64,000 bases of DNA from Elusimicrobiota bacterium. Its GTDB lineage: Bacteria > RUG730 > JBDRED01. The stretch lies in NCBI GenBank assembly GCA_043820025.1, contig JBDRED010000034.1, positions 10,253 through 74,252 on the forward strand. The letters run 5' to 3'. Below are positions 1 to 64,000 of this stretch, one piece after another. The notes under the pieces were generated by a model. The model searched no databases and was not told the DNA's origin. It saw only the letters and a list, made by a program, of their open reading frames with translations. Positions within the stretch are counted from its first letter, which is position 1. Every line of letters starts with the position of its first letter. The position numbers were made by a program, and so were the translations under genes.

Positions 1-1
1 C

Positions 2-3000
2 TCTACTATAACTTTTGACTGGTCTGATGTCTCTGACCTGTCAGGCGTTAACAGCTACGAGTTTATAGTTTCCACAATGAGCGATTTGTCTCTTGTATTG
101 TATACTACCAATACCGCATCATCCTATTTGTTTGCGGATAATGTTGACGATGGCAGATATTATTGGAGTGTGCGGGTTATGGATAATGTTGGTCTTTATA
201 GTTTATGGACAACAATAAGGTCAGTTTATTTTGATGCCACTCCGCCAAGCGCGCCGGTAAAGCTGACTCCTATGCAGACCAGCGTTACGGATTATATGAC
301 TACGACATTCTCGTGGACAGCGTCTCTTGATAGTTTCTCAGGATTAAGCCATTATGAGTTAAAGGTGTCAACAGAGAGCAGTTTTGAGTCAGTATATTAT
401 AGTTCTGCGACTAACAGCACATCAATAAACGTAGATTTATTTGAGCATGCGTTTTATTGGAATGTATGGGGCGTTGATAATGCGGGGAATTACAGCGTTG
501 TGTCCGATACAGGAATATTCTATATAGACGTAACCAGCCCGACAGTGCCGGTGTTAACGGCTCCTCTTACAGGATACACAACCAACAGCTTAACTTTAAC
601 ATACGACTGGGAGCCTGCATCAGATTCATCAGCAATAGATTATTATACATTTGAATTATCTACAAATTCATTTACAAATGTCTATTACAGCTCTAATGTT
701 GTATCAGGCACGGAAATACAATATGGGGTAACAGAAGGAACCTACAGCTGGCATGTAAGAAGCGTAGATAAGGCAGGCCTTATGAGCGATTATGCCGGCG
801 CTGAGACAATATTTATTGATACAACGCCGCCGAGCGCTGTTTCTCTAGAATCGCCTTATAATGGATATGTTAGCAGTCAGACTTATATAGAAATTAACTG
901 GAGCGATGCGATTGACAGCTTTACCGGAATTAAAGGCTACGAATTCCATTCATCAACAGAGCCGTCTATGTCCGGCACAGATTTTTCCACTACGACCGTT
1001 GTTAGTAATTTGACCGGAGATCCAAATGAAGGAGAGTATTATTATAGAGTAAGAGCGTTTGATAATGCCGGAAATTATGGGATATGGTCAAGCACAAGAA
1101 TGTTTATAGTGGATGTTTCGAGCCCTGCTGTGCCTGTATTAATAACGCCTTTACAAGGAAGCGTAACTAGTTATACAACATTTATATTTGATTGGAGCGA
1201 TGTAACAGATATTTCGGGAATAGAAGCATACGAGCTTAAGGCATCTACTTATAGCGATATGTCGTTACTTTATTATACTGCGACAAGCATGGCCGGGTCT
1301 TATGATGAGGTAGATAGTGATTATGCTTTTGACGATGGAAAATATTATTGGACAGTTAGAGTGATAGATAATGCGGGATGGGCTAGTGATTGGGCGCCTA
1401 TTAGAGAATTTACTATTTCAACATCAAGCCCTATAGCGCCAATAATAATAAGTCCATTGTCAGGTTATACGACAAATCAGACGGATATTACTTTGGATTG
1501 GAGTGATGTTACCAGTATATTCGGACTAGACCGCTATGAAGTGCAATTATCTACAAATAGTGATTTTTCCGGGACATCGCCTTTAACCGGTATTTTTACC
1601 TCTAAACTAGATTGTGAATTTTCAGAAAGCGTTGTTTATTGGCGTGTTAGGGCAGTTGATAATGCCGGTTTGGTCGGGGACTGGACGTCAGCGTCTGTGA
1701 TAACGGTTGATACCACCTCTCCGTCTGTCCCAATTAATCTGTCGCCTGTCAGCAGTAGTAATGTTCCTGTATCGCAGGTTACATATGATTGGGATGACGC
1801 AGTTGATAATTTATCCGGTATTAATCAGTATCAAATACAATTATCTACCAATACTTCGTTTAACCCGTTAGCGTCTAATTTCAATACAAGCACTTCGACT
1901 ATTAAGCTTGTGATGGACGGATCAGGCACATATTACTGGCATGCGCGTTCGATCGACAATGCCGGAAATTACAGCGGATGGTCAAGCACAAATACTTTAA
2001 TTGTTACAGGGCCGCCCAGCGCGCCTACAGGATTTACTCTTGCGGCATTATCTACAAGCGCGATTAAAATGATATGGAATGATTCTGCTGATAATGAAGA
2101 AGGATACAAAATTATTGACGGCTTTAGTGTTATTACAACAACAACATTAGCCGCAGGCGCAACAAATTATACGGAAACAGGTTTAACCGCAAATACGCGT
2201 TACGCAAGATACGTTCAAGCGTATAATGTGGCAGGGCCTGCATCGTCCGAAGTGTTATATGTATATACGTTTGCAAATGCTCCGAGCGGAATAAGCAACA
2301 GCGTTGTTAGAGTTCACGAGGCTGACCTGCAATGGACAGGCAATGGCGGAACAGCGTATGCAGTAAATAAGTCAACAGATGGCGGCGTGAACTGGCATTT
2401 TGTTGAGAAGATTACAACTACTACATATACTGTTAAAGGGCTTCTGCCAAGCACAACCTATGCATTCAGTATAAGCGCATACAATGGCGATAATGTGATA
2501 ACGCTTGGAAGCAGTACAATAACAGGAGTTGTTACACAGCCGTTAACGCATACAAGGATTGATCCAATCATTGGCGCTACGCAGAATCAGGCTGTAGTAG
2601 TTAACGGTAAGTCATTAAACGCTGTTGTTACACTGCCGCCCGGAGTTGTAGACAGCAGTGTATACAACGAGATATATATGGATATAAATATTGATCCTTC
2701 AGGTGCTCCTGTTTATGTTGATCCTTCGAAGATTAATGATGCTGACAGCGCTCTTAAAAAAGGCAAACAGCAGATGGGAATAATGCTGGAGCTTAATATG
2801 TATGCTATTACAGGCGAGCGCATTACGGGAAATTTTGCCAAGGCTGTAACATTAACGATCCCATATCTTGACGAAGACAATGACGGGTTTGTCGATAATA
2901 CCAATCCGCCAATTAAAGAGGAGTTTTTAGAAATATATCTATTAAATGAAACAAGCGGGGTTTGGGAAGCTCTGAGCGGAGTGGTTGATCCTGCGGCAAA

Positions 3001-3364
3001 TATAGTTACTGTGGAAATCAATCATTTCTCTGTTTATTCGCTGATAGGCCAGGCAAAATATGCGGATAATTTAAGCGGTGTTATAGCTTATCCAAATCCG
3101 TATAAGCCGGGATCAGGCACTAAGTTTGACAGACAGGGCGGCGTAATGTTTACTAACCTGACTGAACAGGTAAAGGTACGAATATTTACAATTGCCGGCA
3201 ATTTGGTATTTGAAGGAGATGAGCTCGACGGAGACGGCGACTTTGAATGGAATATTACAAATGATTATGGAGAGAGAGTTGCAAGCGGCGTATACATTTA
3301 TTTAATAACAAATCCGAATAATGGCGGAGACAAAGCGAAAGGAAAGATAGGAATAATTAAATAA
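2..3364 (+). CDS. Giant cell-surface repeat protein, 5'-truncated by the window edge (tandem Ig/FN3-like modules, two FN3 domains, T9SS/FlgD-Ig-like C-terminal sorting domain)
   Basis: The reading frame is open from base 2. The residues before the first ATG at 77 (STITFDWSDVSDLSGVNSYEF) already match the internal repeat, so the gene starts upstream of the window. Seven ~97-aa modules share the pattern TFDWSD..D.SG...YE...ST...F ... G.YYW.VR..DNAGN.S.WS ... PP(S/T)xP. Two FN3-like domains follow (PSAPTGFTL...; NAPSGISNS...). The last ~90 aa (YPNPYKPG...VRIFTIAGNLV...ASGVYIYLI...KGKIGIIK) resemble T9SS type-A sorting domains. Confidence 0.8.
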   Translation, partial: STITFDWSDVSDLSGVNSYEFIVSTMSDLSLVLYTTNTASSYLFADNVDDGRYYWSVRVMDNVGLYSLWTTIRSVYFDATPPSAPVKLTPMQTSVTDYMTTTFSWTASLDSFSGLSHYELKVSTESSFESVYYSSATNSTSINVDLFEHAFYWNVWGVDNAGNYSVVSDTGIFYIDVTSPTVPVLTAPLTGYTTNSLTLTYDWEPASDSSAIDYYTFELSTNSFTNVYYSSNVVSGTEIQYGVTEGTYSWHVRSVDKAGLMSDYAGAETIFIDTTPPSAVSLESPYNGYVSSQTYIEINWSDAIDSFTGIKGYEFHSSTEPSMSGTDFSTTTVVSNLTGDPNEGEYYYRVRAFDNAGNYGIWSSTRMFIVDVSSPAVPVLITPLQGSVTSYTTFIFDWSDVTDISGIEAYELKASTYSDMSLLYYTATSMAGSYDEVDSDYAFDDGKYYWTVRVIDNAGWASDWAPIREFTISTSSPIAPIIISPLSGYTTNQTDITLDWSDVTSIFGLDRYEVQLSTNSDFSGTSPLTGIFTSKLDCEFSESVVYWRVRAVDNAGLVGDWTSASVITVDTTSPSVPINLSPVSSSNVPVSQVTYDWDDAVDNLSGINQYQIQLSTNTSFNPLASNFNTSTSTIKLVMDGSGTYYWHARSIDNAGNYSGWSSTNTLIVTGPPSAPTGFTLAALSTSAIKMIWNDSADNEEGYKIIDGFSVITTTTLAAGATNYTETGLTANTRYARYVQAYNVAGPASSEVLYVYTFANAPSGISNSVVRVHEADLQWTGNGGTAYAVNKSTDGGVNWHFVEKITTTTYTVKGLLPSTTYAFSISAYNGDNVITLGSSTITGVVTQPLTHTRIDPIIGATQNQAVVVNGKSLNAVVTLPPGVVDSSVYNEIYMDINIDPSGAPVYVDPSKINDADSALKKGKQQMGIMLELNMYAITGERITGNFAKAVTLTIPYLDEDNDGFVDNTNPPIKEEFLEIYLLNETSGVWEALSGVVDPAANIVTVEINHFSVYSLIGQAKYADNLSGVIAYPNPYKPGSGTKFDRQGGVMFTNLTEQVKVRIFTIAGNLVFEGDELDGDGDFEWNITNDYGERVASGVYIYLITNPNNGGDKAKGKIGIIK

Positions 3365-3433
3365 GAATACAGAAGTCAGAATACAGAAGTCAGAATACAG
3401 GAGTCAGAATACAGAAGTCAGAATACAGAAGGA
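3365..3433 (+). repeat. Tandem array of 4.9 copies of the 14-mer GAATACAGAAGTCA (about 10 heptads AGAATAC/AGAAGTC), filling the intercistronic gap
   Basis: Read directly from the sequence: units at 3365, 3379, 3393 (variant GAATACAGGAGTCA) and 3407, plus a partial unit at 3421 that runs into the Shine-Dalgarno GGAG (3431-3434) of the ATG at 3441. Confidence 0.95.
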
Positions 3434-3440
3434 GATATAT

Positions 3441-4718
3441 ATGAATAAAATTATTAGTGGCATATTTTGTTTATTTGTGCTTTCAGGGTCGTGCGTTTTT
3501 GCCGCATTTAGCTCGAAGTCTGCGGGTACTGCCGGCGCGCAGTTTTTAAAATTTGGCGCAGGTTCCAGGGCTGCGGCTATGGGAAATGCGCAGACAGCGC
3601 TTACTGACGATGTTAACTCGATATATTGGAATCCTGCTGGGCTGAATGATGTTGAAGCAAAGGAAGTCTCATTTATGCACACAATATGGTTTCAGGATAT
3701 CGGGTATCAATACTTTGCTTATGCCCAGCCTCTTAAAAAAGGCGCGATCGGCTGCTCGATTCAGTATTTAAGCATGAGCGCAATAGATAAGTATGATAAT
3801 ACTGCAACAGCATTAAACGAGACATATAAGCCAAGTGATATAGCAGTAACGCTCAGCTATGCAAAGGTGGTTAAGGATATACCTGTAGGAGCCGGTATTA
3901 AATATATCCGCAGTACAATTGATGATGAAACAGCGCAGGCGCTGGCTATAGACTTGGGAGGAAAGTATAATTTAATGAATGGGCATTTGGTAGTCGGCCT
4001 GGCAATGCAGAATTTAGGAACAAAGATGAAATTTATAAGCGAAGCTGATCCTTTGCCGTTTACAATAAAAACAGGGGCGGTGTATAAGATGGCGCGCTTT
4101 GGAGGAGTCTTTAATTTTGCCTTGGATCTAAATGCGCCGGTTGACGACGCTTTGAGTATTGGCCTTGGAACTGAGTATGTTTATAGTTTTAATAAAAAGT
4201 TTACATTCAGCCCAAGGGTAGGATATAAGACCGAAGACAGCGAACTTGACGGAACAAGCGGCGTAACAGCAGGATTTGGGTTTGGGTATAATAATGCGGC
4301 GCTTGATTATGCGTGGACGCCGTATGGCGAGCTGGGAGATGCGCACAAAATTTCACTGCTCGTGAGATTTAACGCGCCAAAAAAAGTTGTTGATGAAAAA
4401 ATTATAGACCCCAAAAAACAAGAAGAAATAATGCGTACGAAGAATGAAAAATCCGAAAAAAGAAAAATGCGCATGCAGGAAAAGATGAAAAAGAGAGTGG
4501 ATGCATCTTTGAAAGCTAAGGTTAAGCCGGCTAAGGAAGCAAGTGTGATAAAAAAAGCTGTTCAGGAAGAGAAGAATTTAAATGAGAATTCGAAAGAGAA
4601 TATGGAGATTAATGAAGCTGTTACAATTGAGCAAAGTATCGGGGATACAAAAGAAACAAAGGAAATCCAAGAGAATATTGTTGAAGAAGAGAATATAGGA
4701 ATTGGTGATGGAGAATAA
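3441..4718 (+). CDS. PorV/PorQ-like (FadL-fold) outer-membrane beta-barrel with a Lys/Glu-rich C-terminal tail
   Basis: There is a signal peptide (MNKIISGIFCLFVLSGSCVFA). The N-terminal signature SAGTAGAQFLKFGAGSRAAAMGNAQTALTDDVNSIYWNPAGL is typical of PorV/PorQ-family proteins. An alternating beta-strand pattern extends to about residue 320. The last ~105 aa are K/E-rich low complexity. A strong RBS is present. Confidence 0.6.
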   Translation: MNKIISGIFCLFVLSGSCVFAAFSSKSAGTAGAQFLKFGAGSRAAAMGNAQTALTDDVNSIYWNPAGLNDVEAKEVSFMHTIWFQDIGYQYFAYAQPLKKGAIGCSIQYLSMSAIDKYDNTATALNETYKPSDIAVTLSYAKVVKDIPVGAGIKYIRSTIDDETAQALAIDLGGKYNLMNGHLVVGLAMQNLGTKMKFISEADPLPFTIKTGAVYKMARFGGVFNFALDLNAPVDDALSIGLGTEYVYSFNKKFTFSPRVGYKTEDSELDGTSGVTAGFGFGYNNAALDYAWTPYGELGDAHKISLLVRFNAPKKVVDEKIIDPKKQEEIMRTKNEKSEKRKMRMQEKMKKRVDASLKAKVKPAKEASVIKKAVQEEKNLNENSKENMEINEAVTIEQSIGDTKETKEIQENIVEEENIGIGDGE

Positions 4719-5775
4719 TAAGGTTGTTGTTGCAATGAGCGGCGGCGTTGATTCATCTGCTGCGGCTTATTTATTGAAAGAAGAGGGCTATGATGTAATT
4801 GGAATAACTATGCGTCTGCCCATAGGTAATGATGATGACGATTCCTGCTGCGGAGTAAAAGGCGTAGAGGATGCCAGAAGGACTGCGGATGATTTAAATA
4901 TTCCATTTTATGTTGTTAATTATAAAGAGAAGTTTAATGAGTGTGTTATTAAATATTTTTGCGATGAATATGAGCGCGGCAGAACTCCAAATCCCTGCAT
5001 TATCTGCAATATATACTTAAAATTTGGCGAGCTTTTAAAAAAGGCGCAAAGCTTGGGAGCAGAATATATTGCCACAGGCCATTACGCAAAGATTGATAAA
5101 AAAGATGACAGGTATCTGTTAAAAAAGGGAAAGGATTTAGAGAAAGATCAGTCCTACTTTTTATTCGGCCTTTCTCAAGAACAGCTGAAACATACGATTT
5201 TCCCTTTAGGCGAATATATAAAGAAAGAGGCGCGTGAGATTGCAAAAAATGCGAATCTTAAGGTTTTTGATAAACCCGGCAGTCAGGAAATATGTTTTGT
5301 GCCGAATGATGACTATCAGGCATTTTTAAGAGAAAAAAAATTATGCAAAGGATTTATTCCCGGCGATATAGTTACGAGCGATGGAAAGATTGTCGGCGTT
5401 CATACGGGCATAGCAGGATATACCATAGGCCAGAGAAAGGGTATAGGGTCGCACAGCGCAAAAAAATATGTAATAAATATTTTAGATAAAGAAAATAGAG
5501 TTGTAATTGGGAGCGAAGAAGATCTTTATTCCAAAGAATGTATTGCTGAGCGGCCTAACTGGATCGCGATTGACAGGTTAACTGAAGAAAAAAAGGTTAA
5601 AGCAAGGATTAGATATAAACATAAAGAGAAGAGCGCAATAGTATATCCTCTAGATGATAATACAGTTAAAGTTGTATTTGACGAGCCTGAGCGCGCTATT
5701 ACGCCCGGGCAGGCAGTTGTGTTTTATGACTGTGACATTGTAATTGGCGGCGCGTGGATAAAGAGCAAAAAATAG
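4708..5775 (+). CDS. mnmA: tRNA 2-thiouridine(34) synthase MnmA
   Basis: It has the PP-loop VVVAMSGGVDSSAAAYLL and resembles MnmA over its full length. Three consecutive in-frame starts are possible (TTG 4702, GTG 4705, ATG 4708); I chose the ATG. The gene overlaps the end of the PorV-like gene. Confidence 0.9.
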   Translation: MENNKVVVAMSGGVDSSAAAYLLKEEGYDVIGITMRLPIGNDDDDSCCGVKGVEDARRTADDLNIPFYVVNYKEKFNECVIKYFCDEYERGRTPNPCIICNIYLKFGELLKKAQSLGAEYIATGHYAKIDKKDDRYLLKKGKDLEKDQSYFLFGLSQEQLKHTIFPLGEYIKKEAREIAKNANLKVFDKPGSQEICFVPNDDYQAFLREKKLCKGFIPGDIVTSDGKIVGVHTGIAGYTIGQRKGIGSHSAKKYVINILDKENRVVIGSEEDLYSKECIAERPNWIAIDRLTEEKKVKARIRYKHKEKSAIVYPLDDNTVKVVFDEPERAITPGQAVVFYDCDIVIGGAWIKSKK

Positions 5776-5783
5776 GGTGATTT

Positions 5784-6653
5784 ATGAAAAAAATTATTAA
5801 TTGTTTATTAATTGGACTTATTATATTTTCTTTAACAGGGTGCGCAGGCCGCATCAGCAAAAACGATTGGTGGCTTAATGAGCAGAGGCCCAAAATTGCG
5901 CTGGTTCTTGGCGGCGGAGCTGCGCGCGGGTTTGCGCATGTCGGGGTTATTCGTGTGCTGGAACAGGAAAAGATACCTATTGATATGATTGTAGGCACAA
6001 GCGTAGGCAGTCTGATAGGAGCTATTTACGCGTCGCATAAGGACAGCTTTGAGCTTGAATGGCTCGCGTTTGAACTGGAGAAAAACGATATATTTGATTT
6101 TTCAATATTTTCGTCAAAGACCGGGCCTGTAAAGGGCGATAAATTGGAAGCGTTCGTTGAAAAGAGCGTGCCTGTAAAAAATATTGAGGAATTTTATATT
6201 CCATTCTATGCGGTAGCTGTTGATTTAAATACAGGCGAGCCTGTTATATTTTCAAGAGGGTCCGTATCAAAAGCCGTAAGAGCAAGCAGTTCTATACCAG
6301 GCGTGTTTACTCCGCTTGTTTATGAAAACAGAACGCTTGTTGACGGAGGAGTAATAGGAAATATCGCGCCTGAAGTGGCGCGGCAGTATGGGGCTGATAT
6401 TGTGATAGTGGTTGATATAAGCAAGAATATTAATAATGACGACACAAGTAATGTTATAGATATTACCTTACAGGCAATCAGTATAATGAGTAAAAAGATC
6501 GATGAGTATAAATTAAGAGACGCTGATGTTGTGATATCGCCTGAGGTGGGGGATGTTGGTATGACGGATTTCTCTAAGAAAAAGGAATCCATGATTGCAG
6601 GTATGAAGGCCGCTAAAAAAGCTTTGCAGCAAATAAGAAAACTCGTAAAATAA
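5784..6653 (+). CDS. Patatin-like phospholipase (RssA-like), probable lipoprotein
   Basis: The patatin motifs are present: LVLGGGAARGFAHVGV (oxyanion GGGxRG) and GTSVGS (GxSxG nucleophile). The N-terminal lipobox is LTGC. Confidence 0.85.
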   Translation: MKKIINCLLIGLIIFSLTGCAGRISKNDWWLNEQRPKIALVLGGGAARGFAHVGVIRVLEQEKIPIDMIVGTSVGSLIGAIYASHKDSFELEWLAFELEKNDIFDFSIFSSKTGPVKGDKLEAFVEKSVPVKNIEEFYIPFYAVAVDLNTGEPVIFSRGSVSKAVRASSSIPGVFTPLVYENRTLVDGGVIGNIAPEVARQYGADIVIVVDISKNINNDDTSNVIDITLQAISIMSKKIDEYKLRDADVVISPEVGDVGMTDFSKKKESMIAGMKAAKKALQQIRKLVK

Positions 6654-6681
6654 TCCGCAAATAAATAAGGAGATGGTGTAT

Positions 6682-7620
6682 ATGCTTAAGATTTTCAGAA
6701 ATTGGTTAATTATAGTGTTTGTGATTATTTTATTATTTTTTATACCATACACTATTGTTAATAAGGTATGCGCGAATATAAACAGCAGTATTCCCAAAAT
6801 ACCCGAAGCGGCCTTTTCTATTAATGAAATACAAAACAATATTTACGCCAGGCTTAATTATCTTATTCTTAATGCGCCGGAAGTTAAATTTTATTTGTAC
6901 AAAGTCAAAATGCGCGACAATTTGTGGAAAATAGCAAAGAGGCAGGGATACTCGGTGCATACTATTATAGGCTGTAATCCACAGCTTCAAACATACCGGA
7001 TTAATTACAAGGAACCGCTTATTATATCTTCTATTGGCGGAACACTGCATCCGGTGCAAAAAAATGATACTTGGGAAAAAATTGCAGACAGGTACAAGAT
7101 AGAAGAAGAAAAAATTAAAGCAACAAATTCCGGAATTCAGGAATTGATTGAGGGAGAGTTTCTATTTATCCCGGGAAAAAGGCCTGACCTGGAACTTCTT
7201 AATCCAAAGATGCGCGAGAAATATGAGTTACGGTCTTTGTTCGTTTCGCCTCTTGGCGGCAGGCTTTCAAGTTTCTTTGGTAAACGCAAGCACCCTGTTA
7301 CAGGTTTAGCGAGTTTTCATGAGGGGATTGATATTGCAGTAAAAACAGGGACATGGGTTGGCGCTGCGGCTGATGGAGTAGTGATCCTTGCAGGTGATGG
7401 AGTCGGCCACTATGGCAAAGCGGTTTTTATTGATCATAAGAATGGATACATTACTCATTATGGCCATTTGTCTAAGATATATGTGCGGGTGGGCCAGAAG
7501 GTAAAAGCGCGCAAATTAATAGCGAAAAGCGGGTCTACAGGCAGATCAACAGGCCCGCATTTACACTTCACAATAAAAAAAAATGGAGTATCGCAGGATC
7601 CATTAAAATATATTTGGTAG
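6682..7620 (+). CDS. M23 family metallopeptidase with LysM-like repeats
   Basis: M23 motifs are HEGIDIA...GHYG...STGRSTGPHLHF. Two LysM-like segments precede them (YKVKMRDNLWKIAKRQGYS; HPVQKNDTWEKIADRYKI). ATG 6682 has better spacing to AAGGAG (6667-6672) than ATG 6673 does. Confidence 0.85.
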   Translation: MLKIFRNWLIIVFVIILLFFIPYTIVNKVCANINSSIPKIPEAAFSINEIQNNIYARLNYLILNAPEVKFYLYKVKMRDNLWKIAKRQGYSVHTIIGCNPQLQTYRINYKEPLIISSIGGTLHPVQKNDTWEKIADRYKIEEEKIKATNSGIQELIEGEFLFIPGKRPDLELLNPKMREKYELRSLFVSPLGGRLSSFFGKRKHPVTGLASFHEGIDIAVKTGTWVGAAADGVVILAGDGVGHYGKAVFIDHKNGYITHYGHLSKIYVRVGQKVKARKLIAKSGSTGRSTGPHLHFTIKKNGVSQDPLKYIW

Positions 7621-7651
7621 GATATAGCCTATTATTTACTTCCTATTATTC

Positions 7652-7679
7652 TTGACAAATTTGTAAGTAACAGTAATAT
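7652..7679 (+). promoter_or_regulatory. Candidate sigma70-type promoter (TTGACA-16-TAATAT)
   Basis: TTGACA lies at 7652-7657 and TAATAT at 7674-7679. This would place the heptad array (7689-7716) inside the 5' UTR of the 7747 gene. Confidence 0.4.
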
Positions 7680-7688
7680 ATAACATTT

Positions 7689-7716
7689 AGAATACAGAAT
7701 ACAGAATACAGAATAT
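7689..7716 (+). repeat. Heptamer tandem repeat (AGAATAC)x3 plus AGAATAT
   Basis: Read directly from the sequence. It is the same heptad as in the 3365-3433 array and lies 30 nt upstream of the AAGGAG/ATG of the 7747 gene. Confidence 0.95.
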
Positions 7717-7746
7717 ACTAAACTAATTACTAAAGGAGTAAAAAAG

Positions 7747-10700
7747 ATGAGAAGTAAAGTAAGATATCATGTCGAAGGCAATGAGTTTGTGATTGAAAAT
7801 TATAACAATGCAAAGGCATTTGCCAGTTTTTTTCCGGCTATTGCCGGTATATGGGGAAAGCCTATGTGGGTGTTTTACGTTAATCGCGGGCAGTCTATTG
7901 CATGCTTTGGCACAAAGGATAAAGACGGCGCTATCGTTGAGTTTAACGCCGCTAACAAGGCATACAGGCAGACGCCATTGCAGGGATTTAGAACATTTAT
8001 TAAATGTGACGGAGCTGTGTATGAACCTTTTAAGAATCTTCCTGATAACGCGGAAAACGGAATAACAAACAGTATGTATATATCTTCCTATGACCTAAAG
8101 CTGTCTGAAAAAAATACAAAGCTTGGTTTTGAGGTTTCAGTGGAATATTTTACTATACCTAATGAAAATATTCCTGCTCTTGCCAGGGTAATGACAATAA
8201 AAAACATAGGCGGTAAGGACAGAAAGATTGAATGTATTGACGGACTGCCTATAATAATTCCTTATGGCACAAATAATTTTCTTTTAAAAAATATCAGCCG
8301 TTTAGCAGAGGGATGGTATAATGGCGTGTTCTTCTCGAGGGTAAACAAGGTTCCGGTTTATAAACTGCCTGTTGAGCCTTTGGACAGGCCTGAGGTTATA
8401 CATGTAAATGCAGGAAACTTTTATTCCGGATTCTATTATAAAAACAATGAAAAGATATCGCCCGGTTATATTATTGATCCTGATAGTTTGTTTGGCGAGG
8501 TAAGAGATTTTTCATTTCCTTCAAAATTTATTAATAACGAGAATTTTGAAATTGATCCTGACTTGACCGGTAAAAATAAAACACCGTCCGGTATGGGGTA
8601 TTTTACTGAGACAATTAAGGCGGGAGATGAGCTTGCGTATTATTCTATTGTCGGCACTGCGCAGGACGCGGCTAAGATAGATGATTTTGTGGGGAAGATG
8701 TCAAACAGGGAATACTTAAATAATAAAAGAGAAGATAATAAAGCGATAATAGAAGCTGTAAGCAATGACCTTTTAACAAAGTCGTCTTCCGGTAGATTTG
8801 ATAATTACTGTCAGCAGGATTTTATTGATAATCTTCTAAGGGGCGGATATCCGGTTACGCTCGGTAAAGGCGAGTTAAAGAAAAATTTCTATGTGTATTC
8901 GCGTATACACGGCGATATGGAGCGCGAGTATAATAATTTTATGGTGCTTCCTGAATATTTTTCGCAGGGAAACGGTAATTATAGAGATGTTAACCAGAAT
9001 AGGCGCAATGATGTTTTTATAAATCCTAATGTTGAGGATGAGTCAATCATTACATTTGTGAATCTTCTTCAGCTCGATGGATTTAATCCTCTTAAAATAA
9101 TGGGCACTAATTTTAGAATTGTAAACGTAAAGAAATTTTTATCTGCGTTTAAGAAAGAGGCTGATAAAAAATTGATTAAGGAAGTAATAAAAAATCATTT
9201 CAGCCTGGGACATTTATTTATTTTAATGGAAGAAAAGAATATTAAAACAGGCCTTGGCAATAATGATTTCTTAAATTTATTGATTGAGTGTTCTGAAAAG
9301 GTTGACCTGGCTCATCCGGGCGAATGTTACTGGTCAGATCATTGGCATTATAATATTGACCTTATTGAAAGCTTTCTTGCTGTTTATCCGGATAAGCTAA
9401 AGGATCTGCTCTTGGGAAAAAAGATTTATACATATTATGACAATAACCATATAGTTTTACCAAGAGATGAAAAGTACGTTTTATTTGACGGAGAGCCGAG
9501 GCAGTTAGACGCTGTTTTAGAGGATCCAAAGAAGCAGAAGATGATCAGCGAAAGAAAAAAAGACGCTAATGTTGTAAGGACAAAGCATGGCGCAGGCGAT
9601 ATATACAAGACAACGCTCCTTGGAAAATTATTAAACCTTACGGCGAATAAGTACGCGTCGCTGGACCCTGACTGTATAGGCGTTGAGATGGAGTCAGACA
9701 GGCCGAACTGGTGCGATGCGTTAAACGGCGTTCCGGGAACGTTTGGGTCGTCAACAGCAGAGTCATTTGAGCTGAAAAGGCTTTTAACTTTCTTGATAAA
9801 CAGCTTAAAATCTTTAAGTATTAAGCCGGATATGAAGATAACTACAGCAAAAGAAACTATAGATTTTCTTAAAAAACTTGAGACAGCTGTAATAAAGAAT
9901 AAAAATGATCAGTTTAAATTCTGGGATGAAACGCATTCAATTAAGGAAGCTTATAGAGAGAAAATAAGGTTTGGCGTTTTAGGCAGAGACGAGCAGATAT
10001 CAGCGGCGGATTTAATTAAGATGCTTGAATTATTTTTAGAAAAATTAGACAGCGGGTTGAATAAATCTGTGGATAAAGCCACAGGTATGGTTGCTACAAA
10101 CTATCAGTATGAGCTCGTGAAATATAAAGCGCTGAAAGAAAAAGGCAAAACAAAAAAGAATAGAAACGGTTATCCCTGCATTAAGGCTCTTGCATTTAAG
10201 AGAAAGCCTCTGCCATTGTTCTTAGAAGGGTCTGTTCATTATCTGCGTATAGCTGGAAGCAAGACGGCTGCTGAAAAATTTCATAAAGCGATTCTTAACA
10301 GCGGACTTTATGACAAAAAATTAAATATGATTAAGGTAAACGCGCCGCTTACAGGCGTGCCGCTGACTACAGGGCGTATTACGGTCTTTACTTCGGGCTG
10401 GCTTGAGAATGAGTCTGTGTGGACGCATATGCAGTACAAATATATGCTTGAGCTTCTCAGAAATAACGCTGCGGATGAGTTTTTCTCCATAAGCAAAACA
10501 GCGCTTGTGCCGTTTATGGATCCAAAGGTTTATGGACGAAGCATATTTGAAAATTCTTCGTTTATTGTTAGCAGCGCGCATCCTGAGGAACATATACACG
10601 GCCAGGGTTTTGTCGGCCGTTTATCAGGCGCTACAGCTGAATTTATCTCAATGTGGATATCTATAACCAGCGGCTTAAAGCCGTTTTATATGAATAACGG

Positions 10701-11034
10701 ATCTCTATGTATGGAGTTTAAGCCTCAGATACCCGGCAGTATGTTTACAGAGAAAGATGATGTGGTTGTATCTTATAATGGAAATGAAAAAAAGGAAGAG
10801 ATTAATGTCCCAAAGAATTCCTTCCTGTTTAAATTTCTTGGAAAGACAATTGTGATTTATCATAACCCTTTACGAAAGGATACATACGGGCCTGATGGCG
10901 CGAAGATTAAAAAGATGCTCTTAGTCTATTCCTCAAAGGAATCAATCGAGGTAAAAGGAGCGGTTCTTTCAGGCCGGCCTGCGCATGACCTGCGGAGCGG
11001 CAAAGTTATTAGGATGGATGTTGAGTTAGGATAA
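7747..11034 (+). CDS. Large (alpha/alpha)6-barrel glycoside phosphorylase/hydrolase-like protein (distant GH94/cellobiose-phosphorylase-like), specificity unknown
   Basis: This 1095-aa ORF has a good RBS. The N-terminus (FASFFPAIAGIWGKPMWVFYVNRGQSIACFG) resembles a family usually auto-annotated as cellobiose phosphorylase. RPNWCDALNGVPG resembles the GH94 DWND catalytic-loop region. The family assignment is from memory only. Confidence 0.45.
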   Translation: MRSKVRYHVEGNEFVIENYNNAKAFASFFPAIAGIWGKPMWVFYVNRGQSIACFGTKDKDGAIVEFNAANKAYRQTPLQGFRTFIKCDGAVYEPFKNLPDNAENGITNSMYISSYDLKLSEKNTKLGFEVSVEYFTIPNENIPALARVMTIKNIGGKDRKIECIDGLPIIIPYGTNNFLLKNISRLAEGWYNGVFFSRVNKVPVYKLPVEPLDRPEVIHVNAGNFYSGFYYKNNEKISPGYIIDPDSLFGEVRDFSFPSKFINNENFEIDPDLTGKNKTPSGMGYFTETIKAGDELAYYSIVGTAQDAAKIDDFVGKMSNREYLNNKREDNKAIIEAVSNDLLTKSSSGRFDNYCQQDFIDNLLRGGYPVTLGKGELKKNFYVYSRIHGDMEREYNNFMVLPEYFSQGNGNYRDVNQNRRNDVFINPNVEDESIITFVNLLQLDGFNPLKIMGTNFRIVNVKKFLSAFKKEADKKLIKEVIKNHFSLGHLFILMEEKNIKTGLGNNDFLNLLIECSEKVDLAHPGECYWSDHWHYNIDLIESFLAVYPDKLKDLLLGKKIYTYYDNNHIVLPRDEKYVLFDGEPRQLDAVLEDPKKQKMISERKKDANVVRTKHGAGDIYKTTLLGKLLNLTANKYASLDPDCIGVEMESDRPNWCDALNGVPGTFGSSTAESFELKRLLTFLINSLKSLSIKPDMKITTAKETIDFLKKLETAVIKNKNDQFKFWDETHSIKEAYREKIRFGVLGRDEQISAADLIKMLELFLEKLDSGLNKSVDKATGMVATNYQYELVKYKALKEKGKTKKNRNGYPCIKALAFKRKPLPLFLEGSVHYLRIAGSKTAAEKFHKAILNSGLYDKKLNMIKVNAPLTGVPLTTGRITVFTSGWLENESVWTHMQYKYMLELLRNNAADEFFSISKTALVPFMDPKVYGRSIFENSSFIVSSAHPEEHIHGQGFVGRLSGATAEFISMWISITSGLKPFYMNNGSLCMEFKPQIPGSMFTEKDDVVVSYNGNEKKEEINVPKNSFLFKFLGKTIVIYHNPLRKDTYGPDGAKIKKMLLVYSSKESIEVKGAVLSGRPAHDLRSGKVIRMDVELG

Positions 11035-11090
11035 AACTTGTGAGACAATGATTGATACAAATAAGCGTTGTCTCCCTAAAGTTTCGGTGT

Positions 11091-12707
11091 ATGGGGGTGG
11101 TGTTGGCTCTATTTAGGAACGTTGCTCTAGTTTGTCTGATAGTAATTTTCGTTACTGCCGTAAATGACAGCTTTATAACATGTCCGCGCGAAAAAAATTC
11201 AAAACAAAATACAGAGAGAATAAATATTTCAAGAGATAGGCTTGCATTTAAAAGTTATTTTGCCTGCAGGCAGAATATAGGTGTATTAACAGAAATTATC
11301 AGGGAATATATTGATGAAATTGTTGGCGGCGTTATTGAGTATGAATCTGAATCTGACTCTGACTCTTTTTTCTCTGATTCGGAGCGCGAAACTCCTTCGG
11401 AAGGCAGTACCTGCGCGTCTGATGGTGAAATTTCACCAATGGTTTTTGATATGGACGATGTTGTTGATTGGGATGACCGGGTAGAAGAAAAGATAGAAAA
11501 AAGGAGAAAGGTTAAGAGATTATTTAACAGCTCTGATTTTTTAGAAAGCCCTCAAACAGCATGCCTGCGTCAATTAGCTGAGCATTTATACGATATGTCA
11601 AAGGAATATAATATGACACAAGAGTTTTTTGAGGTTTTTTATGAAAACGGAATTGATATAAGAAAGGGCAAGAACATTTTTATTAATCCAAAAGTGAAAA
11701 AAAATAATTATTCATACGCGGATACTTGTAATGCTAAATATGACGGCGCTAAAGAACCGGAAAGGTCTATACTTAAAAAAAGGCAGGTAAATATGAATGG
11801 CGATCAGACTGTTAGTTTGCATTTTTTAGAGGATGTAACACAATGGATGCTGTCTGATAAAAGGGTTTCACAGGACATGAGAAATTACGCTCTTATAATC
11901 GCAGAGGACATTTTGGATGATCTTAATATGGTAAAAAAAGGCAGTTTCGTTGAATTAATAACCTTATCGGGTTATAACTCGGATCAATTAATATTGCAGT
12001 CTATTGCCTTAGAAGAGATAATCCGTTCAAGATCGAGTATTGTAACTATAGTTAAAGTATTCAGGCAGATCTACCCGGAGCTTGAAAAATTATTGAATAA
12101 CGTAAATCCGCAAAATAAAATTTTAATAGAGAAAATCAAGAGGTTCCAAAATAAAATATATAATAATATTCTTCTAATACAGTCAAAACAGGTGGAGTCT
12201 AGCGGTATTTTAAATTCGCTTACCGGAGAGAATGTTGGCAGTTTGAAGATTATTGAGGAATATATCGAATGGGAGAGACCGGAATTAGTAGTGAATTATG
12301 AAGAAGTGCTGTCGTATGCGGTTAACAGAGTGTTCACTGCTCAGCTGCCTGAAAGATGGTCCGGCCCGGGAAATAATATAAAATTTAAGACAGTGTTAAG
12401 TTATTTGGAGTTAAGAGATTTGATTATGGATCAATTCTCGATTATTAAAGATAAAATCAGCAAAAGGAGAGAGAAATATCAAAGTATGTATGAGGAAAAA
12501 AACCATACCTTACCACAAGAACGCATAATTACTATTCGGGAATTGATTGATGCAAACAAGAGCGCTATAACTTATAATGAATCTGTCTTACTGCTGTTTT
12601 CTATGCTGGAAGGTTTAGCAGGTCATTACTTCCCTGTCCCTGATCCGGAAAAAGAAATAATGGCCTGTTTTGGCATGAATTATGAATCTTTGGTACATGC
12701 GTCCTAG
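11091..12707 (+). CDS. Hypothetical membrane-anchored protein with an acidic Ser/Asp/Glu-rich region; no recognisable domain
   Basis: A long ORF (11052-12707 in the track). ATG 11091 gives an N-terminal hydrophobic anchor (MGVVLALFRNVALVCLIVIFVTAV). The start is uncertain because no clear RBS is present. I recognise no family motif. Confidence 0.55.
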   Translation: MGVVLALFRNVALVCLIVIFVTAVNDSFITCPREKNSKQNTERINISRDRLAFKSYFACRQNIGVLTEIIREYIDEIVGGVIEYESESDSDSFFSDSERETPSEGSTCASDGEISPMVFDMDDVVDWDDRVEEKIEKRRKVKRLFNSSDFLESPQTACLRQLAEHLYDMSKEYNMTQEFFEVFYENGIDIRKGKNIFINPKVKKNNYSYADTCNAKYDGAKEPERSILKKRQVNMNGDQTVSLHFLEDVTQWMLSDKRVSQDMRNYALIIAEDILDDLNMVKKGSFVELITLSGYNSDQLILQSIALEEIIRSRSSIVTIVKVFRQIYPELEKLLNNVNPQNKILIEKIKRFQNKIYNNILLIQSKQVESSGILNSLTGENVGSLKIIEEYIEWERPELVVNYEEVLSYAVNRVFTAQLPERWSGPGNNIKFKTVLSYLELRDLIMDQFSIIKDKISKRREKYQSMYEEKNHTLPQERIITIRELIDANKSAITYNESVLLLFSMLEGLAGHYFPVPDPEKEIMACFGMNYESLVHAS

Positions 12708-12719
12708 TCTGAAAATAAA

Positions 12720-12758
12720 GTAACCGAACTTGAGGGACAGACCCCAAAGTTCGGTTAC
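12720..12758 (+). repeat. Hairpin element (12-bp stem GTAACCGAACTT/AAGTTCGGTTAC) whose core recurs at 51434-51461
   Basis: The inverted repeat is perfect, with a 15-nt loop containing GAGGGACAGACCCC. It sits 12 nt after the stop of the 11091 gene. No U-run follows, so it is not a canonical intrinsic terminator. Confidence 0.7.
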
Positions 12759-12778
12759 TGCTAAAAAGCACAAAATTC

Positions 12779-12831
12779 TAAAAATAGTGCTAAAAATAGT
12801 GCTTGTCAATATAATAATGATTTGATATACT
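12779..12831 (+). promoter_or_regulatory. Candidate promoter (TTGTCA-17-TATACT) preceded by a 12-bp direct repeat (TAAAAATAGTGC x2)
   Basis: The repeats lie at 12779-12790 and 12791-12802. TTGTCA is at 12803-12808 and TATACT at 12826-12831. The element is upstream of the HIT-rpsU-NIF3-dnaG-rpoD gene string. Confidence 0.45.
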
Positions 12832-12861
12832 AGTCAATCCTAGATTGGAGGTATATGTCCT

Positions 12862-13209
12862 TTGGCTGAAAACTGCTTATTTTGTAACATAATCAGCAAA
12901 AAAATACCGGCAGAAATTGTCTTTGAAAATGAAGATGTTATAGCTTTTAAGGATATAAATCCAACAGCTCCCGTGCATGTTTTAATACTTACAAAAAAAC
13001 ATATTCCAACGATTTTGGATATTAAAGAGGAAGACAGCCGGGTGTTAAGCGCGTTGTGGGGCGCTGTAAATAAGATAGCGAAAGATATGGAAATAGATGA
13101 GTCGGGTTTTAGGGTAGTTGCGAACTGCGGCGAGGATGGCGGGCAGGAGATACTGCATCTACATCTGCACCTGTTAGGCGGAAGACAGATGACATGGCCT
13201 GCAGGATAA
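12862..13209 (+). CDS. HIT-family (histidine triad) nucleotide hydrolase
   Basis: The histidine triad HLHLHLLGG is present, and the N-terminus CLFCNIISKKIPAEIVFENEDVIAFKDINP is typical of HinT. The start is TTG, with GGAGG 10 nt upstream. Confidence 0.85.
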   Translation: MAENCLFCNIISKKIPAEIVFENEDVIAFKDINPTAPVHVLILTKKHIPTILDIKEEDSRVLSALWGAVNKIAKDMEIDESGFRVVANCGEDGGQEILHLHLHLLGGRQMTWPAG

Positions 13210-13263
13210 AAAATAGCCCAGCTAGAAGGGGTTGGGAACAATTAATAAAAAAGGGGAACAAAA

Positions 13264-13452
13264 ATGACAGTTGTAAAGGTTAGAGACAATGAATCAATAG
13301 ATGAAGCGTTAAGACGGTTTAAGCGCGAATGCGAAAAAGCGGGCGTTATGCAGGAAATCAAAAAACGCGAATTCTATGAAAGCCCAAGCGTCCGAAGAAA
13401 AAAGAAGCTTCAGGAAGCTAAGCGCAAGTTCAGACGTAAAATCAAGAAATAA
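13264..13452 (+). CDS. rpsU: 30S ribosomal protein S21
   Basis: The sequence [25 protein letters not shown]...[14 protein letters not shown] is the canonical S21 sequence. Confidence 0.95.
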
Positions 13453-13467
13453 TTAAAGAGGTTTCAC

Positions 13468-14436
13468 ATGAAACTAAAGGATTTGTATAAGGCCATAATT
13501 GAGATTGGTATACAGAATGATCCGCGCGGCAAGAATGGCGTGGAAAAAGCGCTTAAGCAGGTAAAGGACTCTTACACAAAGCTGGCGCCTCTTGAAAAAA
13601 ATTATTTTGATACAGAAAAGCTGACTAATCCATATAGCGATTCTCGGATATATCACGGAACAGGCAATGAAGAAATAAAGACTATAATGGTCGGAGTCGA
13701 TATGGAAACGCCGGAACTTTTAGTGGCTGACAGGCTGAGAGAAAGAGGTGAAAAGATTGACGCGGTTATGACGCATCACCCTGAAGGAACAGCATTGCTC
13801 TCGCTTGCTGAGGTTATGTCAATGCAGGCAGATATTATGCATTCATTCGGAGTGCCGATTAATATTGCGGACGGCGTTCTCTCAAACAGAATACGCGAAG
13901 TTTCAGAAGGTGTTTTACCTGTTAATTATTACAGAGCTGTGCGCGCGGCTGAAATGCTTAAAATCCCATATTTCGGAGCGCATACTCCGGCTGATAACTG
14001 CGTGGTCACATACTTACAAAAAATCTTCGATAAGAATAAACCTGAAACAGTTGGCAATGTTTTTGATATTTTAATGAATATTGAAGAATACAAAATATCG
14101 TTAAAGCATAATAACGGCCCGAGGATTGTGTCAGGCTCAAAAATAAAGAGGGCGGGAAAGGTTTATGTTGATATGACCGGAGGCACAGGCGGATCTATTG
14201 ATATGCTCGACAGGCTCGCTAATTCCGGAGTAGGAACAATGATTTGTATGCATATGAGCAAGGATCATTTAGAACGCGCAAAAAAATGTCTTTTAAATGT
14301 TGTTATTGCAGGGCATATGGCAAGCGACTCTTTAGGGCTGAACCTGCTCTTAGACAGCGCGCAAAAAAAGATAGGAAAATTAAAAATAATTGAGTTTTCA
14401 GGATTTACGCGTGTGGAAAGATTTAATAAAAAGTAA
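13468..14436 (+). CDS. NIF3-family (DUF34) dinuclear-metal-centre protein
   Basis: IKTIMVGVDMETPELLVADRLRERGEKIDAVMTHHPEG matches the NIF3 N-terminal block. GTGGS...VIAGHMASDSLG matches the C-terminal block. Linkage to dnaG/rpoD resembles B. subtilis yqfO. Confidence 0.7.
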   Translation: MKLKDLYKAIIEIGIQNDPRGKNGVEKALKQVKDSYTKLAPLEKNYFDTEKLTNPYSDSRIYHGTGNEEIKTIMVGVDMETPELLVADRLRERGEKIDAVMTHHPEGTALLSLAEVMSMQADIMHSFGVPINIADGVLSNRIREVSEGVLPVNYYRAVRAAEMLKIPYFGAHTPADNCVVTYLQKIFDKNKPETVGNVFDILMNIEEYKISLKHNNGPRIVSGSKIKRAGKVYVDMTGGTGGSIDMLDRLANSGVGTMICMHMSKDHLERAKKCLLNVVIAGHMASDSLGLNLLLDSAQKKIGKLKIIEFSGFTRVERFNKK

Positions 14437-14475
14437 GCGATCTCTGCTTTTTGCAGAGAAAGATTGAGAATTGTA

Positions 14476-16266
14476 ATGGCTTTTGATAGAGATGTTTTAG
14501 CAAGAATAATTGACCAAAATAATATTGTAGATATAATAAGCGATTATGTTACATTAAAAAAAACAGGCACAAATTATAAGGGGCTTTGTCCATTTCATTC
14601 GGAGAAAACCCCTTCCTTTATTGTAAGCGCTGAGAAACAGATTTATCATTGTTTTGGATGTCATGAGGGCGGTGATGTTCTAAGTTTTTTAATGAAGGTT
14701 GAACATCAAACCTTTCCGGAAGCTGTAAAAATATTAGCTGAGCGCGCAGGGATAAAAATTGAAGAAACTAATGTTGGAAAGTCTGTTGAGGGCGGCGGGA
14801 TAAAGGATAAGCTCTTTGAATTAAATATGAGGACAGCGGAATTTTTTAATAGGTATATCAAGGATTCAAAAAATGCCGGGCATGCGCAAAAATATTTAAA
14901 TAAGCGCGGCATCTCAGCTAAAATCAGAGACGAGTTTTTATTGGGTTATGCGCCAAAAGGGCCTAACTTCTTGATTAATCTGGCTGCTAAGCAGAGAATA
15001 CAAATGAGTCTTTTGGAGCAGGCAGGGCTTGTTAGAAAATCTGATAATCGCGAAGCAAGATATAAGGATTGGTTTTGGGATAGAATAATATTCCCAATAT
15101 GCGACGCAAGGGGCAGAGTTATTGCTTTCGGCGGACGCGTATTAGACGATGGCGAACCTAAATATTTAAACTCGCCGGAAACAATTCTTTTTAATAAAAG
15201 CGCTACGCTTTACGGGCTTAATAAAGCATTGCCATATATACGCAAGGCAGAAAGAATTATTGTCCTCGAAGGTTATATGGATGTTATTAAGCTTTATGAT
15301 GCTGATATAAAAAATGTTGTTGCCACATTAGGCACTGCATTAACCGAACAGCATATTTCACTGCTTCGGCGGTATACTCGTGAAGTAATCGTTGTGTTTG
15401 ACGGAGATGCGGCCGGCATAGCCGCGAGCTTAAGGACAATAGCTCTCTTTGTTAACAGCGGACTGCATTGCAGGGTTGTTACATTGCCTGAAGGGTTAGA
15501 CCCCGACGATTATGTAAAAAAATATGGCGCGGATGCGTTTAAAAATATTACAAACTCAGCAAATGACGCTTATAAATTTCTTGTAGAGGAAGTGTCAAGA
15601 AAAGAGAATGTTAAAAGTCTTGCAGGGAAGCAGAGGATATGTGAAAAGGTTTTGCCTCTTGTATGTAAGATAGACAGCGCGCTAGAGAGAAACCATCTTC
15701 TGAGAATACTTTCTGACACAATACATGAATCAGAGAATGATCTTTTAGCTGAGTCTAAGAAATATGCCAAGCGCGTCAGCGGGTTTAAGAATGTTAAGGC
15801 TGACAATAATGAAAAACCGGTTAATAAAAATATTTGGCCTTATGCTGAAATAGATTTGCTAAGATTTTTACTGCATCATCCGGATGCGTTGGATTTAGCT
15901 GAGAAAAATATAAATCTTGAATGGATCAGCAATGATTCGATAATTAAAACAATTAAGTGGTTGTTTTTAAACGTCAAAGAATTTAAGACGTTAAACACAG
16001 GAGTAATAATATCTCTTGCGATGAATGAATGGCAGATGCCTGATGTGAATGAGATATTTTCATATGTTTCTGTGGAAGAAACAAAGGATAATGTTGACAC
16101 AAAAAGAATTTTTTCTGACATAGCCGGCGTTTTGAAAAAAAACTATCTGCAAAAACAGCTAAAAGATATTGAGATAAAAATGAAGGATAACAGCGATTTT
16201 AGAGCTAATAAGGATATAATTAACGAGTATGAGAAGATAGTAAAGGAATTAAAGAGAGGCGCTTAA
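14476..16266 (+). CDS. dnaG: DNA primase DnaG
   Basis: It has the zinc-ribbon [30 protein letters not shown], and the Toprim region EGYMDV...VVFDGDAAG. The track start is TTG 14464; ATG 14476 is more likely. Confidence 0.95.
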
Positions 16267-18131
16267 TGAAAAAAAATAAGAAAATTAAAGGCAAAAAAAA
16301 GGTTGTTAATAAAACTAAAAAGAGTGTGTCTGTTAAGTCAAGGCCTGCGCCAAAACCCGGGATTAAAGATAAGCATGAAATGAAACAGGTTGTGAATCCA
16401 AAGGAAGTAAAGGTTGAAGATAAAGATATCGAAAAATTGATCAGGGTTGGCAAATCAAGCGGGCATCTGACATTCGAACAGATTAATAAAAAGCTTAATA
16501 AAAAGGAAATGTCTCCGGAAGAAATGGATGAATTTTTTATTAAGCTTGATGATATGGGGATTGATGTTGTTGACGCTGAGGTTGATGCCGAGCCTGCGCA
16601 GGAAGCTGAGGAAGAGGAAGTAGTTGTAGAAGAAACACATGCCCACGAAGAGGTTCAAACCAATGATTCAATAAAAATGTATCTGAGCGAGATGGGCAGA
16701 GTAGCCCTCCTTACTCGCGATGACGAGGTTGAGCTCGCAAAGCGTATTCGCGAAAACGAAAGAGAGCTTCAAACTTTGGTTTTGGAGTCGCCCATTACTT
16801 TGAAGGAAATACGGCATTGGGATTCTCTTTTAAGAGAAGAAGAAATGACGCCAAAGGAACTTATGCCAAGGGGCAGAAAAACTGACGCGTCTCTTAAAAA
16901 TATGAAAGATAAGATGAAGAAGGTCGCCGGACTTATAAATAAATCCGAGAAAAAATTAAACAGCATTCAAAAAGCTTTAAATGTCAAAAGATTATCGGAT
17001 AAAAGGAAGGCAGACTTAGAAGAAGCGTTTAAAAATGAAAATAAGACGATAATTAATAATATTATAGGGCTTAATCTTAATTTAGAGAAGATGAAACGCT
17101 TGACAAACAGGATTAAACAGCTGGCGCAAAAAGTTCGCGAAACAAAGAATGAAGAAAAAGAACTATTAGCAAATGTAAAGGTTCAGCCGGACGAATTTAA
17201 AAAGGCCTATAATAAAGTAAACAGAGGAAGCTTTACTAAGACTAAATTTACTAATCTAACCGGATGTAAATGGCCTCAAGCAGATAAGATAATAAAGGAT
17301 CTTAAGATTATTGAGATTAAGCTCGTAAGGATTGAGGAAAATATAGGAATTCCTTTAAATGAAATTGATCATATTTATGACACTATCATTAAACTTGAGG
17401 ATAAAATACGTAACGATAAGATGAGGCTCATTAGAGCAAATCTTAGGCTGGTTGTGAGCATAGCGAAAAAACATATTAATCCCAATTTATCATTGCTGGA
17501 TCTTATACAGGAAGGAAGCATAGGCCTTATGAAGGCTGTAGATAAGTTTGAGTATAGGCGTGGGTTTAAGTTTTCAACATATGCTACATGGTGGATTAGG
17601 CAGTCTATAAATCGCGCAATTGCCGATCAGGCGCGAACTATTCGTATTCCTGTGCACATGAAAGAGATGATAAGCAAGCTGGGTAAGATTTCCAGAAAAT
17701 ACAGACAGGATTTTGGAAGAGATCCAAGGCTGGAAGAATACTCAAAAGGACTAAGAATGCCTGCGGATAAGGTGCGGCAGGTTTTAAAAATTATGCAGGA
17801 TCCTATCTCTCTAACAACGCCAATAGGCGATGAAGAGGATAGTTATTTAGAGGATTTTATTGAAGATAAAAACCATATTACTCCTGCAAAAGCCTCATCT
17901 GAGCTTTTGCGTCAAAAAGAGGTTGAGAGAATATTAAACACATTAACGCCAAAGGAAGCAGAAATTATTAGGCTTAGATTTGGCATAGGTTCAGGATATC
18001 CGCGCACTCTCGAAGAAGTAGGTAAAATTTTCAACGTTACGCGCGAACGAGTAAGGCAGATAGAGGTTAAGGCAATAAAAAAATTGAGGCATCCATCCAG
18101 GAGCAAATTTTTATCAGAATATTTAGAATAG
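16266..18131 (+). CDS. rpoD: RNA polymerase sigma factor RpoD (sigma70) with a Lys-rich N-terminal extension
   Basis: Region 2 ([33 protein letters not shown]) and region 4 ([20 protein letters not shown]) are present. The start overlaps the dnaG stop in a TAATG arrangement. Confidence 0.95.
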
Positions 18132-18148
18132 TCTGCAATTTAAATTTT

Positions 18149-18222
18149 GGGCCCATAGCTCAGTTGGTTAGAGCAACTGACTCATAATCAGTGGGTCGTA
18201 GGTTCAAGTCCTACTGGGCCCA
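18149..18222 (+). tRNA. tRNA with anticodon CAT (elongator Met, or lysidine-modified Ile2)
   Basis: A cloverleaf was folded by hand: acceptor GGGCCCA/TGGGCCC, anticodon loop CTCATAA (CAT at 18183-18185), T-arm GTAGG-TTCAAGT-CCTAC. G1-C72 and the anticodon stem rule out an initiator. No CCA is encoded. Confidence 0.9.
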
Positions 18223-18267
18223 TAATCAAATATTTTTAACATTAGTTTTACTTGCTTTTTAGCAGGA

Positions 18268-19026
18268 TTGGAGAAGTTTGTGAATAATGAAATAAATAAG
18301 CTGATTGAATTACAGAAAAAAGATATTGTTATACAGGGAATTGTTAAAAAAAAGAATAATATCCCGGTTCTTATTAAAGGATTGAATGATAAACTTGCAG
18401 GCTTTAGCCAAAAATTAACCGAAGATAAACAAAACTTCGAACAGAATCAGGTCGCTAGAAAGGAATTAGAGTTAGAATTAGGTTCTATTGAAGAATCTAT
18501 TAAGAAACATCAGAGAGAACTTAATTCTGTGAAAACAAATGATGCGTACCAGGCGCTAATAAGAGAAATTGCCGATGATAAAAATCAGAAGGATGAATTG
18601 GAAACCAAGATCCTTGAGAATATGGATAAACAAGAAAGCATTAATAGCGTTTTAGGCGCTGACAATAAAGATATGGAAACAGTTAAAAAGAATACTCAGG
18701 ATGAGATTTCAAATTTGGAAGAAGAACTGAATAAAATCAGCGCTGAGTTAGGCCAATTAAATAAAGATCGTGAGACAATAGCCGAAGCTATTCCTAAAAA
18801 GATGCTTACCTTGTATGATAGGATTCGAATCAGCAAAGGCGGCGTGGCTATTGTTGAGGTGATTAATGGCTGCTGTAATGGATGCCATATGGCTTTAGCT
18901 CCTCAAAATATAGATGATGTAATAAAGAATAAGGACATTGTTGTATGCGGTATTTGTAATAGGATACTTTACGTCAAGGACGAGAATATCGAGTCCTTAA
19001 AAAATGATCCAACCTTAAAAGGTTAA
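18268..19026 (+). CDS. COG1579/DUF164-type coiled-coil protein with a C-terminal C4 zinc ribbon
   Basis: A long coiled coil is followed by CNGCHMALAPQ...VVCGICNRILY. The start is uncertain (TTG 18268, or GTG 18280 preceded by GGAGAAG). Confidence 0.75.
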   Translation: MEKFVNNEINKLIELQKKDIVIQGIVKKKNNIPVLIKGLNDKLAGFSQKLTEDKQNFEQNQVARKELELELGSIEESIKKHQRELNSVKTNDAYQALIREIADDKNQKDELETKILENMDKQESINSVLGADNKDMETVKKNTQDEISNLEEELNKISAELGQLNKDRETIAEAIPKKMLTLYDRIRISKGGVAIVEVINGCCNGCHMALAPQNIDDVIKNKDIVVCGICNRILYVKDENIESLKNDPTLKG

Positions 19027-19028
19027 AA

Positions 19029-19622
19029 ATGATTCCAGTAAATAAGCTTCTAAATCTTCTAGCGCAAAATAAATCACTCAATGAAATATCTGAAATTCTT
19101 AGTTGTAAGACAAATGAAATAAAAAGTATTCTTTTAAAAATAGCAGATTCGTATCATGACCCTAAATCCGAGTCCGTATCTGACGGTAAATTAGAAAAAG
19201 ACGGGAAAGTTTTGGTTTTTAGCGACGGCGCGTCAAGAGGCAATCCCGGCCCGAGCAGTATAGCCTGCGTGATTTTAAACTCAAAAAAACAAGAAATTAC
19301 GCATGCGAATAAATATATAGGAAAGGCTACAAATAATGAAGCGGAGTATATGGCAATATTGTTAGCTCTTGATAGGCTTGATGAGATGCAAGGCGTAAAA
19401 AGCGTAGATTTTTTTACAGATTCGCAGTTGGTTGCAAGACAAATTAATGGCGAGTATAAGGTTTCAAATAATAGAATATTAGAATTCGTTCAGTTATTCA
19501 TGGATAGAATAAAAAAATACCCGGTATTTTCAATAACCCATATACCGAGAGGGGAAAATAAATACGCGGATATGCTGGCAAATATGGCTTTAGACGAACA
19601 TATAAAAAGTTTTAAGTTTTAA
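19029..19622 (+). CDS. RNase HI-family ribonuclease with a ~55-aa N-terminal extra domain
   Basis: The RNase H-fold catalytic blocks are present: VFSDGASRGNPGPSS, ATNNEAEYMAILLAL, TDSQLVARQINGEYKV, NKYADMLAN. Confidence 0.85.
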   Translation: MIPVNKLLNLLAQNKSLNEISEILSCKTNEIKSILLKIADSYHDPKSESVSDGKLEKDGKVLVFSDGASRGNPGPSSIACVILNSKKQEITHANKYIGKATNNEAEYMAILLALDRLDEMQGVKSVDFFTDSQLVARQINGEYKVSNNRILEFVQLFMDRIKKYPVFSITHIPRGENKYADMLANMALDEHIKSFKF

Positions 19623-19735
19623 GCGCTAAGTTTCAAGTTAAATAAAAAATTAGAACTTTAAAGTGTAAAATTGAGGGAAAATTGAATAACTTATTATTAC
19701 CGGATCTCAGATTAAGCTTTATTAACTAATATATT

Positions 19736-20054
19736 TGCAGGATAGATGGTCGCTGTGAAAGCAATTTCATAGAGGAAAGTCCGGACTCCGGAGAGCAGAA
19801 TGCTCACTAACAGTGAGGCCCTGATAACTCAGGGATGGAAAGTGCAACAGAAAATATACCGCCCCGGCGTTATGCCTGGGTAAGGGTGAAAAGGCGAGGT
19901 AAGAGCTCACCGTCCTTATTAGTGATAATAGGGACTTGCAAACCCCATTCGGAGCAAGATCAAATATAAGGGAGAGGTGGCTCGTCTCGTCTTACCTTGG
20001 GTTGATCGCTTAGATAAATGACTATCAAATACAAAATCCGGCTTATTTCCTGCA
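19736..20054 (+). ncRNA. rnpB: RNase P RNA (bacterial type A), compact at about 320 nt
   Basis: Universal conserved regions are present: AGAGGAAAGTCCGGAC (19771-), ACAGAAAATATACCGCC, GGTAAGGGTGAAA, GTAAGAGCTCACC and ACAAAATCCGGCTTAT. The P1 helix is TGCAGGA (19736-) paired with TCCTGCA (-20054). The ends are accurate to about 10 nt. Confidence 0.9.
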
Positions 20055-20093
20055 GAAATAAATTAATCGCTCAATAGTCTTTTGCGGAGTTTT

Positions 20094-21659
20094 ATGGGAA
20101 ATAATCGGGTAAATTCAGATGTGTTGATAATAGGCAGCGGCGCGGCCGGACTTAGCCTGGCTCTGAGATTAGCCTCGAAATACAAAATAAATGTAATTTC
20201 TAAGGCAGGCCTAGAGGAATCAAGCACCTTTTACGCGCAAGGCGGTATTGCTGCCGCATGGGACGAAAAGGACTCGTTGAACGAACACATAAATGACACA
20301 ATAATCGCCGGCGACGGGCTTTGTAAAAAAAATGTAGTGAGCGCTGTAATTAAAGAAGGGCCGGGTATTATTAAAGACCTTATTGATTGGGGCGTAAAAT
20401 TTACTAAATGCGATTCAGGCTCAGGAGAATTCGATCTTACAAAGGAAGGCGGTCATACAAAACGCAGAATATTTCATAAAGATGATACAACCGGAGTAGA
20501 GATTGAAACAAGTCTATCTAATAAAGTTAAGAAACAAAAAAACATTTCTGTATACGAATATCACATAGCCATAAATTTAATTAAACACAAACAAGCATGC
20601 TGCGGCGCGTATGTTCTCAATGAGAAAAAAGGCAGCGTAATAACCTTTTGCGCTCCTATTATTGTTTTAGCAACAGGCGGAACAGGTAAGGTGTATGTTT
20701 ATACAAGCAATCCGGATACTGCTACAGGCGACGGAATTGCTATGGCTTATCGTATAGGCGCTAAAATAAGTAATATGGAGTTTATGCAGTTTCATCCAAC
20801 ATGTTTATACCATCCTAAAGCAAAATCATTTCTTATCTCTGAAGCTGTCCGAGGGGAAGGCGGTATTTTAAGGCTTGCAAATGGAAAGGCTTTTATGCAC
20901 AAATATCATAAATTGGGTTCGCTTGCGCCTAGGGATGTTGTGGCCAGGGCAATAGATTGCGAGATAAAAAAATCAGGCGACGTTTGTGTTTTTCTTGATA
21001 TAACGCATAAAAATAAAAATTTTATAAAAAAACGTTTTCCAAATATTTATGAGAAGTGTTTATTATATGGAATTGATATTACTAAAGAACCGGCGCCTGT
21101 GGTTCCGGCAGCGCATTATATGTGCGGTGGGATAAAGATTGATATGAATGGGCGCACTAATATCAAAAATTTGTATGCTGTAGGCGAAACTGCGTGCACA
21201 GGGCTTCATGGGGCAAACAGGCTTGCAAGCAATTCGCTGCTTGAAGCTTTTTTTACATCGAAACGAGCGGCTGAATATATAAAAAATAATTTTCCAAAGA
21301 TCGCTATTCCTAAAATAAAGCCTTGGAGCATAGGAAAGGCTGTAGATAGTAACGAACAGGTAATGATCACGCATAATTGGTATGAACTGCGCCGGTTAAT
21401 GTGGAACTATGTAGGTATTGTCAGGTCGAATGCCCGCTTGGCCAGAGCAAGGAGCAGAATAAAACTGCTCATTAGCGAGATACAGGAGTATTATTGGGAC
21501 TTTACTGTAACAGCTCCTCTGATTGAGCTAAGAAACCTAGCGACAGTTGCAGACCTTATAATACGCAGCGCGCAAAAAAGAAAGGAATCCAGAGGGCTTC
21601 ACTATAGTCTCGACTATCCAAAAAAAAATCCCAAAAAAGCAAGAGACACGGTTCTGTAA
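20094..21659 (+). CDS. nadB: L-aspartate oxidase
   Basis: It has the FAD-binding motif DVLIIGSGAAGLSLALRL plus STFYAQGGIAA and RLASNSLLE, and resembles NadB over its full length. The track start is TTG 20082; ATG 20094 is chosen. Confidence 0.92.
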   Translation: MGNNRVNSDVLIIGSGAAGLSLALRLASKYKINVISKAGLEESSTFYAQGGIAAAWDEKDSLNEHINDTIIAGDGLCKKNVVSAVIKEGPGIIKDLIDWGVKFTKCDSGSGEFDLTKEGGHTKRRIFHKDDTTGVEIETSLSNKVKKQKNISVYEYHIAINLIKHKQACCGAYVLNEKKGSVITFCAPIIVLATGGTGKVYVYTSNPDTATGDGIAMAYRIGAKISNMEFMQFHPTCLYHPKAKSFLISEAVRGEGGILRLANGKAFMHKYHKLGSLAPRDVVARAIDCEIKKSGDVCVFLDITHKNKNFIKKRFPNIYEKCLLYGIDITKEPAPVVPAAHYMCGGIKIDMNGRTNIKNLYAVGETACTGLHGANRLASNSLLEAFFTSKRAAEYIKNNFPKIAIPKIKPWSIGKAVDSNEQVMITHNWYELRRLMWNYVGIVRSNARLARARSRIKLLISEIQEYYWDFTVTAPLIELRNLATVADLIIRSAQKRKESRGLHYSLDYPKKNPKKARDTVL

Positions 21660-21708
21660 ATTTAGAATTCAGAAGACGAAATTTGCGTTGACACAGTCTT
21701 CTATTTCC

Positions 21709-21737
21709 TTGACCCGCAGAATCAAGCATAGTATAAT
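21709..21737 (+). promoter_or_regulatory. Sigma70-type promoter (TTGACC-17-TATAAT) for the mgtE leader
   Basis: TTGACC lies at 21709-21714, followed by a 17-nt spacer and TATAAT at 21732-21737. A second TTGACA lies at 21688-21693. Confidence 0.55.
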
Positions 21738-21761
21738 CCCAATTGATAAAATGATTATAAT

Positions 21762-21841
21762 GTTTGTTCTGAAAAAGTGGTAGAAATTTCTCGTTATTTT
21801 TCTTATTTTATCGTCTTTCGACCCACTTTTTCAGAACAAAC
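21762..21841 (+). promoter_or_regulatory. Leader hairpin in the mgtE 5' UTR with a 19-bp perfect stem (candidate attenuator or riboregulator)
   Basis: GTTTGTTCTGAAAAAGTGG (21762-21780) pairs perfectly with CCACTTTTTCAGAACAAAC (21823-21841). The loop is 42 nt. The U-rich stretch TATAATATTTTT follows the stem. Confidence 0.5.
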
Positions 21842-21889
21842 TATAATATTTTTCGCAGTCATTATGAGATGCGAATACAGGTGAATAAT

Positions 21890-23275
21890 ATGAAAAGAAT
21901 TAATGTTCTCGCGCTATTTCTTCCGGAGATAAAAGAGCTTCTTAGAGAACGAAGTTTTGCTCAAATAAAACAAGTTTTGTCAGGCATGCATTCGATGGAT
22001 CTTGCAGAAGGTTTTCATAATTTTGCTGATAATGAAAAAATTATAATTTTTAGGTTATTGGGTCAAAATAAAGCAATTGAGGTTTTTGAGAGCGTTCAGC
22101 CGGAAGATCAGAAATTTCTTTTAAATAATCTTGCAAGCGCTGAGATATCGCAGATATTGAACGAGATGTCGTCTGACGAGCGCGTTGACCTTTTTCATGA
22201 ATTATCTCCCAAAGTAGTAAAAAAGTTTTTTAGTCTTATGAGAAAGGAAGAGGTTGATGATGTAAAGTCGCTTATTACGTATCCGGAGGGCACAGCAGGC
22301 AGTATTATGACAACTGACGCGGTATGCCTTAGGCCTGATATGAGCGCGCGAGCGGCTCTTTTAAAGCTCCAGGAAGAACTCAAAACAGGCGAATCTGAAC
22401 ATATTTACGCCAGCTATGTGCTGGATAGTGATAGAAAACTAATAGGCGCTGTTGATTTGCAGGATATTATTGTTTCATCGCCGCATGCGCCTGTCAAAGA
22501 AATTATGACAAGTATAGAAACAATAAAGGTTACTGACGATTCTGACGCTAAGGAAGTAGGCGCGTTATTCGTAAAATACGATCTTTTAAGCGTTCCTGTT
22601 GTTAATGAAAAAAAACAGTTTGTAGGTATGATTGTGTTCGATGATATCGTTGATTCGATTCAGCATGAGAATACAAAGGAAATGTATGAGTTAGGAAAGA
22701 TGCATGTTGAGGAAGGCGCGGAAATCCGTTATTCTCATACAAATAGTTTTGATTTATTAAAACGCAGGGCAGGCTGGCTCATGTTTTTGCTCGTGTTCGA
22801 TTTTTTAACAGGAACTGTTCTTAAATCATATGAGCATGCGTTAAGCAGTGTTGTCGCTCTTTCGTTTTTTATTCCTATGTTATTAGATACCGGCGGTAAT
22901 GCAGGAGCTCAGGTTTCTGTCACAATAATACGCGGATTAGCAATAGGCGATGTAGGAATGCATAATGTTTGGGATATTATAAAAAAGGAATCAATAGCCG
23001 CATTTTTTATGAGTTTATTTGTAGGGCTTGTCGCGTTTTTAAGAGCGTATTTATTACAGGGCAGCGCGCTTGTTGCTTTAGTAGTGGGCGCTACTATGAG
23101 CGTTATTGTTTTATTAGCTGTTTCTACGGGAATCTTTCTTCCGCTTGCTTCAAAAAAAATCGGCCTTGATCCTGCTGTTCTAGCCGGCCCTATAACCACA
23201 AGTATTGTTGATATTGTGGGCCTGATCATTTACTTCAATATAGCTATTAAATTAATTCCTGCATTATCACATTAG
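21890..23275 (+). CDS. mgtE: Magnesium transporter MgtE
   Basis: The protein has an MgtE N-domain, a CBS pair (GTAGSIMTTD...; LLSVPVVNEKKQFVGMI) and a C-terminal TM domain (DTGGNAGAQ...). ATG 21890 is preceded by AGGTG; the track start is ATG 21869. Confidence 0.92.
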   Translation: MKRINVLALFLPEIKELLRERSFAQIKQVLSGMHSMDLAEGFHNFADNEKIIIFRLLGQNKAIEVFESVQPEDQKFLLNNLASAEISQILNEMSSDERVDLFHELSPKVVKKFFSLMRKEEVDDVKSLITYPEGTAGSIMTTDAVCLRPDMSARAALLKLQEELKTGESEHIYASYVLDSDRKLIGAVDLQDIIVSSPHAPVKEIMTSIETIKVTDDSDAKEVGALFVKYDLLSVPVVNEKKQFVGMIVFDDIVDSIQHENTKEMYELGKMHVEEGAEIRYSHTNSFDLLKRRAGWLMFLLVFDFLTGTVLKSYEHALSSVVALSFFIPMLLDTGGNAGAQVSVTIIRGLAIGDVGMHNVWDIIKKESIAAFFMSLFVGLVAFLRAYLLQGSALVALVVGATMSVIVLLAVSTGIFLPLASKKIGLDPAVLAGPITTSIVDIVGLIIYFNIAIKLIPALSH

Positions 23276-23444
23276 TACGCGCCGCAACGCGTCATTCTCC
23301 TATTCTCTGTAATTGCGGGGAGCATAAGAGGCTTGCCTCTAAGCCGACGCGGCAAAATCATTCTAAATTCTGACTTTTGTTTGGTCTTTTATTTTCTTCA
23401 TATTTCTTTCATCTTTATTTCATAATTAATGAATAGTATCACGG

Positions 23445-23473
23445 TTGACAAACCCCATTACCCAGGGTAAAGT
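23445..23473 (+). promoter_or_regulatory. Candidate promoter (TTGACA-17-TAAAGT) of the pilin module, with an upstream palindrome TTCATAATTAATGAA (23419-23433)
   Basis: The hexamers were read directly. The -10 element is weak and the implied 5' UTR is very short. Confidence 0.3.
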
Positions 23474-23490
23474 TAATTGGGAGCAGGAAT

Positions 23491-23874
23491 ATGAATATAC
23501 TTAAAAAAATTATTTCAAACAAAGGATTTACGTATATTGAAATTATCGTTGCAATGGTAATTTTATCTTACGTTATTTTAGCATTTACCAGGGTCTTTAT
23601 GGGTGGTGTATTAACCGCTAAAAATATGGAATTTAAAACAGTGGCGTATAATTACGCTATTGATGAGGTAGAACATGTGCGCAACCTTGCATATAATGAT
23701 GTCACAAATTTCACAGAGCAAAGGGTATTAAGCACAGGCAAGAAGTTTACTATTACAAGAATAATTACTGTGATAGAAGCGGATATTTTAAAGCAGGTGG
23801 ATGTGGTAGTCTCATGGAAGGAAGGAGGAGATACTAAGACAACCAGTATGACTACGCTGGTTGCTCAGTATTAA
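23491..23874 (+). CDS. Type IV pilin-like/pseudopilin protein (prepilin N-terminal cleavage/methylation motif)
   Basis: The N-terminus MNILKKIISNKG|FTYIEIIVAMVILSYVILA has a Gly-Phe cleavage site, Glu at +5 and a hydrophobic helix. Confidence 0.8.
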   Translation: MNILKKIISNKGFTYIEIIVAMVILSYVILAFTRVFMGGVLTAKNMEFKTVAYNYAIDEVEHVRNLAYNDVTNFTEQRVLSTGKKFTITRIITVIEADILKQVDVVVSWKEGGDTKTTSMTTLVAQY

Positions 23875-23900
23875 TAAATTATTAAAAGGAGGAAGTAAAT

Positions 23901-25100
23901 ATGAATAAAATCTTGTTTAATAAAAATTTTAATAATCAAGGTGAAGCTCTTCCTTTAATAACATTTATTATACTGATAGTTGTAGTTCTTGGCGCTGCAA
24001 TAACGCTTATGGTAAGAGAAGAAGTAAAAGAATCAACAATGCTTAGAGGAGGGAATGAAGCGTTATATATTGCAGAAGGAGGAGCGCACAAAGCTATAAG
24101 CAAAATTACTTCAAGTAGCGAGGAATTTACAGGTGAAGGGGATGTTCCTCTCGGAAAAGGAATGTATACAGTCACAGTAACTAATCAGGGTAATGATCTT
24201 TATGAAATAATATCTACAGGGTATATACCAAACAGCAGTAATCCTAAACATGCGAGAAGACTGCGTATTTTATTCGCGCTTGCCTCAGACGATCCAAGCA
24301 GAGGATTTGTTCAGGACGAGGCGTTCAATTATGCAGCTGTAGGCAATGATAACCTGTATATTAATAATATGTCAATAATAAATTCAGCAAATCCCGGTAA
24401 TCAAGGCAATATCAGGTCTAACGCAAATATTACATGCGAAAATGGAGCAATAGTTAATGGCAATGCTTATGCTGTCGGGAGCATTAATCTTATTGGCGCA
24501 TCTGTAATAAATGGCACGCAAAATATAGGACAAGCAGTACTTGCATTGCCTGAAATAGATTTAGATTATTATAGCCAAAAAGCTAAGGAAGGCGGGGTTT
24601 TAGAGGGTAACCAAACATATAGCAGCGGCATAACTAATTTAGGGCCGGTGTATATTAATGGAGACCTTGTTATAGAAAACACAGCTATTGTAAACCTTAC
24701 GGGCGATATATATGTGAAAGGCAATATCTCGCTTCATAATACATCGTATGTTAAAGGCGGATATGTAATATGCGCTGAAGGCACTATTTTAGCAAAAAAT
24801 CTTGCGTATGTCGGCCAAGGCGATAATATTACAGCTATAATAACATCAAATAATACCTCTCAAGCTATTGTGCTTCAAAACGCGTCAGTTACGTCAAAAG
24901 CTATTTACTATGCGCCTAAGGGTTCGTTAAAGGTTCGAAACGCAGCAATAATAAATGGGTGTCTTGTTGCTAAAAATTTGGAAATATCAAACGGCGCTAT
25001 TGTTAATCATATGATAGATATTAATCTTGACCTGCCTGGAGCGAATGCTATAGGTGGAGAGAATAGAGTCGTATCGTGGAGAGAGATATCAATTGAATAG
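23901..25100 (+). CDS. PilX_N-like minor-pilin-type protein with a C-terminal beta-helix-like repeat body (paralog 1)
   Basis: A hydrophobic N-terminus (GEALPLITFIILIVVVLGAAITLM) is followed by GNEALYIAEGGAHKAIS, which is like the PilX N-terminal AEAG motif. About 250 aa of Gly/Asn/Val-rich repeats follow (NGNAYAVGSINLIGASVINGT; VYINGDLVIENTAIVNLTGDIYVKGNISLHNTSYVKGGYVI). Confidence 0.6.
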   Translation: MNKILFNKNFNNQGEALPLITFIILIVVVLGAAITLMVREEVKESTMLRGGNEALYIAEGGAHKAISKITSSSEEFTGEGDVPLGKGMYTVTVTNQGNDLYEIISTGYIPNSSNPKHARRLRILFALASDDPSRGFVQDEAFNYAAVGNDNLYINNMSIINSANPGNQGNIRSNANITCENGAIVNGNAYAVGSINLIGASVINGTQNIGQAVLALPEIDLDYYSQKAKEGGVLEGNQTYSSGITNLGPVYINGDLVIENTAIVNLTGDIYVKGNISLHNTSYVKGGYVICAEGTILAKNLAYVGQGDNITAIITSNNTSQAIVLQNASVTSKAIYYAPKGSLKVRNAAIINGCLVAKNLEISNGAIVNHMIDINLDLPGANAIGGENRVVSWREISIE

Positions 25101-25124
25101 ATATTTATAGCATGGGGGAAGTGT

Positions 25125-26342
25125 ATGAAGAAAATATTGTGCAGGTGTTTTTCCGGGCTTGGAAATAACACAGGCGCTGTTCTTCCGTTAGTTCTGTTTA
25201 TCTCAACTATTTCTGTTATCCTTGCGGCAGGTATTACCATTATGATAAATGAAGATATAAAACAAACTATTATGGTAACAAGAGGAAATGAAGCGCTGTA
25301 TATAGCTGAAGGCGGAGCGCATAAAGCTATAAGCCAAATATTAGCTGCTGCGGGCGCATATACAGGCGAATCCGATACTGCGTTAGGAAAAGGTGCGTTC
25401 ACGGTAAATGTAACAAGCCTCGGAAATAGTCTATATGAGATAATTTCTACAGGGTATATTCCTGATAGTTTAAATCCCAAGGAACAAAGGCGTATTAAGG
25501 TTATATTTATTTTAGGCGCGACAACCGGCTCAAGCAGCGGTATTCAGTTTGTTCATGATGAAATATTCAGCTATGTGCTTGCGGCTAAAAACGGGCTTAA
25601 TTTAACTAATGCCTGCACAGTAAATTCAATAAATCCGTCTAACTCAGGGCATATTTATTCGAATGCCGATATTTTATGTAAAAACGCTGTAGTTGTTAAT
25701 GGAGACGCATATGCTGTAGGCACGATTACACTTCAAAACGCGTCTGTGATTACCGGATCGAAAAATCCGGGTTCTTCTCCAATAGTATTTCCGCCGGTTG
25801 ATGCGGATTATTACAAAGCAAAAGCTCAGGAGGGCGGAACTCTGACAGGAGACCAAACATTTACAAGCGGCGTTACAACGCTTGGCCCTGTATATATAAA
25901 TGGAAATTTAACCGTTCAAAACACAGGCAGTGTTATATTAGCGGGCTGTATTTACGTGACCGGAAATATTACGTTAAAAAATACAGCGTATATGAAAGGC
26001 GGATATGTAATTTTTTCTGAGGGAATCATTGAGACAAGAAACGCAACTTATTTTGGAGCGTCGAGCGAGACAACCGCTGTAATAACAACCAGCTCTTCGA
26101 ATCCGGCCATTAAGCTTGGGAATGCCAGCGTTAGTTCTAATTGTATTTTTTATGCTCCGGACGGTGGTATAGAAATTTCGAACGCGTGCACCATAAAAGG
26201 GTCATTAGTGGCGGATAGTATAAATATAAAAAATGCTTCACAGATAAACCTGATGTCAGACAACACTCTTGATCTTCCCGGTTCGACAAAGGTTTCGCAA
26301 GAAAGCAAGATCATTTCGTGGAAAGAGATTCCAATATCATAA
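25125..26342 (+). CDS. PilX_N-like minor-pilin-type protein with a beta-helix-like body (paralog 2)
   Basis: It aligns end to end with the 23901 gene. Identical strings include GNEALYIAEGGAHKAIS, LYEIISTGYIP, LGPVYING and KGGYVI. Many synonymous differences separate the two genes at the DNA level. Confidence 0.6.
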   Translation: MKKILCRCFSGLGNNTGAVLPLVLFISTISVILAAGITIMINEDIKQTIMVTRGNEALYIAEGGAHKAISQILAAAGAYTGESDTALGKGAFTVNVTSLGNSLYEIISTGYIPDSLNPKEQRRIKVIFILGATTGSSSGIQFVHDEIFSYVLAAKNGLNLTNACTVNSINPSNSGHIYSNADILCKNAVVVNGDAYAVGTITLQNASVITGSKNPGSSPIVFPPVDADYYKAKAQEGGTLTGDQTFTSGVTTLGPVYINGNLTVQNTGSVILAGCIYVTGNITLKNTAYMKGGYVIFSEGIIETRNATYFGASSETTAVITTSSSNPAIKLGNASVSSNCIFYAPDGGIEISNACTIKGSLVADSINIKNASQINLMSDNTLDLPGSTKVSQESKIISWKEIPIS

Positions 26343-26389
26343 TAAATATGCTATAAAAAAATATTACCGGTAAAATAGAGGCGGGTTAT

Positions 26390-26893
26390 ATGAAATCGTT
26401 TTTTAGTAAAAAAATGTTGTTAGGTTTTACTCTTATAGAATTAATGATTTCGGTTGTTTTGATGGGTATTGTAGGCCTTGCTATTACAAGTTATTTTTCA
26501 GATATTTTTAAACAATGGTTTAAGGTAAGCAATCAGATATCTTCCCAGCAGGAAGCAAGAGTAGTTATTGAAGAGATGACAAGTTTTATTAGGCAGTCTT
26601 CAAATCCTGTGGCAGGCATGTCTCCTGCGATAGGCGCTGCTTCGTCTTCAGAGATATCATTTCTTTATTCCGGAAGTCAGGGCAATAAACAAATGAAGTA
26701 TTATAAAAATGGAGACGAATTATTTAGAGTTGTTAATGGCGTAACATCTACAGTAATTCATGGGGGGCTTCAGAGCGTTTATTTTACGCATGTGTCAAGT
26801 TATGTAGTGGAAATTGGAAGCATGGTTGTGCGTTCCGGCGACGATGTATTTGAAATGAATAAGACGGTTTATTTAAGGAATAGAGAATATTAA
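26390..26893 (+). CDS. Type IV pilin-like/pseudopilin protein (prepilin N-terminal motif)
   Basis: The N-terminus MKSFFSKKMLLG|FTLIELMISVVLMGIVGLAI is a canonical GFTLIE motif with Glu at +5. Confidence 0.8.
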   Translation: MKSFFSKKMLLGFTLIELMISVVLMGIVGLAITSYFSDIFKQWFKVSNQISSQQEARVVIEEMTSFIRQSSNPVAGMSPAIGAASSSEISFLYSGSQGNKQMKYYKNGDELFRVVNGVTSTVIHGGLQSVYFTHVSSYVVEIGSMVVRSGDDVFEMNKTVYLRNREY

Positions 26894-26905
26894 TATTTAG
26901 GAGAT

Positions 26906-28630
26906 TTGCATTCTTTGGCTCAAAATAATCCTACTAGTAAACATGATAAATTTTATTTATTTGTCCCTCTTATGCTTATCGCGGTTATACTCATATGTTA
27001 CACGCATACCTTAAAGTTTCCTTTTTTATGGGATGATGAAGTTATAATAGTTCAAAATCCTGCTGTGCAGGACGCTGATGCTGTTAGATATATTTTTAAG
27101 ACAACATTATTCGGCGGAAAAGCTGACCAGGGCACATTTTACAGGCCTCTTCATGTGCTTTCCTATATCATGGACTACAAAATATCCGCGCTAAACACAA
27201 TCAGCTATCATATTACAAATACAGCGCTCCATACAGGAATTGTATTGTTGATTTGGTTTTTACTTCAATTAGTCGGAATTAAGAAAAAAATAGCGTTCGT
27301 AACAGCCTTTATATTTGCTGCGCATCCTATTAATACTGAGGCAGTTATTTATATTTCTGACAGGGGCGACCTTCTATTTACATTTTTTTCTTTATGCAGT
27401 ATCTACTCATTTATTAAGGGTTCTTCAGGTAAAAAGATTGGTTATATTATTAGTGTAGTAACCTTTTTAATAGCTTTATTCTCAAAAGAGACAGCTGTTG
27501 TTGTGCCATTTATCCTCGCAGTATATTCGTGGATGTTTTTGCGAAAGAATAAGGATTTTCTCCGGAAGATTGTTTTATCTCTTCTAATCGCTATAGCTGT
27601 TGGCTACACATTTAAACAGATTGGGTATATCGGAGTATCATCTAAGACAACGCTTTCTTTAATAGCGCACGCGTCAATTTGGGAGCGAGTGTTAACATTT
27701 CCAAGAATAGTATTTACTTATATTGTTTTATTGGTTTTCCCGTATCACCTGCATATGGAATATATGTTTGTTGTTAGAAGTGCTGTGAGCGCGTATATTT
27801 GGCTTGGCGTTCCATTAATAATTTTTATAATTTATTTATTAATTAAATACGTTAAGCCGAGAAAAATAACGGTTTTTTTTCTTCTTTGGTTTTTTTTAGC
27901 GCTTGGGCCTTTTTATAATTTGGCGGTGGCTCTTGCGTCAACAGTTAGAGAACATTGGGTGTATTTCCCGAGCATTGGTTTTTTTACTGTTCTTACAACA
28001 GGCGGGTTTCAATTATATGAATCAATAAATAAGAAAATTTTAAAAAAAGTATTTCTGCTGTTAGTGGCGGCGCTTGGAATTTATTATGTTAGTTATACAA
28101 TAGTAAGAGGCAGAGACTGGAGCAGTCCCGGAAAACTATATCTGAATGATGTTAGATATGAGCCGCTGAGTTTTACGCTTCATAATAATGTCGGAGTAGA
28201 ATATTTTAGAAGCGGAAATTTGGAAGAGGCAAGTAAGGCGTTTTTAAAGGCTATTGATACTGCGCCAAACAAATCGTTTAATATGGCGTACACTAATTTA
28301 GGCGTGATTTACGAGAGAAGCGGCGAAAATGAAAAGGCTTTAGAGATGTATGAAAAAAGCGTTAATGTGTCTGACTCCCAGATTGGGTATAGTAATTTAG
28401 GCAATATGTATCTAAAGTTTGCAAGATATGATAACGCGATAAATGTGTTAAAAAACGCGGTTGAGTTATATCCTATAAGCCTGGAGTTGTTATATAAACT
28501 TGCTGCTGCCTATTATTTGAAAGGCGATCTTGTAAATGCCTATAATACATTCTTGCGGGTCGAGAAAATACAGGCAAATTACGAGCAGACAAGGACTGCG
28601 TTAAGTGAGATAGAGAGAATACTAAATTAG
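26906..28630 (+). CDS. Polytopic GT-C-type (PMT/ArnT/TMTC-like, DUF1736-like) glycosyltransferase fused to C-terminal TPR repeats
   Basis: About 11 predicted TM helices are present. The loop WDDEVIIVQNP...FYRPLHVLSYIMDY...HITNTALH is typical of TMTC-like proteins. The C-terminal ~170 aa are TPR (AYTNLGVIYERSGENEKALEMYEKS...). The start is uncertain: TTG 26906 is only 2 nt from AGGAG, and ATG 26972 is the alternative. Confidence 0.65.
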   Translation: MHSLAQNNPTSKHDKFYLFVPLMLIAVILICYTHTLKFPFLWDDEVIIVQNPAVQDADAVRYIFKTTLFGGKADQGTFYRPLHVLSYIMDYKISALNTISYHITNTALHTGIVLLIWFLLQLVGIKKKIAFVTAFIFAAHPINTEAVIYISDRGDLLFTFFSLCSIYSFIKGSSGKKIGYIISVVTFLIALFSKETAVVVPFILAVYSWMFLRKNKDFLRKIVLSLLIAIAVGYTFKQIGYIGVSSKTTLSLIAHASIWERVLTFPRIVFTYIVLLVFPYHLHMEYMFVVRSAVSAYIWLGVPLIIFIIYLLIKYVKPRKITVFFLLWFFLALGPFYNLAVALASTVREHWVYFPSIGFFTVLTTGGFQLYESINKKILKKVFLLLVAALGIYYVSYTIVRGRDWSSPGKLYLNDVRYEPLSFTLHNNVGVEYFRSGNLEEASKAFLKAIDTAPNKSFNMAYTNLGVIYERSGENEKALEMYEKSVNVSDSQIGYSNLGNMYLKFARYDNAINVLKNAVELYPISLELLYKLAAAYYLKGDLVNAYNTFLRVEKIQANYEQTRTALSEIERILN

Positions 28631-28737
28631 AATTAGAGGCCATTTTTAAATTTCGGAATAATATTTCTAGTAAAAATTTAACATAATAAAAAGAAAATAT
28701 ATTAAAATATTTGATCCGGTTTTCGATGGAGTATTAA

Positions 28738-30765
28738 ATGCTGACAATTACGAATTTAAAAGAGAAAGCAAAAGAATTTGGATATAGGATAGAGCTGCCT
28801 GTTTTTGAGAGAACGTCGGATGAGATTAGGGTAAATGCAGCTCATTCAATGAATGAGGCAGATAAGGAGCTGGATTCAATAGCTGCGCTTTGGGATGAGG
28901 ATTTGAGTTTTAAAAATACGATGGTAAGGCTTGATGATATTTTTTATAAGATAGGCAATGTGTATTCGAGAATTATCTTTATTATGAACACCAGTCCTTT
29001 AAAAGAACTAAGGGAAACTTGCGAAGAAATGATTTTAGAGCTTGAAAAATGGAGGATTAAAACAGAATATAGAGAGGATATATATGATAAAGTGAGTAAG
29101 TGTTCCGTAAAGATAAATAATTTGCATGGCGAAGATATCAGGCTGTATGATCATATTTTGGAACGGTATAAACGGCTTGGTTTTGGACTAGGAAAAGAAT
29201 CAAAGGATGAGATAAAAAAAATTAAACAAGAACTTTCCGCGCTTGAGACAAGTTTTGCGGCAAATATTCGCGAGGATACTATAAAAATCAAATTCTCTTC
29301 TGAAGAACTGAGCGGAGTGCCTGAGGATATGCTGAGCGAATTTACGCGTGATGATTCCGGCGAATATATCATTAATCCAAAATCAGCATCCATTGTGACA
29401 AAGATAATGCAGAACGCTAAGCCGGAAGAAACCAGAAAAAAGATTTATACAGCGCGGCTTAATGTGGCAAAGGATAAGAATATTGAAGTCCTGGATAATG
29501 CTGTGCGGCTAAGAGCGCGCTTGGCTAAACTATTGAAATATGAGTCATGGGCAGACTATAAATTAGATATAACAATGGCTAAAAAAAAGGAGACTGTTGA
29601 AAAGTTTATCTTTGGCTTGCGCGACAAATTAGATAATAAATTTAGAGATGAATTAAGCGTATTTGAAAATATGAAAAAAAATGACACCAAAGATGACAGT
29701 TCTAAAATATGCTCTTGGGACATAGCGTATTATGTTAATAAGCTCGTTAAGGAACGTTACAATATTGACCTTAACGAACTTCGCAAATATTTTGAGTATG
29801 ACAGAACGCTTAATGGTATGTTTAAAATTTTTGAAAAGGTGTTTGGGATAAAGATAAATGAGGTTGAGTGCAGTTATAAATGGGCGCAAGACATAAAATT
29901 ATACGCAATCTTGGATGGAATAAAGGATGAACCGCTTGGCCTGTTTTATCTGGATATGTTCCCTCGTGATGGGAAGTTTAATCATTTTGCCGAGTTTGGT
30001 TTATTTGGCGCAAAAAAAATCGGAGATAATATTTATCAAAGGCCTGTCGCGGCGCTCGTCTGTAATTTTGACAGGCCCGGCGCAGATACTCCGTCATTAC
30101 TAACGTACAGCCAGGTTGACACATTGTTTCATGAATTTGGGCATGTTCTGCACTCACTATTAACAAAAGCGAAGTATATAGAGCATTCCGGCACTAATGT
30201 TCCGATTGATTTTGTCGAGGTGCCTTCGCAGGTTCTGGAATACTGGATAGAGGACAAAGATATAATTAACAGCTTTGCTGTTGATTATAGAGATAAAACT
30301 AAAAAAATACCTGACAGCTTTTTGGACGCTATGAAGGAAATAAAAAAAATAAACATTGCTGCGCATTACAGAGCTCAAATGGCGTACAGTCTTATTGACA
30401 TAAATCTGCATTCAAAGCTGGATGAGAATCATAAAGAAGATCTAGTCAGATACACTAATAATATTTTAGAAAAAACATATATGGCATTACCGCTTGATAC
30501 GGCTTTTATCGCCGGGTTTGGGCATTTGATGGGCTATGACTCAGGGTATTACGGTTACGCTTGGGCTGATGTTATATCAGCGGATATAGCATTGCAGTTT
30601 AGCTCGAGTAAGCTTGGTTTTTTTAATAATAAATTAGGTATTAAGTTTAGAAAAGAAATTCTTGAACAAGGCGATGGCAGGCCTGTTGAAGAATCTTTGA
30701 GAGCGTTTTTAGGCAGAGAATACTCAATAGACTCATTTTTTAAAAAATGCGGGATAAGGGAGTGA
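28738..30765 (+). CDS. M3-family zinc metallo-oligopeptidase (thimet oligopeptidase/oligopeptidase A-like)
   Basis: The HEXXH zinc motif lies in TLFHEFGHVLHSLL, with a downstream EVPSQ, and the length is typical of M3. Confidence 0.88.
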   Translation: MLTITNLKEKAKEFGYRIELPVFERTSDEIRVNAAHSMNEADKELDSIAALWDEDLSFKNTMVRLDDIFYKIGNVYSRIIFIMNTSPLKELRETCEEMILELEKWRIKTEYREDIYDKVSKCSVKINNLHGEDIRLYDHILERYKRLGFGLGKESKDEIKKIKQELSALETSFAANIREDTIKIKFSSEELSGVPEDMLSEFTRDDSGEYIINPKSASIVTKIMQNAKPEETRKKIYTARLNVAKDKNIEVLDNAVRLRARLAKLLKYESWADYKLDITMAKKKETVEKFIFGLRDKLDNKFRDELSVFENMKKNDTKDDSSKICSWDIAYYVNKLVKERYNIDLNELRKYFEYDRTLNGMFKIFEKVFGIKINEVECSYKWAQDIKLYAILDGIKDEPLGLFYLDMFPRDGKFNHFAEFGLFGAKKIGDNIYQRPVAALVCNFDRPGADTPSLLTYSQVDTLFHEFGHVLHSLLTKAKYIEHSGTNVPIDFVEVPSQVLEYWIEDKDIINSFAVDYRDKTKKIPDSFLDAMKEIKKINIAAHYRAQMAYSLIDINLHSKLDENHKEDLVRYTNNILEKTYMALPLDTAFIAGFGHLMGYDSGYYGYAWADVISADIALQFSSSKLGFFNNKLGIKFRKEILEQGDGRPVEESLRAFLGREYSIDSFFKKCGIRE

Positions 30766-30770
30766 GTAGT

Positions 30771-31676
30771 ATGAAAAAAAATATTTTAGTATTTACTTTA
30801 ATATTTTTAAGCGGCTGCGGTCTTAAAAATTATCAGAAATCCACATTTTTAGGAGCTGCTGCAGGAGCTGCTGCATCAGCTGTAATAGTTAATGATTCAA
30901 AGAGGGTGGTTGAGGGCGCAGTAATAGGCGCTATGACAGGCGCTTTGATTGGCAGGGGAATAGCGTGTTTACTATTTAATTGCGGGGATGAGATAGAAAG
31001 ATTAAAACGTGAAGCGTATGAGCGAAGGCTTGCTGAAGAGCAGAGGCTTGCTGAAGAGCAGAGGCTTGCCGAAGAGCAGAGACTTGCAGAAGAACAGAGG
31101 CTTGCAGAAGAACAGAGGCTTGCCGAAGAGCAGAGACTTGCAGAAGAACAGAGGCTTGCCGAAGAGCAGAGGCTTGCTGAAGAGCAGAGGCTTGCCGAAG
31201 AGCAGAGGCTTACTGAAGAGCAGAGGCTTACTGAAGAGCAGAGGCTTGCCGAAGAGCAGAGACTTGCTGAATTGAAAAAAAGAGAGGAAATGCAAAGGGC
31301 TGCAGAGGAAATGTTGAAAGCTGATAATGACGCAAAGCTTGTTCTTGAAGGAATAAATTTTGAGTCAGACAGCGCAATATTAAGCGAGGATTCCGAGAAA
31401 ACGCTTGATGATGTTGCCGGCGTTGTGGTAAATGATAAGACAGGAGTTATTATTGAAATCACGGCGCATACAGATAGTATAGGCTCAGAGGAATATAATC
31501 TAAATCTTTCCCAGAAAAGAGCTGATTCGGTTATGAAATATTTAATGTCAAAGGGAGTAAATCAAGATAAGCTCAAAGCTAAGGGTATGGGAGAGAGCAG
31601 TCCGTCAGTTTTAAATGACACAGAGGAAGGCCGCGCTAAAAACCGCAGAATCGAGTTTAAGGTAATAAAGAATTAA
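30771..31676 (+). CDS. OmpA-domain lipoprotein with a glycine-zipper segment and a (RLAEEQ)n coiled-coil repeat spacer
   Basis: The lipobox is LIFLSGCG and the Gly-zipper is GAAAGAAASAV...GAVIGAMTGALIGRG. About 13.8 hexapeptide repeats follow. The C-terminal OmpA-like domain reads LEGINFESDSAIL...HTDSIGSEEYNLNLSQKRA...NRRIEFKV. ATG 30771 is preceded by AAGGGAG. Confidence 0.88.
   Translation: MKKNILVFTLIFLSGCGLKNYQKSTFLGAAAGAAASAVIVNDSKRVVEGAVIGAMTGALIGRGIACLLFNCGDEIERLKREAYERRLAEEQRLAEEQRLAEEQRLAEEQRLAEEQRLAEEQRLAEEQRLAEEQRLAEEQRLAEEQRLTEEQRLTEEQRLAEEQRLAELKKREEMQRAAEEMLKADNDAKLVLEGINFESDSAILSEDSEKTLDDVAGVVVNDKTGVIIEITAHTDSIGSEEYNLNLSQKRADSVMKYLMSKGVNQDKLKAKGMGESSPSVLNDTEEGRAKNRRIEFKVIKN
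31026..31274 (+). repeat. 18-bp in-frame tandem repeat, about 13.8 copies (AGGCTTGCTGAAGAGCAG and synonymous variants)
   Basis: Read directly from the sequence. It encodes RLAEEQ x10, RLTEEQ x2, RLAEEQ x1 and a partial RLAEL. The units differ mostly at synonymous positions. Confidence 0.95.
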
Positions 31677-31797
31677 TTGGTATACAGAAGGTCTTATGTT
31701 GTCAAAATAGCGATATTGATGTATTTGTTATAGGAGATATTAAATTCAAAGTTGTATCCTCGATATTATCAAAAGAAGAGTTTGCTTTGGAGCATTC

Positions 31798-31826
31798 TTG
31801 ACAATAAAATGGGATTTTGATATTCT
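31798..31826 (+). promoter_or_regulatory. Candidate promoter (TTGACA-17-TATTCT) for tRNA-Glu
   Basis: TTGACA lies at 31798-31803 and TATTCT at 31821-31826. The tRNA begins at 31840. Confidence 0.4.
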
Positions 31827-31839
31827 TACCTGCATTAAC

Positions 31840-31914
31840 GGCGCGTTCGTCTAGCCTGGTCTAGGACATTGCCCTCTCAAGGCAGAAACACGGGTTCAAA
31901 TCCCGTACGCGCTA
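31840..31914 (+). tRNA. tRNA-Glu (anticodon CTC)
   Basis: A cloverleaf was folded by hand: acceptor GGCGCGT/ACGCGCT (G1-U72), D-arm GTCT...GGAC, anticodon stem TTGCC/GGCAG with loop CTCTCAA (CTC at 31876-31878), T-arm ACGGG-TTCAAAT-CCCGT. The overall TTCGTCTAG...AGGACA pattern is typical of tRNA-Glu. Confidence 0.88.
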
Positions 31915-32051
31915 GAAAATTTAGACTTCTATTTGGCGTAAAAATCAAATCTAATTGAATAGTAGTATTAAACCGGGATTTGAACACATTACAAATTATC
32001 TAAATCATAAAACGTAATGTCGAATGTAGAGACCTGACCCCTAGAGGCTTT

Positions 32052-34067
32052 ATGGAAAAGTATAAATTAAAAACATCATTTCAGCCGGCCGGGGACCAGC
32101 CGCATGCAATTAAAGAGCTGGTACAAGGCGTTAAACAGGGCAATAACCATCAGGTTCTTTTGGGCGTAACAGGCTCAGGCAAAACATTTACAATAGCTAA
32201 TGTTATACAAGAATTAAATATGCCGTTGCTCGTTATCTCTCCTAATAAAACTCTTGCCGCGCAGTTATACGTTGAATTTAAGAATTTCTTTCCGGACAAT
32301 CCTGTTGAATATTTTATAAGCTATTATGATTATTATCAGCCTGAAGCGTACATTCCGCAGAGCGATACATATATTGAGAAAGACGCGGCTATTAATGAGA
32401 GAATAGAGAGGCTGAGGTTAAAGGCCACATCATCGCTTTTCGAGAAACAAAACAGCATAGTTGTTGCCAGCGTGTCCTGTATTTACGGACTTGGCAATCC
32501 CGAAGATTACAGCGGTATGGTGGTTAATGTTCGAAAGGGAGAGAAATTAGTTAGAGAGAATATTGTTAAAGCGCTGGTGCGGATACAGTATGAGCGTAAT
32601 GAAATGGCGTTTACGCAGGGAACATTCAGGTTTAAGGGAGAGGTATTGGATATTTATCCGGCGTATGAGGAATTTGCGATTCGCATTGAGATGGATGAAG
32701 ATAATATAAAAAATATTTGTATTTTTCATCCGATAAGCGGAGATATAATTAAACAGGTTGAGAAGATAACAATTTATCCTGCAAAACATTTTGTTATTAG
32801 CAGGCATAAGCTGGAGAGCGCTATCTCAGACATTGAAAAGGAGCTGGCTCTGCAGGTAGAAGTTTTTCAAAAACAGGATAAACTCGTTGAAGCTCAGCGC
32901 TTAAAACAGAGAACCGAGTTTGATATTGAAATGATGAGAGAGATAGGATATTGCAATGGTATTGAAAACTATTCAAGGCATCTTAGCTCTCGAGCAGAAG
33001 GAGAAAGGCCTTTCTGCCTTTTAGATTATTTTCCCAAACCATTTCTCGTCGCTATTGATGAATCGCATATAGCTGTGCCGCAGATAAGAGCAATGTATAA
33101 CGGAGACAGGGCGCGTAAAACTACGTTGATTGAACATGGATTCAGACTGCCTTCCAGCCTTGATAATAGGCCGCTTAAGTTTGAGGAGTTTGAAAAAATT
33201 GCGGGGCCTGTTATTTATGTATCGGCAACGCCGTCGGATTATGAGCTGAGTAAAGCGAACGGCGTGATAGTGGAGCAGATCATACGGCCAACAGGACTTG
33301 TTGATCCAAAGATAGAGGTAAGGCCTGTTAAAGGAATGATAGAGGATGTGTTTAATGAGATTAAGAATGTGGCTGGAAAAGGAGAGCGCGTGCTTATTAC
33401 AACGCTTACCAAAAGATTTTCAGAGGATTTGGCGCAGTATATGGAGGAACATAATTTTAGAGCGCGGTATATGCACTCAGGTATTGACGCTCTTGAGAGA
33501 GTTAAAATTATAACGGAGTTTAGGCAGGGAAAGTTTGACTGTTTAATAGGCATAAACTTATTACGGGAAGGGCTGGACCTGCCTGAGGTTTCATTGGTAG
33601 TTATTATGGACGCTGACAAGGAAGGGTTTTTGCGCTCGGATAAGTCTCTTATCCAGACATGCGGCCGAGCTGCGAGAAATATCAATGGCCGGATTATTAT
33701 GTACGCTGATACTGTTACAGGATCCATGGAAAGAGCTATTAGCGAGATGGAGCGCAGGCGGAATAAACAAAACGAGTACAATAAAAAACATGGAATTACG
33801 CCAAAAACAATTGTAAAATACATAGACCGTGAACTTTTGGAAGACGAAGATATAAAGAAAGAGTCCTTTAAGGTTGAGGAAAGGCTTATTGAATATGGAT
33901 CTACCAAGAAGGAAATAATAGCTCGTGTTGAAAAAGAAATGAAACAAGCTGCTGAAGACTGGGATTTTGAGCGCGCGGCTGAGCTGAGAGAAAGATTGTT
34001 TGAGCTTCAGGGCAAAAAGGGTAGAGACGGAGGCAGTAAAGGTGGCAGTAAAAAAAGACATAAGTAA
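32052..34067 (+). CDS. uvrB: Excinuclease ABC subunit B
   Basis: FQPAGDQPHAI, the Walker A motif GVTGSGKTFT, the helicase motifs and the C-terminal UVR domain (DWDFERAAELRERL) are all present. Confidence 0.96.
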   Translation: MEKYKLKTSFQPAGDQPHAIKELVQGVKQGNNHQVLLGVTGSGKTFTIANVIQELNMPLLVISPNKTLAAQLYVEFKNFFPDNPVEYFISYYDYYQPEAYIPQSDTYIEKDAAINERIERLRLKATSSLFEKQNSIVVASVSCIYGLGNPEDYSGMVVNVRKGEKLVRENIVKALVRIQYERNEMAFTQGTFRFKGEVLDIYPAYEEFAIRIEMDEDNIKNICIFHPISGDIIKQVEKITIYPAKHFVISRHKLESAISDIEKELALQVEVFQKQDKLVEAQRLKQRTEFDIEMMREIGYCNGIENYSRHLSSRAEGERPFCLLDYFPKPFLVAIDESHIAVPQIRAMYNGDRARKTTLIEHGFRLPSSLDNRPLKFEEFEKIAGPVIYVSATPSDYELSKANGVIVEQIIRPTGLVDPKIEVRPVKGMIEDVFNEIKNVAGKGERVLITTLTKRFSEDLAQYMEEHNFRARYMHSGIDALERVKIITEFRQGKFDCLIGINLLREGLDLPEVSLVVIMDADKEGFLRSDKSLIQTCGRAARNINGRIIMYADTVTGSMERAISEMERRRNKQNEYNKKHGITPKTIVKYIDRELLEDEDIKKESFKVEERLIEYGSTKKEIIARVEKEMKQAAEDWDFERAAELRERLFELQGKKGRDGGSKGGSKKRHK

Positions 34068-34980
34068 TAAAAAAGAGGTCAGGGATTTAATCTCTATCGC
34101 GCTTCAAGAGGATATTGGGCATGGCGATGTAACAAGCGCCAATACTATAAGAAACAATAAACAGGTTAAGGCTGAGTTGATTGTTAAGTCAGACGGCGTT
34201 ATATCCGGCATTAATATAATTCCAACAATTATAAATATCGCAAAACAAAGAAAGTATGTTTTAAAAAATATCACAGCTGAGTTTAATATAAAAGACGGCG
34301 AGCATGTTAAACAAAACACGGTTATAGGTTCTTTACACGGCGGCATTAAGGATGTTTTAGCGTTAGAGAGGACAATACTAAATTTTTTATCTCGAATGTC
34401 AGGAGTAGCCACTGAAACTTCGCGCATTTCCAAGCTGTTAAAAAAATCAAGAGCTTATGTTTATGATACCCGTAAAACTTTGCCGGGCTGGCGCGCGCCG
34501 GATAAATATGCTGTTTTGTGCGGCGGCGGCAGGAATCATAGATACGATCTTGGAGAATATTTATTGATTAAAGATAATCATTGGAGCGCTGATTGCGAGG
34601 GCGTTTTGGATTATCTTAAATCAGCTAAAAAGAAGAAGCCGGTTGAGGTTGAGATAGATAGTATGGGTATGTTAATGGAACCGGCTGTGTTAAACGCGGA
34701 TATAATAATGCTCGATAATTTTAAATTTAATGATATAAAAAAAGCGATAAAATATTTGAGGAATGAAGAGAAAAAACTTAATAAGAAAATAGAAATTGAG
34801 GTTTCAGGCGGAGTAAATATCGGACATGTAAAAAATTTGGCAAAGCTGGATATTGATAGAATATCAATAGGGCGTATAACGCATTCTGCTCCGGCTCTTG
34901 ATATATCATTGGAGATTCAGAGATCGAGAAAGTTAAGCGCAGGGACTGTTACTGAAAAGGGACCGTTCCCTCTGAGATGA
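34042..34980 (+). CDS. nadC: Nicotinate-nucleotide pyrophosphorylase (quinolinate phosphoribosyltransferase)
   Basis: ALQEDIGHGDVTS, ERTILNFLSRMSGVAT, TRKTLPGWR, LIKDNH and ISIGRITHSAPALDISLEI are typical NadC blocks. The start is either GTG 34042 (GGAGG 8 nt upstream) or ATG 34000. Either choice overlaps the uvrB 3' end. Confidence 0.88.
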   Translation: MAVKKDISNKKEVRDLISIALQEDIGHGDVTSANTIRNNKQVKAELIVKSDGVISGINIIPTIINIAKQRKYVLKNITAEFNIKDGEHVKQNTVIGSLHGGIKDVLALERTILNFLSRMSGVATETSRISKLLKKSRAYVYDTRKTLPGWRAPDKYAVLCGGGRNHRYDLGEYLLIKDNHWSADCEGVLDYLKSAKKKKPVEVEIDSMGMLMEPAVLNADIIMLDNFKFNDIKKAIKYLRNEEKKLNKKIEIEVSGGVNIGHVKNLAKLDIDRISIGRITHSAPALDISLEIQRSRKLSAGTVTEKGPFPLR

Positions 34981-34996
34981 GAGAGAGATTTAATTT

Positions 34997-36184
34997 ATGA
35001 AAACAAAAATAGTTTTAGGCAGTATATTTTTTACAGTATTTATTATGGCGCTTATATTTGGCTATAATATGACAAGAAAAGAGCGTATTAAGGAACCGTC
35101 AATAATTATTTCTTCAGGAACATTTAGTCAGGGCGAATCATTTTATTCTGTGCTAAAGAATGAAAATTTTAAGATTGAAGAGATGTATGCTGTTATTAAC
35201 ACACTGGCAAAAGAGGTATCAGCCAGGTCATTGCGTCCGGGCCATGAATACATAATTGAAAAATCAACATCAAATAATTTTTTATCATTTACATATCTTC
35301 CCGGAATAGTGGAATCCTATAAGGTTACTGTATCGAGTAAAGGCGTGTATAGCGTTGCAAAGATTGTTGAGGAATTGAAAAAGGAATATGTAGGTTTTAC
35401 CGGAGAGATAAAGAGCTCATTATATGAGGGAATGGTTTCTAATCCGAATGGCAGCGCGAGCCTTGCTGTAAAGTTTGCGGATATATTTGCATGGCAGATA
35501 GATTTCTTAACTGAGCCAAGAGAGGGGGATAAATTTAAGCTGGTATATGAAAGTATGAAATCTTCCAGAGGCCATGTTATAGAAGGACGTGTTGTTGCAG
35601 CGCAATATATAAGCAAAAGTAACACGGATACTGCTGTATACTTTAACGGAGCTGAGAACTATGACGGATATTATGACCTGAAAGGCCGGTCAATGTATAA
35701 GGCGTTCTTAAGGTCGCCAATGAACTACAGGCGTATAAGCTCATATTTTAGCAAGAGCCGAATGCATCCGATCTTAAAATACCGCAGGCCGCATCTGGGT
35801 ATTGATTATGCTGCGCCAAGAGGTACGCCTATTGTAACAATTGGTGATGGCAAGGTAATTTTTGTTGGACGTAATGGCGGATATGGAAAACAGGTTAAGA
35901 TAAGGCATAATTCTAATTATGAAACCTGGTACGCGCATCTTAATGGATATGCAAAAGGAGTTAAAACCGGCGCGCATGTTAAACAAGGCCAGGTTATTGG
36001 ATATTGCGGGTCAACAGGTATGGCAACAGGCCCGCATCTGGATTTTAGGATGAAAAAAAGTGGTAGTTTTGTCAATTTTCTGGCAATAAAGATACCTGCC
36101 GGAAAAACAATCCCTGCGAAATTTGCTGAGGAGTTTTCTGAAATAAAAAAGGATTTGCTCGCGAAACTGTATTTATTGACATAA
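34997..36184 (+). CDS. M23 family metallopeptidase (second copy, with a longer N-terminal region)
   Basis: It has an N-terminal TM anchor and the M23 blocks HLGIDYAAPRGTPI...WYAHL...GSTGMATGPHLDF. Confidence 0.88.
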   Translation: MKTKIVLGSIFFTVFIMALIFGYNMTRKERIKEPSIIISSGTFSQGESFYSVLKNENFKIEEMYAVINTLAKEVSARSLRPGHEYIIEKSTSNNFLSFTYLPGIVESYKVTVSSKGVYSVAKIVEELKKEYVGFTGEIKSSLYEGMVSNPNGSASLAVKFADIFAWQIDFLTEPREGDKFKLVYESMKSSRGHVIEGRVVAAQYISKSNTDTAVYFNGAENYDGYYDLKGRSMYKAFLRSPMNYRRISSYFSKSRMHPILKYRRPHLGIDYAAPRGTPIVTIGDGKVIFVGRNGGYGKQVKIRHNSNYETWYAHLNGYAKGVKTGAHVKQGQVIGYCGSTGMATGPHLDFRMKKSGSFVNFLAIKIPAGKTIPAKFAEEFSEIKKDLLAKLYLLT

Positions 36185-36254
36185 TACAAGGTAAATCAAC
36201 GGTTTCTTTTGTTCTCAAGCCTGTGGATTATCATAAAAAACACCATTAATTTTA

Positions 36255-36283
36255 TTGACATTATTATATAATATTAATATACT
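36255..36283 (+). promoter_or_regulatory. Candidate promoter (TTGACA-17-TATACT) for rpmE
   Basis: TTGACA lies at 36255-36260 and TATACT at 36278-36283. Confidence 0.5.
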
Positions 36284-36318
36284 TTAAACTTCAATTTATT
36301 GACTATAGGAGAAAGATA

Positions 36319-36666
36319 ATGAAAAAGGGAATTCATCCGGAATATGTAGAAGCAACCATAACTTGCGCGTGTGGGAATGTTATAAAAACACGATCAACTC
36401 AGCCAAAAATAAAGGTAGAAATATGTTCAGCGTGCCATCCGTTCTTTACAGGTATGCAAAAACTAGTTGATACAGCGGGCCGTGTAGAAAGATTTTCTAA
36501 GAAGTACACTCAAACAGAAGGCAAAACAGTGCGCAAGGTGTCAAAACAGGATGAGAGAAAGCTTTCGCGTATTTCTAAGAAAAAGATAGCAGTGAAAAAG
36601 GTTATTAAGAAAAAGGAACCAAAAATCGCTGATAAGAAAAAGGTAGAAAAAAAGGAAAGCAAGTAG
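36319..36666 (+). CDS. rpmE: 50S ribosomal protein L31 (Zn-ribbon type) with a ~50-aa Lys-rich C-terminal extension
   Basis: The canonical L31 core is [20 protein letters not shown]...[10 protein letters not shown]...RVERFSKKY. The tail reads ...[29 protein letters not shown]. Confidence 0.93.
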
Positions 36667-36686
36667 AGCAGAATAATAAATTTTGT

Positions 36687-36735
36687 ATGGCAGCTCTTAA
36701 ACTAAATAAATTGTTGAGCTGCCATTTCTTTTTTT
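36687..36735 (+). terminator. Rho-independent terminator after rpmE
   Basis: A 10-bp stem ATGGCAGCTC/GAGCTGCCAT encloses a 19-nt loop and is followed by TTCTTTTTTT. Confidence 0.65.
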
Positions 36736-36747
36736 ATGGGGAGATAT

Positions 36748-37674
36748 ATGGATAAAAAAATGTTAGTAGGCGGCCAGGCGGTTATAGAGGGCGTGATGAT
36801 GCGCTCGCCGGCATATTACGCTATTGCATTGCGGAAATCAAATGGCGAAATAAAACTAAAGATAGAGCCTTTTAACAGCATTACAAAACGTATTAAAATT
36901 CTTAGCAAGCCATTTTTGAGAGGAATCGTCACATTAATAGAAACATTGATTTTAGGAGTGAAAACTCTGTCATATTCAGCGGACGAGTATATGCAGGAGA
37001 TTGAAAACACCGAGGAAAAAGCGCCTGTAAAGAAGGAAGAAAAAAAAGGAATAAATTGGGAAATTTTCGGAACAATTGTGTTTTCCTTTGCGTTTGGAAT
37101 AGTGCTATTTGTAGCTCTGCCATTATTTGCCGCTCAGTTTATTAAGAGTTTTTGGGCGCCGGGCACACACTATATTGTATTTAATATAATTGACGGATTA
37201 GTGCGTCTTGCGGTATTTATTTTTTATATTTTAGGCATTTCATTATTAAAGGATGTTAGAAGGGTTTTTGAATATCATGGAGCTGAACATAAGTCTGTGT
37301 TTGCCTATGAAAACGGTATGGACTTAAAGGTGGAACATATAAAGGTGTTTAGCACGCTTCATCCGCGCTGCGGCACAAACTTTATGCTTATTGTTATACT
37401 CTTAAGTATTCTTGTGATTACGATGTTTAAAACAGACACATTTATAGCAAGGTTTGGCTTAAGGCTTTTAATACTGCCTCTTCTTGCGAGCGTATCTTAT
37501 GAGATTATTAGGATTTTTGGAAAATTTGAGAAAAATGCTTTTGTAAAATTACTGCTTGCTCCCGGACTTCTCCTTCAGAAGATTACTACCAGAGAGCCTG
37601 ATGATTCGCAGATGGAGGTTGCGGCAGCAGCTTTACAGGCTGTGCTCGACGCTGAGTTGGAGAATAAAAAATGA
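36748..37674 (+). CDS. DUF1385 (YqhQ-like) membrane protein
   Basis: The DUF1385 signature [15 protein letters not shown] is present along with EYHGAEHK. The rpmE-DUF1385-prfA-prmC gene order is common. The start could be ATG 36736, 36748 or 36760. Confidence 0.8.
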
Positions 37675-38735
37675 TAGAAAAATTAAAAGGATTAGAGGAC
37701 AGGCTTAATGAGCTAGAGTCTTTGGTATCTGATCCTGAAGTTATAAAGGATCAGAAAAAACTGCGCGATTATTCAAAGGAACATTCAGAGCTTTTAATAA
37801 AGGTTTCTAAGTTTCGCGAATATAAAAATATTTGCAAAGAGCTGGATCATCTTTCTGACATGGCGGATAATGAAAAAGATCCTGAATTGCGAAAAATGGC
37901 TGAAGATGAGCTGAGCGGCATTGAAATGAAAAAGGTGAAATGCGAGGAAGAACTAAAGATGATTCTTATTCCCAAAGACCCTTTTGCCGATAAGAATACA
38001 ATTGTGGAAATCCGAGCAGGCACAGGAGGAGAAGAGGCTGCCTTATTTGCGGGCGAGTTATTTAGAATGTATATGCGGTATGCGGAAAGGCGCGGGTGGA
38101 AAACTGAAGTTATTGACGGTAATCCTACTGAGCTGGGCGGATTTAAAGAGGTAATATTCCAGATAATTGGTACTGATGTTTATAATTTTCTAAGGTTTGA
38201 AAGCGGAGCGCATAGAGTTCAACGCGTGCCTGCTACTGAAGCGGGCGGGCGCGTACATACTTCCGCTGTAACTGTCGCTGTATTGCCTGAGGCAGACGAG
38301 GTTGATATAGATATTAAGCAGGAAGAGCTTAGAATTGACACATATTGTTCTTCCGGAAAGGGTGGGCAGAGCGTTAATACGACGTACTCTGCCGTGCGTA
38401 TCACGCATATTCCTACAGGCGTTGTTGTGCAGTGCCAGGATGAAAGGTCCCAGCTTAAAAATAAAGCTAAAGCAATGAAAATACTCAGATCAAGGCTTCT
38501 CAAAAAATATCAGGAAGAACAGGAAAATAGTATTGCGATGAATAGGAAGGAGCAGGTAGGTTCCGGAGACAGAAGCGAAAAAATAAGAACATATAATTTT
38601 CCGCAAGATAGAATTACAGACCACAGGATCGGCTTTACAAGGCATAATCTTCCCGGGTTTTTAGACGGAGATATACAGGATCTCTTAGACGCTCTTTTAA
38701 TGAAGGATGCTGAAGAAAAGTTGAAAGGAGTATGA
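37671..38735 (+). CDS. prfA: Peptide chain release factor 1
   Basis: It has the RF1 tripeptide context VPATE, and the GGQ motif in [12 protein letters not shown]. The ATGA start overlaps the upstream stop. No internal frameshift is present, as expected for RF1. Confidence 0.95.
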
Positions 38736-38887
38736 ATAAGTGTTTAGGGGAATGAAGGCGTGGGTTATAAACCCGGTCCGGCAATAAGAAAATTTTACGT
38801 CATTGCGGGCAAAGCGAAGCAATCTTCGATAAGTTAAGAAGCGGCATGCAGCGACAATTTATGAATTGCCTCTAAAAAGGAAGATTT

Positions 38888-39778
38888 ATGGCGCAGACAA
38901 TAATAAAACAAAATACTATTTCTAAACTTATTGACGTGCTTGAATGGACTGCTGATTTTTTTAAAAAGAATAGTATCAAAAGCGCCAGGTTAGACGCTGA
39001 AGTTCTTTTAGCGCATGTATTAGGCATGAAGCGGCTTGATTTATATTTAAACTTTGAGAGGCATTTAACCGAAGAAGAAAGAATAAAATATAAAAATTTG
39101 GTTCAAAGGCGCAAGGATAGAATTCCGGTAGCGTATCTTATTGGCGACAAAGAGTTTATGGGTCTAAGTTTTAAAGTTAACAATAATGTATTGATTCCAA
39201 GGCCGGAGACTGAGTTGTTAGTAGAACAGGTGATTTCCAGAGCAAAAGGAAATGATCCGGAAAAAGGAATAGTGATTGATGTGTTTACCGGCAGCGGTAA
39301 TATTGCAATAAGTCTTGCAAAAAACATGGAAAATGTGGCAGTATATGGTATTGATATTGACGATAATGCGTTAAAATGCGCTGAACAGAACGCGGTTAAT
39401 AACATTGTAGCTGATAAGGTAAATTTTATAAAGGGCGATGTTTTAAAGCCGCTTTGCGCTTATCCGCTCAAAAACAGCGTGGATATTATTACAGCAAATC
39501 CGCCATATATAAAAACAGGCGAATTAGCCGGCCTGGAGCCTGAAGTTCAAAATGAGCCTAAATCCGCTTTAGACGGCGGAGACGACGGACTGGATTTTTA
39601 TAAAAGGCTTATTAAAGAGAGTAAAGAGTATTTGAAGAAAGATGGATTATTAGCAATGGAGATTGGCGCGGATCTTAAGGGTGAGGTTGTGGATCTGTTA
39701 GAAGAGTATGGATATAAAGATATTAATGTTATTCCGGATTATGCAGGCTTAGATCGAGTCATTGTATGTAAGAGGTAA
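38888..39778 (+). CDS. prmC: Release-factor glutamine N5-methyltransferase PrmC/HemK
   Basis: It has the SAM-binding motif VIDVFTGSGNIA and the catalytic motif ITANPPYI, and lies downstream of prfA. Confidence 0.9.
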   Translation: MAQTIIKQNTISKLIDVLEWTADFFKKNSIKSARLDAEVLLAHVLGMKRLDLYLNFERHLTEEERIKYKNLVQRRKDRIPVAYLIGDKEFMGLSFKVNNNVLIPRPETELLVEQVISRAKGNDPEKGIVIDVFTGSGNIAISLAKNMENVAVYGIDIDDNALKCAEQNAVNNIVADKVNFIKGDVLKPLCAYPLKNSVDIITANPPYIKTGELAGLEPEVQNEPKSALDGGDDGLDFYKRLIKESKEYLKKDGLLAMEIGADLKGEVVDLLEEYGYKDINVIPDYAGLDRVIVCKR

Positions 39779-39779
39779 T

Positions 39780-41042
39780 ATGGATAGACTTATTATTAGA
39801 GGCGGAAAAAAACTAAAAGGAAAGGCGCAGATCAGCGGGTCAAAAAATGCGTCATTACCAATATTATTCGCGTCTCTACTTACAGATGACGAATGCGTAA
39901 TAGAGAATGTTCCGCGTTTACGGGATATTGAGACTACTATAGGAGTGTTGTCTTATTTAGGCAAAAAGGTTGAGCAGGACGGTAATACAATAAAAATTTC
40001 AAGTAATGGAGAGGCTCATAAGGAAGCTCCTTATGAGCTTGTAAAAAAAATGAGGGCATCAGCGCTTGTGATGGGCCCGCTTTTAGCAAGGCATCAAACA
40101 GCAAAGGCATCTTTGCCCGGCGGATGCGCTATTGGCGCAAGGCCTATCAATATTCATTTAAATGGATTTAAGGATTTAGGGGCAAAGGTTAATCTTGAGC
40201 AAGGATATGTTACATTAAAGACAAAGAAACTTAAGGGCGCAAATGTGGTTTTTGATTATCCAAGCGTTGGAGCTACTGAAAATATACTCATGGCAGCTAC
40301 TTTAACGGAAGGAGAGACTGTAATTGAAAATGCCGCGAGAGAACCTGAGATAACAGCTCTTGCTAATTGTCTTATTTCAATGGGCGCTGATATAAAGGGG
40401 TGTGGGACAAGCGAAATAAAGATAAGAGGCGTTAAAAAATTAGCCGGAACCAGGCATAGGGTTATAAGCGATAGAATTGAGTGCGGCACACTGATGATTG
40501 CTGCGGCAATAACAAGAGGCGATGTTTTACTCGAGGGTGTTGATCTTGACGATATGTCAGCTCTTATAATTAAACTTGAAGAAACAGGCGTAAGCATAAA
40601 AAAAACAAAAAAAGGCCTGCATCTTAAAGCGAAGAATATAATTAAACCTGTAAATATCGAAACAGCGCCTTATCCGGGATTTCCAACTGATATGCAGGCG
40701 CAATGGATGGCGTTAATGTGCACTGCAAAAGGCAGTTCAATCGTTACTGAAACTGTTTTTGAAAATAGATTTATGCATGTTTGCGAACTGCAGAGGATGG
40801 GCGCCAGGCTGAGTATTCGAGGACACAGCGTGTTTGTCGAAGGGAATGATACGCTAAGCGGAGCGCAGGTTATGGCTACTGACCTTCGCGCGTCGGCAAC
40901 GCTCGTTCTAGCGGGCCTTGTAGCTAAAGGAAAGACGGAGATTTCAAGAATATATCATTTAGATAGAGGATACGAACATCTTGAAAATAAATTACAGATT
41001 TTGGGAGCAGATATAAAGCGCGTAAAAAATCAGGAGGATTAA
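39780..41042 (+). CDS. murA: UDP-N-acetylglucosamine 1-carboxyvinyltransferase
   Basis: MDRLIIRGGKKLKGKAQISGSKNASLPILFASLL..., the active-site loop LPGGCAIGARPI and HLDRGYEHLENKL are present. ATG 39780 lies directly after the prmC stop. Confidence 0.95.
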   Translation: MDRLIIRGGKKLKGKAQISGSKNASLPILFASLLTDDECVIENVPRLRDIETTIGVLSYLGKKVEQDGNTIKISSNGEAHKEAPYELVKKMRASALVMGPLLARHQTAKASLPGGCAIGARPINIHLNGFKDLGAKVNLEQGYVTLKTKKLKGANVVFDYPSVGATENILMAATLTEGETVIENAAREPEITALANCLISMGADIKGCGTSEIKIRGVKKLAGTRHRVISDRIECGTLMIAAAITRGDVLLEGVDLDDMSALIIKLEETGVSIKKTKKGLHLKAKNIIKPVNIETAPYPGFPTDMQAQWMALMCTAKGSSIVTETVFENRFMHVCELQRMGARLSIRGHSVFVEGNDTLSGAQVMATDLRASATLVLAGLVAKGKTEISRIYHLDRGYEHLENKLQILGADIKRVKNQED

Positions 41043-41045
41043 TTA

Positions 41046-42224
41046 ATGCGCAAAAGCACGGAAGATATTGTACGTAATATTATTAAAAATGTCCGCAGGC
41101 ATGGCGATAAAGCGCTTATTGAATATACAAAAAAATTCGATGGTGTTTTATTAAAACCGAATAATTTAATTTTATCATTGACTGAATGCGGAAAAAGCCT
41201 GGAGCGAATTGACCCCGAGCTTTTACAAGCCCTTAAACAAGCGCGTAAGAATATTTATGATTTTGCTGTCAGTCAAAAAAACAGCATAAAAAAATTGAGG
41301 GTAAAAAATAAAGGCTGTGATATTGAAGAAATGATAACCAATGTTGACCGCGCCGGCGTTTATATTCCCGGAGGAAGATTTTCTTATCCTTCATCCGTGC
41401 TTATGAATGTTGTTCCTGCAAAAGCGGCCGGGGTAAAAGAGGTTATTGTCACAACGCCTAAAAAAAATCTTTCAGATGCCGTGAAAGCAGCTTTGTTTAT
41501 TTCCGGAGCAGATAAGATTATTCAAGCAGGCGGCGCGCAGGCAATAGCAGCGCTCGCGTATGGAACAAAAACAGTGCCAAAGGTTGACATAATAGTCGGG
41601 CCGGGAAATAAGTATGTGTCAGAGGCAAAAAAGCAAGTTTTTGGCGAGGTTGGAATTGATATGATCGCAGGCCCAAGCGAAGTGATTGTTTGGGCTGACA
41701 AGTACGCAGATTATAATTACATAATTGAAGATCTTTTAGCGCAGGCTGAGCACGATCCGGACGCGCGGGCAATGCTCATAACTAATTATAAAAATCTTGC
41801 TGATAAAATATACAGCGCGATTCCTAAAAAGTATAAAAAACAAATCAGCGTTAAGCTGGTAAAGAACGATGCCGAGAGCATAGAGATTATAAATAGCAAA
41901 GCGCCGGAACATTTAGAGATTATTATTAAAAACGCTAAGAGTAAATTAAAGTATATAAAAAATGCGGGCGCTATATTTATCGGAAAGTATTCTCCGGTTG
42001 CAATGGGCGATTATTTTATCGGGCCAAGCCACACATTGCCTACGGGAGGAAGCGCGAGGTTTTCATCCGGATTATCAGTATACACATTTTTAACTCGCAA
42101 AGCAGTAATGTCTGTTAGTAAGAAATATGTTAGAAACAATGGGGAGATGGCTGCAGTGATCGCAAACAGCGAGGGGTTGACGCATCACGCGCGCTCTATA
42201 GAAAAGCGTATAATTGAAAAATAA
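41046..42224 (+). CDS. hisD: Histidinol dehydrogenase
   Basis: The typical HisD blocks are present: GGAQAIAALAYGT, IAGPSEV, AQAEHDPDA and GDYFIGPSHTLPT. Confidence 0.93.
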   Translation: MRKSTEDIVRNIIKNVRRHGDKALIEYTKKFDGVLLKPNNLILSLTECGKSLERIDPELLQALKQARKNIYDFAVSQKNSIKKLRVKNKGCDIEEMITNVDRAGVYIPGGRFSYPSSVLMNVVPAKAAGVKEVIVTTPKKNLSDAVKAALFISGADKIIQAGGAQAIAALAYGTKTVPKVDIIVGPGNKYVSEAKKQVFGEVGIDMIAGPSEVIVWADKYADYNYIIEDLLAQAEHDPDARAMLITNYKNLADKIYSAIPKKYKKQISVKLVKNDAESIEIINSKAPEHLEIIIKNAKSKLKYIKNAGAIFIGKYSPVAMGDYFIGPSHTLPTGGSARFSSGLSVYTFLTRKAVMSVSKKYVRNNGEMAAVIANSEGLTHHARSIEKRIIEK

Positions 42225-42269
42225 TTTAAGTATATTTAAGATTAAGAAAATGAGTCGGAGGTAAATATT

Positions 42270-42863
42270 ATGGCAAAAAGGACATCTGAGGAAAAGAGAA
42301 AGACAACAGAGACTTCGATTAATTTAACTTTGAATTTGGACGGAAAGGGAACTGCAAAAATAACGACCGGCATTTCTTTCTTGGATCACATGTTAACTCT
42401 TTTTGCAAGGCACGGATTATTTGATTTGTTAATTAAAGCAAAGGGCGATATAGAGGTAGATGAGCATCATTTAATAGAAGACATGGGAATCGTTTTAGGC
42501 AGCGCGATTAAGAAAGCGCTTGGAAAAAAAGCAGGCATAAAGAGGTATGGGTTCGGCTGTATTCCTATGGATGACTCGCTTGTCGAGGCTAGTATTGATC
42601 TTTCCGGGCGGCCATATCTTGTTTACAATATGTTAGGTAAAGGTATTCCCAAAAATGAAAAGGAAAGATACGAATTATTTGAACATTTTTTTTATTCGCT
42701 GGTAATGCACTCCGGCATGGCTTTGCATCTTAATCTGAGGTATGGAAATAATTTTCATCACAATATGGAAGGCGCGTTTAAGGCGTTTGCCAGGGCATTA
42801 TGCGAAGCAGTGACAAAGGATGTAAGAGTTAAGGGCGTGCCGTCTACAAAAGGAAAGCTATAA
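42270..42863 (+). CDS. hisB: Imidazoleglycerol-phosphate dehydratase (monofunctional)
   Basis: RKTTETSINLTLNLDG, GISFLDHMLTLFARHG, DEHHLIEDMGI and HHNMEGAFKAFARAL are present. Confidence 0.94.
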   Translation: MAKRTSEEKRKTTETSINLTLNLDGKGTAKITTGISFLDHMLTLFARHGLFDLLIKAKGDIEVDEHHLIEDMGIVLGSAIKKALGKKAGIKRYGFGCIPMDDSLVEASIDLSGRPYLVYNMLGKGIPKNEKERYELFEHFFYSLVMHSGMALHLNLRYGNNFHHNMEGAFKAFARALCEAVTKDVRVKGVPSTKGKL

Positions 42864-42905
42864 AATAGTCCGGAGTTCCGGCTCTCGATTCATTTTGAGG
42901 TTAAA

Positions 42906-43550
42906 ATGATTGCGTTAATTGATTATGGAATGGGAAATTTAAATAGCGTGAGTAAGGCGCTTGATTTGGCTGTTTCTAATATTGGATCATCTCAAGAAAT
43001 AAAGATTACAAGCGCAAACAAGGATATTTTAAACGCAGACGCTGTTGTGCTGCCGGGCGTCGGCGCTTTTGGCCAGGCTATTGAAAATCTAAAAAATCTC
43101 AGGCTTATAAACAGTATTACAGAGGCGTATAATTCGCAAAAACCATTTCTTGGAGTCTGTTTGGGTTTACAGCTTTTATTTGAAAAAAGTTATGAGCATG
43201 GCATGCATAAAGGGCTTGGTTTAATAAAGGGCGAGGTAAGAAAATTTGAACTGCCGTCCAAGTATAAGATTCCGCATATGGGATGGAACTTAGTTAGTCC
43301 ATCAACGAAGAACGCGCTTTTTGCCGGGATACCTGCGGATTCATATTTTTATTTTGTGCACTCATATTATGTGCAGACTAATGATAAGACTATAAATAAG
43401 ATGCTTACAAAATATGGTAAAAACTTTTGTTCAGGCGTATACAATGATTTTTTATGCGCTGTTCAGTTTCACCCTGAAAAAAGCCAGTCATCAGGGATAA
43501 AGCTGTTAGAAAATTTTTGCAAGAGAATAAAGAGTAGAAGTCAAAAATAA
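42906..43550 (+). CDS. hisH: Imidazole glycerol phosphate synthase, glutamine amidotransferase subunit
   Basis: IALIDYGMGNLNSV, the nucleophile in GVCLGLQLL, and VQFHPEKS are present. Confidence 0.93.
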   Translation: MIALIDYGMGNLNSVSKALDLAVSNIGSSQEIKITSANKDILNADAVVLPGVGAFGQAIENLKNLRLINSITEAYNSQKPFLGVCLGLQLLFEKSYEHGMHKGLGLIKGEVRKFELPSKYKIPHMGWNLVSPSTKNALFAGIPADSYFYFVHSYYVQTNDKTINKMLTKYGKNFCSGVYNDFLCAVQFHPEKSQSSGIKLLENFCKRIKSRSQK

Positions 43551-43572
43551 GAATACAGAAGTCAGAAGAATT
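43551..43572 (+). repeat. Single copy of the GAATACAGAAGTCA element (plus GAAGAATT), immediately after the hisH stop
   Basis: Read directly from the sequence. The coding 3' end just upstream also contains AGAAGTCA (43536-43543). Confidence 0.85.
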
Positions 43573-43608
43573 ATAATAACCTTTGAAACTTTTTGGGAGG
43601 TAGATAAT

Positions 43609-44331
43609 ATGCAGATAATACCTGCGATTGATATTAGAGGCGGGAACTGTGTAAGGCTTATGCAAGGCAGACTTGAGCAGGAAACTATTTACTCAAAAGA
43701 TCCTGTATTTATGGCTAAGCTTTGGCGGGCTAAAGGAGCTGAGAGAATACATATCGTTGATCTCGACGGAGCCTTTGGCGGCGTGCCGGCAAATTATGAA
43801 ATAATAAAAAGTATAAGAAAGGAAGTAGATGTTGCATTAGAGGTAGGCGGAGGTATCAGGGATCATGAAACAATTGAAAAGCTTTTAAACGCAGGTATTG
43901 ATAAAGTTGTGCTTGGCACTGTAGCAATATATAATACGGATTTGGTTAAAGAGGCGATAAAAAATCATGGAGACAAAATTATTATTGGTATTGACGCAAA
44001 CAACGGCAGAGCGGCGATTGGCGGATGGAAGGAAGTTACAAATGTGACTGACCTGGACCTTGCGCATAATATGGAAAAAATCGGAGTCAGCGAATTTATT
44101 TATACAGATATCAGCAAGGATGGTATGCTCGAGGGGCCGAATCTGGGCGGGGTAAAAAAATTTGCCGAGAGTATTAAAGGAAAAATGATTGTTTCAGGCG
44201 GCATAGCTTCTGTAAAGGATATTGAAAATATTGTTAAGTTAAAGATGAATAACATTGATGGCATTATAGTAGGTAAAGCGCTGTACGCTGAAACATTAAA
44301 GCTTGAAGACGCGATAGCGGCGGTAAAATAA
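43609..44331 (+). CDS. hisA: ProFAR isomerase HisA
   Basis: IIPAIDIRGGNCVRL, HIVDLDGA, EVGGGIR and ... YTDISKDGML are typical of HisA. Confidence 0.93.
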   Translation: MQIIPAIDIRGGNCVRLMQGRLEQETIYSKDPVFMAKLWRAKGAERIHIVDLDGAFGGVPANYEIIKSIRKEVDVALEVGGGIRDHETIEKLLNAGIDKVVLGTVAIYNTDLVKEAIKNHGDKIIIGIDANNGRAAIGGWKEVTNVTDLDLAHNMEKIGVSEFIYTDISKDGMLEGPNLGGVKKFAESIKGKMIVSGGIASVKDIENIVKLKMNNIDGIIVGKALYAETLKLEDAIAAVK

Positions 44332-44365
44332 CTGAGCGCACTACGCACTGCCGGATGGGGCAAAT

Positions 44366-45124
44366 ATGTTAGCTAAAAGAATTATTCCATGTTTGGATAT
44401 TGACAAAGGCCGTGTTGTTAAAGGAGTTAAGTTTATTGATATAGTTGACGCCGGCGATCCTATTGAGGTTGCGAAACGTTACGAAAAGGAAGGCGCCGAC
44501 GAGCTGGTTTATCTTGATATAACAGCGTCGCACGAGCGTAGGTCTATTTTTTTTGATCTGATAAAGCGAACAGCGGAAAATGTCTTTATGCCGCTGACAG
44601 TTGGAGGCGGGATAAGGAATGTTAATGATATTAAACAATTATTAAGAAGCGGAGCAGATAAGGTTTCATTAAATACAGCTGCTGTTGAAAATCCTCAATT
44701 GATTAAAGATGGCGCAAAGAGGTTTGGAAAACAGTGTATAGTCATTGCAATAGACGCAAAGAGGAACCGCCCGGGCAGATGGGATGTCTATATACACGGC
44801 GGCCGGACAGCTACAGGCCTTGATGCAGTCAAGTGGGCAAAGAAGGCCGTGAGACTTGGAGCAGGAGAAGTTCTTCTTACAAGCATGGATTGTGACGGCA
44901 CAAAGGCAGGGTATGATGTTGCTTTAACCCGCGCTATTGCCGACGCTGTTAATGTTCCTGTTATTGCGTCAGGCGGGGCTGGAACAAAGGAACATTTTTA
45001 CGAAGCCTTGACAAGCGGCAGAGCGGATGCCGGGCTTGCCGCGTCATTATTTCATTTTAGAAAACTTCGTATAAAAACTTTAAAAAAATATTTAATAAAA
45101 AGGAAGGTGAATATTAGGCCATGA
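44366..45124 (+). CDS. hisF: Imidazole glycerol phosphate synthase cyclase subunit
   Basis: [37 protein letters not shown] and ASGGAG are present. Confidence 0.95.
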
Positions 45125-45531
45125 GTATTGAAAAATTATTTCAAGCGATCAAATTTAATAAGGACGGATTGGTGCCTGTTGTGACACAGGAATATAAGAC
45201 TAATGAAGTCTTAATGCTTGCGTATATGAATAAGGAATCTTTTTTAAAAACCATTGAAACAGGGAATGCAACTTATTGGAGCAGATCGCGCCAGAAGTTA
45301 TGGATGAAGGGAGAGAGTTCCGGAAATGTTCAGAAAGTGGTTGATATTTATATAGATTGTGACGGGGATACGCTTTTAATAAAGGTAAGGCAATTAGGCG
45401 AAAATGGCAAGAGCGAAAATGGAGCCAGCTGCCACCTTGGATATAAATCATGCTTTTTTAGAAAAAATGTCGAAGATACATGGCAGATAATTGCCGAACA
45501 AATGTTTGACCCTAAGGAAGTTTATAAATAA
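45121..45531 (+). CDS. hisI: Phosphoribosyl-AMP cyclohydrolase (HisI domain only)
   Basis: [39 protein letters not shown] and DCDGDTLL are present. There is no HisE (pyrophosphohydrolase) domain. Confidence 0.9.
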
Positions 45532-45628
45532 GTTTAAGAGTTACTGAGTTAATATTGGTATTCCGGCCCCGCTGCATGCGTGGCTGTAATGACGTTTCGT
45601 GTAACTTTTTAAACCTATTTTTGGAGGA

Positions 45629-46585
45629 ATGATGAAAAGAAAAGATTGTATCTCGCTTATTGACTGGTCATGTAATGAGATACAAGAAGTAATGGTAATG
45701 ACCAAGTATTTAAAAGAAAAACAAAAAGCGTATAAAAAATATCATCCTTTATCAGGTAAAACATTAGGTATGATATTTGAAAAAAAATCAACCCGCACCC
45801 GTGTTTCTTTTGAAGTGGGCATGTATCAGCTGGGCGGTTACGCGCTTTATTTGAATGCGCAGGATACACAAATAGGACGTGGTGAAACTATATCTGACAC
45901 AGCGCGCACGCTTTCAAGGTTTTTAGATGGAATAGTGATACGGACATACGCGCACAGCAATGTTATTGAACTAGCTAAACACGCGGATATTCCTGTGATA
46001 AACGGGCTTTCTGACCTTGTTCATCCATGCCAGGTGTTAAGCGATCTTTATACAATGATTGAAAGGTTCAAAATAAATCCGAAAAAGGACAACAAAAAGT
46101 TTTTCAATAATTTAAAGATTGCGTATATAGGCGACGGGAATAATGTTTCAAACTCGCTTGTGATTTTAGCAGGCAAATGCGGTATAAATCTGGCTGTAGC
46201 AACTCCGGCCGGTTATGGGCCTAATACTGATATTGTTGGTAATGCTTCTAAAGAAGCTGTTCAACATGGAGGTTCTGTAATTATTACAAATGATCCAATA
46301 ACCGCAGTAAAGGATGCGGACGTTGTTTATACTGATGTGTGGGTAAGTATGGGCAAGGAAGGCGGGCAATCTGATAAAAAGTCCATATTTTTGCCTTTTC
46401 AGATAAACTCGAAATTGATTTCGAACGCGAAAAAGAATTGCGCTGTTATGCATTGTCTGCCGGCCCATAGAGGAGAAGAAATTACTGATGATGTTATGGA
46501 CGGAAGTCAATCAATAGTGTTTGATCAGGCAGAAAATAGACTACATGTTCAAAAAGCTATAATGACAAAACTAATGGGAAGGTAA
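45629..46585 (+). CDS. argF: Ornithine carbamoyltransferase
   Basis: STRTRVSFEVG (carbamoyl-phosphate site), HPCQVLSD, DVWVSMG and HCLPAHRGEE are typical of OTCase. Confidence 0.88.
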   Translation: MMKRKDCISLIDWSCNEIQEVMVMTKYLKEKQKAYKKYHPLSGKTLGMIFEKKSTRTRVSFEVGMYQLGGYALYLNAQDTQIGRGETISDTARTLSRFLDGIVIRTYAHSNVIELAKHADIPVINGLSDLVHPCQVLSDLYTMIERFKINPKKDNKKFFNNLKIAYIGDGNNVSNSLVILAGKCGINLAVATPAGYGPNTDIVGNASKEAVQHGGSVIITNDPITAVKDADVVYTDVWVSMGKEGGQSDKKSIFLPFQINSKLISNAKKNCAVMHCLPAHRGEEITDDVMDGSQSIVFDQAENRLHVQKAIMTKLMGR

Positions 46586-47260
46586 ATGAGTCCCCCAAGT
46601 TTAAAAATTATTTATAATAAATTATTTAAGGCGTTTGGGCCGCAATACTGGTGGCCTGCAAAAAACGCCTTTGAAGTAATTATAGGCGCTGTGCTTACTC
46701 AAAACACAAACTGGTCCAACGTGGAAAAAGCGCTTTCAAACCTTAAAGGCGAAATCAAACTGACTCCTAAAGCGCTTTATGCCCTTGATAAAACACACCT
46801 TGCAAATCTTATTCGTTCTTCAGGCTACTATAATCAAAAGGCAGAAAGACTGCATAGTTTTTGCTGCGCGCTAAAAAAAGATTATAAGTTTAATCTCAAT
46901 AGTATGCTTTCAAGCGATATTCATTTCCTGCGGAAAAAACTTCTTTCTATTAAAGGTATAGGGCCTGAAACAGCGGATTCCATAATATTATATGCGGCAA
47001 ATAAACCTATTTTTGTTGTGGACGCGTACACATTTCGGATGTGCGGGAGATTAGGGTTTGATATTCCGAGGGATTATGAAAAGGTACAGGTGCTTTTTCA
47101 TAAAAAACTGCCAAATGACTCAAAACTATTTAATGAATTTCACGCGCTTATTGTGCGTTTGGCAAAGAATTATTGCAAGAAAAAACCGGTATGCTATGGC
47201 TGTCCGATTAGAATAAATTGCAAGTATTACATAGAAAGGCCTGAAAAAATCAAAATATAA
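46586..47260 (+). CDS. Endonuclease III-like HhH-GPD DNA glycosylase-family protein with a C-terminal 4-Cys cluster
   Basis: GAVLTQNTNWSNVEKA and the HhH motif IKGIGPETADSIILYA are present. The C-terminus reads CKKKPVCYGCPIRINC. Confidence 0.8.
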   Translation: MSPPSLKIIYNKLFKAFGPQYWWPAKNAFEVIIGAVLTQNTNWSNVEKALSNLKGEIKLTPKALYALDKTHLANLIRSSGYYNQKAERLHSFCCALKKDYKFNLNSMLSSDIHFLRKKLLSIKGIGPETADSIILYAANKPIFVVDAYTFRMCGRLGFDIPRDYEKVQVLFHKKLPNDSKLFNEFHALIVRLAKNYCKKKPVCYGCPIRINCKYYIERPEKIKI

Positions 47261-47392
47261 ATCGCTAGTTACATTGAATTCTTAATTGATAAAATCTAAG
47301 GAACTTTTATATTTGGGATAAGGATTTATAATTAGCAGAGAAAGACATTTTATTTTTTTAGAATTTTAGTATAAGTTAGCGGGAAAAACAAT

Positions 47393-49651
47393 ATGAATCT
47401 ATTGCTTATGCGAATCATTTTAATATCAGAAGGTTTTACGGCGATTATTGTGCAGTCTGTGCTTGTGAGAGAGCTTGCGCTTGTGTTTTCCGGAAATGAG
47501 CTTTCAATTGGTTTTATATTCGCTTTCTGGACATTATGGACTGCGTTTGGCGGAGTCTTAGGCGGAAGGCTCGTAAAAAAAATTAAAGATATCACGGGAT
47601 CTTTTGCGAATACACTGCTTCTTATATCTGTTATTTTCCCGCTATTACTGCTTGCGATAAGAATGACGAGGTTTATTGTTAATGTTCCGCCCGGAGAAAT
47701 GATAGGAATAGGATTAATGATAACCGCAATATTTTTTGCAGTCGCGCCATTAAGTATTATCGGAGGAATGCAATTTACTATTGGCTGTAGAATATATTCA
47801 GATGAAATCAGCACATACCGCGCATCAGCAGGAGCTATGTATGGATACGACGCTTTGGGAGACTTAATAGGCGGAGCTATGTTTAGTTATGTTCTTGTTT
47901 ATTATTTGGATACCCTTGAGATGGCCTTTGTTGTTAGTATTGTAAATGTTGTTTTGATGATAATGCTTCTCTGGAAAAAGCCGATTATGCAAAATGTTTT
48001 TCGGTTAACTGCCGGGGCAGGATTAATTATCAGTATTATATTTATAATAATAACAGGAGGAGTTACCGGATTAAATACAGGCAGTTCGCAGAAAGCCTGG
48101 AAGAATATAAAAGTCAATGAGGTTGCGTACTCGAAATACGGGATTATTACTGTCACTCAAGAAGGAAGCATACACAATTTTTATGAAAATGGCAGTCTTC
48201 TTTTTAGTAACCCCGACAGATTTACGTCTGAGATGCTGGTGCATATCCCAATGTGCGAGGTTGAAAACCCAAAAAATATTTTAATTATTGGAAGCGCGGT
48301 TAGCGGTATCTTAAATGAGACGCTTAAACATAATGTAGAAAGAATCGATTATATTGAAATGGATAAGACGTTGATTGAAACTGCAAAGAAATATATTACA
48401 GACATTGATAAAGAAGCTCTCGCTGATAAACGTGTTAATGTTATTAATACTGATGGCAGGCTCTGGGCGCGTTCTCTTCCGCAAAATTCGTATGACTGTA
48501 TTATTGTTGCTGTAGGCGATCCTTTAACATTGGAAATTAATAGATATTACACATATGAATTTTATAAGGAGCTTAAGCGTATACTAAATAAAAAAGGAGT
48601 AGTAACATTTTCAATAAACTCAAATGACACATATCTTGCATCTGCGATGAAAACATTTAATGCGGGTATTTATCATACGTTAAAAAAGGTATTTCCGAAT
48701 ATAGTTCTTGTTCCCGGAGATATTCTCTTATTTGTCGCAGGCAGTGATAATGAGTTTTTAACTGATAATTCAGAAATAATTGCTAAAAGGATTAGCGATA
48801 GAAATCTAGACACAGCGTATTTTATATCTTCGCAGATAAATTTTATTATGTTTAAGGAGAGGATGGATTTTATTAGAGGAGAGCTTGAAAATTATTCGGG
48901 AACTTATATCAATAAGGATTTTTCTCCAAAGTCGTATTATAGCGCATTATCTGTATATGCGGCGCAGTTTTCATTTTTGTGGGAAAAAATTTTCTCAAGT
49001 CTGAAGAGTATAAAATGGCTCATTTTGTTTCCGGTAATATTATTAGTTTTATCAGGTATGGTTTTAAGCAATAAAAGAGTTTTTGTCCCATTGGTTGTGG
49101 CATATACGGGTTGTATAGGTATTAGCCTTGAGCTGGTAGTTATTTATGGTTTTCAAATGGTTTATGGAAATGTCTACAATATGATGGGGATTATTATTTC
49201 AGCGTGTATGGCGGGAATAGTTATTGGCGCTAAGTTTATGCAAAAAAAAGCAGATAAACTTTTAAAGCCATATTACGCGATAATGTATATTCAAATATTT
49301 TTATGTTTAACAGCTCTGATTTTACCGGGAATTTTAGTGGTATGCGCAAATATTCAGGTATTAAGCGTTAAAGGAATGATGGCAAAGGCTTTGTTCCCAT
49401 TCATGAGCGGATTGGGAGGGATTGCTATAGGAATGACATTCTCTGCGGCAAATAGATTATTTTTAAGATCATATGAAGAATATACGAGCGCGGCAGGTAT
49501 TTTATACGCGTCAGATTTAGCAGGCGCTTCTTTTGGAGCAATTTGTTTGACACTTGTGGTATTGCCGTTATTCGGTATTGCAGGCGCATGTATTATATTA
49601 AGCGCAGGTAGTCTGGTGTTTGCGTTAAAGAGTTATTTTTTGGAATCATAG
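47393..49651 (+). CDS. Polytopic membrane protein fused to a spermidine/spermine synthase-like methyltransferase-fold domain
   Basis: About 7 N-terminal and about 6 C-terminal TM helices flank a soluble core (NILIIGSAVSGILNETLKH..VERIDYIEMD...NVINTDGRLW...YDCIIV) that resembles aminopropyltransferases. Confidence 0.7.
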   Translation: MNLLLMRIILISEGFTAIIVQSVLVRELALVFSGNELSIGFIFAFWTLWTAFGGVLGGRLVKKIKDITGSFANTLLLISVIFPLLLLAIRMTRFIVNVPPGEMIGIGLMITAIFFAVAPLSIIGGMQFTIGCRIYSDEISTYRASAGAMYGYDALGDLIGGAMFSYVLVYYLDTLEMAFVVSIVNVVLMIMLLWKKPIMQNVFRLTAGAGLIISIIFIIITGGVTGLNTGSSQKAWKNIKVNEVAYSKYGIITVTQEGSIHNFYENGSLLFSNPDRFTSEMLVHIPMCEVENPKNILIIGSAVSGILNETLKHNVERIDYIEMDKTLIETAKKYITDIDKEALADKRVNVINTDGRLWARSLPQNSYDCIIVAVGDPLTLEINRYYTYEFYKELKRILNKKGVVTFSINSNDTYLASAMKTFNAGIYHTLKKVFPNIVLVPGDILLFVAGSDNEFLTDNSEIIAKRISDRNLDTAYFISSQINFIMFKERMDFIRGELENYSGTYINKDFSPKSYYSALSVYAAQFSFLWEKIFSSLKSIKWLILFPVILLVLSGMVLSNKRVFVPLVVAYTGCIGISLELVVIYGFQMVYGNVYNMMGIIISACMAGIVIGAKFMQKKADKLLKPYYAIMYIQIFLCLTALILPGILVVCANIQVLSVKGMMAKALFPFMSGLGGIAIGMTFSAANRLFLRSYEEYTSAAGILYASDLAGASFGAICLTLVVLPLFGIAGACIILSAGSLVFALKSYFLES

Positions 49652-50659
49652 CCAATGATTTGATTTATACCACTCATAAGTTTTGGCAATCCCATCCTTT
49701 AACGTTGTTTTTGTATTAAACCCAAAATCATTTTTTGCTTCAGTATTTGAGCATATCCAATAATGCGGTTTAGCCAGCTTAACTTTTTGCATATTTATTA
49801 ATGAATATTTTTTTGTCAGTATTGAGTAAACGCTTCCTATTAATCCGGCTGTCTCGAGAAAAAAATATGGGATATCGCAGGTAAACATTTTTATATTCGT
49901 ATTTAATATTATTTCCTTATGCAGGGTTTCCCAGGTGATTGGGGTATCGTTAGCCAAATTATATATCGCGCCGGATGTTTTATTAGACATTCCGGCTTCG
50001 ATTATCCCGGCAATAAGATCGTCAATGTATATTAGAGATAAATATTTATCTCTATTGCCATAAAAAATATTTAAGCCTCTGGATATGCTTTGAAATAGTT
50101 TTAAAAAATCTCTGTCGCGCGGACCATATACGGCAGAAGGCCGGATTATTGTAAAGGGCGCTGAGTTTGAATATTTATTAAGAATCTCTTCTGCTCTCAG
50201 TTTGCTTTGGCCGTAGTATTCTATAGGGGAAGGCTTTGCGAGGCTTGTAACAGGTTCATTTAAATTTTTAGCAGGACCGGCGGCAGCGAGCGATGACACC
50301 AGCACAAAACGTTTTGGTTTTACGCCGCGTCGTTTAAGCGCTTCAAGAAGATTATATGTTGGTAGAAAGTTGCCGCTGAAAAAATCATCTTCAGTGATGC
50401 CCTTTGTAATACCTGCTACGTGAAATATATAGTCGCAATTATCAAAAACATTATTTTCCGCAAGCTTGTTTACGTCGGAATAGTCAATCGGTACTTGTTC
50501 TGTATTTGAAATGTTGAATGCGGATAGTTTGCTTTCGCGCCTGACAAGGCAGTAAATGGCCGCATTAGGAAGCTTGAGAAGCGCTTCTTTAAGATGGCTG
50601 CCGACAAATCCGTTGGAGCCGGTTAATATAATTTTCATGGTTTTAGTTGAAGAGGCCAT
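49646..50659 (-). CDS. NAD-dependent epimerase/dehydratase (extended SDR)
   Basis: It has the Rossmann motif MKIILTGSNGFVGSHL and the catalytic motif YGQSK (YxxxK). ATG 50638 is an alternative start that would avoid overlap with the upstream GT2 gene. The gene overlaps the 3' end of the convergent + strand gene by 6 nt. Confidence 0.85.
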   Translation of the reverse strand: MASSTKTMKIILTGSNGFVGSHLKEALLKLPNAAIYCLVRRESKLSAFNISNTEQVPIDYSDVNKLAENNVFDNCDYIFHVAGITKGITEDDFFSGNFLPTYNLLEALKRRGVKPKRFVLVSSLAAAGPAKNLNEPVTSLAKPSPIEYYGQSKLRAEEILNKYSNSAPFTIIRPSAVYGPRDRDFLKLFQSISRGLNIFYGNRDKYLSLIYIDDLIAGIIEAGMSNKTSGAIYNLANDTPITWETLHKEIILNTNIKMFTCDIPYFFLETAGLIGSVYSILTKKYSLINMQKVKLAKPHYWICSNTEAKNDFGFNTKTTLKDGIAKTYEWYKSNHWL

Positions 50660-51335
50660 ATCTAACTATGCACCAGATCGCTTTTACTCCGTCTTTAAAA
50701 CCGATTTTTTTGCCTTCTTTATAACTTCTGCCATAGTATGATATAGGCACTTCATATACACGGCACTTTGTTTTTGAAACCTTTGCCGTTATCTCAGGTT
50801 CAAAGCCAAATCTATTTTGATTGATCTTAATATTTTTTATAATATCCGCTTTAAAAACCTTAAAACATACTTCCATATCCGTTAAGTTAAAATTAGTAAA
50901 CATATTAGACAGCGTTGTTAAAAATCTATTAGCTATAGAATGCCAGAAATAATGCACTCTGTGCGTTCCGCCTCCAAGAAAGCGCGATCCGTAAACTACA
51001 TCAGCGTTGCCTTGAATAATAGGCTCCAGCAGGATTGGATAATCGTTTGGAGTGTATTCGAGATCAGCGTCTTGGATAATTATTATATCGCCTGTTGCTT
51101 CCTTAAAGCCGGTTCTTAACGCAGCGCCTTTGCCCTGGTTTTTAGGCTGGTGTATTACTTTTATGCTGTTATTTTTTCCAAGCTCGTTTAATATTTCAGT
51201 TGTGCCGTCTGTGGATCCGTCGTTTACTAAAATGATTTCCTTGTTTTCAGGATATGGCGTATTCAAAACTTCCCGGACTGCTTGTTGAATAGTATCCTTT
51301 TCATTGTAAACAGGCATTACAATAGATAATTTCAT
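50643..51335 (-). CDS. Family 2 glycosyltransferase (polyprenyl-phosphate sugar synthase-like, DPM1/ArnC type)
   Basis: LSIVMPVYNEKDTI, VNDGSTDGT and IIIQDADLEY (the DxD motif) are present. Confidence 0.85.
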   Translation of the reverse strand: MKLSIVMPVYNEKDTIQQAVREVLNTPYPENKEIILVNDGSTDGTTEILNELGKNNSIKVIHQPKNQGKGAALRTGFKEATGDIIIIQDADLEYTPNDYPILLEPIIQGNADVVYGSRFLGGGTHRVHYFWHSIANRFLTTLSNMFTNFNLTDMEVCFKVFKADIIKNIKINQNRFGFEPEITAKVSKTKCRVYEVPISYYGRSYKEGKKIGFKDGVKAIWCIVRYGLFN

Positions 51336-51433
51336 ATTATATACTCCTATGAATTAAAGTAATTAAATTAAAACAGATAACTAAATTATATTCAAGACAT
51401 TTTTATTTTGGATAAGCAGTTTGAAAAAAATAT

Positions 51434-51461
51434 CCGAACTGAGGGACAGACCCCAAAATTC
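51434..51461 (+). repeat. Second, degenerate copy of the CCGAACT-GAGGGACAGACCCC-AAA element
   Basis: CCGAACTGAGGGACAGACCCCAAAATTC matches 12724-12752 (CCGAACTTGAGGGACAGACCCCAAAGTTC), but the 3' arm is degraded, so no full hairpin can form. Confidence 0.75.
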
Positions 51462-51519
51462 ACTTTCTATTTGAGAATAAGCGTTTTTTAATCTAGAATG
51501 GCGTGTGAAAATATTAATG

Positions 51520-51548
51520 TTGACCTGATATATTGAGTGATATATAAT
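51520..51548 (+). promoter_or_regulatory. Candidate promoter (TTGACC-17-TATAAT)
   Basis: TTGACC lies at 51520-51525 and TATAAT at 51543-51548, upstream of the ferritin-like gene. Confidence 0.5.
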
Positions 51549-51574
51549 TACTAAAAATATTAAAGGAGATGATT

Positions 51575-52054
51575 ATGCAAAAGATGAATATAACCGAGAT
51601 CTTTCAAGTTGCTATACGGATTGAAGAAAATGGCGAAAAATTTTACCGCATAGCATCGAATAGAATTTTAAGGGATAGTGTAAAAGAGATATTTTCCGCT
51701 CTTGCCGATGAAGAGATAAAACATAAAGAAATATTTGAAAAGATGCTCGCTGAAATAGAGAATTATGAGTCAGTTGATCAATATCCTGACGAATATTTCG
51801 CTTATGTAAGGTCTTTCGCAAACGACGTTATTTTTACGCATAAGAAACAGCAGGAAGCGATTAACAGTATTCATAATGTGCTTAACGCCGTTGAGTTTGC
51901 TATAGATGTTGAAAGGAATTCTGTATGGTATTATACTGAGATGAAGGTATTGGTGACTAAAGAACAGCAGGAAATATTAGATAAAATTATTCAGGAAGAA
52001 AGACAACATTTTATCAAACTCTCAAAGTTAAGAGAATCTTTGCTTGGTAAATAA
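51575..52054 (+). CDS. Ferritin-like/rubrerythrin-family diiron four-helix-bundle protein
   Basis: Two E...ExxH half-sites are present (IEENGEKFY...DEEIKHKEIF and VERNSVWYY...QEERQHFIKL). ATG 51575 has better spacing to AAGGAG than ATG 51569 does. Confidence 0.7.
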   Translation: MQKMNITEIFQVAIRIEENGEKFYRIASNRILRDSVKEIFSALADEEIKHKEIFEKMLAEIENYESVDQYPDEYFAYVRSFANDVIFTHKKQQEAINSIHNVLNAVEFAIDVERNSVWYYTEMKVLVTKEQQEILDKIIQEERQHFIKLSKLRESLLGK

Positions 52055-52074
52055 TTTTTTATGGAGAATACTCG

Positions 52075-52947
52075 ATGGCAAGAAAAAAGAAGAGTTTAGA
52101 GCAAAATTGCAATCCAAAAAAGGCGTATGAAAATACTGACTTTCTCGAGCGTCCTGAAGCGCGGCTTGTAAGAATAATGAGTGAATTTATTGAGCCGCGT
52201 GTTAGATTGGAAAGGAGCGGAGTAAAGGATGTTGTTGTGTTTTTTGGCTCAGCGCGTATGAAATCAAAAACACAGGCTGACAAGGACTTAAGAGAAATAA
52301 AGAAAAAAATTAATTGTTCAGGCATGCCCTCATTAAGTATGCGCAATAAATTGGCAAAGGCAATGCAGGCAAAGGAGTTGTCTAAGTATTATGAAGACGC
52401 TGTATTGTTCGCGAAAAAATTAACTAATTGGGCAAAGACAATATCAAATGACGGTAAAAGATTTGTTGTTTGTTCCGGCGGCGGGCCCGGTATTATGGAA
52501 GCAGTAAATAAAGGAGCTCTTCAGGCCGGAGGAAAGTCGATAGGCCTTAATATTGGATTACCATTTGAACAAAAGCCAAATGCGTATCAGAGCAAGGATT
52601 TAGGATTTATTTTTAATTATTTTTTTATTAGGAAATTCTGGTTTTCATATCTTGGCAGGGCATTGGTTGTTTTTCCGGGCGGTTTTGGCACATTTGATGA
52701 GTTATTTGAGATGCTGACACTTGAACAGACACGCAGGATGAAGAGAGAAATACCTATGATATTAATTGGATCCGAATTTTGGAATAACATAGTAAATTTT
52801 GATATGCTTGTAAAATGGGGGTTTATAAATCCGGAGGACAAAAAGCTATTTGTGGTATTTGACGATATTGACGACGCGTTTAATTATTTAAAAAATAAAC
52901 TTACCGATTCTCCGGACAGGAAGCATAAGGACGTGTTAGCGTATTAG
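52075..52947 (+). CDS. LOG-family (TIGR00730) nucleotide 5'-monophosphate nucleosidase-like protein
   Basis: The LOG signature is present: VVCSGGGPGIMEAVNKGA and VVFPGGFGTFDELFE (the PGGxGTxxE motif). Confidence 0.85.
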   Translation: MARKKKSLEQNCNPKKAYENTDFLERPEARLVRIMSEFIEPRVRLERSGVKDVVVFFGSARMKSKTQADKDLREIKKKINCSGMPSLSMRNKLAKAMQAKELSKYYEDAVLFAKKLTNWAKTISNDGKRFVVCSGGGPGIMEAVNKGALQAGGKSIGLNIGLPFEQKPNAYQSKDLGFIFNYFFIRKFWFSYLGRALVVFPGGFGTFDELFEMLTLEQTRRMKREIPMILIGSEFWNNIVNFDMLVKWGFINPEDKKLFVVFDDIDDAFNYLKNKLTDSPDRKHKDVLAY

Positions 52948-52971
52948 TTTAACAAAAAAAAGGTGGTGTAA

Positions 52972-54384
<1,413 letters not shown>

Positions 54385-54458
54385 ATGTTGTAAAGGTTGT
54401 GTATTGCGCGACATGAAAAAATAAAAATATCACAAACCCTATCTGCGCCATCTGTGTC

Positions 54459-55172
54459 TTAGTCTTCAATGAATTTGTAACCTACTGTTGGGATTGTGCG
54501 TATGCGGCGGCCTTCTGTGCTAAGTTTCTTCCTCAGGTTTGCTACATGGCGGTCAATTGTTTTACTTGTAGTGGAATATTCATGGTCCCATATTGTTTCA
54601 GATAAGAAAACTCTATTTAAAACCTTGTTTTTCTTTTTTATTAATAAGTATAAAAGCGCGAATTCTTTAGGCGTTAGGGTTAATTTTTTTAAACCAATAT
54701 ATGCTAAATGTGTTGTCATGTTAAGAATAATATTTCCGGACCGCACTATTTCTTCTTCTTCATGTTCGACCTGAGATGCTTGGGAAAAATGTCTTAAAGC
54801 AACTTTTGTGCGCGCAAGAAATATTTTCGGGTCTATTGGTTTGTGAAGATAATCGTCTGCGCCAAGATCGAGCGCTCGAATTTCATCGTCGTCATTCTTT
54901 TTATTGTAATCGCCCAGCATTATTAGCGGTATATAACGCGTTGGTTCATTTTTTTTAAGTATACCCATAACTTCCCAGCCGCTTAAATCAGGAAGTTGTT
55001 TATTCAGCACAATAAGCGATGGATTTTCCTTCCATGCTAATTCCAGGCCTGTGTCGCCTCTATTGCTTGTAAGCACAGTTATTTCATCATTATGGTCCGA
55101 AAAAAACTTTTGCATATGCTCAGCTGTATCTTTATCATGGTCAACAATTAGAATCTTATGTTTCATTATCAC
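54459..55172 (-). CDS. OmpR/PhoB-family winged-helix response regulator with a non-canonical receiver domain (Asn at the phospho-acceptor position)
   Basis: The receiver domain reads KILIVDHDKD...PSLIVLNKQLPDLSG...IPLIMLGD...GADDYLHKP. The winged-helix domain reads LTPKEFALLYLL...TIDRHVANLRKKL...TVGYKFI. No histidine kinase lies nearby. Confidence 0.85.
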   Translation of the reverse strand: MIMKHKILIVDHDKDTAEHMQKFFSDHNDEITVLTSNRGDTGLELAWKENPSLIVLNKQLPDLSGWEVMGILKKNEPTRYIPLIMLGDYNKKNDDDEIRALDLGADDYLHKPIDPKIFLARTKVALRHFSQASQVEHEEEEIVRSGNIILNMTTHLAYIGLKKLTLTPKEFALLYLLIKKKNKVLNRVFLSETIWDHEYSTTSKTIDRHVANLRKKLSTEGRRIRTIPTVGYKFIED

Positions 55173-55259
55173 TTCCTTTCTGTCTAAATATATGTTTAGG
55201 ATTTATTTTATTATGCTATTTTAGGACTATTAAGTCAAGACAGAAATTGACAGACAGGT

Positions 55260-55387
55260 GGGAATGCTGCAATACATGTGACACCTCCTGTAAAATTGTT
55301 AACATTATACTTAAACTAAAAAGTAATATTATCTCTACCCAGTTTGGCTGTATTTAACGGGGATGTCACATGTATTGCAGTATTCCC
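55260..55387 (+). other. 128-nt element bounded by 29-nt near-perfect inverted repeats (candidate structured RNA or MITE-like element)
   Basis: GGGAATGCTGCAATACATGTGACACCTCC (55260-55288) is nearly complementary to GGGGATGTCACATGTATTGCAGTATTCCC (55359-55387). There are 26 Watson-Crick pairs, 2 positions that are G-U only if transcribed from the + strand, and 1 mismatch. The loop is 70 nt and AT-rich. Confidence 0.6.
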
Positions 55388-55641
55388 ATTATTAATAAAA
55401 AATGGAGCGCTCCGCAATGTTGCGATTATATTTAATCGACCATTGTTTTCGAGAGCGCCCCTATATTTTTGGCAGACTAACTATTTTTCTGCCGAGTTCG
55501 TTTCGCATGCGTGTCTACTATCAATAAACCATACAATAGCGTATTGTCAATAGGAAAAAAATATTTTTTAACATTAATTTTTTTAGTGTAGGATGTAAGC
55601 TCATTAAAAATAAAAATCATAGGATTTATTTTGCGTGATTA

Positions 55642-55650
55642 TGCTATAAT
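55642..55650 (+). promoter_or_regulatory. Extended -10 promoter element (TGcTATAAT) for rtcB
   Basis: TG lies at 55642-55643 and TATAAT at 55645-55650, 24 nt upstream of ATG 55674. No good -35 element is present. Confidence 0.45.
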
Positions 55651-55673
55651 AGCATATGTAATTGGAGTGTATT

Positions 55674-56849
55674 ATGATAACAGTGTTTAATAAGGACAAA
55701 AATAGGATTCCTATAAAAATGTGGCTTTCAAGTCCGGATGATCTTGAGCAGGAATGCATGAAACAGGTAAATAATCTGTCGAATCTTGCTTTCGCGTTTA
55801 AACATATAGCAATATTGCCGGATGCGCATACAGGTTATGGTATGCCTATTGGAGGTGTTTTGGCTGCAAAGGGCGTTATTATACCAAATGCGGTTGGCGT
55901 TGATATAGGCTGCGGTATGATAGCAGTTAAAACGAGTTTAAATTCAGCGGATTATGAAACTTTAAAAAAAATTTTGCGCGCTATTCGTATGGTAGTGCCA
56001 TTAGGCTTTGAACACCATAAAAAAGCTCAGGATAATAAATGGATGCCGCTCAAAAACGGTGATTATTATCCTATTATTGACCGGGAGTTTTTATCGGCAA
56101 AACATCAGGTAGGCACTCTTGGAGGCGGGAATCATTTTTTAGAATTACAAAAGGGAAATGATGGATTTATTTGGTTTATGATACACAGCGGGAGCAGGAA
56201 TTTAGGCAAAAAGGTTGCGGATTATCATAATCAAAAGGCAAAAATTACGAATGAAAAAAAGGGTTTCCCTGTGCCCAAGGAGTTTGATCTGGCTCCATTA
56301 TATGTTGATACACAGGAATCTGAAACATATATTGATGAAATGCGGTTTTGCCTTGATTTCGCAGCGTCTAACAGAAAACTGATGGCAGAAAGATTAAAAG
56401 AAATTATTGGGAATGAAACGAGCGCGAGTTTTGCGGGTGAGGTTCATATTCATCATAATTACGCCGCTTTTGAAAGACATTTTGGGGAAGATGTTGTTGT
56501 TCATAGAAAGGGCGCAACATCCGCTAAATTAGGCGAGCTTGGAATTATTCCAGGTTCACAGGGAGCCAAGAGTTATATTGTGCGAGGTAAAGGCAATGTT
56601 GAGAGTTTTATGTCATGCTCTCACGGCGCCGGACGCAGGATGGGTAGAAAACAGGCTCAGCGCGCTTTGGATCTTGAGGATGAGAAAAGAAAATTAGACG
56701 AAAAAGGCATAATACATTCAATACGCACTGTTCGTGATTTGGATGAATCTGCCAGCGCGTATAAAGATATTAATGTTGTTATGTCAAACCAAAAAGATTT
56801 AGTTGATATACTTGTAGAATTATCGCCTTTAGCAGTTGTAAAAGGGTAA
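55674..56849 (+). CDS. rtcB: RNA 3'-phosphate/5'-OH ligase RtcB
   Basis: LPDAHTGYGMPIGGV, DIGCGM, GGGNHFLE, SGSRNLG, the catalytic His in SCSHGAGR, and AYKDI are present. ATG 55674 is preceded by GGAG. Confidence 0.93.
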   Translation: MITVFNKDKNRIPIKMWLSSPDDLEQECMKQVNNLSNLAFAFKHIAILPDAHTGYGMPIGGVLAAKGVIIPNAVGVDIGCGMIAVKTSLNSADYETLKKILRAIRMVVPLGFEHHKKAQDNKWMPLKNGDYYPIIDREFLSAKHQVGTLGGGNHFLELQKGNDGFIWFMIHSGSRNLGKKVADYHNQKAKITNEKKGFPVPKEFDLAPLYVDTQESETYIDEMRFCLDFAASNRKLMAERLKEIIGNETSASFAGEVHIHHNYAAFERHFGEDVVVHRKGATSAKLGELGIIPGSQGAKSYIVRGKGNVESFMSCSHGAGRRMGRKQAQRALDLEDEKRKLDEKGIIHSIRTVRDLDESASAYKDINVVMSNQKDLVDILVELSPLAVVKG

Positions 56850-56918
56850 ATACTTTCGCGGATTAAATAGCTCGGATAAGTCTTTTTTTTAGATATTATT
56901 ATAGACAGGAGAAAATAA

Positions 56919-57107
56919 ATGAAAAAACAGGTAAAGTGCCCAAATTGTAAGGAATTGTTTAATATTTCAGAGAATAAAAAATATGCGGATTGCCCTTATT
57001 GTAAAGAAGAATTTGCTGTTTCTCTTGAAAAAGATTCCAGCCGGGACCTGTCTAAAAATAATGATGCGCATGACGCTTGGGAACGCCTTTTTAAGAAAAA
57101 ACAATAA
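56919..57107 (+). CDS. Small zinc-ribbon protein (62 aa), function unknown
   Basis: It contains CPNC...CPYC (CxxC-N17-CxxC) and has a strong RBS (AGGAG). Confidence 0.6.
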   Translation: MKKQVKCPNCKELFNISENKKYADCPYCKEEFAVSLEKDSSRDLSKNNDAHDAWERLFKKKQ

Positions 57108-57216
57108 AAAAAATTTAAAAAAAAGCTTGACATAACTTTAATTAATTTGTATTTATTAAAATTCTGATAAAAATCAGGTCTACCATTATATATATCTTAT
57201 ATAATTTGAGGTGCAG

Positions 57217-57408
57217 ATGAGTTTTATTTCAAAACCAATACGATTTTTAGTGGAAGTGGTAGCTGAGTTAAAAAAGGTTACATGGCCGACCAGGAAAGAG
57301 ACAATACAGGCGACCATTGTGGTTATTATACTCGTGGTAATAGTAGCTGTATATGTCGGAGTTATTGATTTTGTTTTATCAAGAGTTTTATCAATGGTAT
57401 TGAGGTAA
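57217..57408 (+). CDS. secE: Preprotein translocase subunit SecE
   Basis: ELKKVTWPTRKETIQATIVVIILVVIVAVYVGVIDF is the canonical single-TM SecE sequence, and the gene lies upstream of nusG. Confidence 0.9.
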   Translation: MSFISKPIRFLVEVVAELKKVTWPTRKETIQATIVVIILVVIVAVYVGVIDFVLSRVLSMVLR

Positions 57409-57415
57409 ATATTTT

Positions 57416-58045
57416 ATGACAGAAAATTCCGAAGATAAAAAAGAGAATATTGAGAAGGATGAAGAAGTTGCCGCAGTTGTAAAAGAGGATACTGCCGTCA
57501 AAAAAAATGACGACCCGAATATGAAATGGTACATTATTCATACAAGGACTTCATTTGAATATAAAGTTAAAAACAATATTGAACATGCTATTGAGACTCA
57601 ATCCATGAAGGAAAAGTTTGTAGATATTGTAATTCCAACAGAAGATGTTGTTGAGCTTAAAAAAAATAAAAAACATATAAAGAAAAGAAAGTTTTTTCCC
57701 GGGTATATTTTAATTAAAATGCTTTTAGATAACCAAACATATTGGGTAGTTAGAAGTATAGCCGGAGTGACAGGGTTTTTAGGCGGGCTTAAACCTACGC
57801 CTTTACGTGAGGCTGAAGTAGCCGCTGTATTAAACGCTATTGAGGTGCCCAGCGGAGCTAAACCAAAGCCGGCGATAATATTTGAGAAAGATGAAACCGT
57901 TAGAATTATTGACGGGCCGTTTGCTAATTTTATAGGCGTAGTTGAAGATGTTAACCATGAAAAAGGAAAACTAAAGGTAATGGTCACAATTTTTGGCCGT
58001 TCAACACCTGTGGAATTAGACTTTCTGCAAGTTGAGAAGATGTAA
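57416..58045 (+). CDS. nusG: Transcription termination/antitermination factor NusG with an acidic N-terminal extension
   Basis: The NGN domain (WYIIHTRTSFEYKVKNNIE...FPGYILIKM) and the KOW domain (VRIIDGPFANFIGVVEDVNHEKGKLKVMVTIFGRSTPVEL) are both present. Confidence 0.94.
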   Translation: MTENSEDKKENIEKDEEVAAVVKEDTAVKKNDDPNMKWYIIHTRTSFEYKVKNNIEHAIETQSMKEKFVDIVIPTEDVVELKKNKKHIKKRKFFPGYILIKMLLDNQTYWVVRSIAGVTGFLGGLKPTPLREAEVAAVLNAIEVPSGAKPKPAIIFEKDETVRIIDGPFANFIGVVEDVNHEKGKLKVMVTIFGRSTPVELDFLQVEKM

Positions 58046-58057
58046 GGAGATAGAAAA

Positions 58058-58486
58058 ATGGCTAAGAAAATAAAGGGATATGTTAAATTACAGGTGCCGG
58101 CTGGCGGAGCAAATCCTGCGCCTCCTATAGGACCTGCTTTAGGACAACATGGCGTTAACATAATGGAGTTTTGTAAAGCATTTAACGCAAAGACAAAGGA
58201 TGAAGAACAAGGAATGATAATACCGGTAGTACTAACTGTGTATGATGATAGAACATTTTCGTTTATAACAAAGATGCCTCCTATGGCGTCTTTAATAAAA
58301 AAAGCTGCGGGCCTGGCTAAAGGTTCCGGAGAGCCAAATAAGACAAAGGTTGGAAAGCTGACAAAGGCTCAGGTTGAAGAGGTCGCTAAGAAAAAAATGC
58401 CTGACTTAAACACAAAGGATCTTAAGGCAGCCATGCAAATGGTTGAGGGAACCGCCCGTAATATGGGTATAGAAATAGTTGAGTAG
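58058..58486 (+). CDS. rplK: 50S ribosomal protein L11
   Basis: The sequence [34 protein letters not shown] is canonical L11. Confidence 0.97.
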
Positions 58487-58528
58487 GAGCTGGCTTTGTG
58501 TCAGCGTTGACTACGCGGAGGTATTAAG

Positions 58529-59224
58529 GTGAAAAAAAGTAAGAGGTACAGAGCTTCTGTAGAAAAAGTAGACGCTAAAAAAAAGGTTACTATTGTTGAA
58601 GCAGCGAAACTTGTTAAAGAATGCGCAAGCGCGAAATTTGATGAAAGCATAGTGCTTTCAGTGAAGCTTAATCTTGATCCAAAAAAGGCGGAGCAGAATA
58701 TTCGTTCAACTGTTATTCTGCCGCATGGAACAGGTAAGACTAAAAAGGTTGCTGTAATGGCAAAGAGCGAAAAAGCTCAAGAAGCAAAGGAAGCAGGCGC
58801 AGATGTTATAGGCGCTGAAGATTTATCAGCTGAAATTCAAAAGGGCATTATTAATTTTGATGTGCTTATTGCTACTCCTGATATGATGAAGGAAATGGGT
58901 AAACTTGGCAAGATTTTAGGCCCTCGCGGACTTATGCCAAATCCTAAGTCTGGAACAGTTACCTTTGATCTAAAAAAGGCTGTGAATGAAGTTAAATCAG
59001 GCAGGATTGAATTTCGAGTAGATCCTTATGGAATACTGCATACAGTAGTCGGTAAGGCGTCATTTGATGCAAAATCTTTGTTTGAGAATGTCAAAATTAT
59101 ACTTGACGCTGTTATTAGGGTTAAGCCCGTAACGGTTAAAGGAACATATATACAATCTATAACACTAAGCTCAACTATGGGCCCGGGCGTTAAGATTGAT
59201 CCGAATAATATGTATGCAGAGTAA
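58529..59224 (+). CDS. rplA: 50S ribosomal protein L1
   Basis: Typical L1 blocks (FDESIVLSVKLNLDPKKAEQNIRSTVILPHGTGK...; GPRGLMPNPKSGTV) are present. The start codon is GTG. Confidence 0.96.
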   Translation: MKKSKRYRASVEKVDAKKKVTIVEAAKLVKECASAKFDESIVLSVKLNLDPKKAEQNIRSTVILPHGTGKTKKVAVMAKSEKAQEAKEAGADVIGAEDLSAEIQKGIINFDVLIATPDMMKEMGKLGKILGPRGLMPNPKSGTVTFDLKKAVNEVKSGRIEFRVDPYGILHTVVGKASFDAKSLFENVKIILDAVIRVKPVTVKGTYIQSITLSSTMGPGVKIDPNNMYAE

Positions 59225-59403
59225 ATAAAGGTTATCTATAAAATAATATATTTGGTCAAAGACAATAGGTTAGAGTTATTTCTTGTAAATCCTATCGAGA
59301 CATTAAAAACTGCTAAAAGTGGGTTTTTTCTCGATATGGAGAGAGAAAGCCCGTTTTTTATTTAAACTTTATGGGCTGAAAAAAATATTGAGAGGGAAGA
59401 TTT
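59225..59403 (+). promoter_or_regulatory. Possible L10 (rplJ) autoregulatory leader region
   Basis: The rplA-rplJ gap is 179 nt and contains a hairpin (TATCGAGA 59293-59300 / TCTCGATA 59329-59336). The position is analogous to known L10 leaders. I could not verify the consensus by eye. Confidence 0.3.
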
Positions 59404-59925
59404 ATGAATAAATCACAAAAGCAGGAATTAGTTGCAAAGGTCAAGGAAAAAGTCGGAGAACATAATTTTGTACTAGCAGAGTATAAAGGTTTGACAGTGA
59501 GCGAGCTGGAAGAGCTCAGGAACAGGCTTCGAGATGTATCATGCGAACTAAAGGTTGTGAAAAACAGACTTTTGAATATTGCGTTCAAAGAACTTAATAT
59601 TCAAGGATTTGATGCTTTTCTTAAGGACAGCACAATACTTGCCGTGCAAAAGGATGATTCATTTGAAGGGCTTAAGGTATTGACCGAGTTTTCAAAAGGG
59701 CATGAGAAATTTAGTATTAAGACAGCAAGGATAGATAGTCAGCAATTGGATTCTGAGAGAGTAAAAAGTATAGCCGAACTTCCTCCAAAGGAAGTTTTAA
59801 TAGCGCAACTTTTATCACAGCTGCAGAGTCCTATAACACGCTTTGTATACGCGCTAAAGGATCCAATGAACAAGTTGGTTTATGCTTTAGAGGCTATTAA
59901 AAATACAAAAGAGAAAATTAATTAA
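59404..59925 (+). CDS. rplJ: 50S ribosomal protein L10
   Basis: Its position between rplA and rplL fits, as does the sequence [34 protein letters not shown]. Confidence 0.93.
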
Positions 59926-59948
59926 TTTACCATAGGGAGGATAAAGAA

Positions 59949-60332
59949 ATGGCAAAGGAAGAAATAATTCAAGCAATTGAAAAGATGAATGTTTTAGAGC
60001 TTTCGGAACTTGTTAAGGATTTAGAGGAAAAGTTCGGAGTAAGCGCGATGCCAGCAATGCCGGCAGGTGCGTTTATGCAGGCTCCGGGAGCAGGCGCTGC
60101 AGGCGCTGCGGCTGAGCAAAAAACTGACTTTAATGTAGTTTTAACTTCAGCAGGAGACAAGAAAATCCAAGTAATTAAGGTTGTTAGAGAACTTACGGGT
60201 CTTGGGCTTAAAGAAGCAAAAGATCTGGTTGAGGGAGCTCCAAAGCCGGTTAAAGAAGGGGTGCCAAAAGAACAAGCTGAAGAAATGAAAAAGAAGCTTG
60301 AAGAGGTTGGCGGACAGGTAGAACTTAAGTAA
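59949..60332 (+). CDS. rplL: 50S ribosomal protein L7/L12
   Basis: [17 protein letters not shown], an Ala/Gly-rich hinge, and [34 protein letters not shown] are present. Confidence 0.97.
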
Positions 60333-60473
60333 TATTGCTAATTTTTTTAATCAAGTTTAGTTTTTAAATAAAATAGATTTTATTAATTTGGCATGGATAT
60401 TTATTAGCTTTACTATTTTAAATCTTTGATATAAATATTGGCTAGGCTAGTATTTCTTACAGGGGGAAAATTA

Positions 60474-63400
60474 ATGAGTAAAGAAAGAAAACAGATCAAC
60501 TTTGCTCGCATTCCTAAGGTATTGGAACTGCCTGATATGATCGAGATGCAGAAAAATTCTTATAAAGAATTTTTGCAGCTTGATGTTGCTCCTGAAAATC
60601 GTAAGATACAAGGATTACAGGCGGCTTTTCTTGATGTGTTTCCTATATATAATGCGGATGAGACATTAGCTTTAGAATTTGACAGATATGTTATTAGCGA
60701 GTCTAAGTATACAGCTGTGGAGTCTTTAGACAAGGATGTAACATATACAGCTCCTCTAAAAGCTATAATTAGACTTGTTCATAAACAACAGTCAGGAAAA
60801 GTTAAGGAAATTGCGGAGCAAGAGGTGTTCTTGTGCGATCTTCCTATGATAACGGATTCTGCTACCTTTATTTTTAACGGCGCAGAGCGGGTAATCGTCA
60901 GTCAGCTTCACAGGTCACCAGGCGTAATATTTGAGGATGATGAAGAAAAGAAGATTTCATCTTATGGTAAAAAATTATTCTTTGCGCGTATGATCCCGTA
61001 TAGGGGCGCATGGGTAGAGTTTGAATATGATTTAAATAACGTGCTTTTTGTGCGTATAGATAAAAAACGCAAAATACTAGCTACCGTATTTTTGCGCGCT
61101 ATAGGAATCGAAGATAATGAACAGATTTTAGAATTATTTTATGATTCTGCAAATGCGGTTGTTGACGAAAATTTAGAAGGGCTCTATTTGGCTAAAGATG
61201 TTGTTGAAGATTCAACGGGCGAGATGCTCGTGGAAGCAGGTAAACAGATTACAAAAGAAAGAATTGAGTCCTTAGTCAAAGCGGGTATCAAGAAGGTTAG
61301 CGTTTTGAAAATAGATACTGCTCTTAATGATATTACAATTATTAATACTTTATCTCGTGATAATCTGCGCTCTAAGAAAGAAGCTGTTTTTGATATTTAT
61401 AAAAAGCTTCGCGCGCAGGAATATATAACTCCTGACCACGCGTCAACTTATTTTGAAAACCTGCTTTTCAAAAATATTAGAAAATATGATCTCACAAAGG
61501 TTGGCCGTTATAAGATTAATAAAAAATTAGGAACAATCTTTAACGAGCTGGTTAAAAAGAAAAACTTTAAATTTCAGATCCCATCCGATAGAAAAAGAAC
61601 GCTTACGGTAGAAGATGTTATCGCTACAATAAAATATGTAATAACTTTAAATAACGGCATCGGGGAATCCGACGATATTGACCATCTTGGCAACAGGCGT
61701 GTTAGGTCTGTTGGCGAACTTTTAGAGAATCAGATGAGAATAGGTCTTGCTCATATGGCGCGGCTTATAAGAGAAAAAATGAATATGCAGGATAAGGATC
61801 AGATAACTCCAAGGTCTATTATTAATTCAGCGCCGCTTGTTGGAATAGTTCGCAAGTTCTTTGGAACTTCGCAATTGTCGCAGTTTATGGACCAGGTAAA
61901 TCCTTTAGCCGAACTCACGCACAAACGCAGATTATCAGCTCTTGGCCCCGGCGGATTAAACAGAAAACGCGCCGGATTTGAAGTCAGAGACGTTCACTAT
62001 ACTCACTATGGCCGTGTTTGTCCGTTGAAACTCCGGAAGGCCCAAACATTGGTTTGATAACATCATTATCTTGTTATTCAAAGGTTAATGAATATGGACT
62101 TATTGAAAGTCCTTATCGTAAGGTTGAAAAAGGTAAGATAACGAACGAAATAAACTATTTAACAGCTGATGAAGAAGACGCTTTTATGATCGCGCAGGCA
62201 AATTCAACTGTGGATCATAATAATAAATTGTCTTCTGATCTTGTTGCATGTCGTTATTTTGACAACTTCCCATTAGTTGATTCTTCTAAGGTTGACTATA
62301 TGGATATTTCTCCGAAACAGGTTGTCAGCCCGTCAACAGCGCTTATTCCATTCTTGGAGCACGATGATGCAAACCGCGCGCTAATGGGTTCTAATATGCA
62401 GCGTCAAGCAGTGCCTTTAATGATAACCGATGAGCCGGTGGTAGGGACCGGTATTGAGGATACAATTGCTCGTGATTCAGGCGCTACAGTCCTGGCAAAA
62501 AGATCAGGAGAGGTTATTAGCGTCAGCGCTGAACACATAACAATTTGGGTAAAGGACGCTGATGACAGTAGTGTCGACGTTTATTATTTAAAAAAATATC
62601 TGCGTTCAAATCAGGATACATGCGTAAAGCAGATGCCGCTTGTATGTGTTGGAGATAAGATAAAAAAAGGCGAAGTAATAGCGGATGGACCTGCCACTCA
62701 TAATGGACAGCTTGCTCTTGGAAAGAATCTTCTCGTCGCGTTTATGCCATGGGAAGGGTATAACTTTGAGGATGCGATTCTTCTGAATAGAAGAATTATG
62801 CAGGATGAAACGCTTACGTCAATTCATATATTGGAGTATGAGACCGAGGCTCGCGATTTAAAGATGGGAGTAGAGGAAATTACTCGAGATATTCCAAACG
62901 TAAGTGAAGAAGCGTTAAAAAATCTTGATGAAAATGGAATTATATGTATCGGCGCTGATGTAGAGCCCGGCGATATTCTAGTTGGAAAGGTGACTCCAAA
63001 AGGCGAACAGCAGACAACTCCTGAAGAAAGGCTTTTGAAGGTTATTTTCGGAAAGAAAGCTGAAGATGTTCAGGATGCGTCTCTTATAGTGCCTCCGGGA
63101 GTGACAGGTAAGATTTTAGATGTTAAGATTTTTACCAGGAGAGATAAGTTAACAAAGAGAGACGAGAATAAGTTAACTAAAAAAGTGGAAGATAAACTTA
63201 AAAAGGATATTGAAACATTGCGGCAGGAATTAAAAGACTGCATTAGCGTAATGTCTAAAGAAAAAAAGAAGGACGCGCACAGCATTGAGGTTGAAAAAGA
63301 ACGGTTAAAGGTTTATTACAAATATAGAGAACTTGAAGCAAAGAAAAAAGCAGAGAGGAAAAAAGAGCATATAAAGCATGGAGACGAGCTGCCGGTTACA

Positions 63401-64000
63401 GTTAACAAACTTGTAAAGGTTTATATTGCCTCTAGAAGAAAGATTCAAGTTGGAGATAAACTTGCAGGACGACATGGAAACAAAGGCGTTGTGGCGAAGA
63501 TTCTTGCGCCTGAGGATATGCCTTTTCTTCCGGGCGGAGAACCGGTTGATATTGTGCTAAGTCCGTTGTCAATACCTTCTCGAATGAATGTGGGACAGAT
63601 AATGGAAACACTTTTAGGCTGGGCTGGAATGAAGCAGGGTGTTCAGATGATAACACCGGTTTTTGACGGCGCGACTGAAGATGATATACTCGAAAATATT
63701 CGAAAAGCAAAAAAGATGCTTATAGCGGATGGCGCTAAAGAAGAATATCTGCCTGATGATTTTTGTCGTACAGTTATGTATGACGGCAGAACAGGCGATC
63801 AGTTTAGTGAAAAGGTAACTATTGGGTATATGTATATCCTTAAGCTTGCGCATCTTGTAGAAGATAAAATACATGCTCGTTCAACAGGCCCGTATTCATT
63901 AATAACCAGACAGCCTCTCGGAGGAAAGGCCCAGTTTGGAGGCCAAAGGCTTGGAGAAATGGAAGTTTGGGCTATTGAGGGTTACGGCGCTAGTCATACA
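60474..64000 (+). CDS. rpoB: DNA-directed RNA polymerase beta subunit, 3'-truncated by the window edge and interrupted by an apparent 1-nt frameshift at about 62024
   Basis: The first frame (60474-62057) ends ...[15 protein letters not shown] then [10 protein letters not shown]. The frame starting at 62024 reads [16 protein letters not shown]... It continues through [14 protein letters not shown] and [12 protein letters not shown] to base 64000 with no stop, which is why it is absent from the ORF track. ATG 60474 is preceded by AGGGGGA. Confidence 0.9.

What the first reader, a model, noticed from the sequence alone, without database searches (positions are those of the whole stretch)
3365..3433. 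Intercistronic gap made entirely of a 14-nt (2 x 7) tandem repeat that fuses into the Shine-Dalgarno
From 1 nt after the TAA stop (3362-3364) up to the RBS, the sequence is GAATACAGAAGTCA x4.9, with one unit carrying A->G. Each unit is two related heptads (AGAATAC/AGAAGTC). The last unit becomes GAATACAGAAGGAGAT-N5-ATG. The array has no dyad symmetry, so it is not a terminator, and no spacers, so it is not CRISPR. It is purine-rich and predicted to be unstructured. The same heptads recur at other gene junctions in the same orientation as transcription (see the next two findings). That pattern argues for an RNA-level role, such as a protein-binding platform, a ribosome standby or enhancer site, or a processing signal. 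A copy-number-variable contingency tract tuning expression of the barrel gene is an alternative.
Basis: seen in the sequence. Interest (0 to 1): 0.6.

Follow-up and report, generated by a model that had tools for sequence, protein, structure and literature searches.

The report
Stop-anchored heptad repeat between two genes
The 68-base tract is real, but it is one of about 45 same-sense AGAA(T/G)NC seven-base repeat arrays that start right after stop codons across this small uncultured genome, and its repeat unit also forms the arms of "intervening sequence" cassettes, so it is a new member of the poorly understood bacterial heptamer-repeat class and not a control device specific to this gene pair.

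Summary
Window 3364-3431 holds AGAATACAGAAGTC x4.9 (96% match, one A>G at 3401). It runs from the last A of the TAA stop of a giant T9SS-sorted surface protein into the AAGGAG Shine-Dalgarno of a PorV/PorQ-family barrel gene, and it is predicted to be unstructured.

It is not locus-specific. The 1.44-Mb Elusimicrobiota-like genome holds about 45 AGAA[T/G]NC arrays, its dominant period-7 repeat. They are nearly all intergenic and on the sense strand (AGAATAC 46:2). 21 of 24 start within -2..+9 nt of the upstream stop codon (4.1 expected), while the distance to the next start codon ranges from 14 to 267 nt. The fusion with the SD here therefore follows from a short gap.

Flanking genes are housekeeping. 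About half the arrays run in register into AGAAGAATTATAAT, a -10-like box. The same heptads form the inverted arms around the genome's single S23p/"23S rRNA IVS protein" gene. They also form the arms of such cassettes in other phyla, including a true 23S helix-45 IVS and the published Coxiella IVS.

Best reading (0.45): a slippage-prone, one-armed copy of this IVS-arm heptad repeat, co-transcribed as an unstructured purine-rich spacer. A dedicated RNA or protein platform is not excluded. Read data were unavailable and no close relatives exist.

The parts
2..3364 (+). 3' part of a giant ORF that runs off the contig start (at least 4,500 codons on contig C34). It has fn3/Ig-like repeats and ends in a T9SS type A sorting domain. 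Stop TAA at 3362-3364.
   Evidence: ORF list, crude genome ORF call C34:3-13616, Pfam fn3/CHU_C/FlgD_ig, NCBIfam TIGR04183 at 23.5 bits against a cut-off of 23, and a PorZ-like C-terminal match at 1e-19.
3364..3431 (+). The finding: (AGAATAC AGAAGTC) x4.9 tandem array, overlapping the stop codon by 1 nt and running into the SD.
   Evidence: It is the second-highest scoring member of the genome's AGAANNC family and is unstructured as RNA.
3399..3405 (+). Variant heptad AGGAGTC (A>G at 3401), the only mismatch in the array. It creates an SD-like AGGAG.
   Evidence: The same AGGAGTC variant recurs in other arrays in G000 (C30:21249, C43:11252) and in metagenome cassette arms (L125).
3429..3434 (+). 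Shine-Dalgarno AAGGAG, formed by the truncated last heptad, 6 nt before the ATG.
   Evidence: AAGGAG-type words are among the most enriched sense-strand 7-mers in co-oriented gaps.
3441..4718 (+). PorV/PorQ-family outer-membrane barrel gene (425 aa, signal peptide, Lys/Glu-rich C-terminal tail).
   Evidence: Translation, Pfam PorV/UPF0164, NCBIfam NF033709 at 200 bits. The closest homologue anywhere is only about 50% identical.
7689..7715 (+). Family member: AGAATAC x3.9, then AGAATATACT. It lies 68 nt after the stop of the M23/LysM peptidase gene and 37 nt before the ATG at 7747. A TTGACA-N17-AATATA promoter-like site (7634-7662) lies upstream of it, so here the array would sit in the 5' UTR.
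21664..21677 (+). Family member: AGAATTC AGAAGAC, 4 nt after a TAA stop. A canonical TTGACC-N17-TATAAT lies about 40 nt further on, ahead of an MgtE-like gene.
   Evidence: C34:31916-31929.
43536..43577 (+). Family member: AGAAGTC, then a 7-nt interruption, then AGAATAC AGAAGTC starting on the last A of the hisH-side stop (TAA 43548-43550). It runs in 7-nt register into AGAAGAA|TTATAAT (-10-like box at 43572-43577), then AACCTTTGAAACTTT, an SD, and the hisA ATG at 43609.

Best explanation
The tract is a one-armed (solo) member of a lineage-specific heptanucleotide simple-sequence-repeat family with consensus AGAA[T/G][A/T/C]C, usually alternating G-type and T-type heptads to give a 14-nt unit. 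The same repeat forms the sense-strand 5' arm of S23p/'23S rRNA intervening-sequence protein' hairpin cassettes.

Shown:
- The family is dispersed, with about 45 arrays.
- It is intergenic and on the sense strand.
- It is anchored to the stop codon of the upstream ORF.
- It is free of stop and start codons and is unstructured.
- Each locus carries its own homogenised heptad variants.
- The family is absent from the other genomes of the phylum.

Inferred:
- Arrays are seeded by, or together with, IVS-type cassettes. They grow and shrink by replication slippage in 7- or 14-nt steps.
- They persist only where harmless. That means directly behind a stop codon, ahead of the regulatory signals of the next gene. 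It also means the purine-rich orientation, which cannot pair with SD sequences or form dsRNA.
- At this locus the original gap was short, so the expanded array fills the whole 76-nt intercistronic spacer.
- The array is co-transcribed with the giant T9SS-cargo gene and the PorV-like gene. At most it acts as an unstructured, weakly SD-like spacer that keeps the true SD open and separates termination from re-initiation.
- Its unit number is probably polymorphic and may passively tune barrel expression.
For: - Abundance: 45 arrays against 2-14 in shuffles. 32 of 45 lie in the roughly 7% of the genome outside long ORFs.
- Unbiased TRF shows the family is the dominant period-7/14 repeat.
- Logo: A92 G94 A94 A97 [T49/G41][A46/T38/C14] C87.
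- Sense bias: AGAATAC 46:2 and TACAGAA 58:4 in co-oriented gaps. Two arrays 1.5 kb apart on opposite strands each follow their own gene (C14:27181 and C14:28704), so orientation follows transcription and not replication.
- Stop anchoring: 21/24 against 4.1 expected, 0 of 20,000 simulations. In diverse metagenome contigs the count is 25 sense-anchored against 8 antisense.
- Neighbouring genes are housekeeping: dxr, gltX, aroC, ilvC, leuB, asd, eno, hisA, ribH.
- Not conserved at four paralogous cargo+PorV junctions or in the phylum.
- The single PF05635/TIGR02436 gene of the genome (C27:10095-10463) is flanked by inverted arrays of the same heptads, which pair.
- Cassettes with the same polarity occur in other phyla, including a 23S helix-45 IVS. 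Their S23p proteins are 54-60% identical in contigs of 54-59% GC and carry AGAATAC/AGAAGTC arms.
- The Coxiella IVS has AGAAGA plus 2-3 GACAGAT heptamers, with strain-to-strain differences in copy number (PMC4990558).
- Heptamers are the over-represented long-SSR class in bacteria, and this has been attributed to polymerase slippage (Mrazek 2007, as cited in PMC4679880 and PMC4692102).
- Near-perfect identity (1 mismatch in 68 nt) and locus-specific variants fit recent local expansion.
Against: - Stop anchoring this tight (within 9 nt even in 200-290-nt gaps) and 92-97% invariance of AGAA..C across loci are more than a purely neutral SSR model predicts. Both could reflect a sequence-specific partner.
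- No remnants of S23p genes lie beside the solo arrays, so they are not recently decayed full cassettes.
- Solo antisense arms are almost absent, which this model can only explain by selection.
- 11 of 24 arrays abut a -10-like box (14% at control positions), which hints at a promoter-level role for part of the family.
- No near relative exists: the best homologue of the barrel protein is 50% identical.
Confidence: 0.45

Rival explanations
1. Dedicated RNA-level cis-element. The arrays are multivalent single-stranded binding platforms acting just after translation termination. They could capture or hand on post-termination ribosomes through weak anti-SD pairing (AGAAG, AGGAG). Alternatively they could bind an RNA-binding protein that protects or marks the junction. 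One candidate is the S23p/Avd-like pentamer encoded by the only cassette carrying the same repeats.
For: - Strict sense orientation and stop-codon anchoring.
- Unstructured RNA.
- Invariant AGAA..C with two free positions, as in a recognition motif.
- Heptads are one mutation from the SD core, and AGGAGTC variants occur.
- S23p and the arrays co-occur in G000, and both are missing from the six relatives.
- S23p is homologous to the pentameric XCC0516 (PDB 2gsc).
- Analogous proposals exist for TAACTGA repeats (PMC4679880) and Nostoc heptamers (bioRxiv 10.1101/2022.06.06.494920).
Against: - Copy number ranges from 2 to 14 with no pattern, and downstream genes share no function.
- About half the arrays are separated from the next gene by a -10-like box, hairpins or REP-like repeats, so coupling cannot be the general role.
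- Arrays also occur in divergent gaps that have no stop codon.
- There is no conservation in relatives and no binding data.
- The co-occurrence rests on 7 genomes.
Confidence: 0.2
2. DNA-level promoter element. The heptads replace the -35/upstream region of sigma-70-type promoters, as binding sites for an activator or nucleoid protein, in the manner of the TTTTGAT heptads of the ctxAB promoter or pho boxes.
For: - 11/24 arrays are followed within 12 nt by a -10-like hexamer, against 14% at control positions.
- The exact 14-mer AGAAGAATTATAAT occurs 10 times, in 7-nt register with the array.
- Downstream follow AAC(C/T)TTTGAAAC, a 25-45-nt leader, an SD and an ATG.
- The same TATAATAAC...TTTGAAAC consensus occurs at heptad-free promoter-like sites.
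- In C26:13301 the array abuts TTGACG-N17-TAAAAT.
Against: - The focal array has no -10 box before the SD. The same is true of the S23p cassette arm and of C30:28564.
- The -35 slot reads CAGAAT/CAGAAG, although canonical TTGACA promoters exist in this genome.
- A 7-bp period places successive sites on different helix faces.
- One array-plus-TATAAT sits in a convergent gap (C5:66663), and one is followed at once by an intrinsic terminator (C46:27197).
- Stop anchoring is not expected for a promoter element in long gaps.
Confidence: 0.13
3. Contingency (phase-variable) tract. Slippage in the unit number specifically tunes expression of the PorV-like barrel, in the manner of the (ATCTTTC)n tract of H. 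influenzae hmw1A.
For: A near-perfect SSR lies immediately upstream of an outer-membrane gene and downstream of a giant surface protein. Heptamer copy number varies among Coxiella strains. The hmw precedent shows heptamer number controlling expression through the 5' UTR (PMC12721329).
Against: The same arrays flank core metabolic and translation genes. There is no hairpin partner like the one in hmw. Changes in 14-nt steps in an unstructured spacer leave the SD-ATG geometry untouched. Four paralogous junctions lack any tract. Population data were unobtainable.
Confidence: 0.08
4. Trans-pairing target. Sense arrays base-pair with antisense heptad RNA, such as the 3' arm released from the S23p cassette, to give dsRNA for processing or silencing.
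For: The predicted duplex of the focal array with the cassette's 3' arm is -34.8 kcal/mol, against -14.6 +/- 4.0 for shuffled arms and -40.2 for the cognate arms. IVS stems are RNase III substrates (PMC4990558).
Against: No RNase III gene was detected in this 81%-complete genome, although 5 of 7 phylum members have one. Only one or two antisense arrays exist. There are no expression data.
Confidence: 0.04

Closest known systems
Heptanucleotide long simple-sequence repeats of bacteria (LSSR, Mrazek 2007), including cyanobacterial STRR heptamers (Calothrix/Nostoc), GGGAATC of Xanthomonas and GGGGA(T/C)T of Nostoc (PMC4692102)
   Same: Tandem 7-nt units. Many dispersed intergenic loci per genome. 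Lineage-specific and length-variable. Flanking genes have no common function. Function unknown, with polymerase slippage invoked.
   Different: Different consensus (AGAA[T/G]NC, purine-rich, no G-quadruplex potential). A 14-nt two-heptad super-unit. Near-absolute sense orientation and anchoring at the upstream stop codon, neither of which is described for those families. A new phylum.
TAACTGA direct repeats of marine Beggiatoaceae, some Cyanobacteria and Bacteroidetes (MacGregor 2015, PMC4679880)
   Same: Heptamer arrays of 2 to many copies. 'Forward' orientation relative to the downstream gene. Spread over housekeeping genes. Patchy phylogenetic distribution. Post-transcriptional role proposed but untested.
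   Different: TAACTGA arrays sit within a few nucleotides of start codons and replace canonical SDs. Here the arrays sit at stop codons, 14-267 nt from the next start, and strong SDs are present.
Terminal repeats of 23S rRNA intervening sequences / S23p (PF05635, TIGR02436) cassettes, e.g. the Coxiella burnetii IVS (PMC4990558)
   Same: Same heptad type in the sense-strand 5' arm just upstream of the S23p start: Coxiella has AGAAGA+(GACAGAT)n, G000 cassette has AGAAGAC AGAATTC, and metagenome 23S IVS L161 has AGAAGTC. Copy number varies. The array runs straight into an SD-like sequence.
   Different: The focal array has no complementary 3' arm, encloses no ORF and is not in rRNA. RNase III processing is therefore not expected, and no RNase III gene was found in this draft genome.
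Phase-variable heptamer tract (ATCTTTC)n in the hmw1A/hmw2A 5' UTR of Haemophilus influenzae (PMC12721329)
   Same: A transcribed heptamer SSR upstream of a cell-surface gene. Slippage-prone.
   Different: The hmw tract is pyrimidine-rich, pairs with a G-rich arm into an RNase III-cleaved hairpin, and is confined to adhesin genes. This array is unpaired and belongs to a genome-wide family on housekeeping operons.
TTTTGAT heptad repeats of the Vibrio cholerae ctxAB promoter (bioRxiv 10.1101/2021.05.14.444153, abstract)
   Same: Tandem heptads directly upstream of a promoter core. This matches the roughly half of the family that abuts a TATAAT box.
   Different: The ctx repeats are a single locus, AT-rich, and are bound by known regulators. 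The focal array has no promoter core behind it.

Membership tests
Bacterial heptanucleotide SSR / LSSR (STRR-type) family | Head-to-tail copies of a 7-nt unit, longer than chance predicts | tested here: met
   TRF period 7 (9.7 copies) and period 14 (4.9 copies, 96% match). 45 arrays against 2-14 in shuffled genomes.
Bacterial heptanucleotide SSR / LSSR (STRR-type) family | The same unit at many dispersed, mostly intergenic loci of one genome | tested here: met
   32 periodicity-detected arrays with 142 heptads. 32 of 45 regex arrays lie outside long ORFs.
Bacterial heptanucleotide SSR / LSSR (STRR-type) family | Sporadic, lineage-specific distribution | tested here: met
   44 matching 3-heptad windows in G000. 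None in the six other genomes of the phylum. 0-2 in 24 further genomes.
Bacterial heptanucleotide SSR / LSSR (STRR-type) family | Unit-number polymorphism between strains or within populations | not testable with these tools
No genome or protein closer than about 50% identity.
IVS / S23p (PF05635) hairpin cassette | Two complementary inverted arms forming a long stem | tested here: not met
   The focal region is unstructured and has no inverted partner within 1.5 kb. Met only at C27:10046-10482.
IVS / S23p (PF05635) hairpin cassette | An S23p/four-helix-bundle ORF, or its remnant, between the arms | tested here: not met
   One PF05635 gene in the genome, at C27. tblastn finds no remnants near other arrays.
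IVS / S23p (PF05635) hairpin cassette | 5' arm built of AGAnnnC-type heptads on the sense strand | tested here: met
   G000 cassette, metagenome cassettes L097, L125, L139 and 23S IVS L161, Coxiella. The focal array uses the same heptads.
IVS / S23p (PF05635) hairpin cassette | Excision or processing by RNase III | not testable with these tools
   No RNA data. RNase III models found nothing in G000, which is 81% complete.
Phase-variable contingency SSR | Restricted to surface, virulence or restriction-modification 'contingency' genes | tested here: not met
   Downstream genes include dxr, gltX, aroC, ilvC, leuB, asd, eno, hisA and ribH.
TAACTGA-type start-proximal heptamer repeats | Array within a few nt of the start codon, in place of an SD | tested here: not met
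   Array-to-start distance is 14-267 nt. Arrays are anchored at the stop codon instead, and SDs are present.
Sigma-70 promoter upstream/activator repeats | Fixed position just upstream of a -10/-35 core | tested here: inconclusive
   Met for 11/24 arrays. Not met at the focal locus, which has no -10 before the SD. No TSS data.
CRISPR array | Repeats separated by unique spacers of similar length | tested here: not met
   The units are contiguous.
Intrinsic terminator | GC-rich hairpin followed by a U-tract | tested here: not met
   No hairpin and no T-run.
Rho utilisation (rut) site | Unstructured, C-rich and G-poor RNA (C>G) | tested here: not met
   The unit has 2 C against 3 G in 14 nt. It is unstructured and a rho gene is present, but the composition is wrong.
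Known RNA families (Rfam 15) | A match to a curated covariance model | tested here: not met
   No hit on the array in the window (gathering threshold) or on 20 array loci at E<=1.

The most novel reading that the evidence does not exclude
The AGAA..C heptads are the cognate nucleic-acid sites of S23p/Avd-like four-helix-bundle pentamers. S23p cassettes and their solo, stop-anchored arrays would then form one protein-plus-repeat system that acts on transcripts just after translation termination. This would give a function to the orphan S23p/IVS proteins. It would also explain why heptamers are the over-represented long SSR class in bacteria.
Probability: 0.12. Interest if true: 0.75.

Novelty: new member of a known kind. 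Interest (0 to 1): 0.4.

Why it matters
Tandem heptamer repeats have been known for decades as the most over-represented long simple repeats in bacterial genomes, yet their origin and function remain unknown. This small genome offers an unusually clean case:
- one dominant heptad family;
- almost only one-armed, sense-strand copies;
- a sharp positional rule (they start at the upstream stop codon);
- a single S23p/IVS cassette bearing the same repeats.

Together these features tie three separately described things to each other: genome-wide heptamer SSRs, the arms of rRNA intervening sequences, and the orphan S23p proteins. They also suggest simple binding and reporter tests. For annotation, the practical message is that such tracts should not be read as locus-specific regulators of the neighbouring gene.

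Tried and rejected
- CRISPR, intrinsic terminator and attenuator: no spacers, no dyad, fold no better than shuffles.
- Known RNA family: none.
- rut site: C<G.
- Coding on the minus strand: ORF 3404..3682 (92 aa, GTG start) lies inside the array and the barrel gene, and I take it as spurious.
- Element conserved at 'T9SS cargo + PorV-like' junctions: four paralogous junctions have short gaps without heptads, and only C13:9239 has two heptads.
- Orthologous junction in relatives: none exists. The best homologue is 50% identical, and phylum members have PorV-like genes but no arrays.
- Decayed S23p cassettes: no pseudogene traces beside solo arrays.
- Regulon of related functions: none.
- Orientation explained by replication strand: contradicted by C14, where two arrays 1.5 kb apart lie on opposite strands, each sense to its own gene.
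- tRNA-linked or promoter consensus from tRNA upstream regions: not informative beyond showing that TTGACA-type promoters exist.

Full report
**1. The observation**

The tract exists as described. Window 3364-3431 is AGAATACAGAAGTC x4.9, with 96% matches and TRF score 129. It starts on the last A of the TAA stop (3362-3364). It carries one A>G change at 3401, which gives AGGAGTC. It ends as AGAATACAGAAGGAGAT, whose AAGGAG (3429-3434) is the Shine-Dalgarno for the ATG at 3441. Four bases, not five, lie between GGAGAT and ATG.

The array is 71% purine and has no dyad symmetry. As RNA, 3345-3470 folds at -5.2 kcal/mol against -8.15 +/- 2.5 for shuffles (z = +1.18), and the centroid is empty. A 551-nt context folds no better than shuffles.

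The upstream ORF is the end of a giant protein that runs off the contig. It carries fn3/Ig repeats and ends in a T9SS type A sorting domain. The downstream gene is a PorV/PorQ-family barrel (NF033709, 200 bits).

**2. It is one member of a genome-wide family**

The window lies on contig C34 of a 1.44-Mb, 37% GC draft genome of 49 contigs. Its GTDB phylum holds only seven species genomes here. The best named hits of the barrel protein are Elusimicrobia MAGs at 42% identity.

- The pattern ([AG]GAANNC)x>=2 finds 45 arrays against 2-14 in shuffled genomes.
- 32 arrays lie outside long ORFs, although crude ORFs cover 93% of the genome.
- TRF, which knows nothing about the motif, shows this family is the dominant period-7/14 repeat. 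The focal array is its second-best member, after a 7.6 x 14-nt array in front of gltX.
- The heptad logo is A92 G94 A94 A97 [T49/G41] [A46/T38/C14] C87.
- Many arrays alternate a G-type and a T-type heptad. Each locus uses its own pair: AGAAGCC/GGAATAC at C9, AGAAGAC/AGAATTC at C27, AGAAGTC/AGAATAC here. This is the signature of local expansion.

**3. Orientation**

In co-oriented intergenic gaps, AGAATAC occurs 46 times on the sense strand and twice on the antisense strand. TACAGAA occurs 58 times against 4. These words rank with the SD, TATAATA and TTGACAA among the most enriched sense-strand 7-mers. Two arrays 1.5 kb apart on contig C14 lie on opposite strands, each sense to its own gene. 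Orientation therefore follows transcription, not replication.

**4. The arrays are anchored to the stop codon, not to the RBS**

Of 24 arrays in co-oriented gaps, 21 begin within -2 to +9 nt of the upstream stop codon. Uniform placement in the gap predicts 4.1, and none of 20,000 simulations reached 21. The distance from array to the next start codon ranges from 14 to 267 nt.

The focal gap is only 76 nt long, so the array touches both ends. The 'fusion with the SD' is a local accident.

In 132 arrays from diverse metagenome contigs, 25 are sense-anchored behind a long ORF and 8 are antisense-anchored. The rule is therefore not peculiar to this genome.

**5. What follows the arrays**

- Eleven of 24 arrays are followed within 12 nt by a -10-like hexamer, against 14% at control positions.
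- The exact 14-mer AGAAGAATTATAAT occurs ten times in the genome, in 7-nt register with the array.
- At loci such as hisA (window 43564-43608), ilvC and nusB, the box is followed by AAC(C/T)TTTGAAAC, a 25-45-nt leader, an SD and an ATG.
- The same TATAATAAC..TTTGAAAC consensus occurs without heptads. These look like real promoters whose -35 slot is filled by heptads, although TTGACA-type promoters also exist.
- Other arrays run straight into an SD (focal, C30:28564, C27:10046).
- Others are followed by REP-like hairpins.
- One sits in a convergent gap and one lies in front of an intrinsic terminator.

No single downstream function fits all of them. Downstream genes are housekeeping: dxr, gltX, aroC, ilvC, leuB, asd, eno, hisA, ribH.

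**6. Link to intervening-sequence cassettes**

Earlier notes of this scan on other genomes pointed to hairpins with heptad arms around S23p genes, so I tested this here.

- The genome has exactly one PF05635/TIGR02436 gene (C27:10095-10463). It is homologous to the pentameric XCC0516 (PDB 2gsc).
- This gene sits in the gap between a MoxR-type ATPase gene and the gene that follows it. My reading of these two genes is from their sequences and was not tool-tested.
- Its left flank, 3 nt after the stop, reads AGAAGAC AGAATTC AGAAGAC AGAATTC and runs into the gene's SD.
- Its right flank holds the reverse complement of such heptads.
- The arms pair in the predicted fold (z = -3.1).

- 31 of 132 arrays have an inverted partner.
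- Six contigs encode an S23p homologue. In five of them it lies directly beside the array.
- Where both arms are on the contig (L125, L139, L161, L137), purine-rich heptads lie upstream of the ORF and the complement lies downstream, the same polarity as in G000.
- L161 is a genuine 23S rRNA helix-45 IVS with AGAAGTC arms.
- L125 and L139 encode S23p proteins 54-60% identical to this one. They carry AGAATAC/AGAAGTC-type arms in 54-59% GC DNA. L125 sits between a kinase gene and a response-regulator gene.

The published Coxiella IVS has AGAAGA followed by two or three GACAGAT heptamers before the S23p start. Copy number differs between strains, and RNase III cleaves at the first repeat (PMC4990558).

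In G000, 22 of 24 arrays of three or more heptads are one-armed. No S23p gene remnants lie beside them.

**7. Relatives**

None of the six other genomes of the phylum has such arrays, and none has a full S23p gene. No protein closer than about 50% identity to the barrel exists in the large collections, so no orthologous junction can be compared. Within the genome, four paralogous 'T9SS cargo + PorV-like' junctions have short gaps without heptads.

**8. Interpretation**

The known class that fits is the bacterial heptanucleotide long SSR. It includes the STRR sequences of cyanobacteria, GGGAATC of Xanthomonas and TAACTGA of Beggiatoaceae. These families are lineage-specific, intergenic, length-variable and of unknown function, and slippage is the proposed engine (PMC4679880, PMC4692102).

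This family adds three things:
- a new consensus in a new phylum;
- strict sense orientation with stop-codon anchoring;
- identity with the arm repeat of S23p/IVS cassettes.

My best reading (0.45) is that the focal tract is a recently expanded solo copy of this repeat. It is tolerated because, in this position and orientation, it is an unstructured, stop-free and start-free purine-rich spacer in the cargo-barrel transcript. It is not a regulator evolved for the barrel gene.

What is shown is the anatomy and the statistics. Slippage, co-transcription and selective filtering of orientation are inferred.

The tight anchoring and the invariant AGAA..C leave room for a sequence-specific partner (rival, 0.2). 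The -10 association leaves room for a promoter role at other loci (0.13). A contingency tract (0.08) and trans-pairing with antisense arms (0.04) are weaker. For the latter, the duplex with the cassette arm is -34.8 kcal/mol against -14.6 for shuffled arms. However, no RNase III gene was found in this 81%-complete draft.

**9. Limits**

- Gene calls are my own crude longest-ORF calls.
- The shuffles preserve mononucleotide composition only.
- The metagenome set was retrieved by the motif itself, so it is biased towards it.

Noticed in passing
G000 C27:10046-10482 (L177:1647-2083; L188): The genome's only S23p / four-helix-bundle (PF05635, TIGR02436) gene sits as a hairpin cassette in the gap after a MoxR-type ATPase gene. 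It is flanked by inverted AGAANNC heptad arms that pair in the predicted fold (z = -3.1).
   Followed up: yes
L161 (metagenome contig Ga0307413_10164885), about 850-1500: A classical 23S rRNA helix-45 intervening sequence whose stem arms are AGAAGTC heptads around an S23p ORF. It shows that the same heptad family builds true rRNA IVS elements in a 59% GC organism.
   Followed up: partly
G000 C14:28739, C25:8700, C30:9000, C9:55169(-), C46:27197, C13:9238(-) (L168-L173): A conserved module of about 55 nt directly after heptad arrays: AGAAGAATTATAATAGGAAATGAATATGCGGACAGGGTTACAAACCCAGTCCGGC. It consists of a -10-like box plus a 10-bp hairpin with variable stem bases. At C46 the hairpin is replaced by a canonical terminator. 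No Rfam match. It could be a small RNA, a leader or a dispersed repeat.
   Followed up: partly
G000 genome-wide, e.g. C28:77691-77836(-), C14:27072-27180(-), C16:41600-41686(-): A second abundant intergenic repeat built around GGGGACTGTCCCC (GACCGGACTCGGGGACTGTCCCCTCTGAAAAG), sometimes in 2-3 tandem copies. Its words are the most enriched sense-strand 7-mers in co-oriented gaps.
   Followed up: no
G000 C28:58727-58915(-), C18:4846-4956(-), C27:8815-8926: REP-like palindromic elements follow several arrays and fill long gaps. Examples are TGTCATTGCGAGGGA...GGCAATCTTCGAG and GATCCTTCGGATAGTAATCCTCAGGATGACA. They may correspond to the BoxC/REP-like repeats noted for this genome by an earlier report.
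   Followed up: no
G000 whole genome; phylum genomes G001-G006: No RNase III gene (TIGR02191, PF14622) was detected in this 81%-complete draft, although 5 of the 7 phylum genomes, including all three high-quality ones, have one. This may be incompleteness, or a real loss that would be relevant to a genome full of heptad arms.
   Followed up: partly
G000: C19:18888-19832, C2:6916-8334, C29:34235-35179, C11:43402-44616, C16:36363-37637, C48:819-1784, C13:8266-9165, C11:26047-27045: A large paralogous family of PorV/PorQ-like barrels (18 matching places in 1.44 Mb). At least five of them (C19, C2, C29, C13, C11:26047) directly follow a gene ending in a T9SS-type C-terminal sorting domain (...GVYIY...K.KI.V I/K*). 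This suggests dedicated cargo-shuttle pairs.
   Followed up: partly
window 31026-31271: An 18-nt tandem repeat, AGGCTTGCTGAAGAGCAG x13.7 (90% match, TRF score 380). Its period is a multiple of three, so it is probably a coding repeat.
   Followed up: no
window 19607-19639, upstream of the RNase P RNA gene (19734-20060): A different, weak heptad run (AAGTTTT x4.7) lies about 95 nt upstream of the RNase P RNA gene.
   Followed up: no
G000 C21:9555-9654: A 21-nt tandem repeat, GGGAATATATCCGCCGCCGCC x4.8 (97% match, score 179), unrelated to the heptad family.
   Followed up: no

Follow-up and report, generated by a model that had tools for sequence, protein, structure and literature searches.

The tip of the competence pilus of Thermus thermophilus is built from a pair of pilins, ComZ (crystal structure, PDB 6QVI) and PilA2 (Salleh et al. 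2019, PMC6561018). The pilin domain of ComZ is closest to GspK, the relatives of its solenoid are ice-binding proteins, and PilFind fails to recognise ComZ-type proteins (PMC6561018). Cyanobacterial PilX proteins (PilX1-3 of Synechocystis; the PilX-Com and PilX-EPS/HpsA subfamilies) belong to FimT-PilW-PilV-PilX priming complexes; a 2026 preprint reports a beta-solenoid for all of them and proposes that it replaces PilY1 as the tip plug (bioRxiv 10.64898/2026.02.12.705559). Here we describe a cassette of the same design in an Elusimicrobiota MAG, within a 64-kb stretch of DNA that was analysed as a whole (hereafter, the window).

The cassette consists of five ORFs, all on the + strand and all present where the first-pass annotation had placed them. 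The first and fourth encode small minor pilins: a PilV/GspI-like protein of 127 aa (23491–23874), whose prepilin leader is MNILKKIISNKG|FTYIE, and a protein of 167 aa (26390–26893) with the leader …KKMLLG|FTLIE. Both have Glu5, and when the entire window was scanned in all six frames, their two motifs, KG|FTYIE and LG|FTLIE, were the only canonical ones. The assignment of these motifs as classical prepilin signals is borne out by NCBIfam TIGR02532 (cutoff 16.3 bits), which both proteins passed, at 18.6 bits (127 aa) and 19.5 bits (167 aa). Searches with Pfam N_methyl and the Gsp models, which had been proposed as a check, gave a divided result: the 167-aa protein passed N_methyl (24.0 bits, cutoff 21.2) and the 127-aa protein fell slightly under (18.3 bits), and the latter had weak, sub-threshold matches to PilV (6.5e-6) and, over nearly the full model length, to GspI (9.8e-6), with all Pil/Gsp equivalog scores under their cutoffs and those of Gsp far under. 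Family profiles aligned to solved type IV pilins via the alpha1 helix for the 127-aa protein and through the N-terminal helix only for the 167-aa protein, which is likely a PilW/GspJ-like or FimU/GspH-like partner. The cassette has two small pilins, against three plus PilX in canonical core sets.

The two genes in between encode paralogs, which we assign as cap minor pilins, of 399 aa (23901–25100) and 405 aa (25125–26342). They are 51–52% identical, have NEALYIAEGGAHKAI in common, and are more conserved in the pilin domain (62%) than in the solenoid (50%); the 399-aa protein matched the family profile at 4.7e-132. Their N-termini (…NNQG|EALPL… in the 399-aa and …GNNTG|AVLPL… in the 405-aa protein) are of the PilX/GspK type, with Gly at -1 followed by a hydrophobic helix and without Glu5. 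At least 90% of the members of this family have Gly at -1, and none has Glu at +5. An AlphaFold2 model of the 405-aa protein (pLDDT 79.3) has a pilin fold made of a 55-residue alpha1 helix (19–74) and four strands (81–129), then a ~230-residue beta-solenoid (~150–375) and a terminal strand (395–402). Judging from the order of these elements, the solenoid appears to be inserted before the last strand of the pilin fold. In a Foldseek search of the PDB with this model, the top match and the only one with E<1e-3 was ComZ (6qvi_A, E 8.7e-5, prob 0.99), followed by FfIBP-type ice-binding proteins; the solenoid also weakly resembled tapirins. The 405-aa protein passed Pfam DUF7305 (PF23981; 32.1 bits, cutoff 27), a model that matched nine of 12 family members tested, and the 399-aa protein scored 18.5 bits, under that cutoff, and matched Pfam Ice_binding below cutoff (E 1.3e-3). 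The DUF7305 entry spans residues ~259–375, not the whole solenoid, and has no functional annotation, and a full-text search found no papers mentioning the name. The earlier reading of all four genes as type IV pilin-class stands on the motifs, the conserved Gly at -1 and the modelled pilin fold, and that of the large proteins as beta-helical on the solenoid and the DUF7305 match. The claim of a PilX_N-like anchor holds for the PilX/GspK-type N-terminus and otherwise reflects a resemblance by eye, as PilX_N (PF14341) matched neither large protein at E<=1 and weakly matched just three of 12 family members.

The large proteins share with ComZ a GspK-like pilin fold bearing a large, triangular, ice-binding-like beta-solenoid, an atypical N-terminus without Glu5, and a gene placed among those of small canonical minor pilins. 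They differ from it in having no detectable sequence similarity and a low global TM-score (0.21), in size (~230 aa of solenoid in ~400 aa, versus ~380 aa in 554 aa), in the duplication of the gene in the cassette, and in the host, which is a mesophile-like Elusimicrobiota MAG. With the published description of cyanobacterial PilX they share a pilin fold broken by a bulky IBP-like solenoid before the C-terminal strand, the lack of Glu5, a strictly co-occurring PilV-like partner, and the presence of several paralogs per genome. The cyanobacterial proteins belong to another phylum and have three small partners rather than two, and NCBIfam Hps models matched the small window pilins only weakly and N-terminally (HpsB, HpsC; E 0.007–0.09) and the large ones not at all. 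Canonical minor-pilin operons, such as those of GspK and P. aeruginosa PilX, likewise pair small Glu5 pilins with a larger cap without Glu5 and follow the same priming and tip logic. In the GspK cap, however, the insertion is alpha-helical, P. aeruginosa PilX is small, and the window cassette includes no PilY1 homolog. Since the solenoid-cap design has already been described in Thermus and cyanobacteria, the first-pass view that these proteins are unlike known minor pilins does not hold; we regard the cassette as a known kind rather than a new system, and its identification as a useful annotation of modest interest.

We propose that these genes probably form the core minor-pilin operon, encoding the priming or tip complex, of a filament resembling the type IVa pilus, and that its ComZ-like cap pilin has been duplicated. 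This agrees with the earlier suggestion of a complex that presents a beta-helix on a pilus, the likeliest reading of the locus. The structure of the genes, their motifs, the fold, the size of the family and, in relatives, the synteny with T4P machinery are shown directly; complex formation, tip location and a ligand are what we infer from there. The two small Glu5 prepilins would be cleaved at G|F and bundle by their alpha1 helices with one of the two caps, and the complex would nucleate a filament on a PilB/PilC/PilMNO(Q) machine and remain at its distal tip. The solenoid grafted onto the cap's pilin fold would be too large to fit within the body of the filament and would therefore sit at the tip, where it could act both as a plug and as a ligand-binding head for adhesion or DNA capture. 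The two cap paralogs are probably alternative tips, and the fifth gene is probably a mere co-transcribed neighbour.

As noted earlier, the window lacks pilus machinery: phmmer searches of all ORFs of at least 70 aa found no PilB, PilC, PilM, PilN or PilO, Pfam scans of 25 window proteins found no T2SSE, T2SSF, peptidase_A24 or secretin domains, and no major pilin gene lies nearby. Minor-pilin operons are commonly detached from the pilBCD and pilMNOPQ loci, and the machine is presumably encoded elsewhere in this genome. The survey of the architecture that had been recommended yielded 18,262 representative clusters of the solenoid-PilX family (Pfam DUF7305), and the trio of two small pilins and a solenoid-PilX in several phyla. 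Orthologs of the 127-aa protein lie directly upstream of a solenoid-PilX gene in L001, L002, L007, L008, L012/13, L014, L016 and L017, and the 167-aa family is found together with the other two across loci. The trio recurs in Dehalococcoidia, Saccharibacteria, Planctomycetia, Zixibacteria and Elusimicrobia, adjoins pilB, pilC or pilM in five distinct loci, and in other phyla is located between pilB-pilC and pilMNO; the order in L002-4 is pilB-pilC-pilin-pilin-pilin-[homolog]-pilM-pilN-pilO. The closest relative, L001, carries a cassette with full synteny (mgtE-pilin-3x solenoid-pilin-TPR), and pilB-pilC lie upstream of it at a distance of three genes.

The fifth gene (26906–28630) encodes a multi-TM protein of 574 aa with TPR repeats recognised by Pfam. 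Only 12 bp separate its start from the pilin gene before it, which makes co-transcription probable. By transitive homology the protein is a putative PMT_2/TMTC-like GT-C glycosyltransferase. Homologs of its TM domain carry PMT_2, PMT or DUF1736 (TMTC_DUF1736), whereas the protein itself reached no Pfam GT-C model (best DUF1736, E 0.074), so that of the GT-C/TPR label given earlier the TPR part is direct and the GT-C part comes through homologs. Like TMTC/PMT (GT39-like, GT-C) protein O-mannosyltransferases with TPR, it combines an N-terminal multi-TM region, an invariant DD after TM1 (D43-D44 in its family) and C-terminal TPR; its AlphaFold2 model has a pLDDT of 92.6, and no solved sequence relative was found. 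Such an enzyme might O-glycosylate the cassette pilins in the periplasm, its TPR domain recognising the pilin substrate. The 12-bp gap, the adjacency kept in L001, the PMT_2/TMTC-like family with its invariant DD motif and the cyanobacterial precedent of a TPR-containing Ogt beside major pilin genes speak for this addition to the model. Further precedents for pilin-adjacent glycosyltransferases are TfpW/TfpO in Pseudomonas and PglL in Neisseria. However, the window and L001 are the only loci with this linkage, and these two related genomes have the unrelated upstream mgtE in common as well; the gene is not linked to the pilin cassette in L014, L019, L020 or L021/22, its closest homologs elsewhere lie among ribosomal and housekeeping genes, and the family is very widespread without pilin linkage. 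A glycosylation role is thus possible but unsupported, and on balance rather doubtful; functional membership of the protein in the pilin module, as first proposed, is doubtful too.

The cassette might instead specify a GspI-GspK-GspJ-like tip that belongs to a type II secretion pseudopilus or to another non-T4aP type IV filament, such as a competence pseudopilus or an MSHA-like one, rather than to a surface pilus. The near-full-length alignment of the 127-aa protein to GspI, the proximity of the ComZ pilin domain to GspK (PMC6561018), the role of ComZ in a competence-specific filament and the family members in Saccharibacteria and Dehalococcoidia loci would fit. We consider this unlikely, as the cassette genes of relatives sit with PilM, PilN, PilO and a PilB that has an MshEN domain and is annotated as an assembly ATPase of type IV-A, GspC, GspD and GspL were seen in no locus examined, and the Gsp scores were far under cutoff. 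Both kinds of filament follow the same logic of assembly, so the choice between them is in part a matter of terms.

Alternatively, the ~400-aa proteins could be surface proteins with a beta-helix (adhesins, or proteins that bind ice or polysaccharide), either membrane-anchored or secreted, whose signal anchors are ordinary ones; they would then be next to pilin genes by coincidence and never enter a filament. The missing PilX_N match, the solenoid's likeness to ice-binding proteins and tapirins, the failure of PilFind on ComZ-type proteins (PMC6561018) and a lone family member in L006 without adjoining small pilins would suit such proteins. This is nevertheless very improbable given that the trio is kept across at least five phylum-level groups, inside T4P operons, that the modelled 55-residue helix and pilin sheet are no simple anchor, and that Gly at -1 is conserved.

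The 215 bp that separate the first pilin gene from mgtE (23276–23490) contain an inverted repeat, TTCATAATTAATGAA, at 23419–23433 and a promoter-like site at 23445–23473, neither significant nor conserved. The former, reported earlier as a palindrome, is present with 5-bp arms and a non-palindromic centre and is at chance level, its exact pattern occurring at least once in 20 of 100 shuffles; the spacer of L001 measures 1 nt, and the intergenic region is missing there. That the cassette is a self-contained, undescribed module, which would display a beta-helical effector on a fibre yet have no dedicated machinery, with the GT-C/TPR protein integral to it, is scarcely credible: the machinery-free 64 kb, the tight spacing, which suggests that the TPR gene shares a transcript with the others, and the five-gene order in L001 are outweighed by the known architecture, the T4P genes beside or around the relatives' genes, and the absence of the TPR gene from L014 and all other cassettes. 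Pilin polymerisation, moreover, requires an ATPase, a platform and a prepilin peptidase. PilB is encoded by many Elusimicrobiota MAGs, and a second Elusimicrobia genome has a minor-pilin operon likewise detached from the machinery.

Five plus-strand open reading frames make up the cassette, and their coordinates match those of the first-pass annotation exactly: a small pilin of 127 aa (23491–23874), two paralogous large proteins of 399 aa (23901–25100) and 405 aa (25125–26342), a second small pilin of 167 aa (26390–26893), and a 574-aa protein with a transmembrane (TM) domain and TPR repeats (26906–28630). Because the intergenic gaps are just 12–47 bp, the arrangement is consistent with a single transcript. 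We propose that the cassette probably encodes a pilus priming or tip complex with a solenoid cap, the most likely mechanism for these genes. The window lies within a contig of 81.8 kb that belongs to an Elusimicrobiota MAG, the genes around the cassette are housekeeping genes (nadB, mgtE, an M3 peptidase, uvrB, the his operon and ribosomal proteins), and the two large proteins are currently annotated as hypothetical proteins ABH857_04370 and ABH857_04375 (MFH1715409 and MFH1715410).

Both small pilins carry class III signal peptides (KG|FTYIE in the 127-aa protein and LG|FTLIE in the 167-aa protein) with a short basic leader, Gly at −1, Phe at +1 and Glu at +5 ahead of a hydrophobic alpha1N helix, and a six-frame motif scan found no third such prepilin motif in the 64-kb window. 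Both scored above the 16.3 cutoff of TIGR02532 in NCBIfam (18.6 bits for the 127-aa and 19.5 bits for the 167-aa protein). Among the models that the first-pass annotation had singled out, Pfam N_methyl recognized the 167-aa pilin (24.0, cutoff 21.2) and placed the 127-aa pilin marginally below cutoff (18.3), and no pseudopilin model was matched above its cutoff: in NCBIfam, the T2SS equivalog cutoffs were missed for GspI (26.0 vs 44.35), GspJ (11.8 and 14.7 vs 64.85) and GspH (18.9 vs 80), and the GspK model gave no match. Below cutoff, the 127-aa protein matched PilV weakly (E 6.5e-6) and GspI over nearly the whole model (E 9.8e-6); the 167-aa protein matched several pseudopilin models by its N-terminus only. 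Profiles of the two families matched geopilin, PilA, MshA, PilE and GspG via alpha1, the N-terminal ~35–50 residues only, with best E-values against solved pilins of 2.3e-5 (127-aa family) and 2.4e-8 (167-aa family). Because these matches run through alpha1 alone, assignment to the type IV pilin class is firm, and the sub-type (PilV/GspI versus PilW/GspJ or FimU/GspH) is suggested by size and gene order. Both proteins would be processed and N-methylated by a PilD-type prepilin peptidase. Tad/Flp-type TadE/TadG pseudopilins were rejected on a differing leader motif and the lack of such Pfam matches, and membership in a Verru_Chthon cassette was rejected since its matches involved the N-terminal helix only and lay far below cutoff.

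The two large proteins are 51–52% identical (62% in the pilin domain and 50% in the solenoid) and have NEALYIAEGGAHKAI in common. In an alignment of their family, Gly17, just ahead of the hydrophobic helix, is shared by at least 90% of members, and the residue at +5 is Leu, Ile, Met, Gly or Phe; Glu occupies this position in none of the 11 sequences with the N-terminus present (one homolog, P0010, lacks it). Absence of Glu5 is described as the hallmark of the PilX/GspK cap subunit in the introduction of a 2026 preprint (10.64898/2026.02.12.705559). Pfam PilX_N (PF14341), another model named in the first-pass annotation, matched neither large protein at E ≤ 1 and gave weak matches to three of 12 family members (best E 0.0036). 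DUF7305 (PF23981; gathering cutoff 27 bits) matched nine of the 12, with scores of 32.1 for the 405-aa protein and 18.5, below the cutoff, for the 399-aa protein. Pfam Ice_binding matched the 399-aa protein below its cutoff (E 1.3e-3). A bactofilin identity was rejected, the weak sub-cutoff matches reflecting the generic beta-helix repeat only.

An AlphaFold2 model of the 405-aa protein, built from a 10-sequence alignment (mean pLDDT 79), comprised a disordered leader (residues 1–17), a 55-residue helix (19–74), strands at 81–87, 90–100, 103–111 and 121–129 (pLDDT 71–86 in the pilin part), a poorly modelled linker, a regular beta-solenoid (~150–375, pLDDT mostly > 90) and a final strand (395–402) whose sequence (…IISWKEI) is conserved in the alignment. 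The N-terminal part of this model is a pilin "lollipop" fold, and the order of secondary-structure elements, the one basis for this topology, suggests that the solenoid is inserted before the last pilin strand.

A Foldseek search of the PDB with this model ranked ComZ of Thermus thermophilus (6qvi_A) first (E 8.7e-5, probability 0.99) and as the sole match at E < 1e-3. The TM-score to ComZ was low, at 0.21, a value that points to a differing domain arrangement or length. The next matches were ice-binding proteins of the DUF3494 type, such as FfIBP (4nu2), with E-values of 3e-3 to 3e-2, probabilities of 0.8–1.0 and TMt up to 0.50, and the modelled solenoid is of this triangular type. ComZ surfaced by fold search alone: PDB sequence searches with the 405-aa protein and the family profile returned nothing, and the ComZ chain itself was unmatched at E ≤ 10 by phmmer with the 405-aa protein or by the family profile. 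The pilin domain of ComZ is GspK-like; the protein has Gly at position 5, was missed by PilFind and binds the adjacent minor pilin PilA2, and a location at the tip of the pilus has been argued for it (PMC6561018). The relatives that our model retrieves are the pair already reported for ComZ. According to a February 2026 preprint, this architecture occurs in all cyanobacterial PilX homologs, which strictly co-occur with PilV-type partners and of which a genome has several paralogs; the proposal made there is that they take the place of PilY1 as a tip plug (10.64898/2026.02.12.705559).

Given the TM-score of 0.21, the lack of a sequence link, the unmatched PilX_N model and the predicted nature of the topology, we assign the large proteins to the structural and functional class of ComZ, not to its sequence family. 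The first-pass annotation had called them far larger than known minor pilins and unlike them, a description that is incorrect because ComZ and all cyanobacterial PilX share the design. We rejected a true ice-binding function, the similarity being one of fold only, which is the conclusion also reached for ComZ.

Genomic context is decisive here; members of the large-protein family are called solenoid-PilX (solenoid-bearing PilX) below. A word-indexed search found only 10 relatives. Exhaustive searching with the family profile yielded 18,262 representative clusters (50% identity) at E ≤ 1e-3, of which 1,058 reached E ≤ 1e-30; most are proteins of 380–430 aa that the profile covers from end to end. 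Across 14 GTDB loci spanning Dehalococcoidia/Chloroflexi, Saccharibacteria, Planctomycetia, Zixibacteria, Elusimicrobia and unclassified bacteria, phmmer annotation showed a recurring trio of a pilin like the 127-aa protein, a pilin like the 167-aa protein and a solenoid-PilX, which adjoins pilB/pilC/pilM in five distinct loci; in others it is on its own. In relatives (loci L002–4, L008, L010, L018 and L001/5), solenoid-PilX is encoded with PilV/PilW-type minor pilins and T4P assembly genes; the order in L002–L004, for example, is pilB-pilC-pilin(135)-pilin(137)-pilin(221)-[393-aa homolog]-pilM-pilN-pilO. The locus of the closest relative, a SAG (L001), is syntenic with the window, with mgtE, a 124-aa pilin, three DUF7305 proteins, a 163-aa pilin and a 563-aa TPR protein, and pilB-pilC lie three genes upstream of its mgtE.

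Three further observations were made in these loci. A sub-class of solenoid-PilX of ~580–640 aa, found for example in Saccharibacteria (L012, 10022–11788; L013, 1138–2904), is matched by the profile in two separate stretches, implying that a further domain of ~200 aa separates pilin part and solenoid. Next in closeness to the large proteins is a 386-aa homolog (L006, 5845–7005; 32% identity) encoded by a solitary gene, which lacks adjacent small pilins and is flanked by a predicted outer-membrane-like protein and smpB. Directly downstream of the L001 cassette (13484–21197, minus strand) lies a gene whose product exceeds 2,600 aa and includes three or more Ser/Thr protein-kinase domains.

The first-pass annotation had reported no pilus machinery in the 64 kb, and this was borne out: phmmer found no PilB, PilC, PilM, PilN or PilO homolog within the window, and Pfam scans of the window proteins found no peptidase_A24 or secretin domain and no PilD gene. 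With the PilB of the closest relative as query, the best Elusimicrobiota match, P0160 (MFH0948069), came from a MAG other than that of the window; PilB is encoded in many Elusimicrobiota MAGs. Detachment of a minor-pilin cassette from machinery genes is recurrent and unremarkable, because the trio also stands alone in other loci, including that of Elusimicrobia UBA6262 (L014), which has the order of the window (a PilV-like pilin, a PilX-like protein with NTALYIAEGGVRKAI and a pilin like the 167-aa protein) flanked by housekeeping genes only. In P. aeruginosa, fimU-pilVWXY1Y2E is likewise split from the machinery genes pilBCD and pilMNOPQ. The view of the cassette as stand-alone and undescribed therefore does not hold: the trio of its relatives lies within or beside T4P genes, and the design is known from ComZ and cyanobacterial PilX.

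The accompanying idea of a tip or priming complex was right, and the original interpretation is thus partly supported. Our analysis establishes motifs, fold, family and synteny; we infer that a complex forms, sits at the tip and has a ligand, and that this genome encodes the machinery. In the proposed mechanism, PilD would process both minor pilins, which have Glu5, and a single solenoid-PilX, which lacks it. On the PilC platform, the alpha1 helices of the processed subunits would bring them together as a GspI-J-K-like priming complex. Addition of major pilin beneath, driven by PilB, would then push the complex outward, leaving the solenoid as a distal cap that may serve both as a plug and as a head that binds the ligand; the paralogs are plausibly alternative heads. 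No new kind of system is revealed. The main value lies in the annotation of hypothetical proteins and a Pfam DUF, for which a full-text literature search for "DUF7305" returned no paper, as ComZ/PilX-type beta-solenoid cap pilins of the T4P priming complex, and in their wide spread across uncultured phyla, with the solenoid pilin design extending beyond Thermus and cyanobacteria to Elusimicrobiota, Saccharibacteria, Chloroflexota, Planctomycetota and Zixibacteria. Because the design is so widespread (18,262 clusters), the data support the idea that solenoid-PilX is a common alternative to PilY1 as tip plug or adhesin.

The 574-aa protein had been called a GT-C/TPR glycosyltransferase of the same module. 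Its C-terminal TPR repeats are unambiguous in Pfam; the GT-C part of the label is upheld through homologs only. Among GT-C Pfam models, its TM domain matched only TMTC_DUF1736 (E 0.074; 13.5 bits vs a cutoff of 27), and the first member of the TM-domain family alignment gave no GT-C match. PF13231 is present in P0279 (48% identity, E 3.6e-107) and in at least 11 further homologs, and others carry PF08409 or PF02366; homologs frequently have PMT_2, PMT or DUF1736, and the names of some include GT39 or protein O-mannosyl-transferase. PMT_2 matched four of 12 TM-only sequences (best E 9.5e-10). The protein has at least eight hydrophobic segments, its TM domain is all-helical in an AlphaFold2 model of pLDDT 92.6, and D43 and D44 are invariant in an F-x-W-D-D-E motif directly after TM1. 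Such an acidic (DD/DE) motif in the first extracytoplasmic loop is the catalytic signature of GT-C enzymes. TPR proteins filled the Foldseek list for this model, and a TM-only profile search found no sequence relative in the PDB. Because homologs carry GT-C domains, the Asp pair is invariant and the TPR repeats are clear, the GT-C/TPR label is reasonable at the level of the family.

The case for membership of this protein in the pilin module is weak. Its gene adjoins the pilin cassette in the window and L001 only, two loci that also share the unrelated upstream mgtE, and is absent from L014 and all other cassettes; the three closest homologs that we looked up lie among ribosomal, RF-1 and GcpE genes. 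It is unlikely that the enzyme glycosylates the pilins, a minor hypothesis that we retain by analogy because precedents for pilin-adjacent glycosyltransferases exist, such as cyanobacterial Ogt. We give still less credence to a broader conjecture, in which the tandem solenoid-PilX paralogs (two in the window and three in L001) would be tip modules that can stand in for one another and so provide a single pilus machine with different binding specificities, the co-transcribed GT-C/TPR enzyme would glycosylate them or their partner pilins, and DUF7305 would be a general PilY1-replacing tip plug or adhesin in uncultured phyla (CPR, Chloroflexota, Planctomycetota and Zixibacteria). If true, Elusimicrobiota would possess a lineage-specific "programmable, glycosylated pilus tip".

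Upstream of the cassette, the palindrome noted in the first-pass annotation, TTCATAATTAATGAA (23419–23433), is an inverted repeat with 5-bp arms and a non-palindromic centre whose exact pattern was present in 20 of 100 shuffles, a chance level; promoter-like and terminator-like sites also occurred at shuffle frequency. Nor is an intergenic region of its own a conserved property of the cassette: the window has a 215-bp spacer (23276–23490), and in L001 the first pilin gene begins 1 nt past the mgtE stop codon (7160–7170). There, the first pilin gene is probably co-transcribed with mgtE, which encodes a Mg2+ transporter.

Elsewhere in the window, a 1095-aa fn3-repeat protein with a sub-threshold CHU_C (T9SS sorting signal) C-terminus (77–3364) is directly followed by a PorV-like outer-membrane protein (3441–4718), and the two resemble a T9SS-type cargo/shuttle pair, here in an Elusimicrobiota MAG. 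Two adjacent large ORFs (7747–11034, 1095 aa; 11052–12707, 551 aa) had no Pfam match at E ≤ 1e-3. A 752-aa protein (47393–49651) combines a hydrophobic, membrane-like N-terminus with a spermidine-synthase-like domain (Pfam, residues 278–436). Within the gene for an OmpA-family lipoprotein (30747–31676; Pfam OmpA 3e-23, Gly-zipper), an 18-bp unit encoding (RLAEEQ)n is repeated 13.7 times in tandem (31026–31271); the resulting helical spacer, which is long, charged and perfectly periodic, separates the OmpA domain from the membrane anchor.

What the first reader, a model, noticed from the sequence alone, without database searches (positions are those of the whole stretch)
55173..55673. 500-bp intergenic region upstream of rtcB with a 128-nt element bounded by 29-nt inverted repeats plus two more hairpins: candidate structured RNA
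This is the longest non-coding stretch in the window. GGGAATGCTGCAATACATGTGACACCTCC (55260-55288) pairs with GGGGATGTCACATGTATTGCAGTATTCCC (55359-55387). Of the three non-Watson-Crick positions, two are G-U pairs only in a + strand transcript and would be C-A on the other strand, which hints at an RNA read in the rtcB direction. Downstream follow GGAGCGCTC...GAGCGCCCC (55404-55461, 8 of 9 pairs, then TATATTTTT) and GGCAGA-N11-TCTGCC (55471-55493). In Salmonella, Y-RNA-like genes (yrlA/yrlB) lie next to rtcB, so an RNA substrate, decoy or regulator encoded beside the ligase is a plausible precedent. However, no Ro/Rsr gene is here and I see no tRNA-like module. Alternatives are a MITE (29-nt terminal inverted repeats, though I could find no target-site duplication) or an operator region for the atypical regulator. 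The 69-aa ORF in the track (55344-55553, TTG start, no RBS) is probably not coding.
Basis: partly seen in the sequence, partly recalled or inferred. Interest (0 to 1): 0.65.

Follow-up and report, generated by a model that had tools for sequence, protein, structure and literature searches.

The report
Orphan long hairpin upstream of rtcB
The 500 bases in front of the RNA-ligase gene rtcB really do hold a 130-base near-perfect hairpin followed by a terminator-like hairpin. It is a one-off with no relatives, no known RNA family and no demonstrable link to rtcB, so it is a modest lead and not a discovery.

Summary
Arms 55260-55288 and 55359-55387 pair with 26 Watson-Crick pairs, 2 G-U and 1 C-A, and extend to 36 nt. 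A second hairpin (55404-55461) and a third (55471-55493) follow. The block folds far better than shuffles (z about -9), the rest of the spacer does not, and nothing in it looks coding.

The strand hint fails. Hairpin 1 slightly favours the + strand, hairpin 2 favours the - strand, and total energies are equal. No Rfam family matches. The Y-RNA/YrlA features tested are absent: no Ro/Rsr gene, no tRNA-like module, no GNCGAA motif.

The MITE test is negative but weak: one copy in 64 kb, no target-site duplication, no transposase in the window, and no copies in any public collection. The host lineage has no close relative anywhere (RtcB at most 65%, regulator 60%, NusG 54% identical), so covariation cannot be tested. 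The closest rtcB homologues have unstructured upstream regions.

My best guess, at about 0.35, is a lineage-specific non-coding transcription unit. It would run from an extended -10-like promoter copy through the long hairpin to a bidirectional terminator. A mobile-element remnant is the main rival. Interest is low to moderate.

The parts
55259..55388 (.). Hairpin 1: a 130-nt near-perfect foldback. The core arms are 55260-55288 and 55359-55387. The extended arms are 36 nt, around a 58-nt AU-rich loop.
   Evidence: It folds at -55.8 kcal/mol (z -8.9) on the + strand and -52.4 kcal/mol (z -7.2) on the - strand.
55404..55461 (.). Hairpin 2: an extended G+C-capped stem-loop. A6 (55397-55402) lies upstream and TATATTTTT (55462-55470) downstream, which makes it look like a bidirectional intrinsic terminator.
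   Evidence: On the + strand it folds at -23.5 kcal/mol (z -3.9), followed by UAUAUUUUU. On the - strand it folds at -28.0 kcal/mol (z -5.6), followed by A then U6. A comparable stem plus T-run terminator follows the L31 gene at about 36690-36740.
55471..55493 (.). Hairpin 3: GGCAGA-N11-TCTGCC.
   Evidence: -10.3 kcal/mol, z -3.7. No U-run follows it on either strand.
55197..55224 (+). Direct-repeat copy 1, TAGGATTTATTTT-ATTATGCTATTTTAG. It contains an extended -10-like TGcTATTTT (55214-55222) that points towards hairpin 1.
   Evidence: families D3 and D4. The local alignment of 55186-55233 with 55608-55661 scores 21 against 14.6 +/- 2.3 in shuffles, and 10 of 500 shuffles reach it. TATGCTATAAA also sits 35 nt upstream of the gene that starts at 26390.
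55620..55652 (+). Direct-repeat copy 2, TAGGATTTATTTTgcgtgATTATGCTATAATAG. It carries the likely rtcB promoter, an extended -10 TGcTATAAT at 55642-55650.
   Evidence: TGCTATAAT occurs only once in the window.
55640..55656 (.). A 17-bp perfect palindrome, TATGCTAT-A-ATAGCATA, lying over the rtcB -10 element. It could be an operator. It also gives a -10-like TGcTATTAT on the - strand.
   Evidence: There are 13 palindromes of this grade in 64 kb, so this one is only suggestive.
55210..55238 (-). Predicted promoter of the regulator gene, TTGACT-17-CATAAT. It overlaps direct-repeat copy 1.
   Evidence: 10 of 12 matches.
55239..55258 (.). Direct repeat GACAGAAATT/GACAGACAGG with a 10-bp period, lying between the regulator's -35 element and hairpin 1. 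It is a Pho-box-like candidate site for the OmpR/PhoB-family regulator.
   Evidence: Read directly from the sequence. Not tested statistically.
55282..55289 (-). AGGAGGTG, a perfect Shine-Dalgarno sequence on the - strand. It lies 6 nt before ATG 55277-55275, which opens a 15-aa ORF ending at 55230. The same bases read on the + strand are CACCUCCU, which matches the 16S rRNA 3' anti-SD sequence.
   Evidence: This is the only AGGAGGTG on either strand of the window. The identity to the 16S 3' end rests on general knowledge, because the window holds no rRNA gene.
54459..55172 (-). Orphan OmpR-type response regulator. Its likely start is ATG 55166. The phospho-acceptor Asp is replaced by Asn.
55674..56849 (+). 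rtcB, 391 aa.
   Evidence: (PF01139, E 5e-105).

Best explanation
The structured block 55259-55493 is a lineage-specific, non-coding transcription unit sitting between two divergent promoters. It is not a member of any described RNA family.

**Proposed mechanism**
- A + strand transcript starts about 55229. Its promoter is an extended -10-like element (TATGCTATTTT, 55212-55222) that is a diverged copy of the rtcB promoter.
- The transcript runs through the 130-nt hairpin and ends at hairpin 2 and its U-run, about 55470. That gives an RNA of roughly 240 nt, dominated by a 29-36-bp double-stranded stem of the kind RNase III cuts.
- Hairpin 2 is flanked by A6 and T5 runs, so it can also stop - strand transcripts coming from the symmetric rtcB -10 palindrome.
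- The block therefore also insulates the regulator gene and rtcB from each other's divergent transcription.

**Shown:** the structures, their statistical excess, the absence of coding signals, and the promoter-like and terminator-like sequences.

**Inferred:** that any of it is transcribed, on which strand, and that the hairpin acts as RNA. A functional link to RtcB is not shown.
For: - Three stable hairpins are packed into 235 nt with short A/U linkers, giving z about -9. The adjacent 140 nt are unstructured.
- A strong terminator-like hairpin with runs on both sides lies in a divergent spacer, where no gene needs a terminator. The organism does use stem plus T-run terminators.
- A promoter-like TATGCTAT(T/A)(T/A)T element occurs 35 nt before hairpin 1, again at the rtcB promoter, and again before the gene at 26390. 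A related RR promoter in locus L097 reads TTGACA-N17-TATATT with TGc before it.
- No ORF in the spacer has homologues or an RBS.
- The repeat ends sharply with no target-site duplication, it is single-copy in 64 kb, and the window holds no transposase. These points argue against a MITE.
Against: - There are no expression data and no relatives, so there is no conservation or covariation evidence.
- The strand signals conflict. Hairpin 1 is marginally better on +, and hairpin 2 is clearly better on -.
- The putative promoter lacks a -35 element, whereas typical promoters in this window have TTGACA. The consensus scan did not call it.
- The direct repeat is only modestly significant, with 10 of 500 shuffles reaching its score.
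- Upstream regions of the closest rtcB homologues show no comparable structure. Any function is therefore not a general property of rtcB loci.
Confidence: 0.35

Rival explanations
1. Hairpin 1 is a miniature inverted-repeat transposable element or other foldback mobile-element remnant. It would have landed in the spacer, have no function of its own, and be unrelated to hairpins 2 and 3.
For: - The architecture is typical of a MITE. It is 130 bp long, has 29-36-bp terminal inverted repeats about 90% identical, an AU-rich non-coding interior, and sharp ends.
- The only Rfam near-hits are generic long-hairpin families, WsnRNA46 (32 bits against a cut-off of 65) and rli24.
- A second long inverted repeat in the window (21762-21841) is flanked by TATAAT on both sides, which looks like a target duplication.
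- The arm start GGnnATGCTGC resembles IS1-family ends. This is from memory and was not tested.
Against: - No target-site duplication of any length from 2 to 9 bp.
- A single copy in 64 kb.
- No transposase or integrase among the ORFs of at least 70 aa that I annotated in the window.
- Zero matches to the arm in 185,579 species genomes or in JGI metagenomes. Only chance 16-mers turn up in viral contigs, and nothing in phages or plasmids. These negatives are weak, because the host lineage is absent from the collections.
- It does not explain the adjacent terminator-like hairpin.
Confidence: 0.25
2. The hairpin is a neutral quasi-palindrome. It would have arisen by template switching or inverted duplication, be tolerated in a long spacer, and have no function as either RNA or DNA.
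For: It is unique, has no relatives, and matches no family. The arms differ at 3 of 29 positions with no strand-consistent pattern.
Against: Hairpin 1 sits 16 nt from two further significant hairpins and between promoter-like elements. Such an organised arrangement is unlikely for an accident.
Confidence: 0.12
3. The element acts at the DNA level. The inverted repeats would bracket a small invertible promoter segment (a phase-variation switch), or form a cruciform or operator that controls the divergent regulator and rtcB promoters.
For: - A promoter-like GTGACA-16-TAACAT with an upstream TG starts in the left arm and ends in the loop. Flipping the loop would point it at the regulator gene.
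- Pho-box-like GACAG direct repeats abut the hairpin.
- A 17-bp palindrome covers the rtcB -10 element.
Against: - No recombinase or invertase in the window.
- A 58-70-bp invertible segment is very short.
- Promoter-like hits in the region are no more frequent than in shuffles, 6 against 4.2 +/- 2.2.
- OmpR-type regulators need only short repeats, not 29 bp of perfect complementarity.
- Candidate boxes seen next to homologous regulators (CTTCACAAAAA, L093) are absent here.
Confidence: 0.1
4. The hairpin sequesters a translation start. A perfect Shine-Dalgarno sequence (AGGAGGTG) and an ATG lie in the 3' arm on the - strand. They would control a 15-aa leader or upstream ORF ahead of the regulator gene. 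The weaker + strand twin is GGGGA-N6-ATG, opening a 21-aa ORF that ends inside hairpin 2.
For: AGGAGGTG occurs only once on the two strands of the window. It sits at ideal spacing from an ATG and is buried in the stem. The two positions at which the arms differ within this motif are what make the - strand copy a perfect SD.
Against: - The peptides are too short to test for homology and have no recognisable character.
- On the - strand a terminator lies directly upstream of the hairpin.
- The regulator has its own promoter-like site downstream of the mini-ORF.
Confidence: 0.08
5. The RNA would be a Y-RNA-like substrate, decoy or regulator that works with RtcB.
For: It is adjacent to rtcB. It has a long terminal stem. 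An 8-nt copy of the 16S 3' anti-SD sequence (CACCUCCU) with nearby ACA sites lies in the 5' arm. RtcB is reported to religate the MazF-cut 16S 3' end in E. coli (PMC5416887).
Against: - The YrlA features tested are absent, and the window holds no Rsr gene.
- Long upstream hairpins are not a feature of rtcB loci. Only 1 of 46 surveyed loci has one, and it is unrelated in sequence.
- The closest homologues' upstream regions fold no better than shuffles.
- The regulator-rtcB pairing is itself not conserved.
Confidence: 0.05

Closest known systems
Orphan intergenic small RNAs with their own promoter and Rho-independent terminator
   Same: It is non-coding. A promoter-like element lies upstream. 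The stem-loops are stable and joined by A/U-rich linkers. A terminal G+C-rich hairpin is followed by a U-run.
   Different: The main stem, 29-36 bp of near-perfect duplex, is much longer than in typical trans-acting sRNAs. No expression or conservation data exist. The terminator is better on the opposite strand.
Bacterial MITEs and foldback repeats (Correia elements, ERIC/IRU, RUP)
   Same: The size is about 130 bp. It has long terminal inverted repeats, an AU-rich interior and an intergenic location, and it forms a long hairpin when transcribed.
   Different: There is no target-site duplication. Only one copy is visible. No parent transposase and no copies were found in any collection.
YrlA/YrlB Y RNAs next to rsr-rtcBA in Salmonella (PMC4201824)
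   Same: It is a non-coding element beside rtcB, and a long stem closes the molecule.
   Different: There is no Ro60/Rsr gene, no tRNA-like T/D-arm domain, no GNCGAAN0-1G motif and no Rfam match.
Bidirectional intrinsic terminators
   Same: Hairpin 2 has an A-run on one side and a T-run on the other, so either strand reads stem plus U-run.
   Different: It lies between divergent genes, not convergent ones, so what it would terminate is unknown. The stem-loop is long, at 58 nt.
Invertible promoter switches (fimS, Bacteroides invertons)
   Same: Inverted repeats flank a short segment that carries a promoter-like site between two genes.
   Different: The flanked segment is only 58-70 bp. No recombinase lies nearby. 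Orientation heterogeneity could not be tested.

Membership tests
Y RNA / YrlA | Encoded next to a Ro60/Rsr (TROVE) gene | tested here: not met
   A Pfam scan of the ORFs of at least 70 aa in my gene map of the window found no TROVE domain.
Y RNA / YrlA | tRNA-like domain (T-arm and D-arm) and the GNCGAAN0-1G motif (PMC4201824) | tested here: not met
   ARAGORN found nothing. Neither motif occurs on either strand. No tRNA or Y-RNA family appears in Rfam at E up to 10.
Y RNA / YrlA | Long stem formed by the 5' and 3' ends, carrying the Ro-binding helix | tested here: inconclusive
   A long stem exists. No model of the Ro-binding bulged helix was available, apart from the Rfam families, which did not match.
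MITE | Terminal inverted repeats bounding a short non-coding element | tested here: met
   Arms of 29-36 nt, 86-90% complementary, in a 130-bp element.
MITE | Flanking target-site duplication | tested here: not met
   The left flank is ...ACAGACAGG(T) and the right flank is (A)TTATTAATA. No direct repeat of 2-9 bp is present.
MITE | Multiple copies in the genome | tested here: inconclusive
   One copy in the 64-kb window. There are no hits in genome, metagenome, phage or plasmid collections, and only chance 16-mer matches in viral contigs. The rest of this genome is not available.
Rho-independent terminator (hairpin 2) | G+C-rich stem immediately followed by a U-run | tested here: met
   The - strand has a stem of -28.0 kcal/mol followed by A and then U6. 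The + strand has -23.5 kcal/mol followed by UAUAUUUUU. The simple scan missed it because its loop limit is 3-8 nt.
Rho-independent terminator (hairpin 2) | Lies at the 3' end of a transcription unit | not testable with these tools
   No transcript data are available, and the flanking genes diverge.
Any Rfam family | Score at or above the family's gathering threshold | tested here: not met
   Nothing in the region reaches a gathering score. The best sub-threshold hit is WsnRNA46 at 32 bits against 65.3, and it aligns on the stem only.
Invertible promoter (inverton) | Site-specific recombinase nearby and both orientations present in the population | tested here: inconclusive
   No recombinase is found in the window. 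Orientation heterogeneity needs the raw reads.
Conserved structured RNA (generic) | Covariation-supported structure in homologous loci | not testable with these tools
   No homologous locus exists. The closest relatives are 54-65% identical at the protein level, and their spacers are unrelated.

The most novel reading that the evidence does not exclude
A + strand RNA of about 240 nt would be co-regulated with rtcB through a duplicated promoter. Its long stem would present an 8-nt copy of the 16S rRNA 3' anti-Shine-Dalgarno sequence (CACCUCCU) beside ACA sites. The RNA would act as a decoy or sensor for ribotoxins that clip the 16S 3' end, with RtcB encoded next door as the repair ligase. This would be an RtcB-partner RNA unrelated to Y RNAs.
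Probability: 0.04. Interest if true: 0.8.

Novelty: new member of a known kind. Interest (0 to 1): 0.28.

Why it matters
If the block proved to be an expressed RNA tied to RtcB, it would be a second kind of RtcB-partner RNA, found in a poorly known lineage, and unlike the Ro/Y-RNA type. As the evidence stands, its value is narrower. It is a clean single-locus example of a very stable hairpin plus a bidirectional terminator between divergent genes. It comes from an organism with no sequenced close relatives, whose regulator's nearest homologues are in Omnitrophota MAGs. It also shows that a two-versus-one G-U count is not usable evidence for the transcribed strand.

Tried and rejected
- **Rfam.** The gathering scan of the whole window and the permissive scan of the region gave nothing real.
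- **DNA pattern scans for the arm.** There were no matches in 185,579 species genomes or in JGI metagenomes. Viral contigs gave four 16-mer matches with unrelated flanks.
- **BLAST of the spacer.** Searches against phages, plasmids, the window itself and 180 fetched loci returned only short A/T-rich chance hits.
- **Orthologous loci for covariation.**
  - Exact-protein look-ups for RtcB and L11 found nothing.
  - The best RtcB homologue is 65% identical, the best regulator homologue 60% and the best NusG 54%.
  - Their neighbourhoods differ from this one.
- **A general rtcB leader structure.**
  - Only 1 of 46 surveyed upstream regions (L106) has a comparable long repeat, and it is unrelated in sequence.
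  - L001 and L180 have long upstream spacers that fold no better than shuffles.
  - Rfam finds no RNA family in the upstream spacers of 17 such loci; the only match is a tRNA gene elsewhere in L106.
- **Coding potential.** The 69-aa ORF's only hit is a repeat artefact. No small ORF has an RBS, except the - strand 15-aa case noted above.
- **tRNA/tmRNA-like modules and YrlA motifs.** None were found.
- **A sigma-54 promoter, as at E. coli rtcBA.** The GG and GC elements in TAGGATTTATTTTGC are spaced one base short, so I rejected it on reading the sequence.
- **The direct repeat as a footprint of a 423-bp insertion or tandem duplication reaching into rtcB.** The similarity stops at about 55 nt and is only modestly significant.
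- **An integron attC site.** The required boundary motifs are not at the ends of the repeat.
- **Regulator boxes inferred from homologous loci (CTTCACAAAAA).** They are absent from this spacer.

Full report
**What is there**

The spacer between an orphan OmpR-type response regulator (54459-55172, - strand) and rtcB (ATG 55674, + strand) is 501 nt.

- **Hairpin 1.** The arms 55260-55288 and 55359-55387 form 26 Watson-Crick pairs, 2 G-U pairs and one C-A mismatch on the + strand. The repeat extends to 36-nt arms, 55259-55294 and 55353-55388, around a 58-nt A/U-rich loop. It is single-copy in the window, absent from all shuffles, and the strongest inverted repeat in the 64 kb.
- **Hairpin 2.** It spans 55404-55461 and lies between an A6 run (55397-55402) and TATATTTTT (55462-55470).
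- **Hairpin 3.** It spans 55471-55493.
- **Folding.** The 251-nt block folds with z about -9 on either strand. The whole spacer gives z = -5.9. The last 140 nt before rtcB are no better than shuffles.
- **Length claim.** The spacer is effectively the longest non-coding stretch. The other large gaps in a rough gene map are the RNase P RNA gene, a tRNA gene, a 326-aa ORF that the map missed, and a spacer holding a 62-aa zinc-ribbon ORF and secE.

**Coding potential**

Twelve ORFs of at least 20 aa overlap the spacer. I read none of them as coding, because they lack ribosome-binding sites. Real genes in this window have strong ones. The 69-aa ORF was scored against 1.84 billion representative proteins. 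Its only hit is a 1,340-aa tandem-repeat protein in which many weak 34-residue matches add up. That is an artefact.

**Strand**

Hairpin 1 is slightly more stable on the + strand (-55.8 against -52.4 kcal/mol). Hairpin 2 has its own G-U pair on the - strand. There it is clearly more stable (-28.0 against -23.5 kcal/mol, z -5.6 against -3.9) and is followed directly by A then U6. For the whole block the two strands are equal (-89.6 against -88.9).

**Known families**

- Rfam gives no hit at gathering thresholds in the region.
- With permissive settings, only generic long-hairpin models appear: WsnRNA46 at 32 bits against a cut-off of 65, plant miRNA precursors, and rli24. They align on the stem alone.
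- The YrlA criteria in PMC4201824 are adjacency to Ro60/Rsr, a tRNA-like T/D-arm domain, and a GNCGAAN0-1G motif. All were tested and none is met. No TROVE domain occurs among the window's ORFs.
- The window is ordinary chromosomal core: dnaG-rpoD, RNase P RNA, mgtE, uvrB, prfA, the his genes, and secE-nusG-rplKAJL-rpoB. It holds no RtcA, archease, transposase, integrase or invertase.

**Mobile-element test**

The architecture fits a MITE, but there is no target-site duplication, only one copy, and no transposase nearby.

- A 20-base arm pattern finds nothing in one genome for each of 185,579 species, or in JGI metagenomes.
- Viral contigs give four 16-mer matches with unrelated flanks.
- Phage and plasmid BLAST give only short A/T-rich matches.

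These negatives are weak, because the host lineage itself is missing from the collections.

**Relatives**

RtcB's best homologue is 65% identical. NusG's best match among species genomes is 54%. The regulator's best is 60%. No identical L11 or RtcB exists elsewhere.

The regulator belongs to a subfamily found in Omnitrophota and Elusimicrobiota MAGs. In the two relatives with long contigs (L093, L097) it precedes a row of roughly 175-aa proteins of unknown function. In none of the five homologue contexts examined is it next to rtcB. Covariation therefore cannot be tested, and the regulator-rtcB pairing is not conserved. It recurs only in one distant locus, L153.

**Is a long upstream hairpin a property of rtcB loci?**

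It is not.

- Among 46 metagenomic rtcB loci with usable upstream DNA, only L106 has a comparable repeat (30-nt arms). It is unrelated in sequence and sits among many short same-strand ORFs, an arrangement I read as phage-like.
- The two closest homologues have long upstream spacers, 575 nt in L001 and 628 nt in L180. Both fold no better than shuffles.
- Rfam finds nothing in the upstream spacers of 17 such loci; its only match is a tRNA gene elsewhere in L106.

**Signals that suggest how it works**

- **Duplicated promoter-like element.** A direct repeat, TAGGATTTATTTT(+/-GCGTG)ATTATGCTAT, occurs at 55197-55224 and 55620-55652. The second copy carries the only TGCTATAAT in the window, 24 nt before the rtcB start, and is its likely extended -10 promoter. 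The first copy reads TGCTATTTT and points at hairpin 1. A similar TATGCTATAAA precedes the gene at 26390, and a related regulator promoter in L097 reads TTGACA-N17-TATATT with TGc. The repeat is only modestly significant, with 10 of 500 shuffles reaching its score. Both copies lack the TTGACA -35 element that other promoters here have.
- **Symmetric rtcB -10.** The rtcB -10 element lies in a 17-bp perfect palindrome, so it reads as a -10 on both strands. There are 13 such palindromes per 64 kb, so this is only suggestive.
- **Bidirectional terminator shape.** Hairpin 2 has the form of a bidirectional terminator, and a comparable terminator follows the L31 gene.

Together these fit a model with two partly symmetric promoters firing inward and a shared terminator. 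Hairpin 1 would be the body of a + strand RNA of about 240 nt. Every transcriptional step in this model is inference.

**Other readings kept open**

- A mobile-element remnant.
- A neutral quasi-palindrome.
- A DNA-level switch or operator. A promoter-like GTGACA-16-TAACAT spans the left arm and loop, and Pho-box-like GACAG repeats lie at 55239-55258.
- A hairpin that buries a translation start. The only AGGAGGTG on either strand of the window lies in the - strand 3' arm, 6 nt before an ATG.

On the + strand that same octamer is CACCUCCU, the 16S 3' anti-SD sequence. This is notable because RtcB is reported to religate the MazF-cut 16S 3' end (PMC5416887). It is a single after-the-fact coincidence.

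**Verdict**

The interpretation as a candidate structured RNA is neither established nor excluded. The Y-RNA analogy and the strand hint are not supported, and the MITE alternative is weakened but not refuted. The feature is real, orphan and currently untestable by comparison. I rate it low to moderate interest.

Noticed in passing
window 21762-21841: A second long inverted repeat, with 19-nt perfect arms and a 42-nt loop, lies in the spacer just upstream of an mgtE Mg2+ transporter gene (21869-23275). TATAAT flanks it on both sides. No M-box or other Rfam family matches there. It could be a leader regulatory hairpin or a small MITE with a target duplication.
   Followed up: partly
window 3364-3431, 7689-7715, about 21665 and about 23350: Tandem repeats sit immediately upstream of gene start sites: AGAATACAGAAGTC x4.9 and AGAATAC x3.9. 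The first array runs up to the start region of a PorV-like gene. Related AGAATTCAGAAGAC-like strings occur in other spacers. This is a recurring intergenic motif of unknown role.
   Followed up: no
window 54459-55172 (- strand): In the OmpR-type response regulator, the phospho-acceptor Asp is replaced by Asn (SLIVLNKQLP), and no histidine kinase gene lies beside it. Homologues at 45-60% identity occur in Omnitrophota and Elusimicrobiota MAGs. In the two with long contigs (L093, L097) they precede rows of roughly 175-aa proteins with no Pfam domain.
   Followed up: partly
window 55197, 55589, 55620, 55703 and 52599: Four of the 17 + strand TAGGAT hexamers in the window fall within 510 nt around the rtcB start. 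A 15-nt exact copy of TTTAGGATTTATTTT also lies inside the LOG-family gene at 52599-52613. These could be regulator sites or chance.
   Followed up: partly
window 55239-55258: A direct repeat, GACAGAAATT/GACAGACAGG, with a 10-bp period abuts the -35 element of the regulator's predicted promoter. It resembles a Pho box and is a plausible autoregulatory site.
   Followed up: no
window 55282-55289: The only AGGAGGTG on either strand of the 64 kb lies in the hairpin on the - strand, 6 nt before an ATG that opens a 15-aa ORF. On the + strand the same octamer is CACCUCCU, the 16S 3' anti-SD sequence.
   Followed up: partly
L180 1690-1790: Upstream of an rtcB 63% identical to this one, a 628-nt spacer carries three direct copies of GTCCCCGGAATTA, two of them within a longer GAATTAAGTGATGTGTCCCCGGAATTA unit. 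It is divergent from an ORF6N-domain gene. This is probably a regulator-binding array and is unrelated in sequence to the window.
   Followed up: no
L106 2655-2746: A hairpin with 30-nt arms and a 32-nt loop (GCTCCTGAGTCACTCTAGAGCCCATTTTGG...) lies 225 nt upstream of an rtcB 56% identical to this one. The locus has many small same-strand ORFs and a tRNA gene, so it looks phage-like.
   Followed up: partly
window 31026-31271: An 18-nt unit (AGGCTTGCTGAAGAGCAG) is repeated 13.7 times in frame inside an OmpA-family gene (30747-31676).
   Followed up: no
window 12719-12759: An 18-nt-arm hairpin with a 5-nt loop lies between convergent genes (11052-12707 on + and 12840-13241 on -) and has no T-run. 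CTAAAAATAGTG x2.2 follows it. This is probably a bidirectional terminator of a different style from hairpin 2.
   Followed up: no
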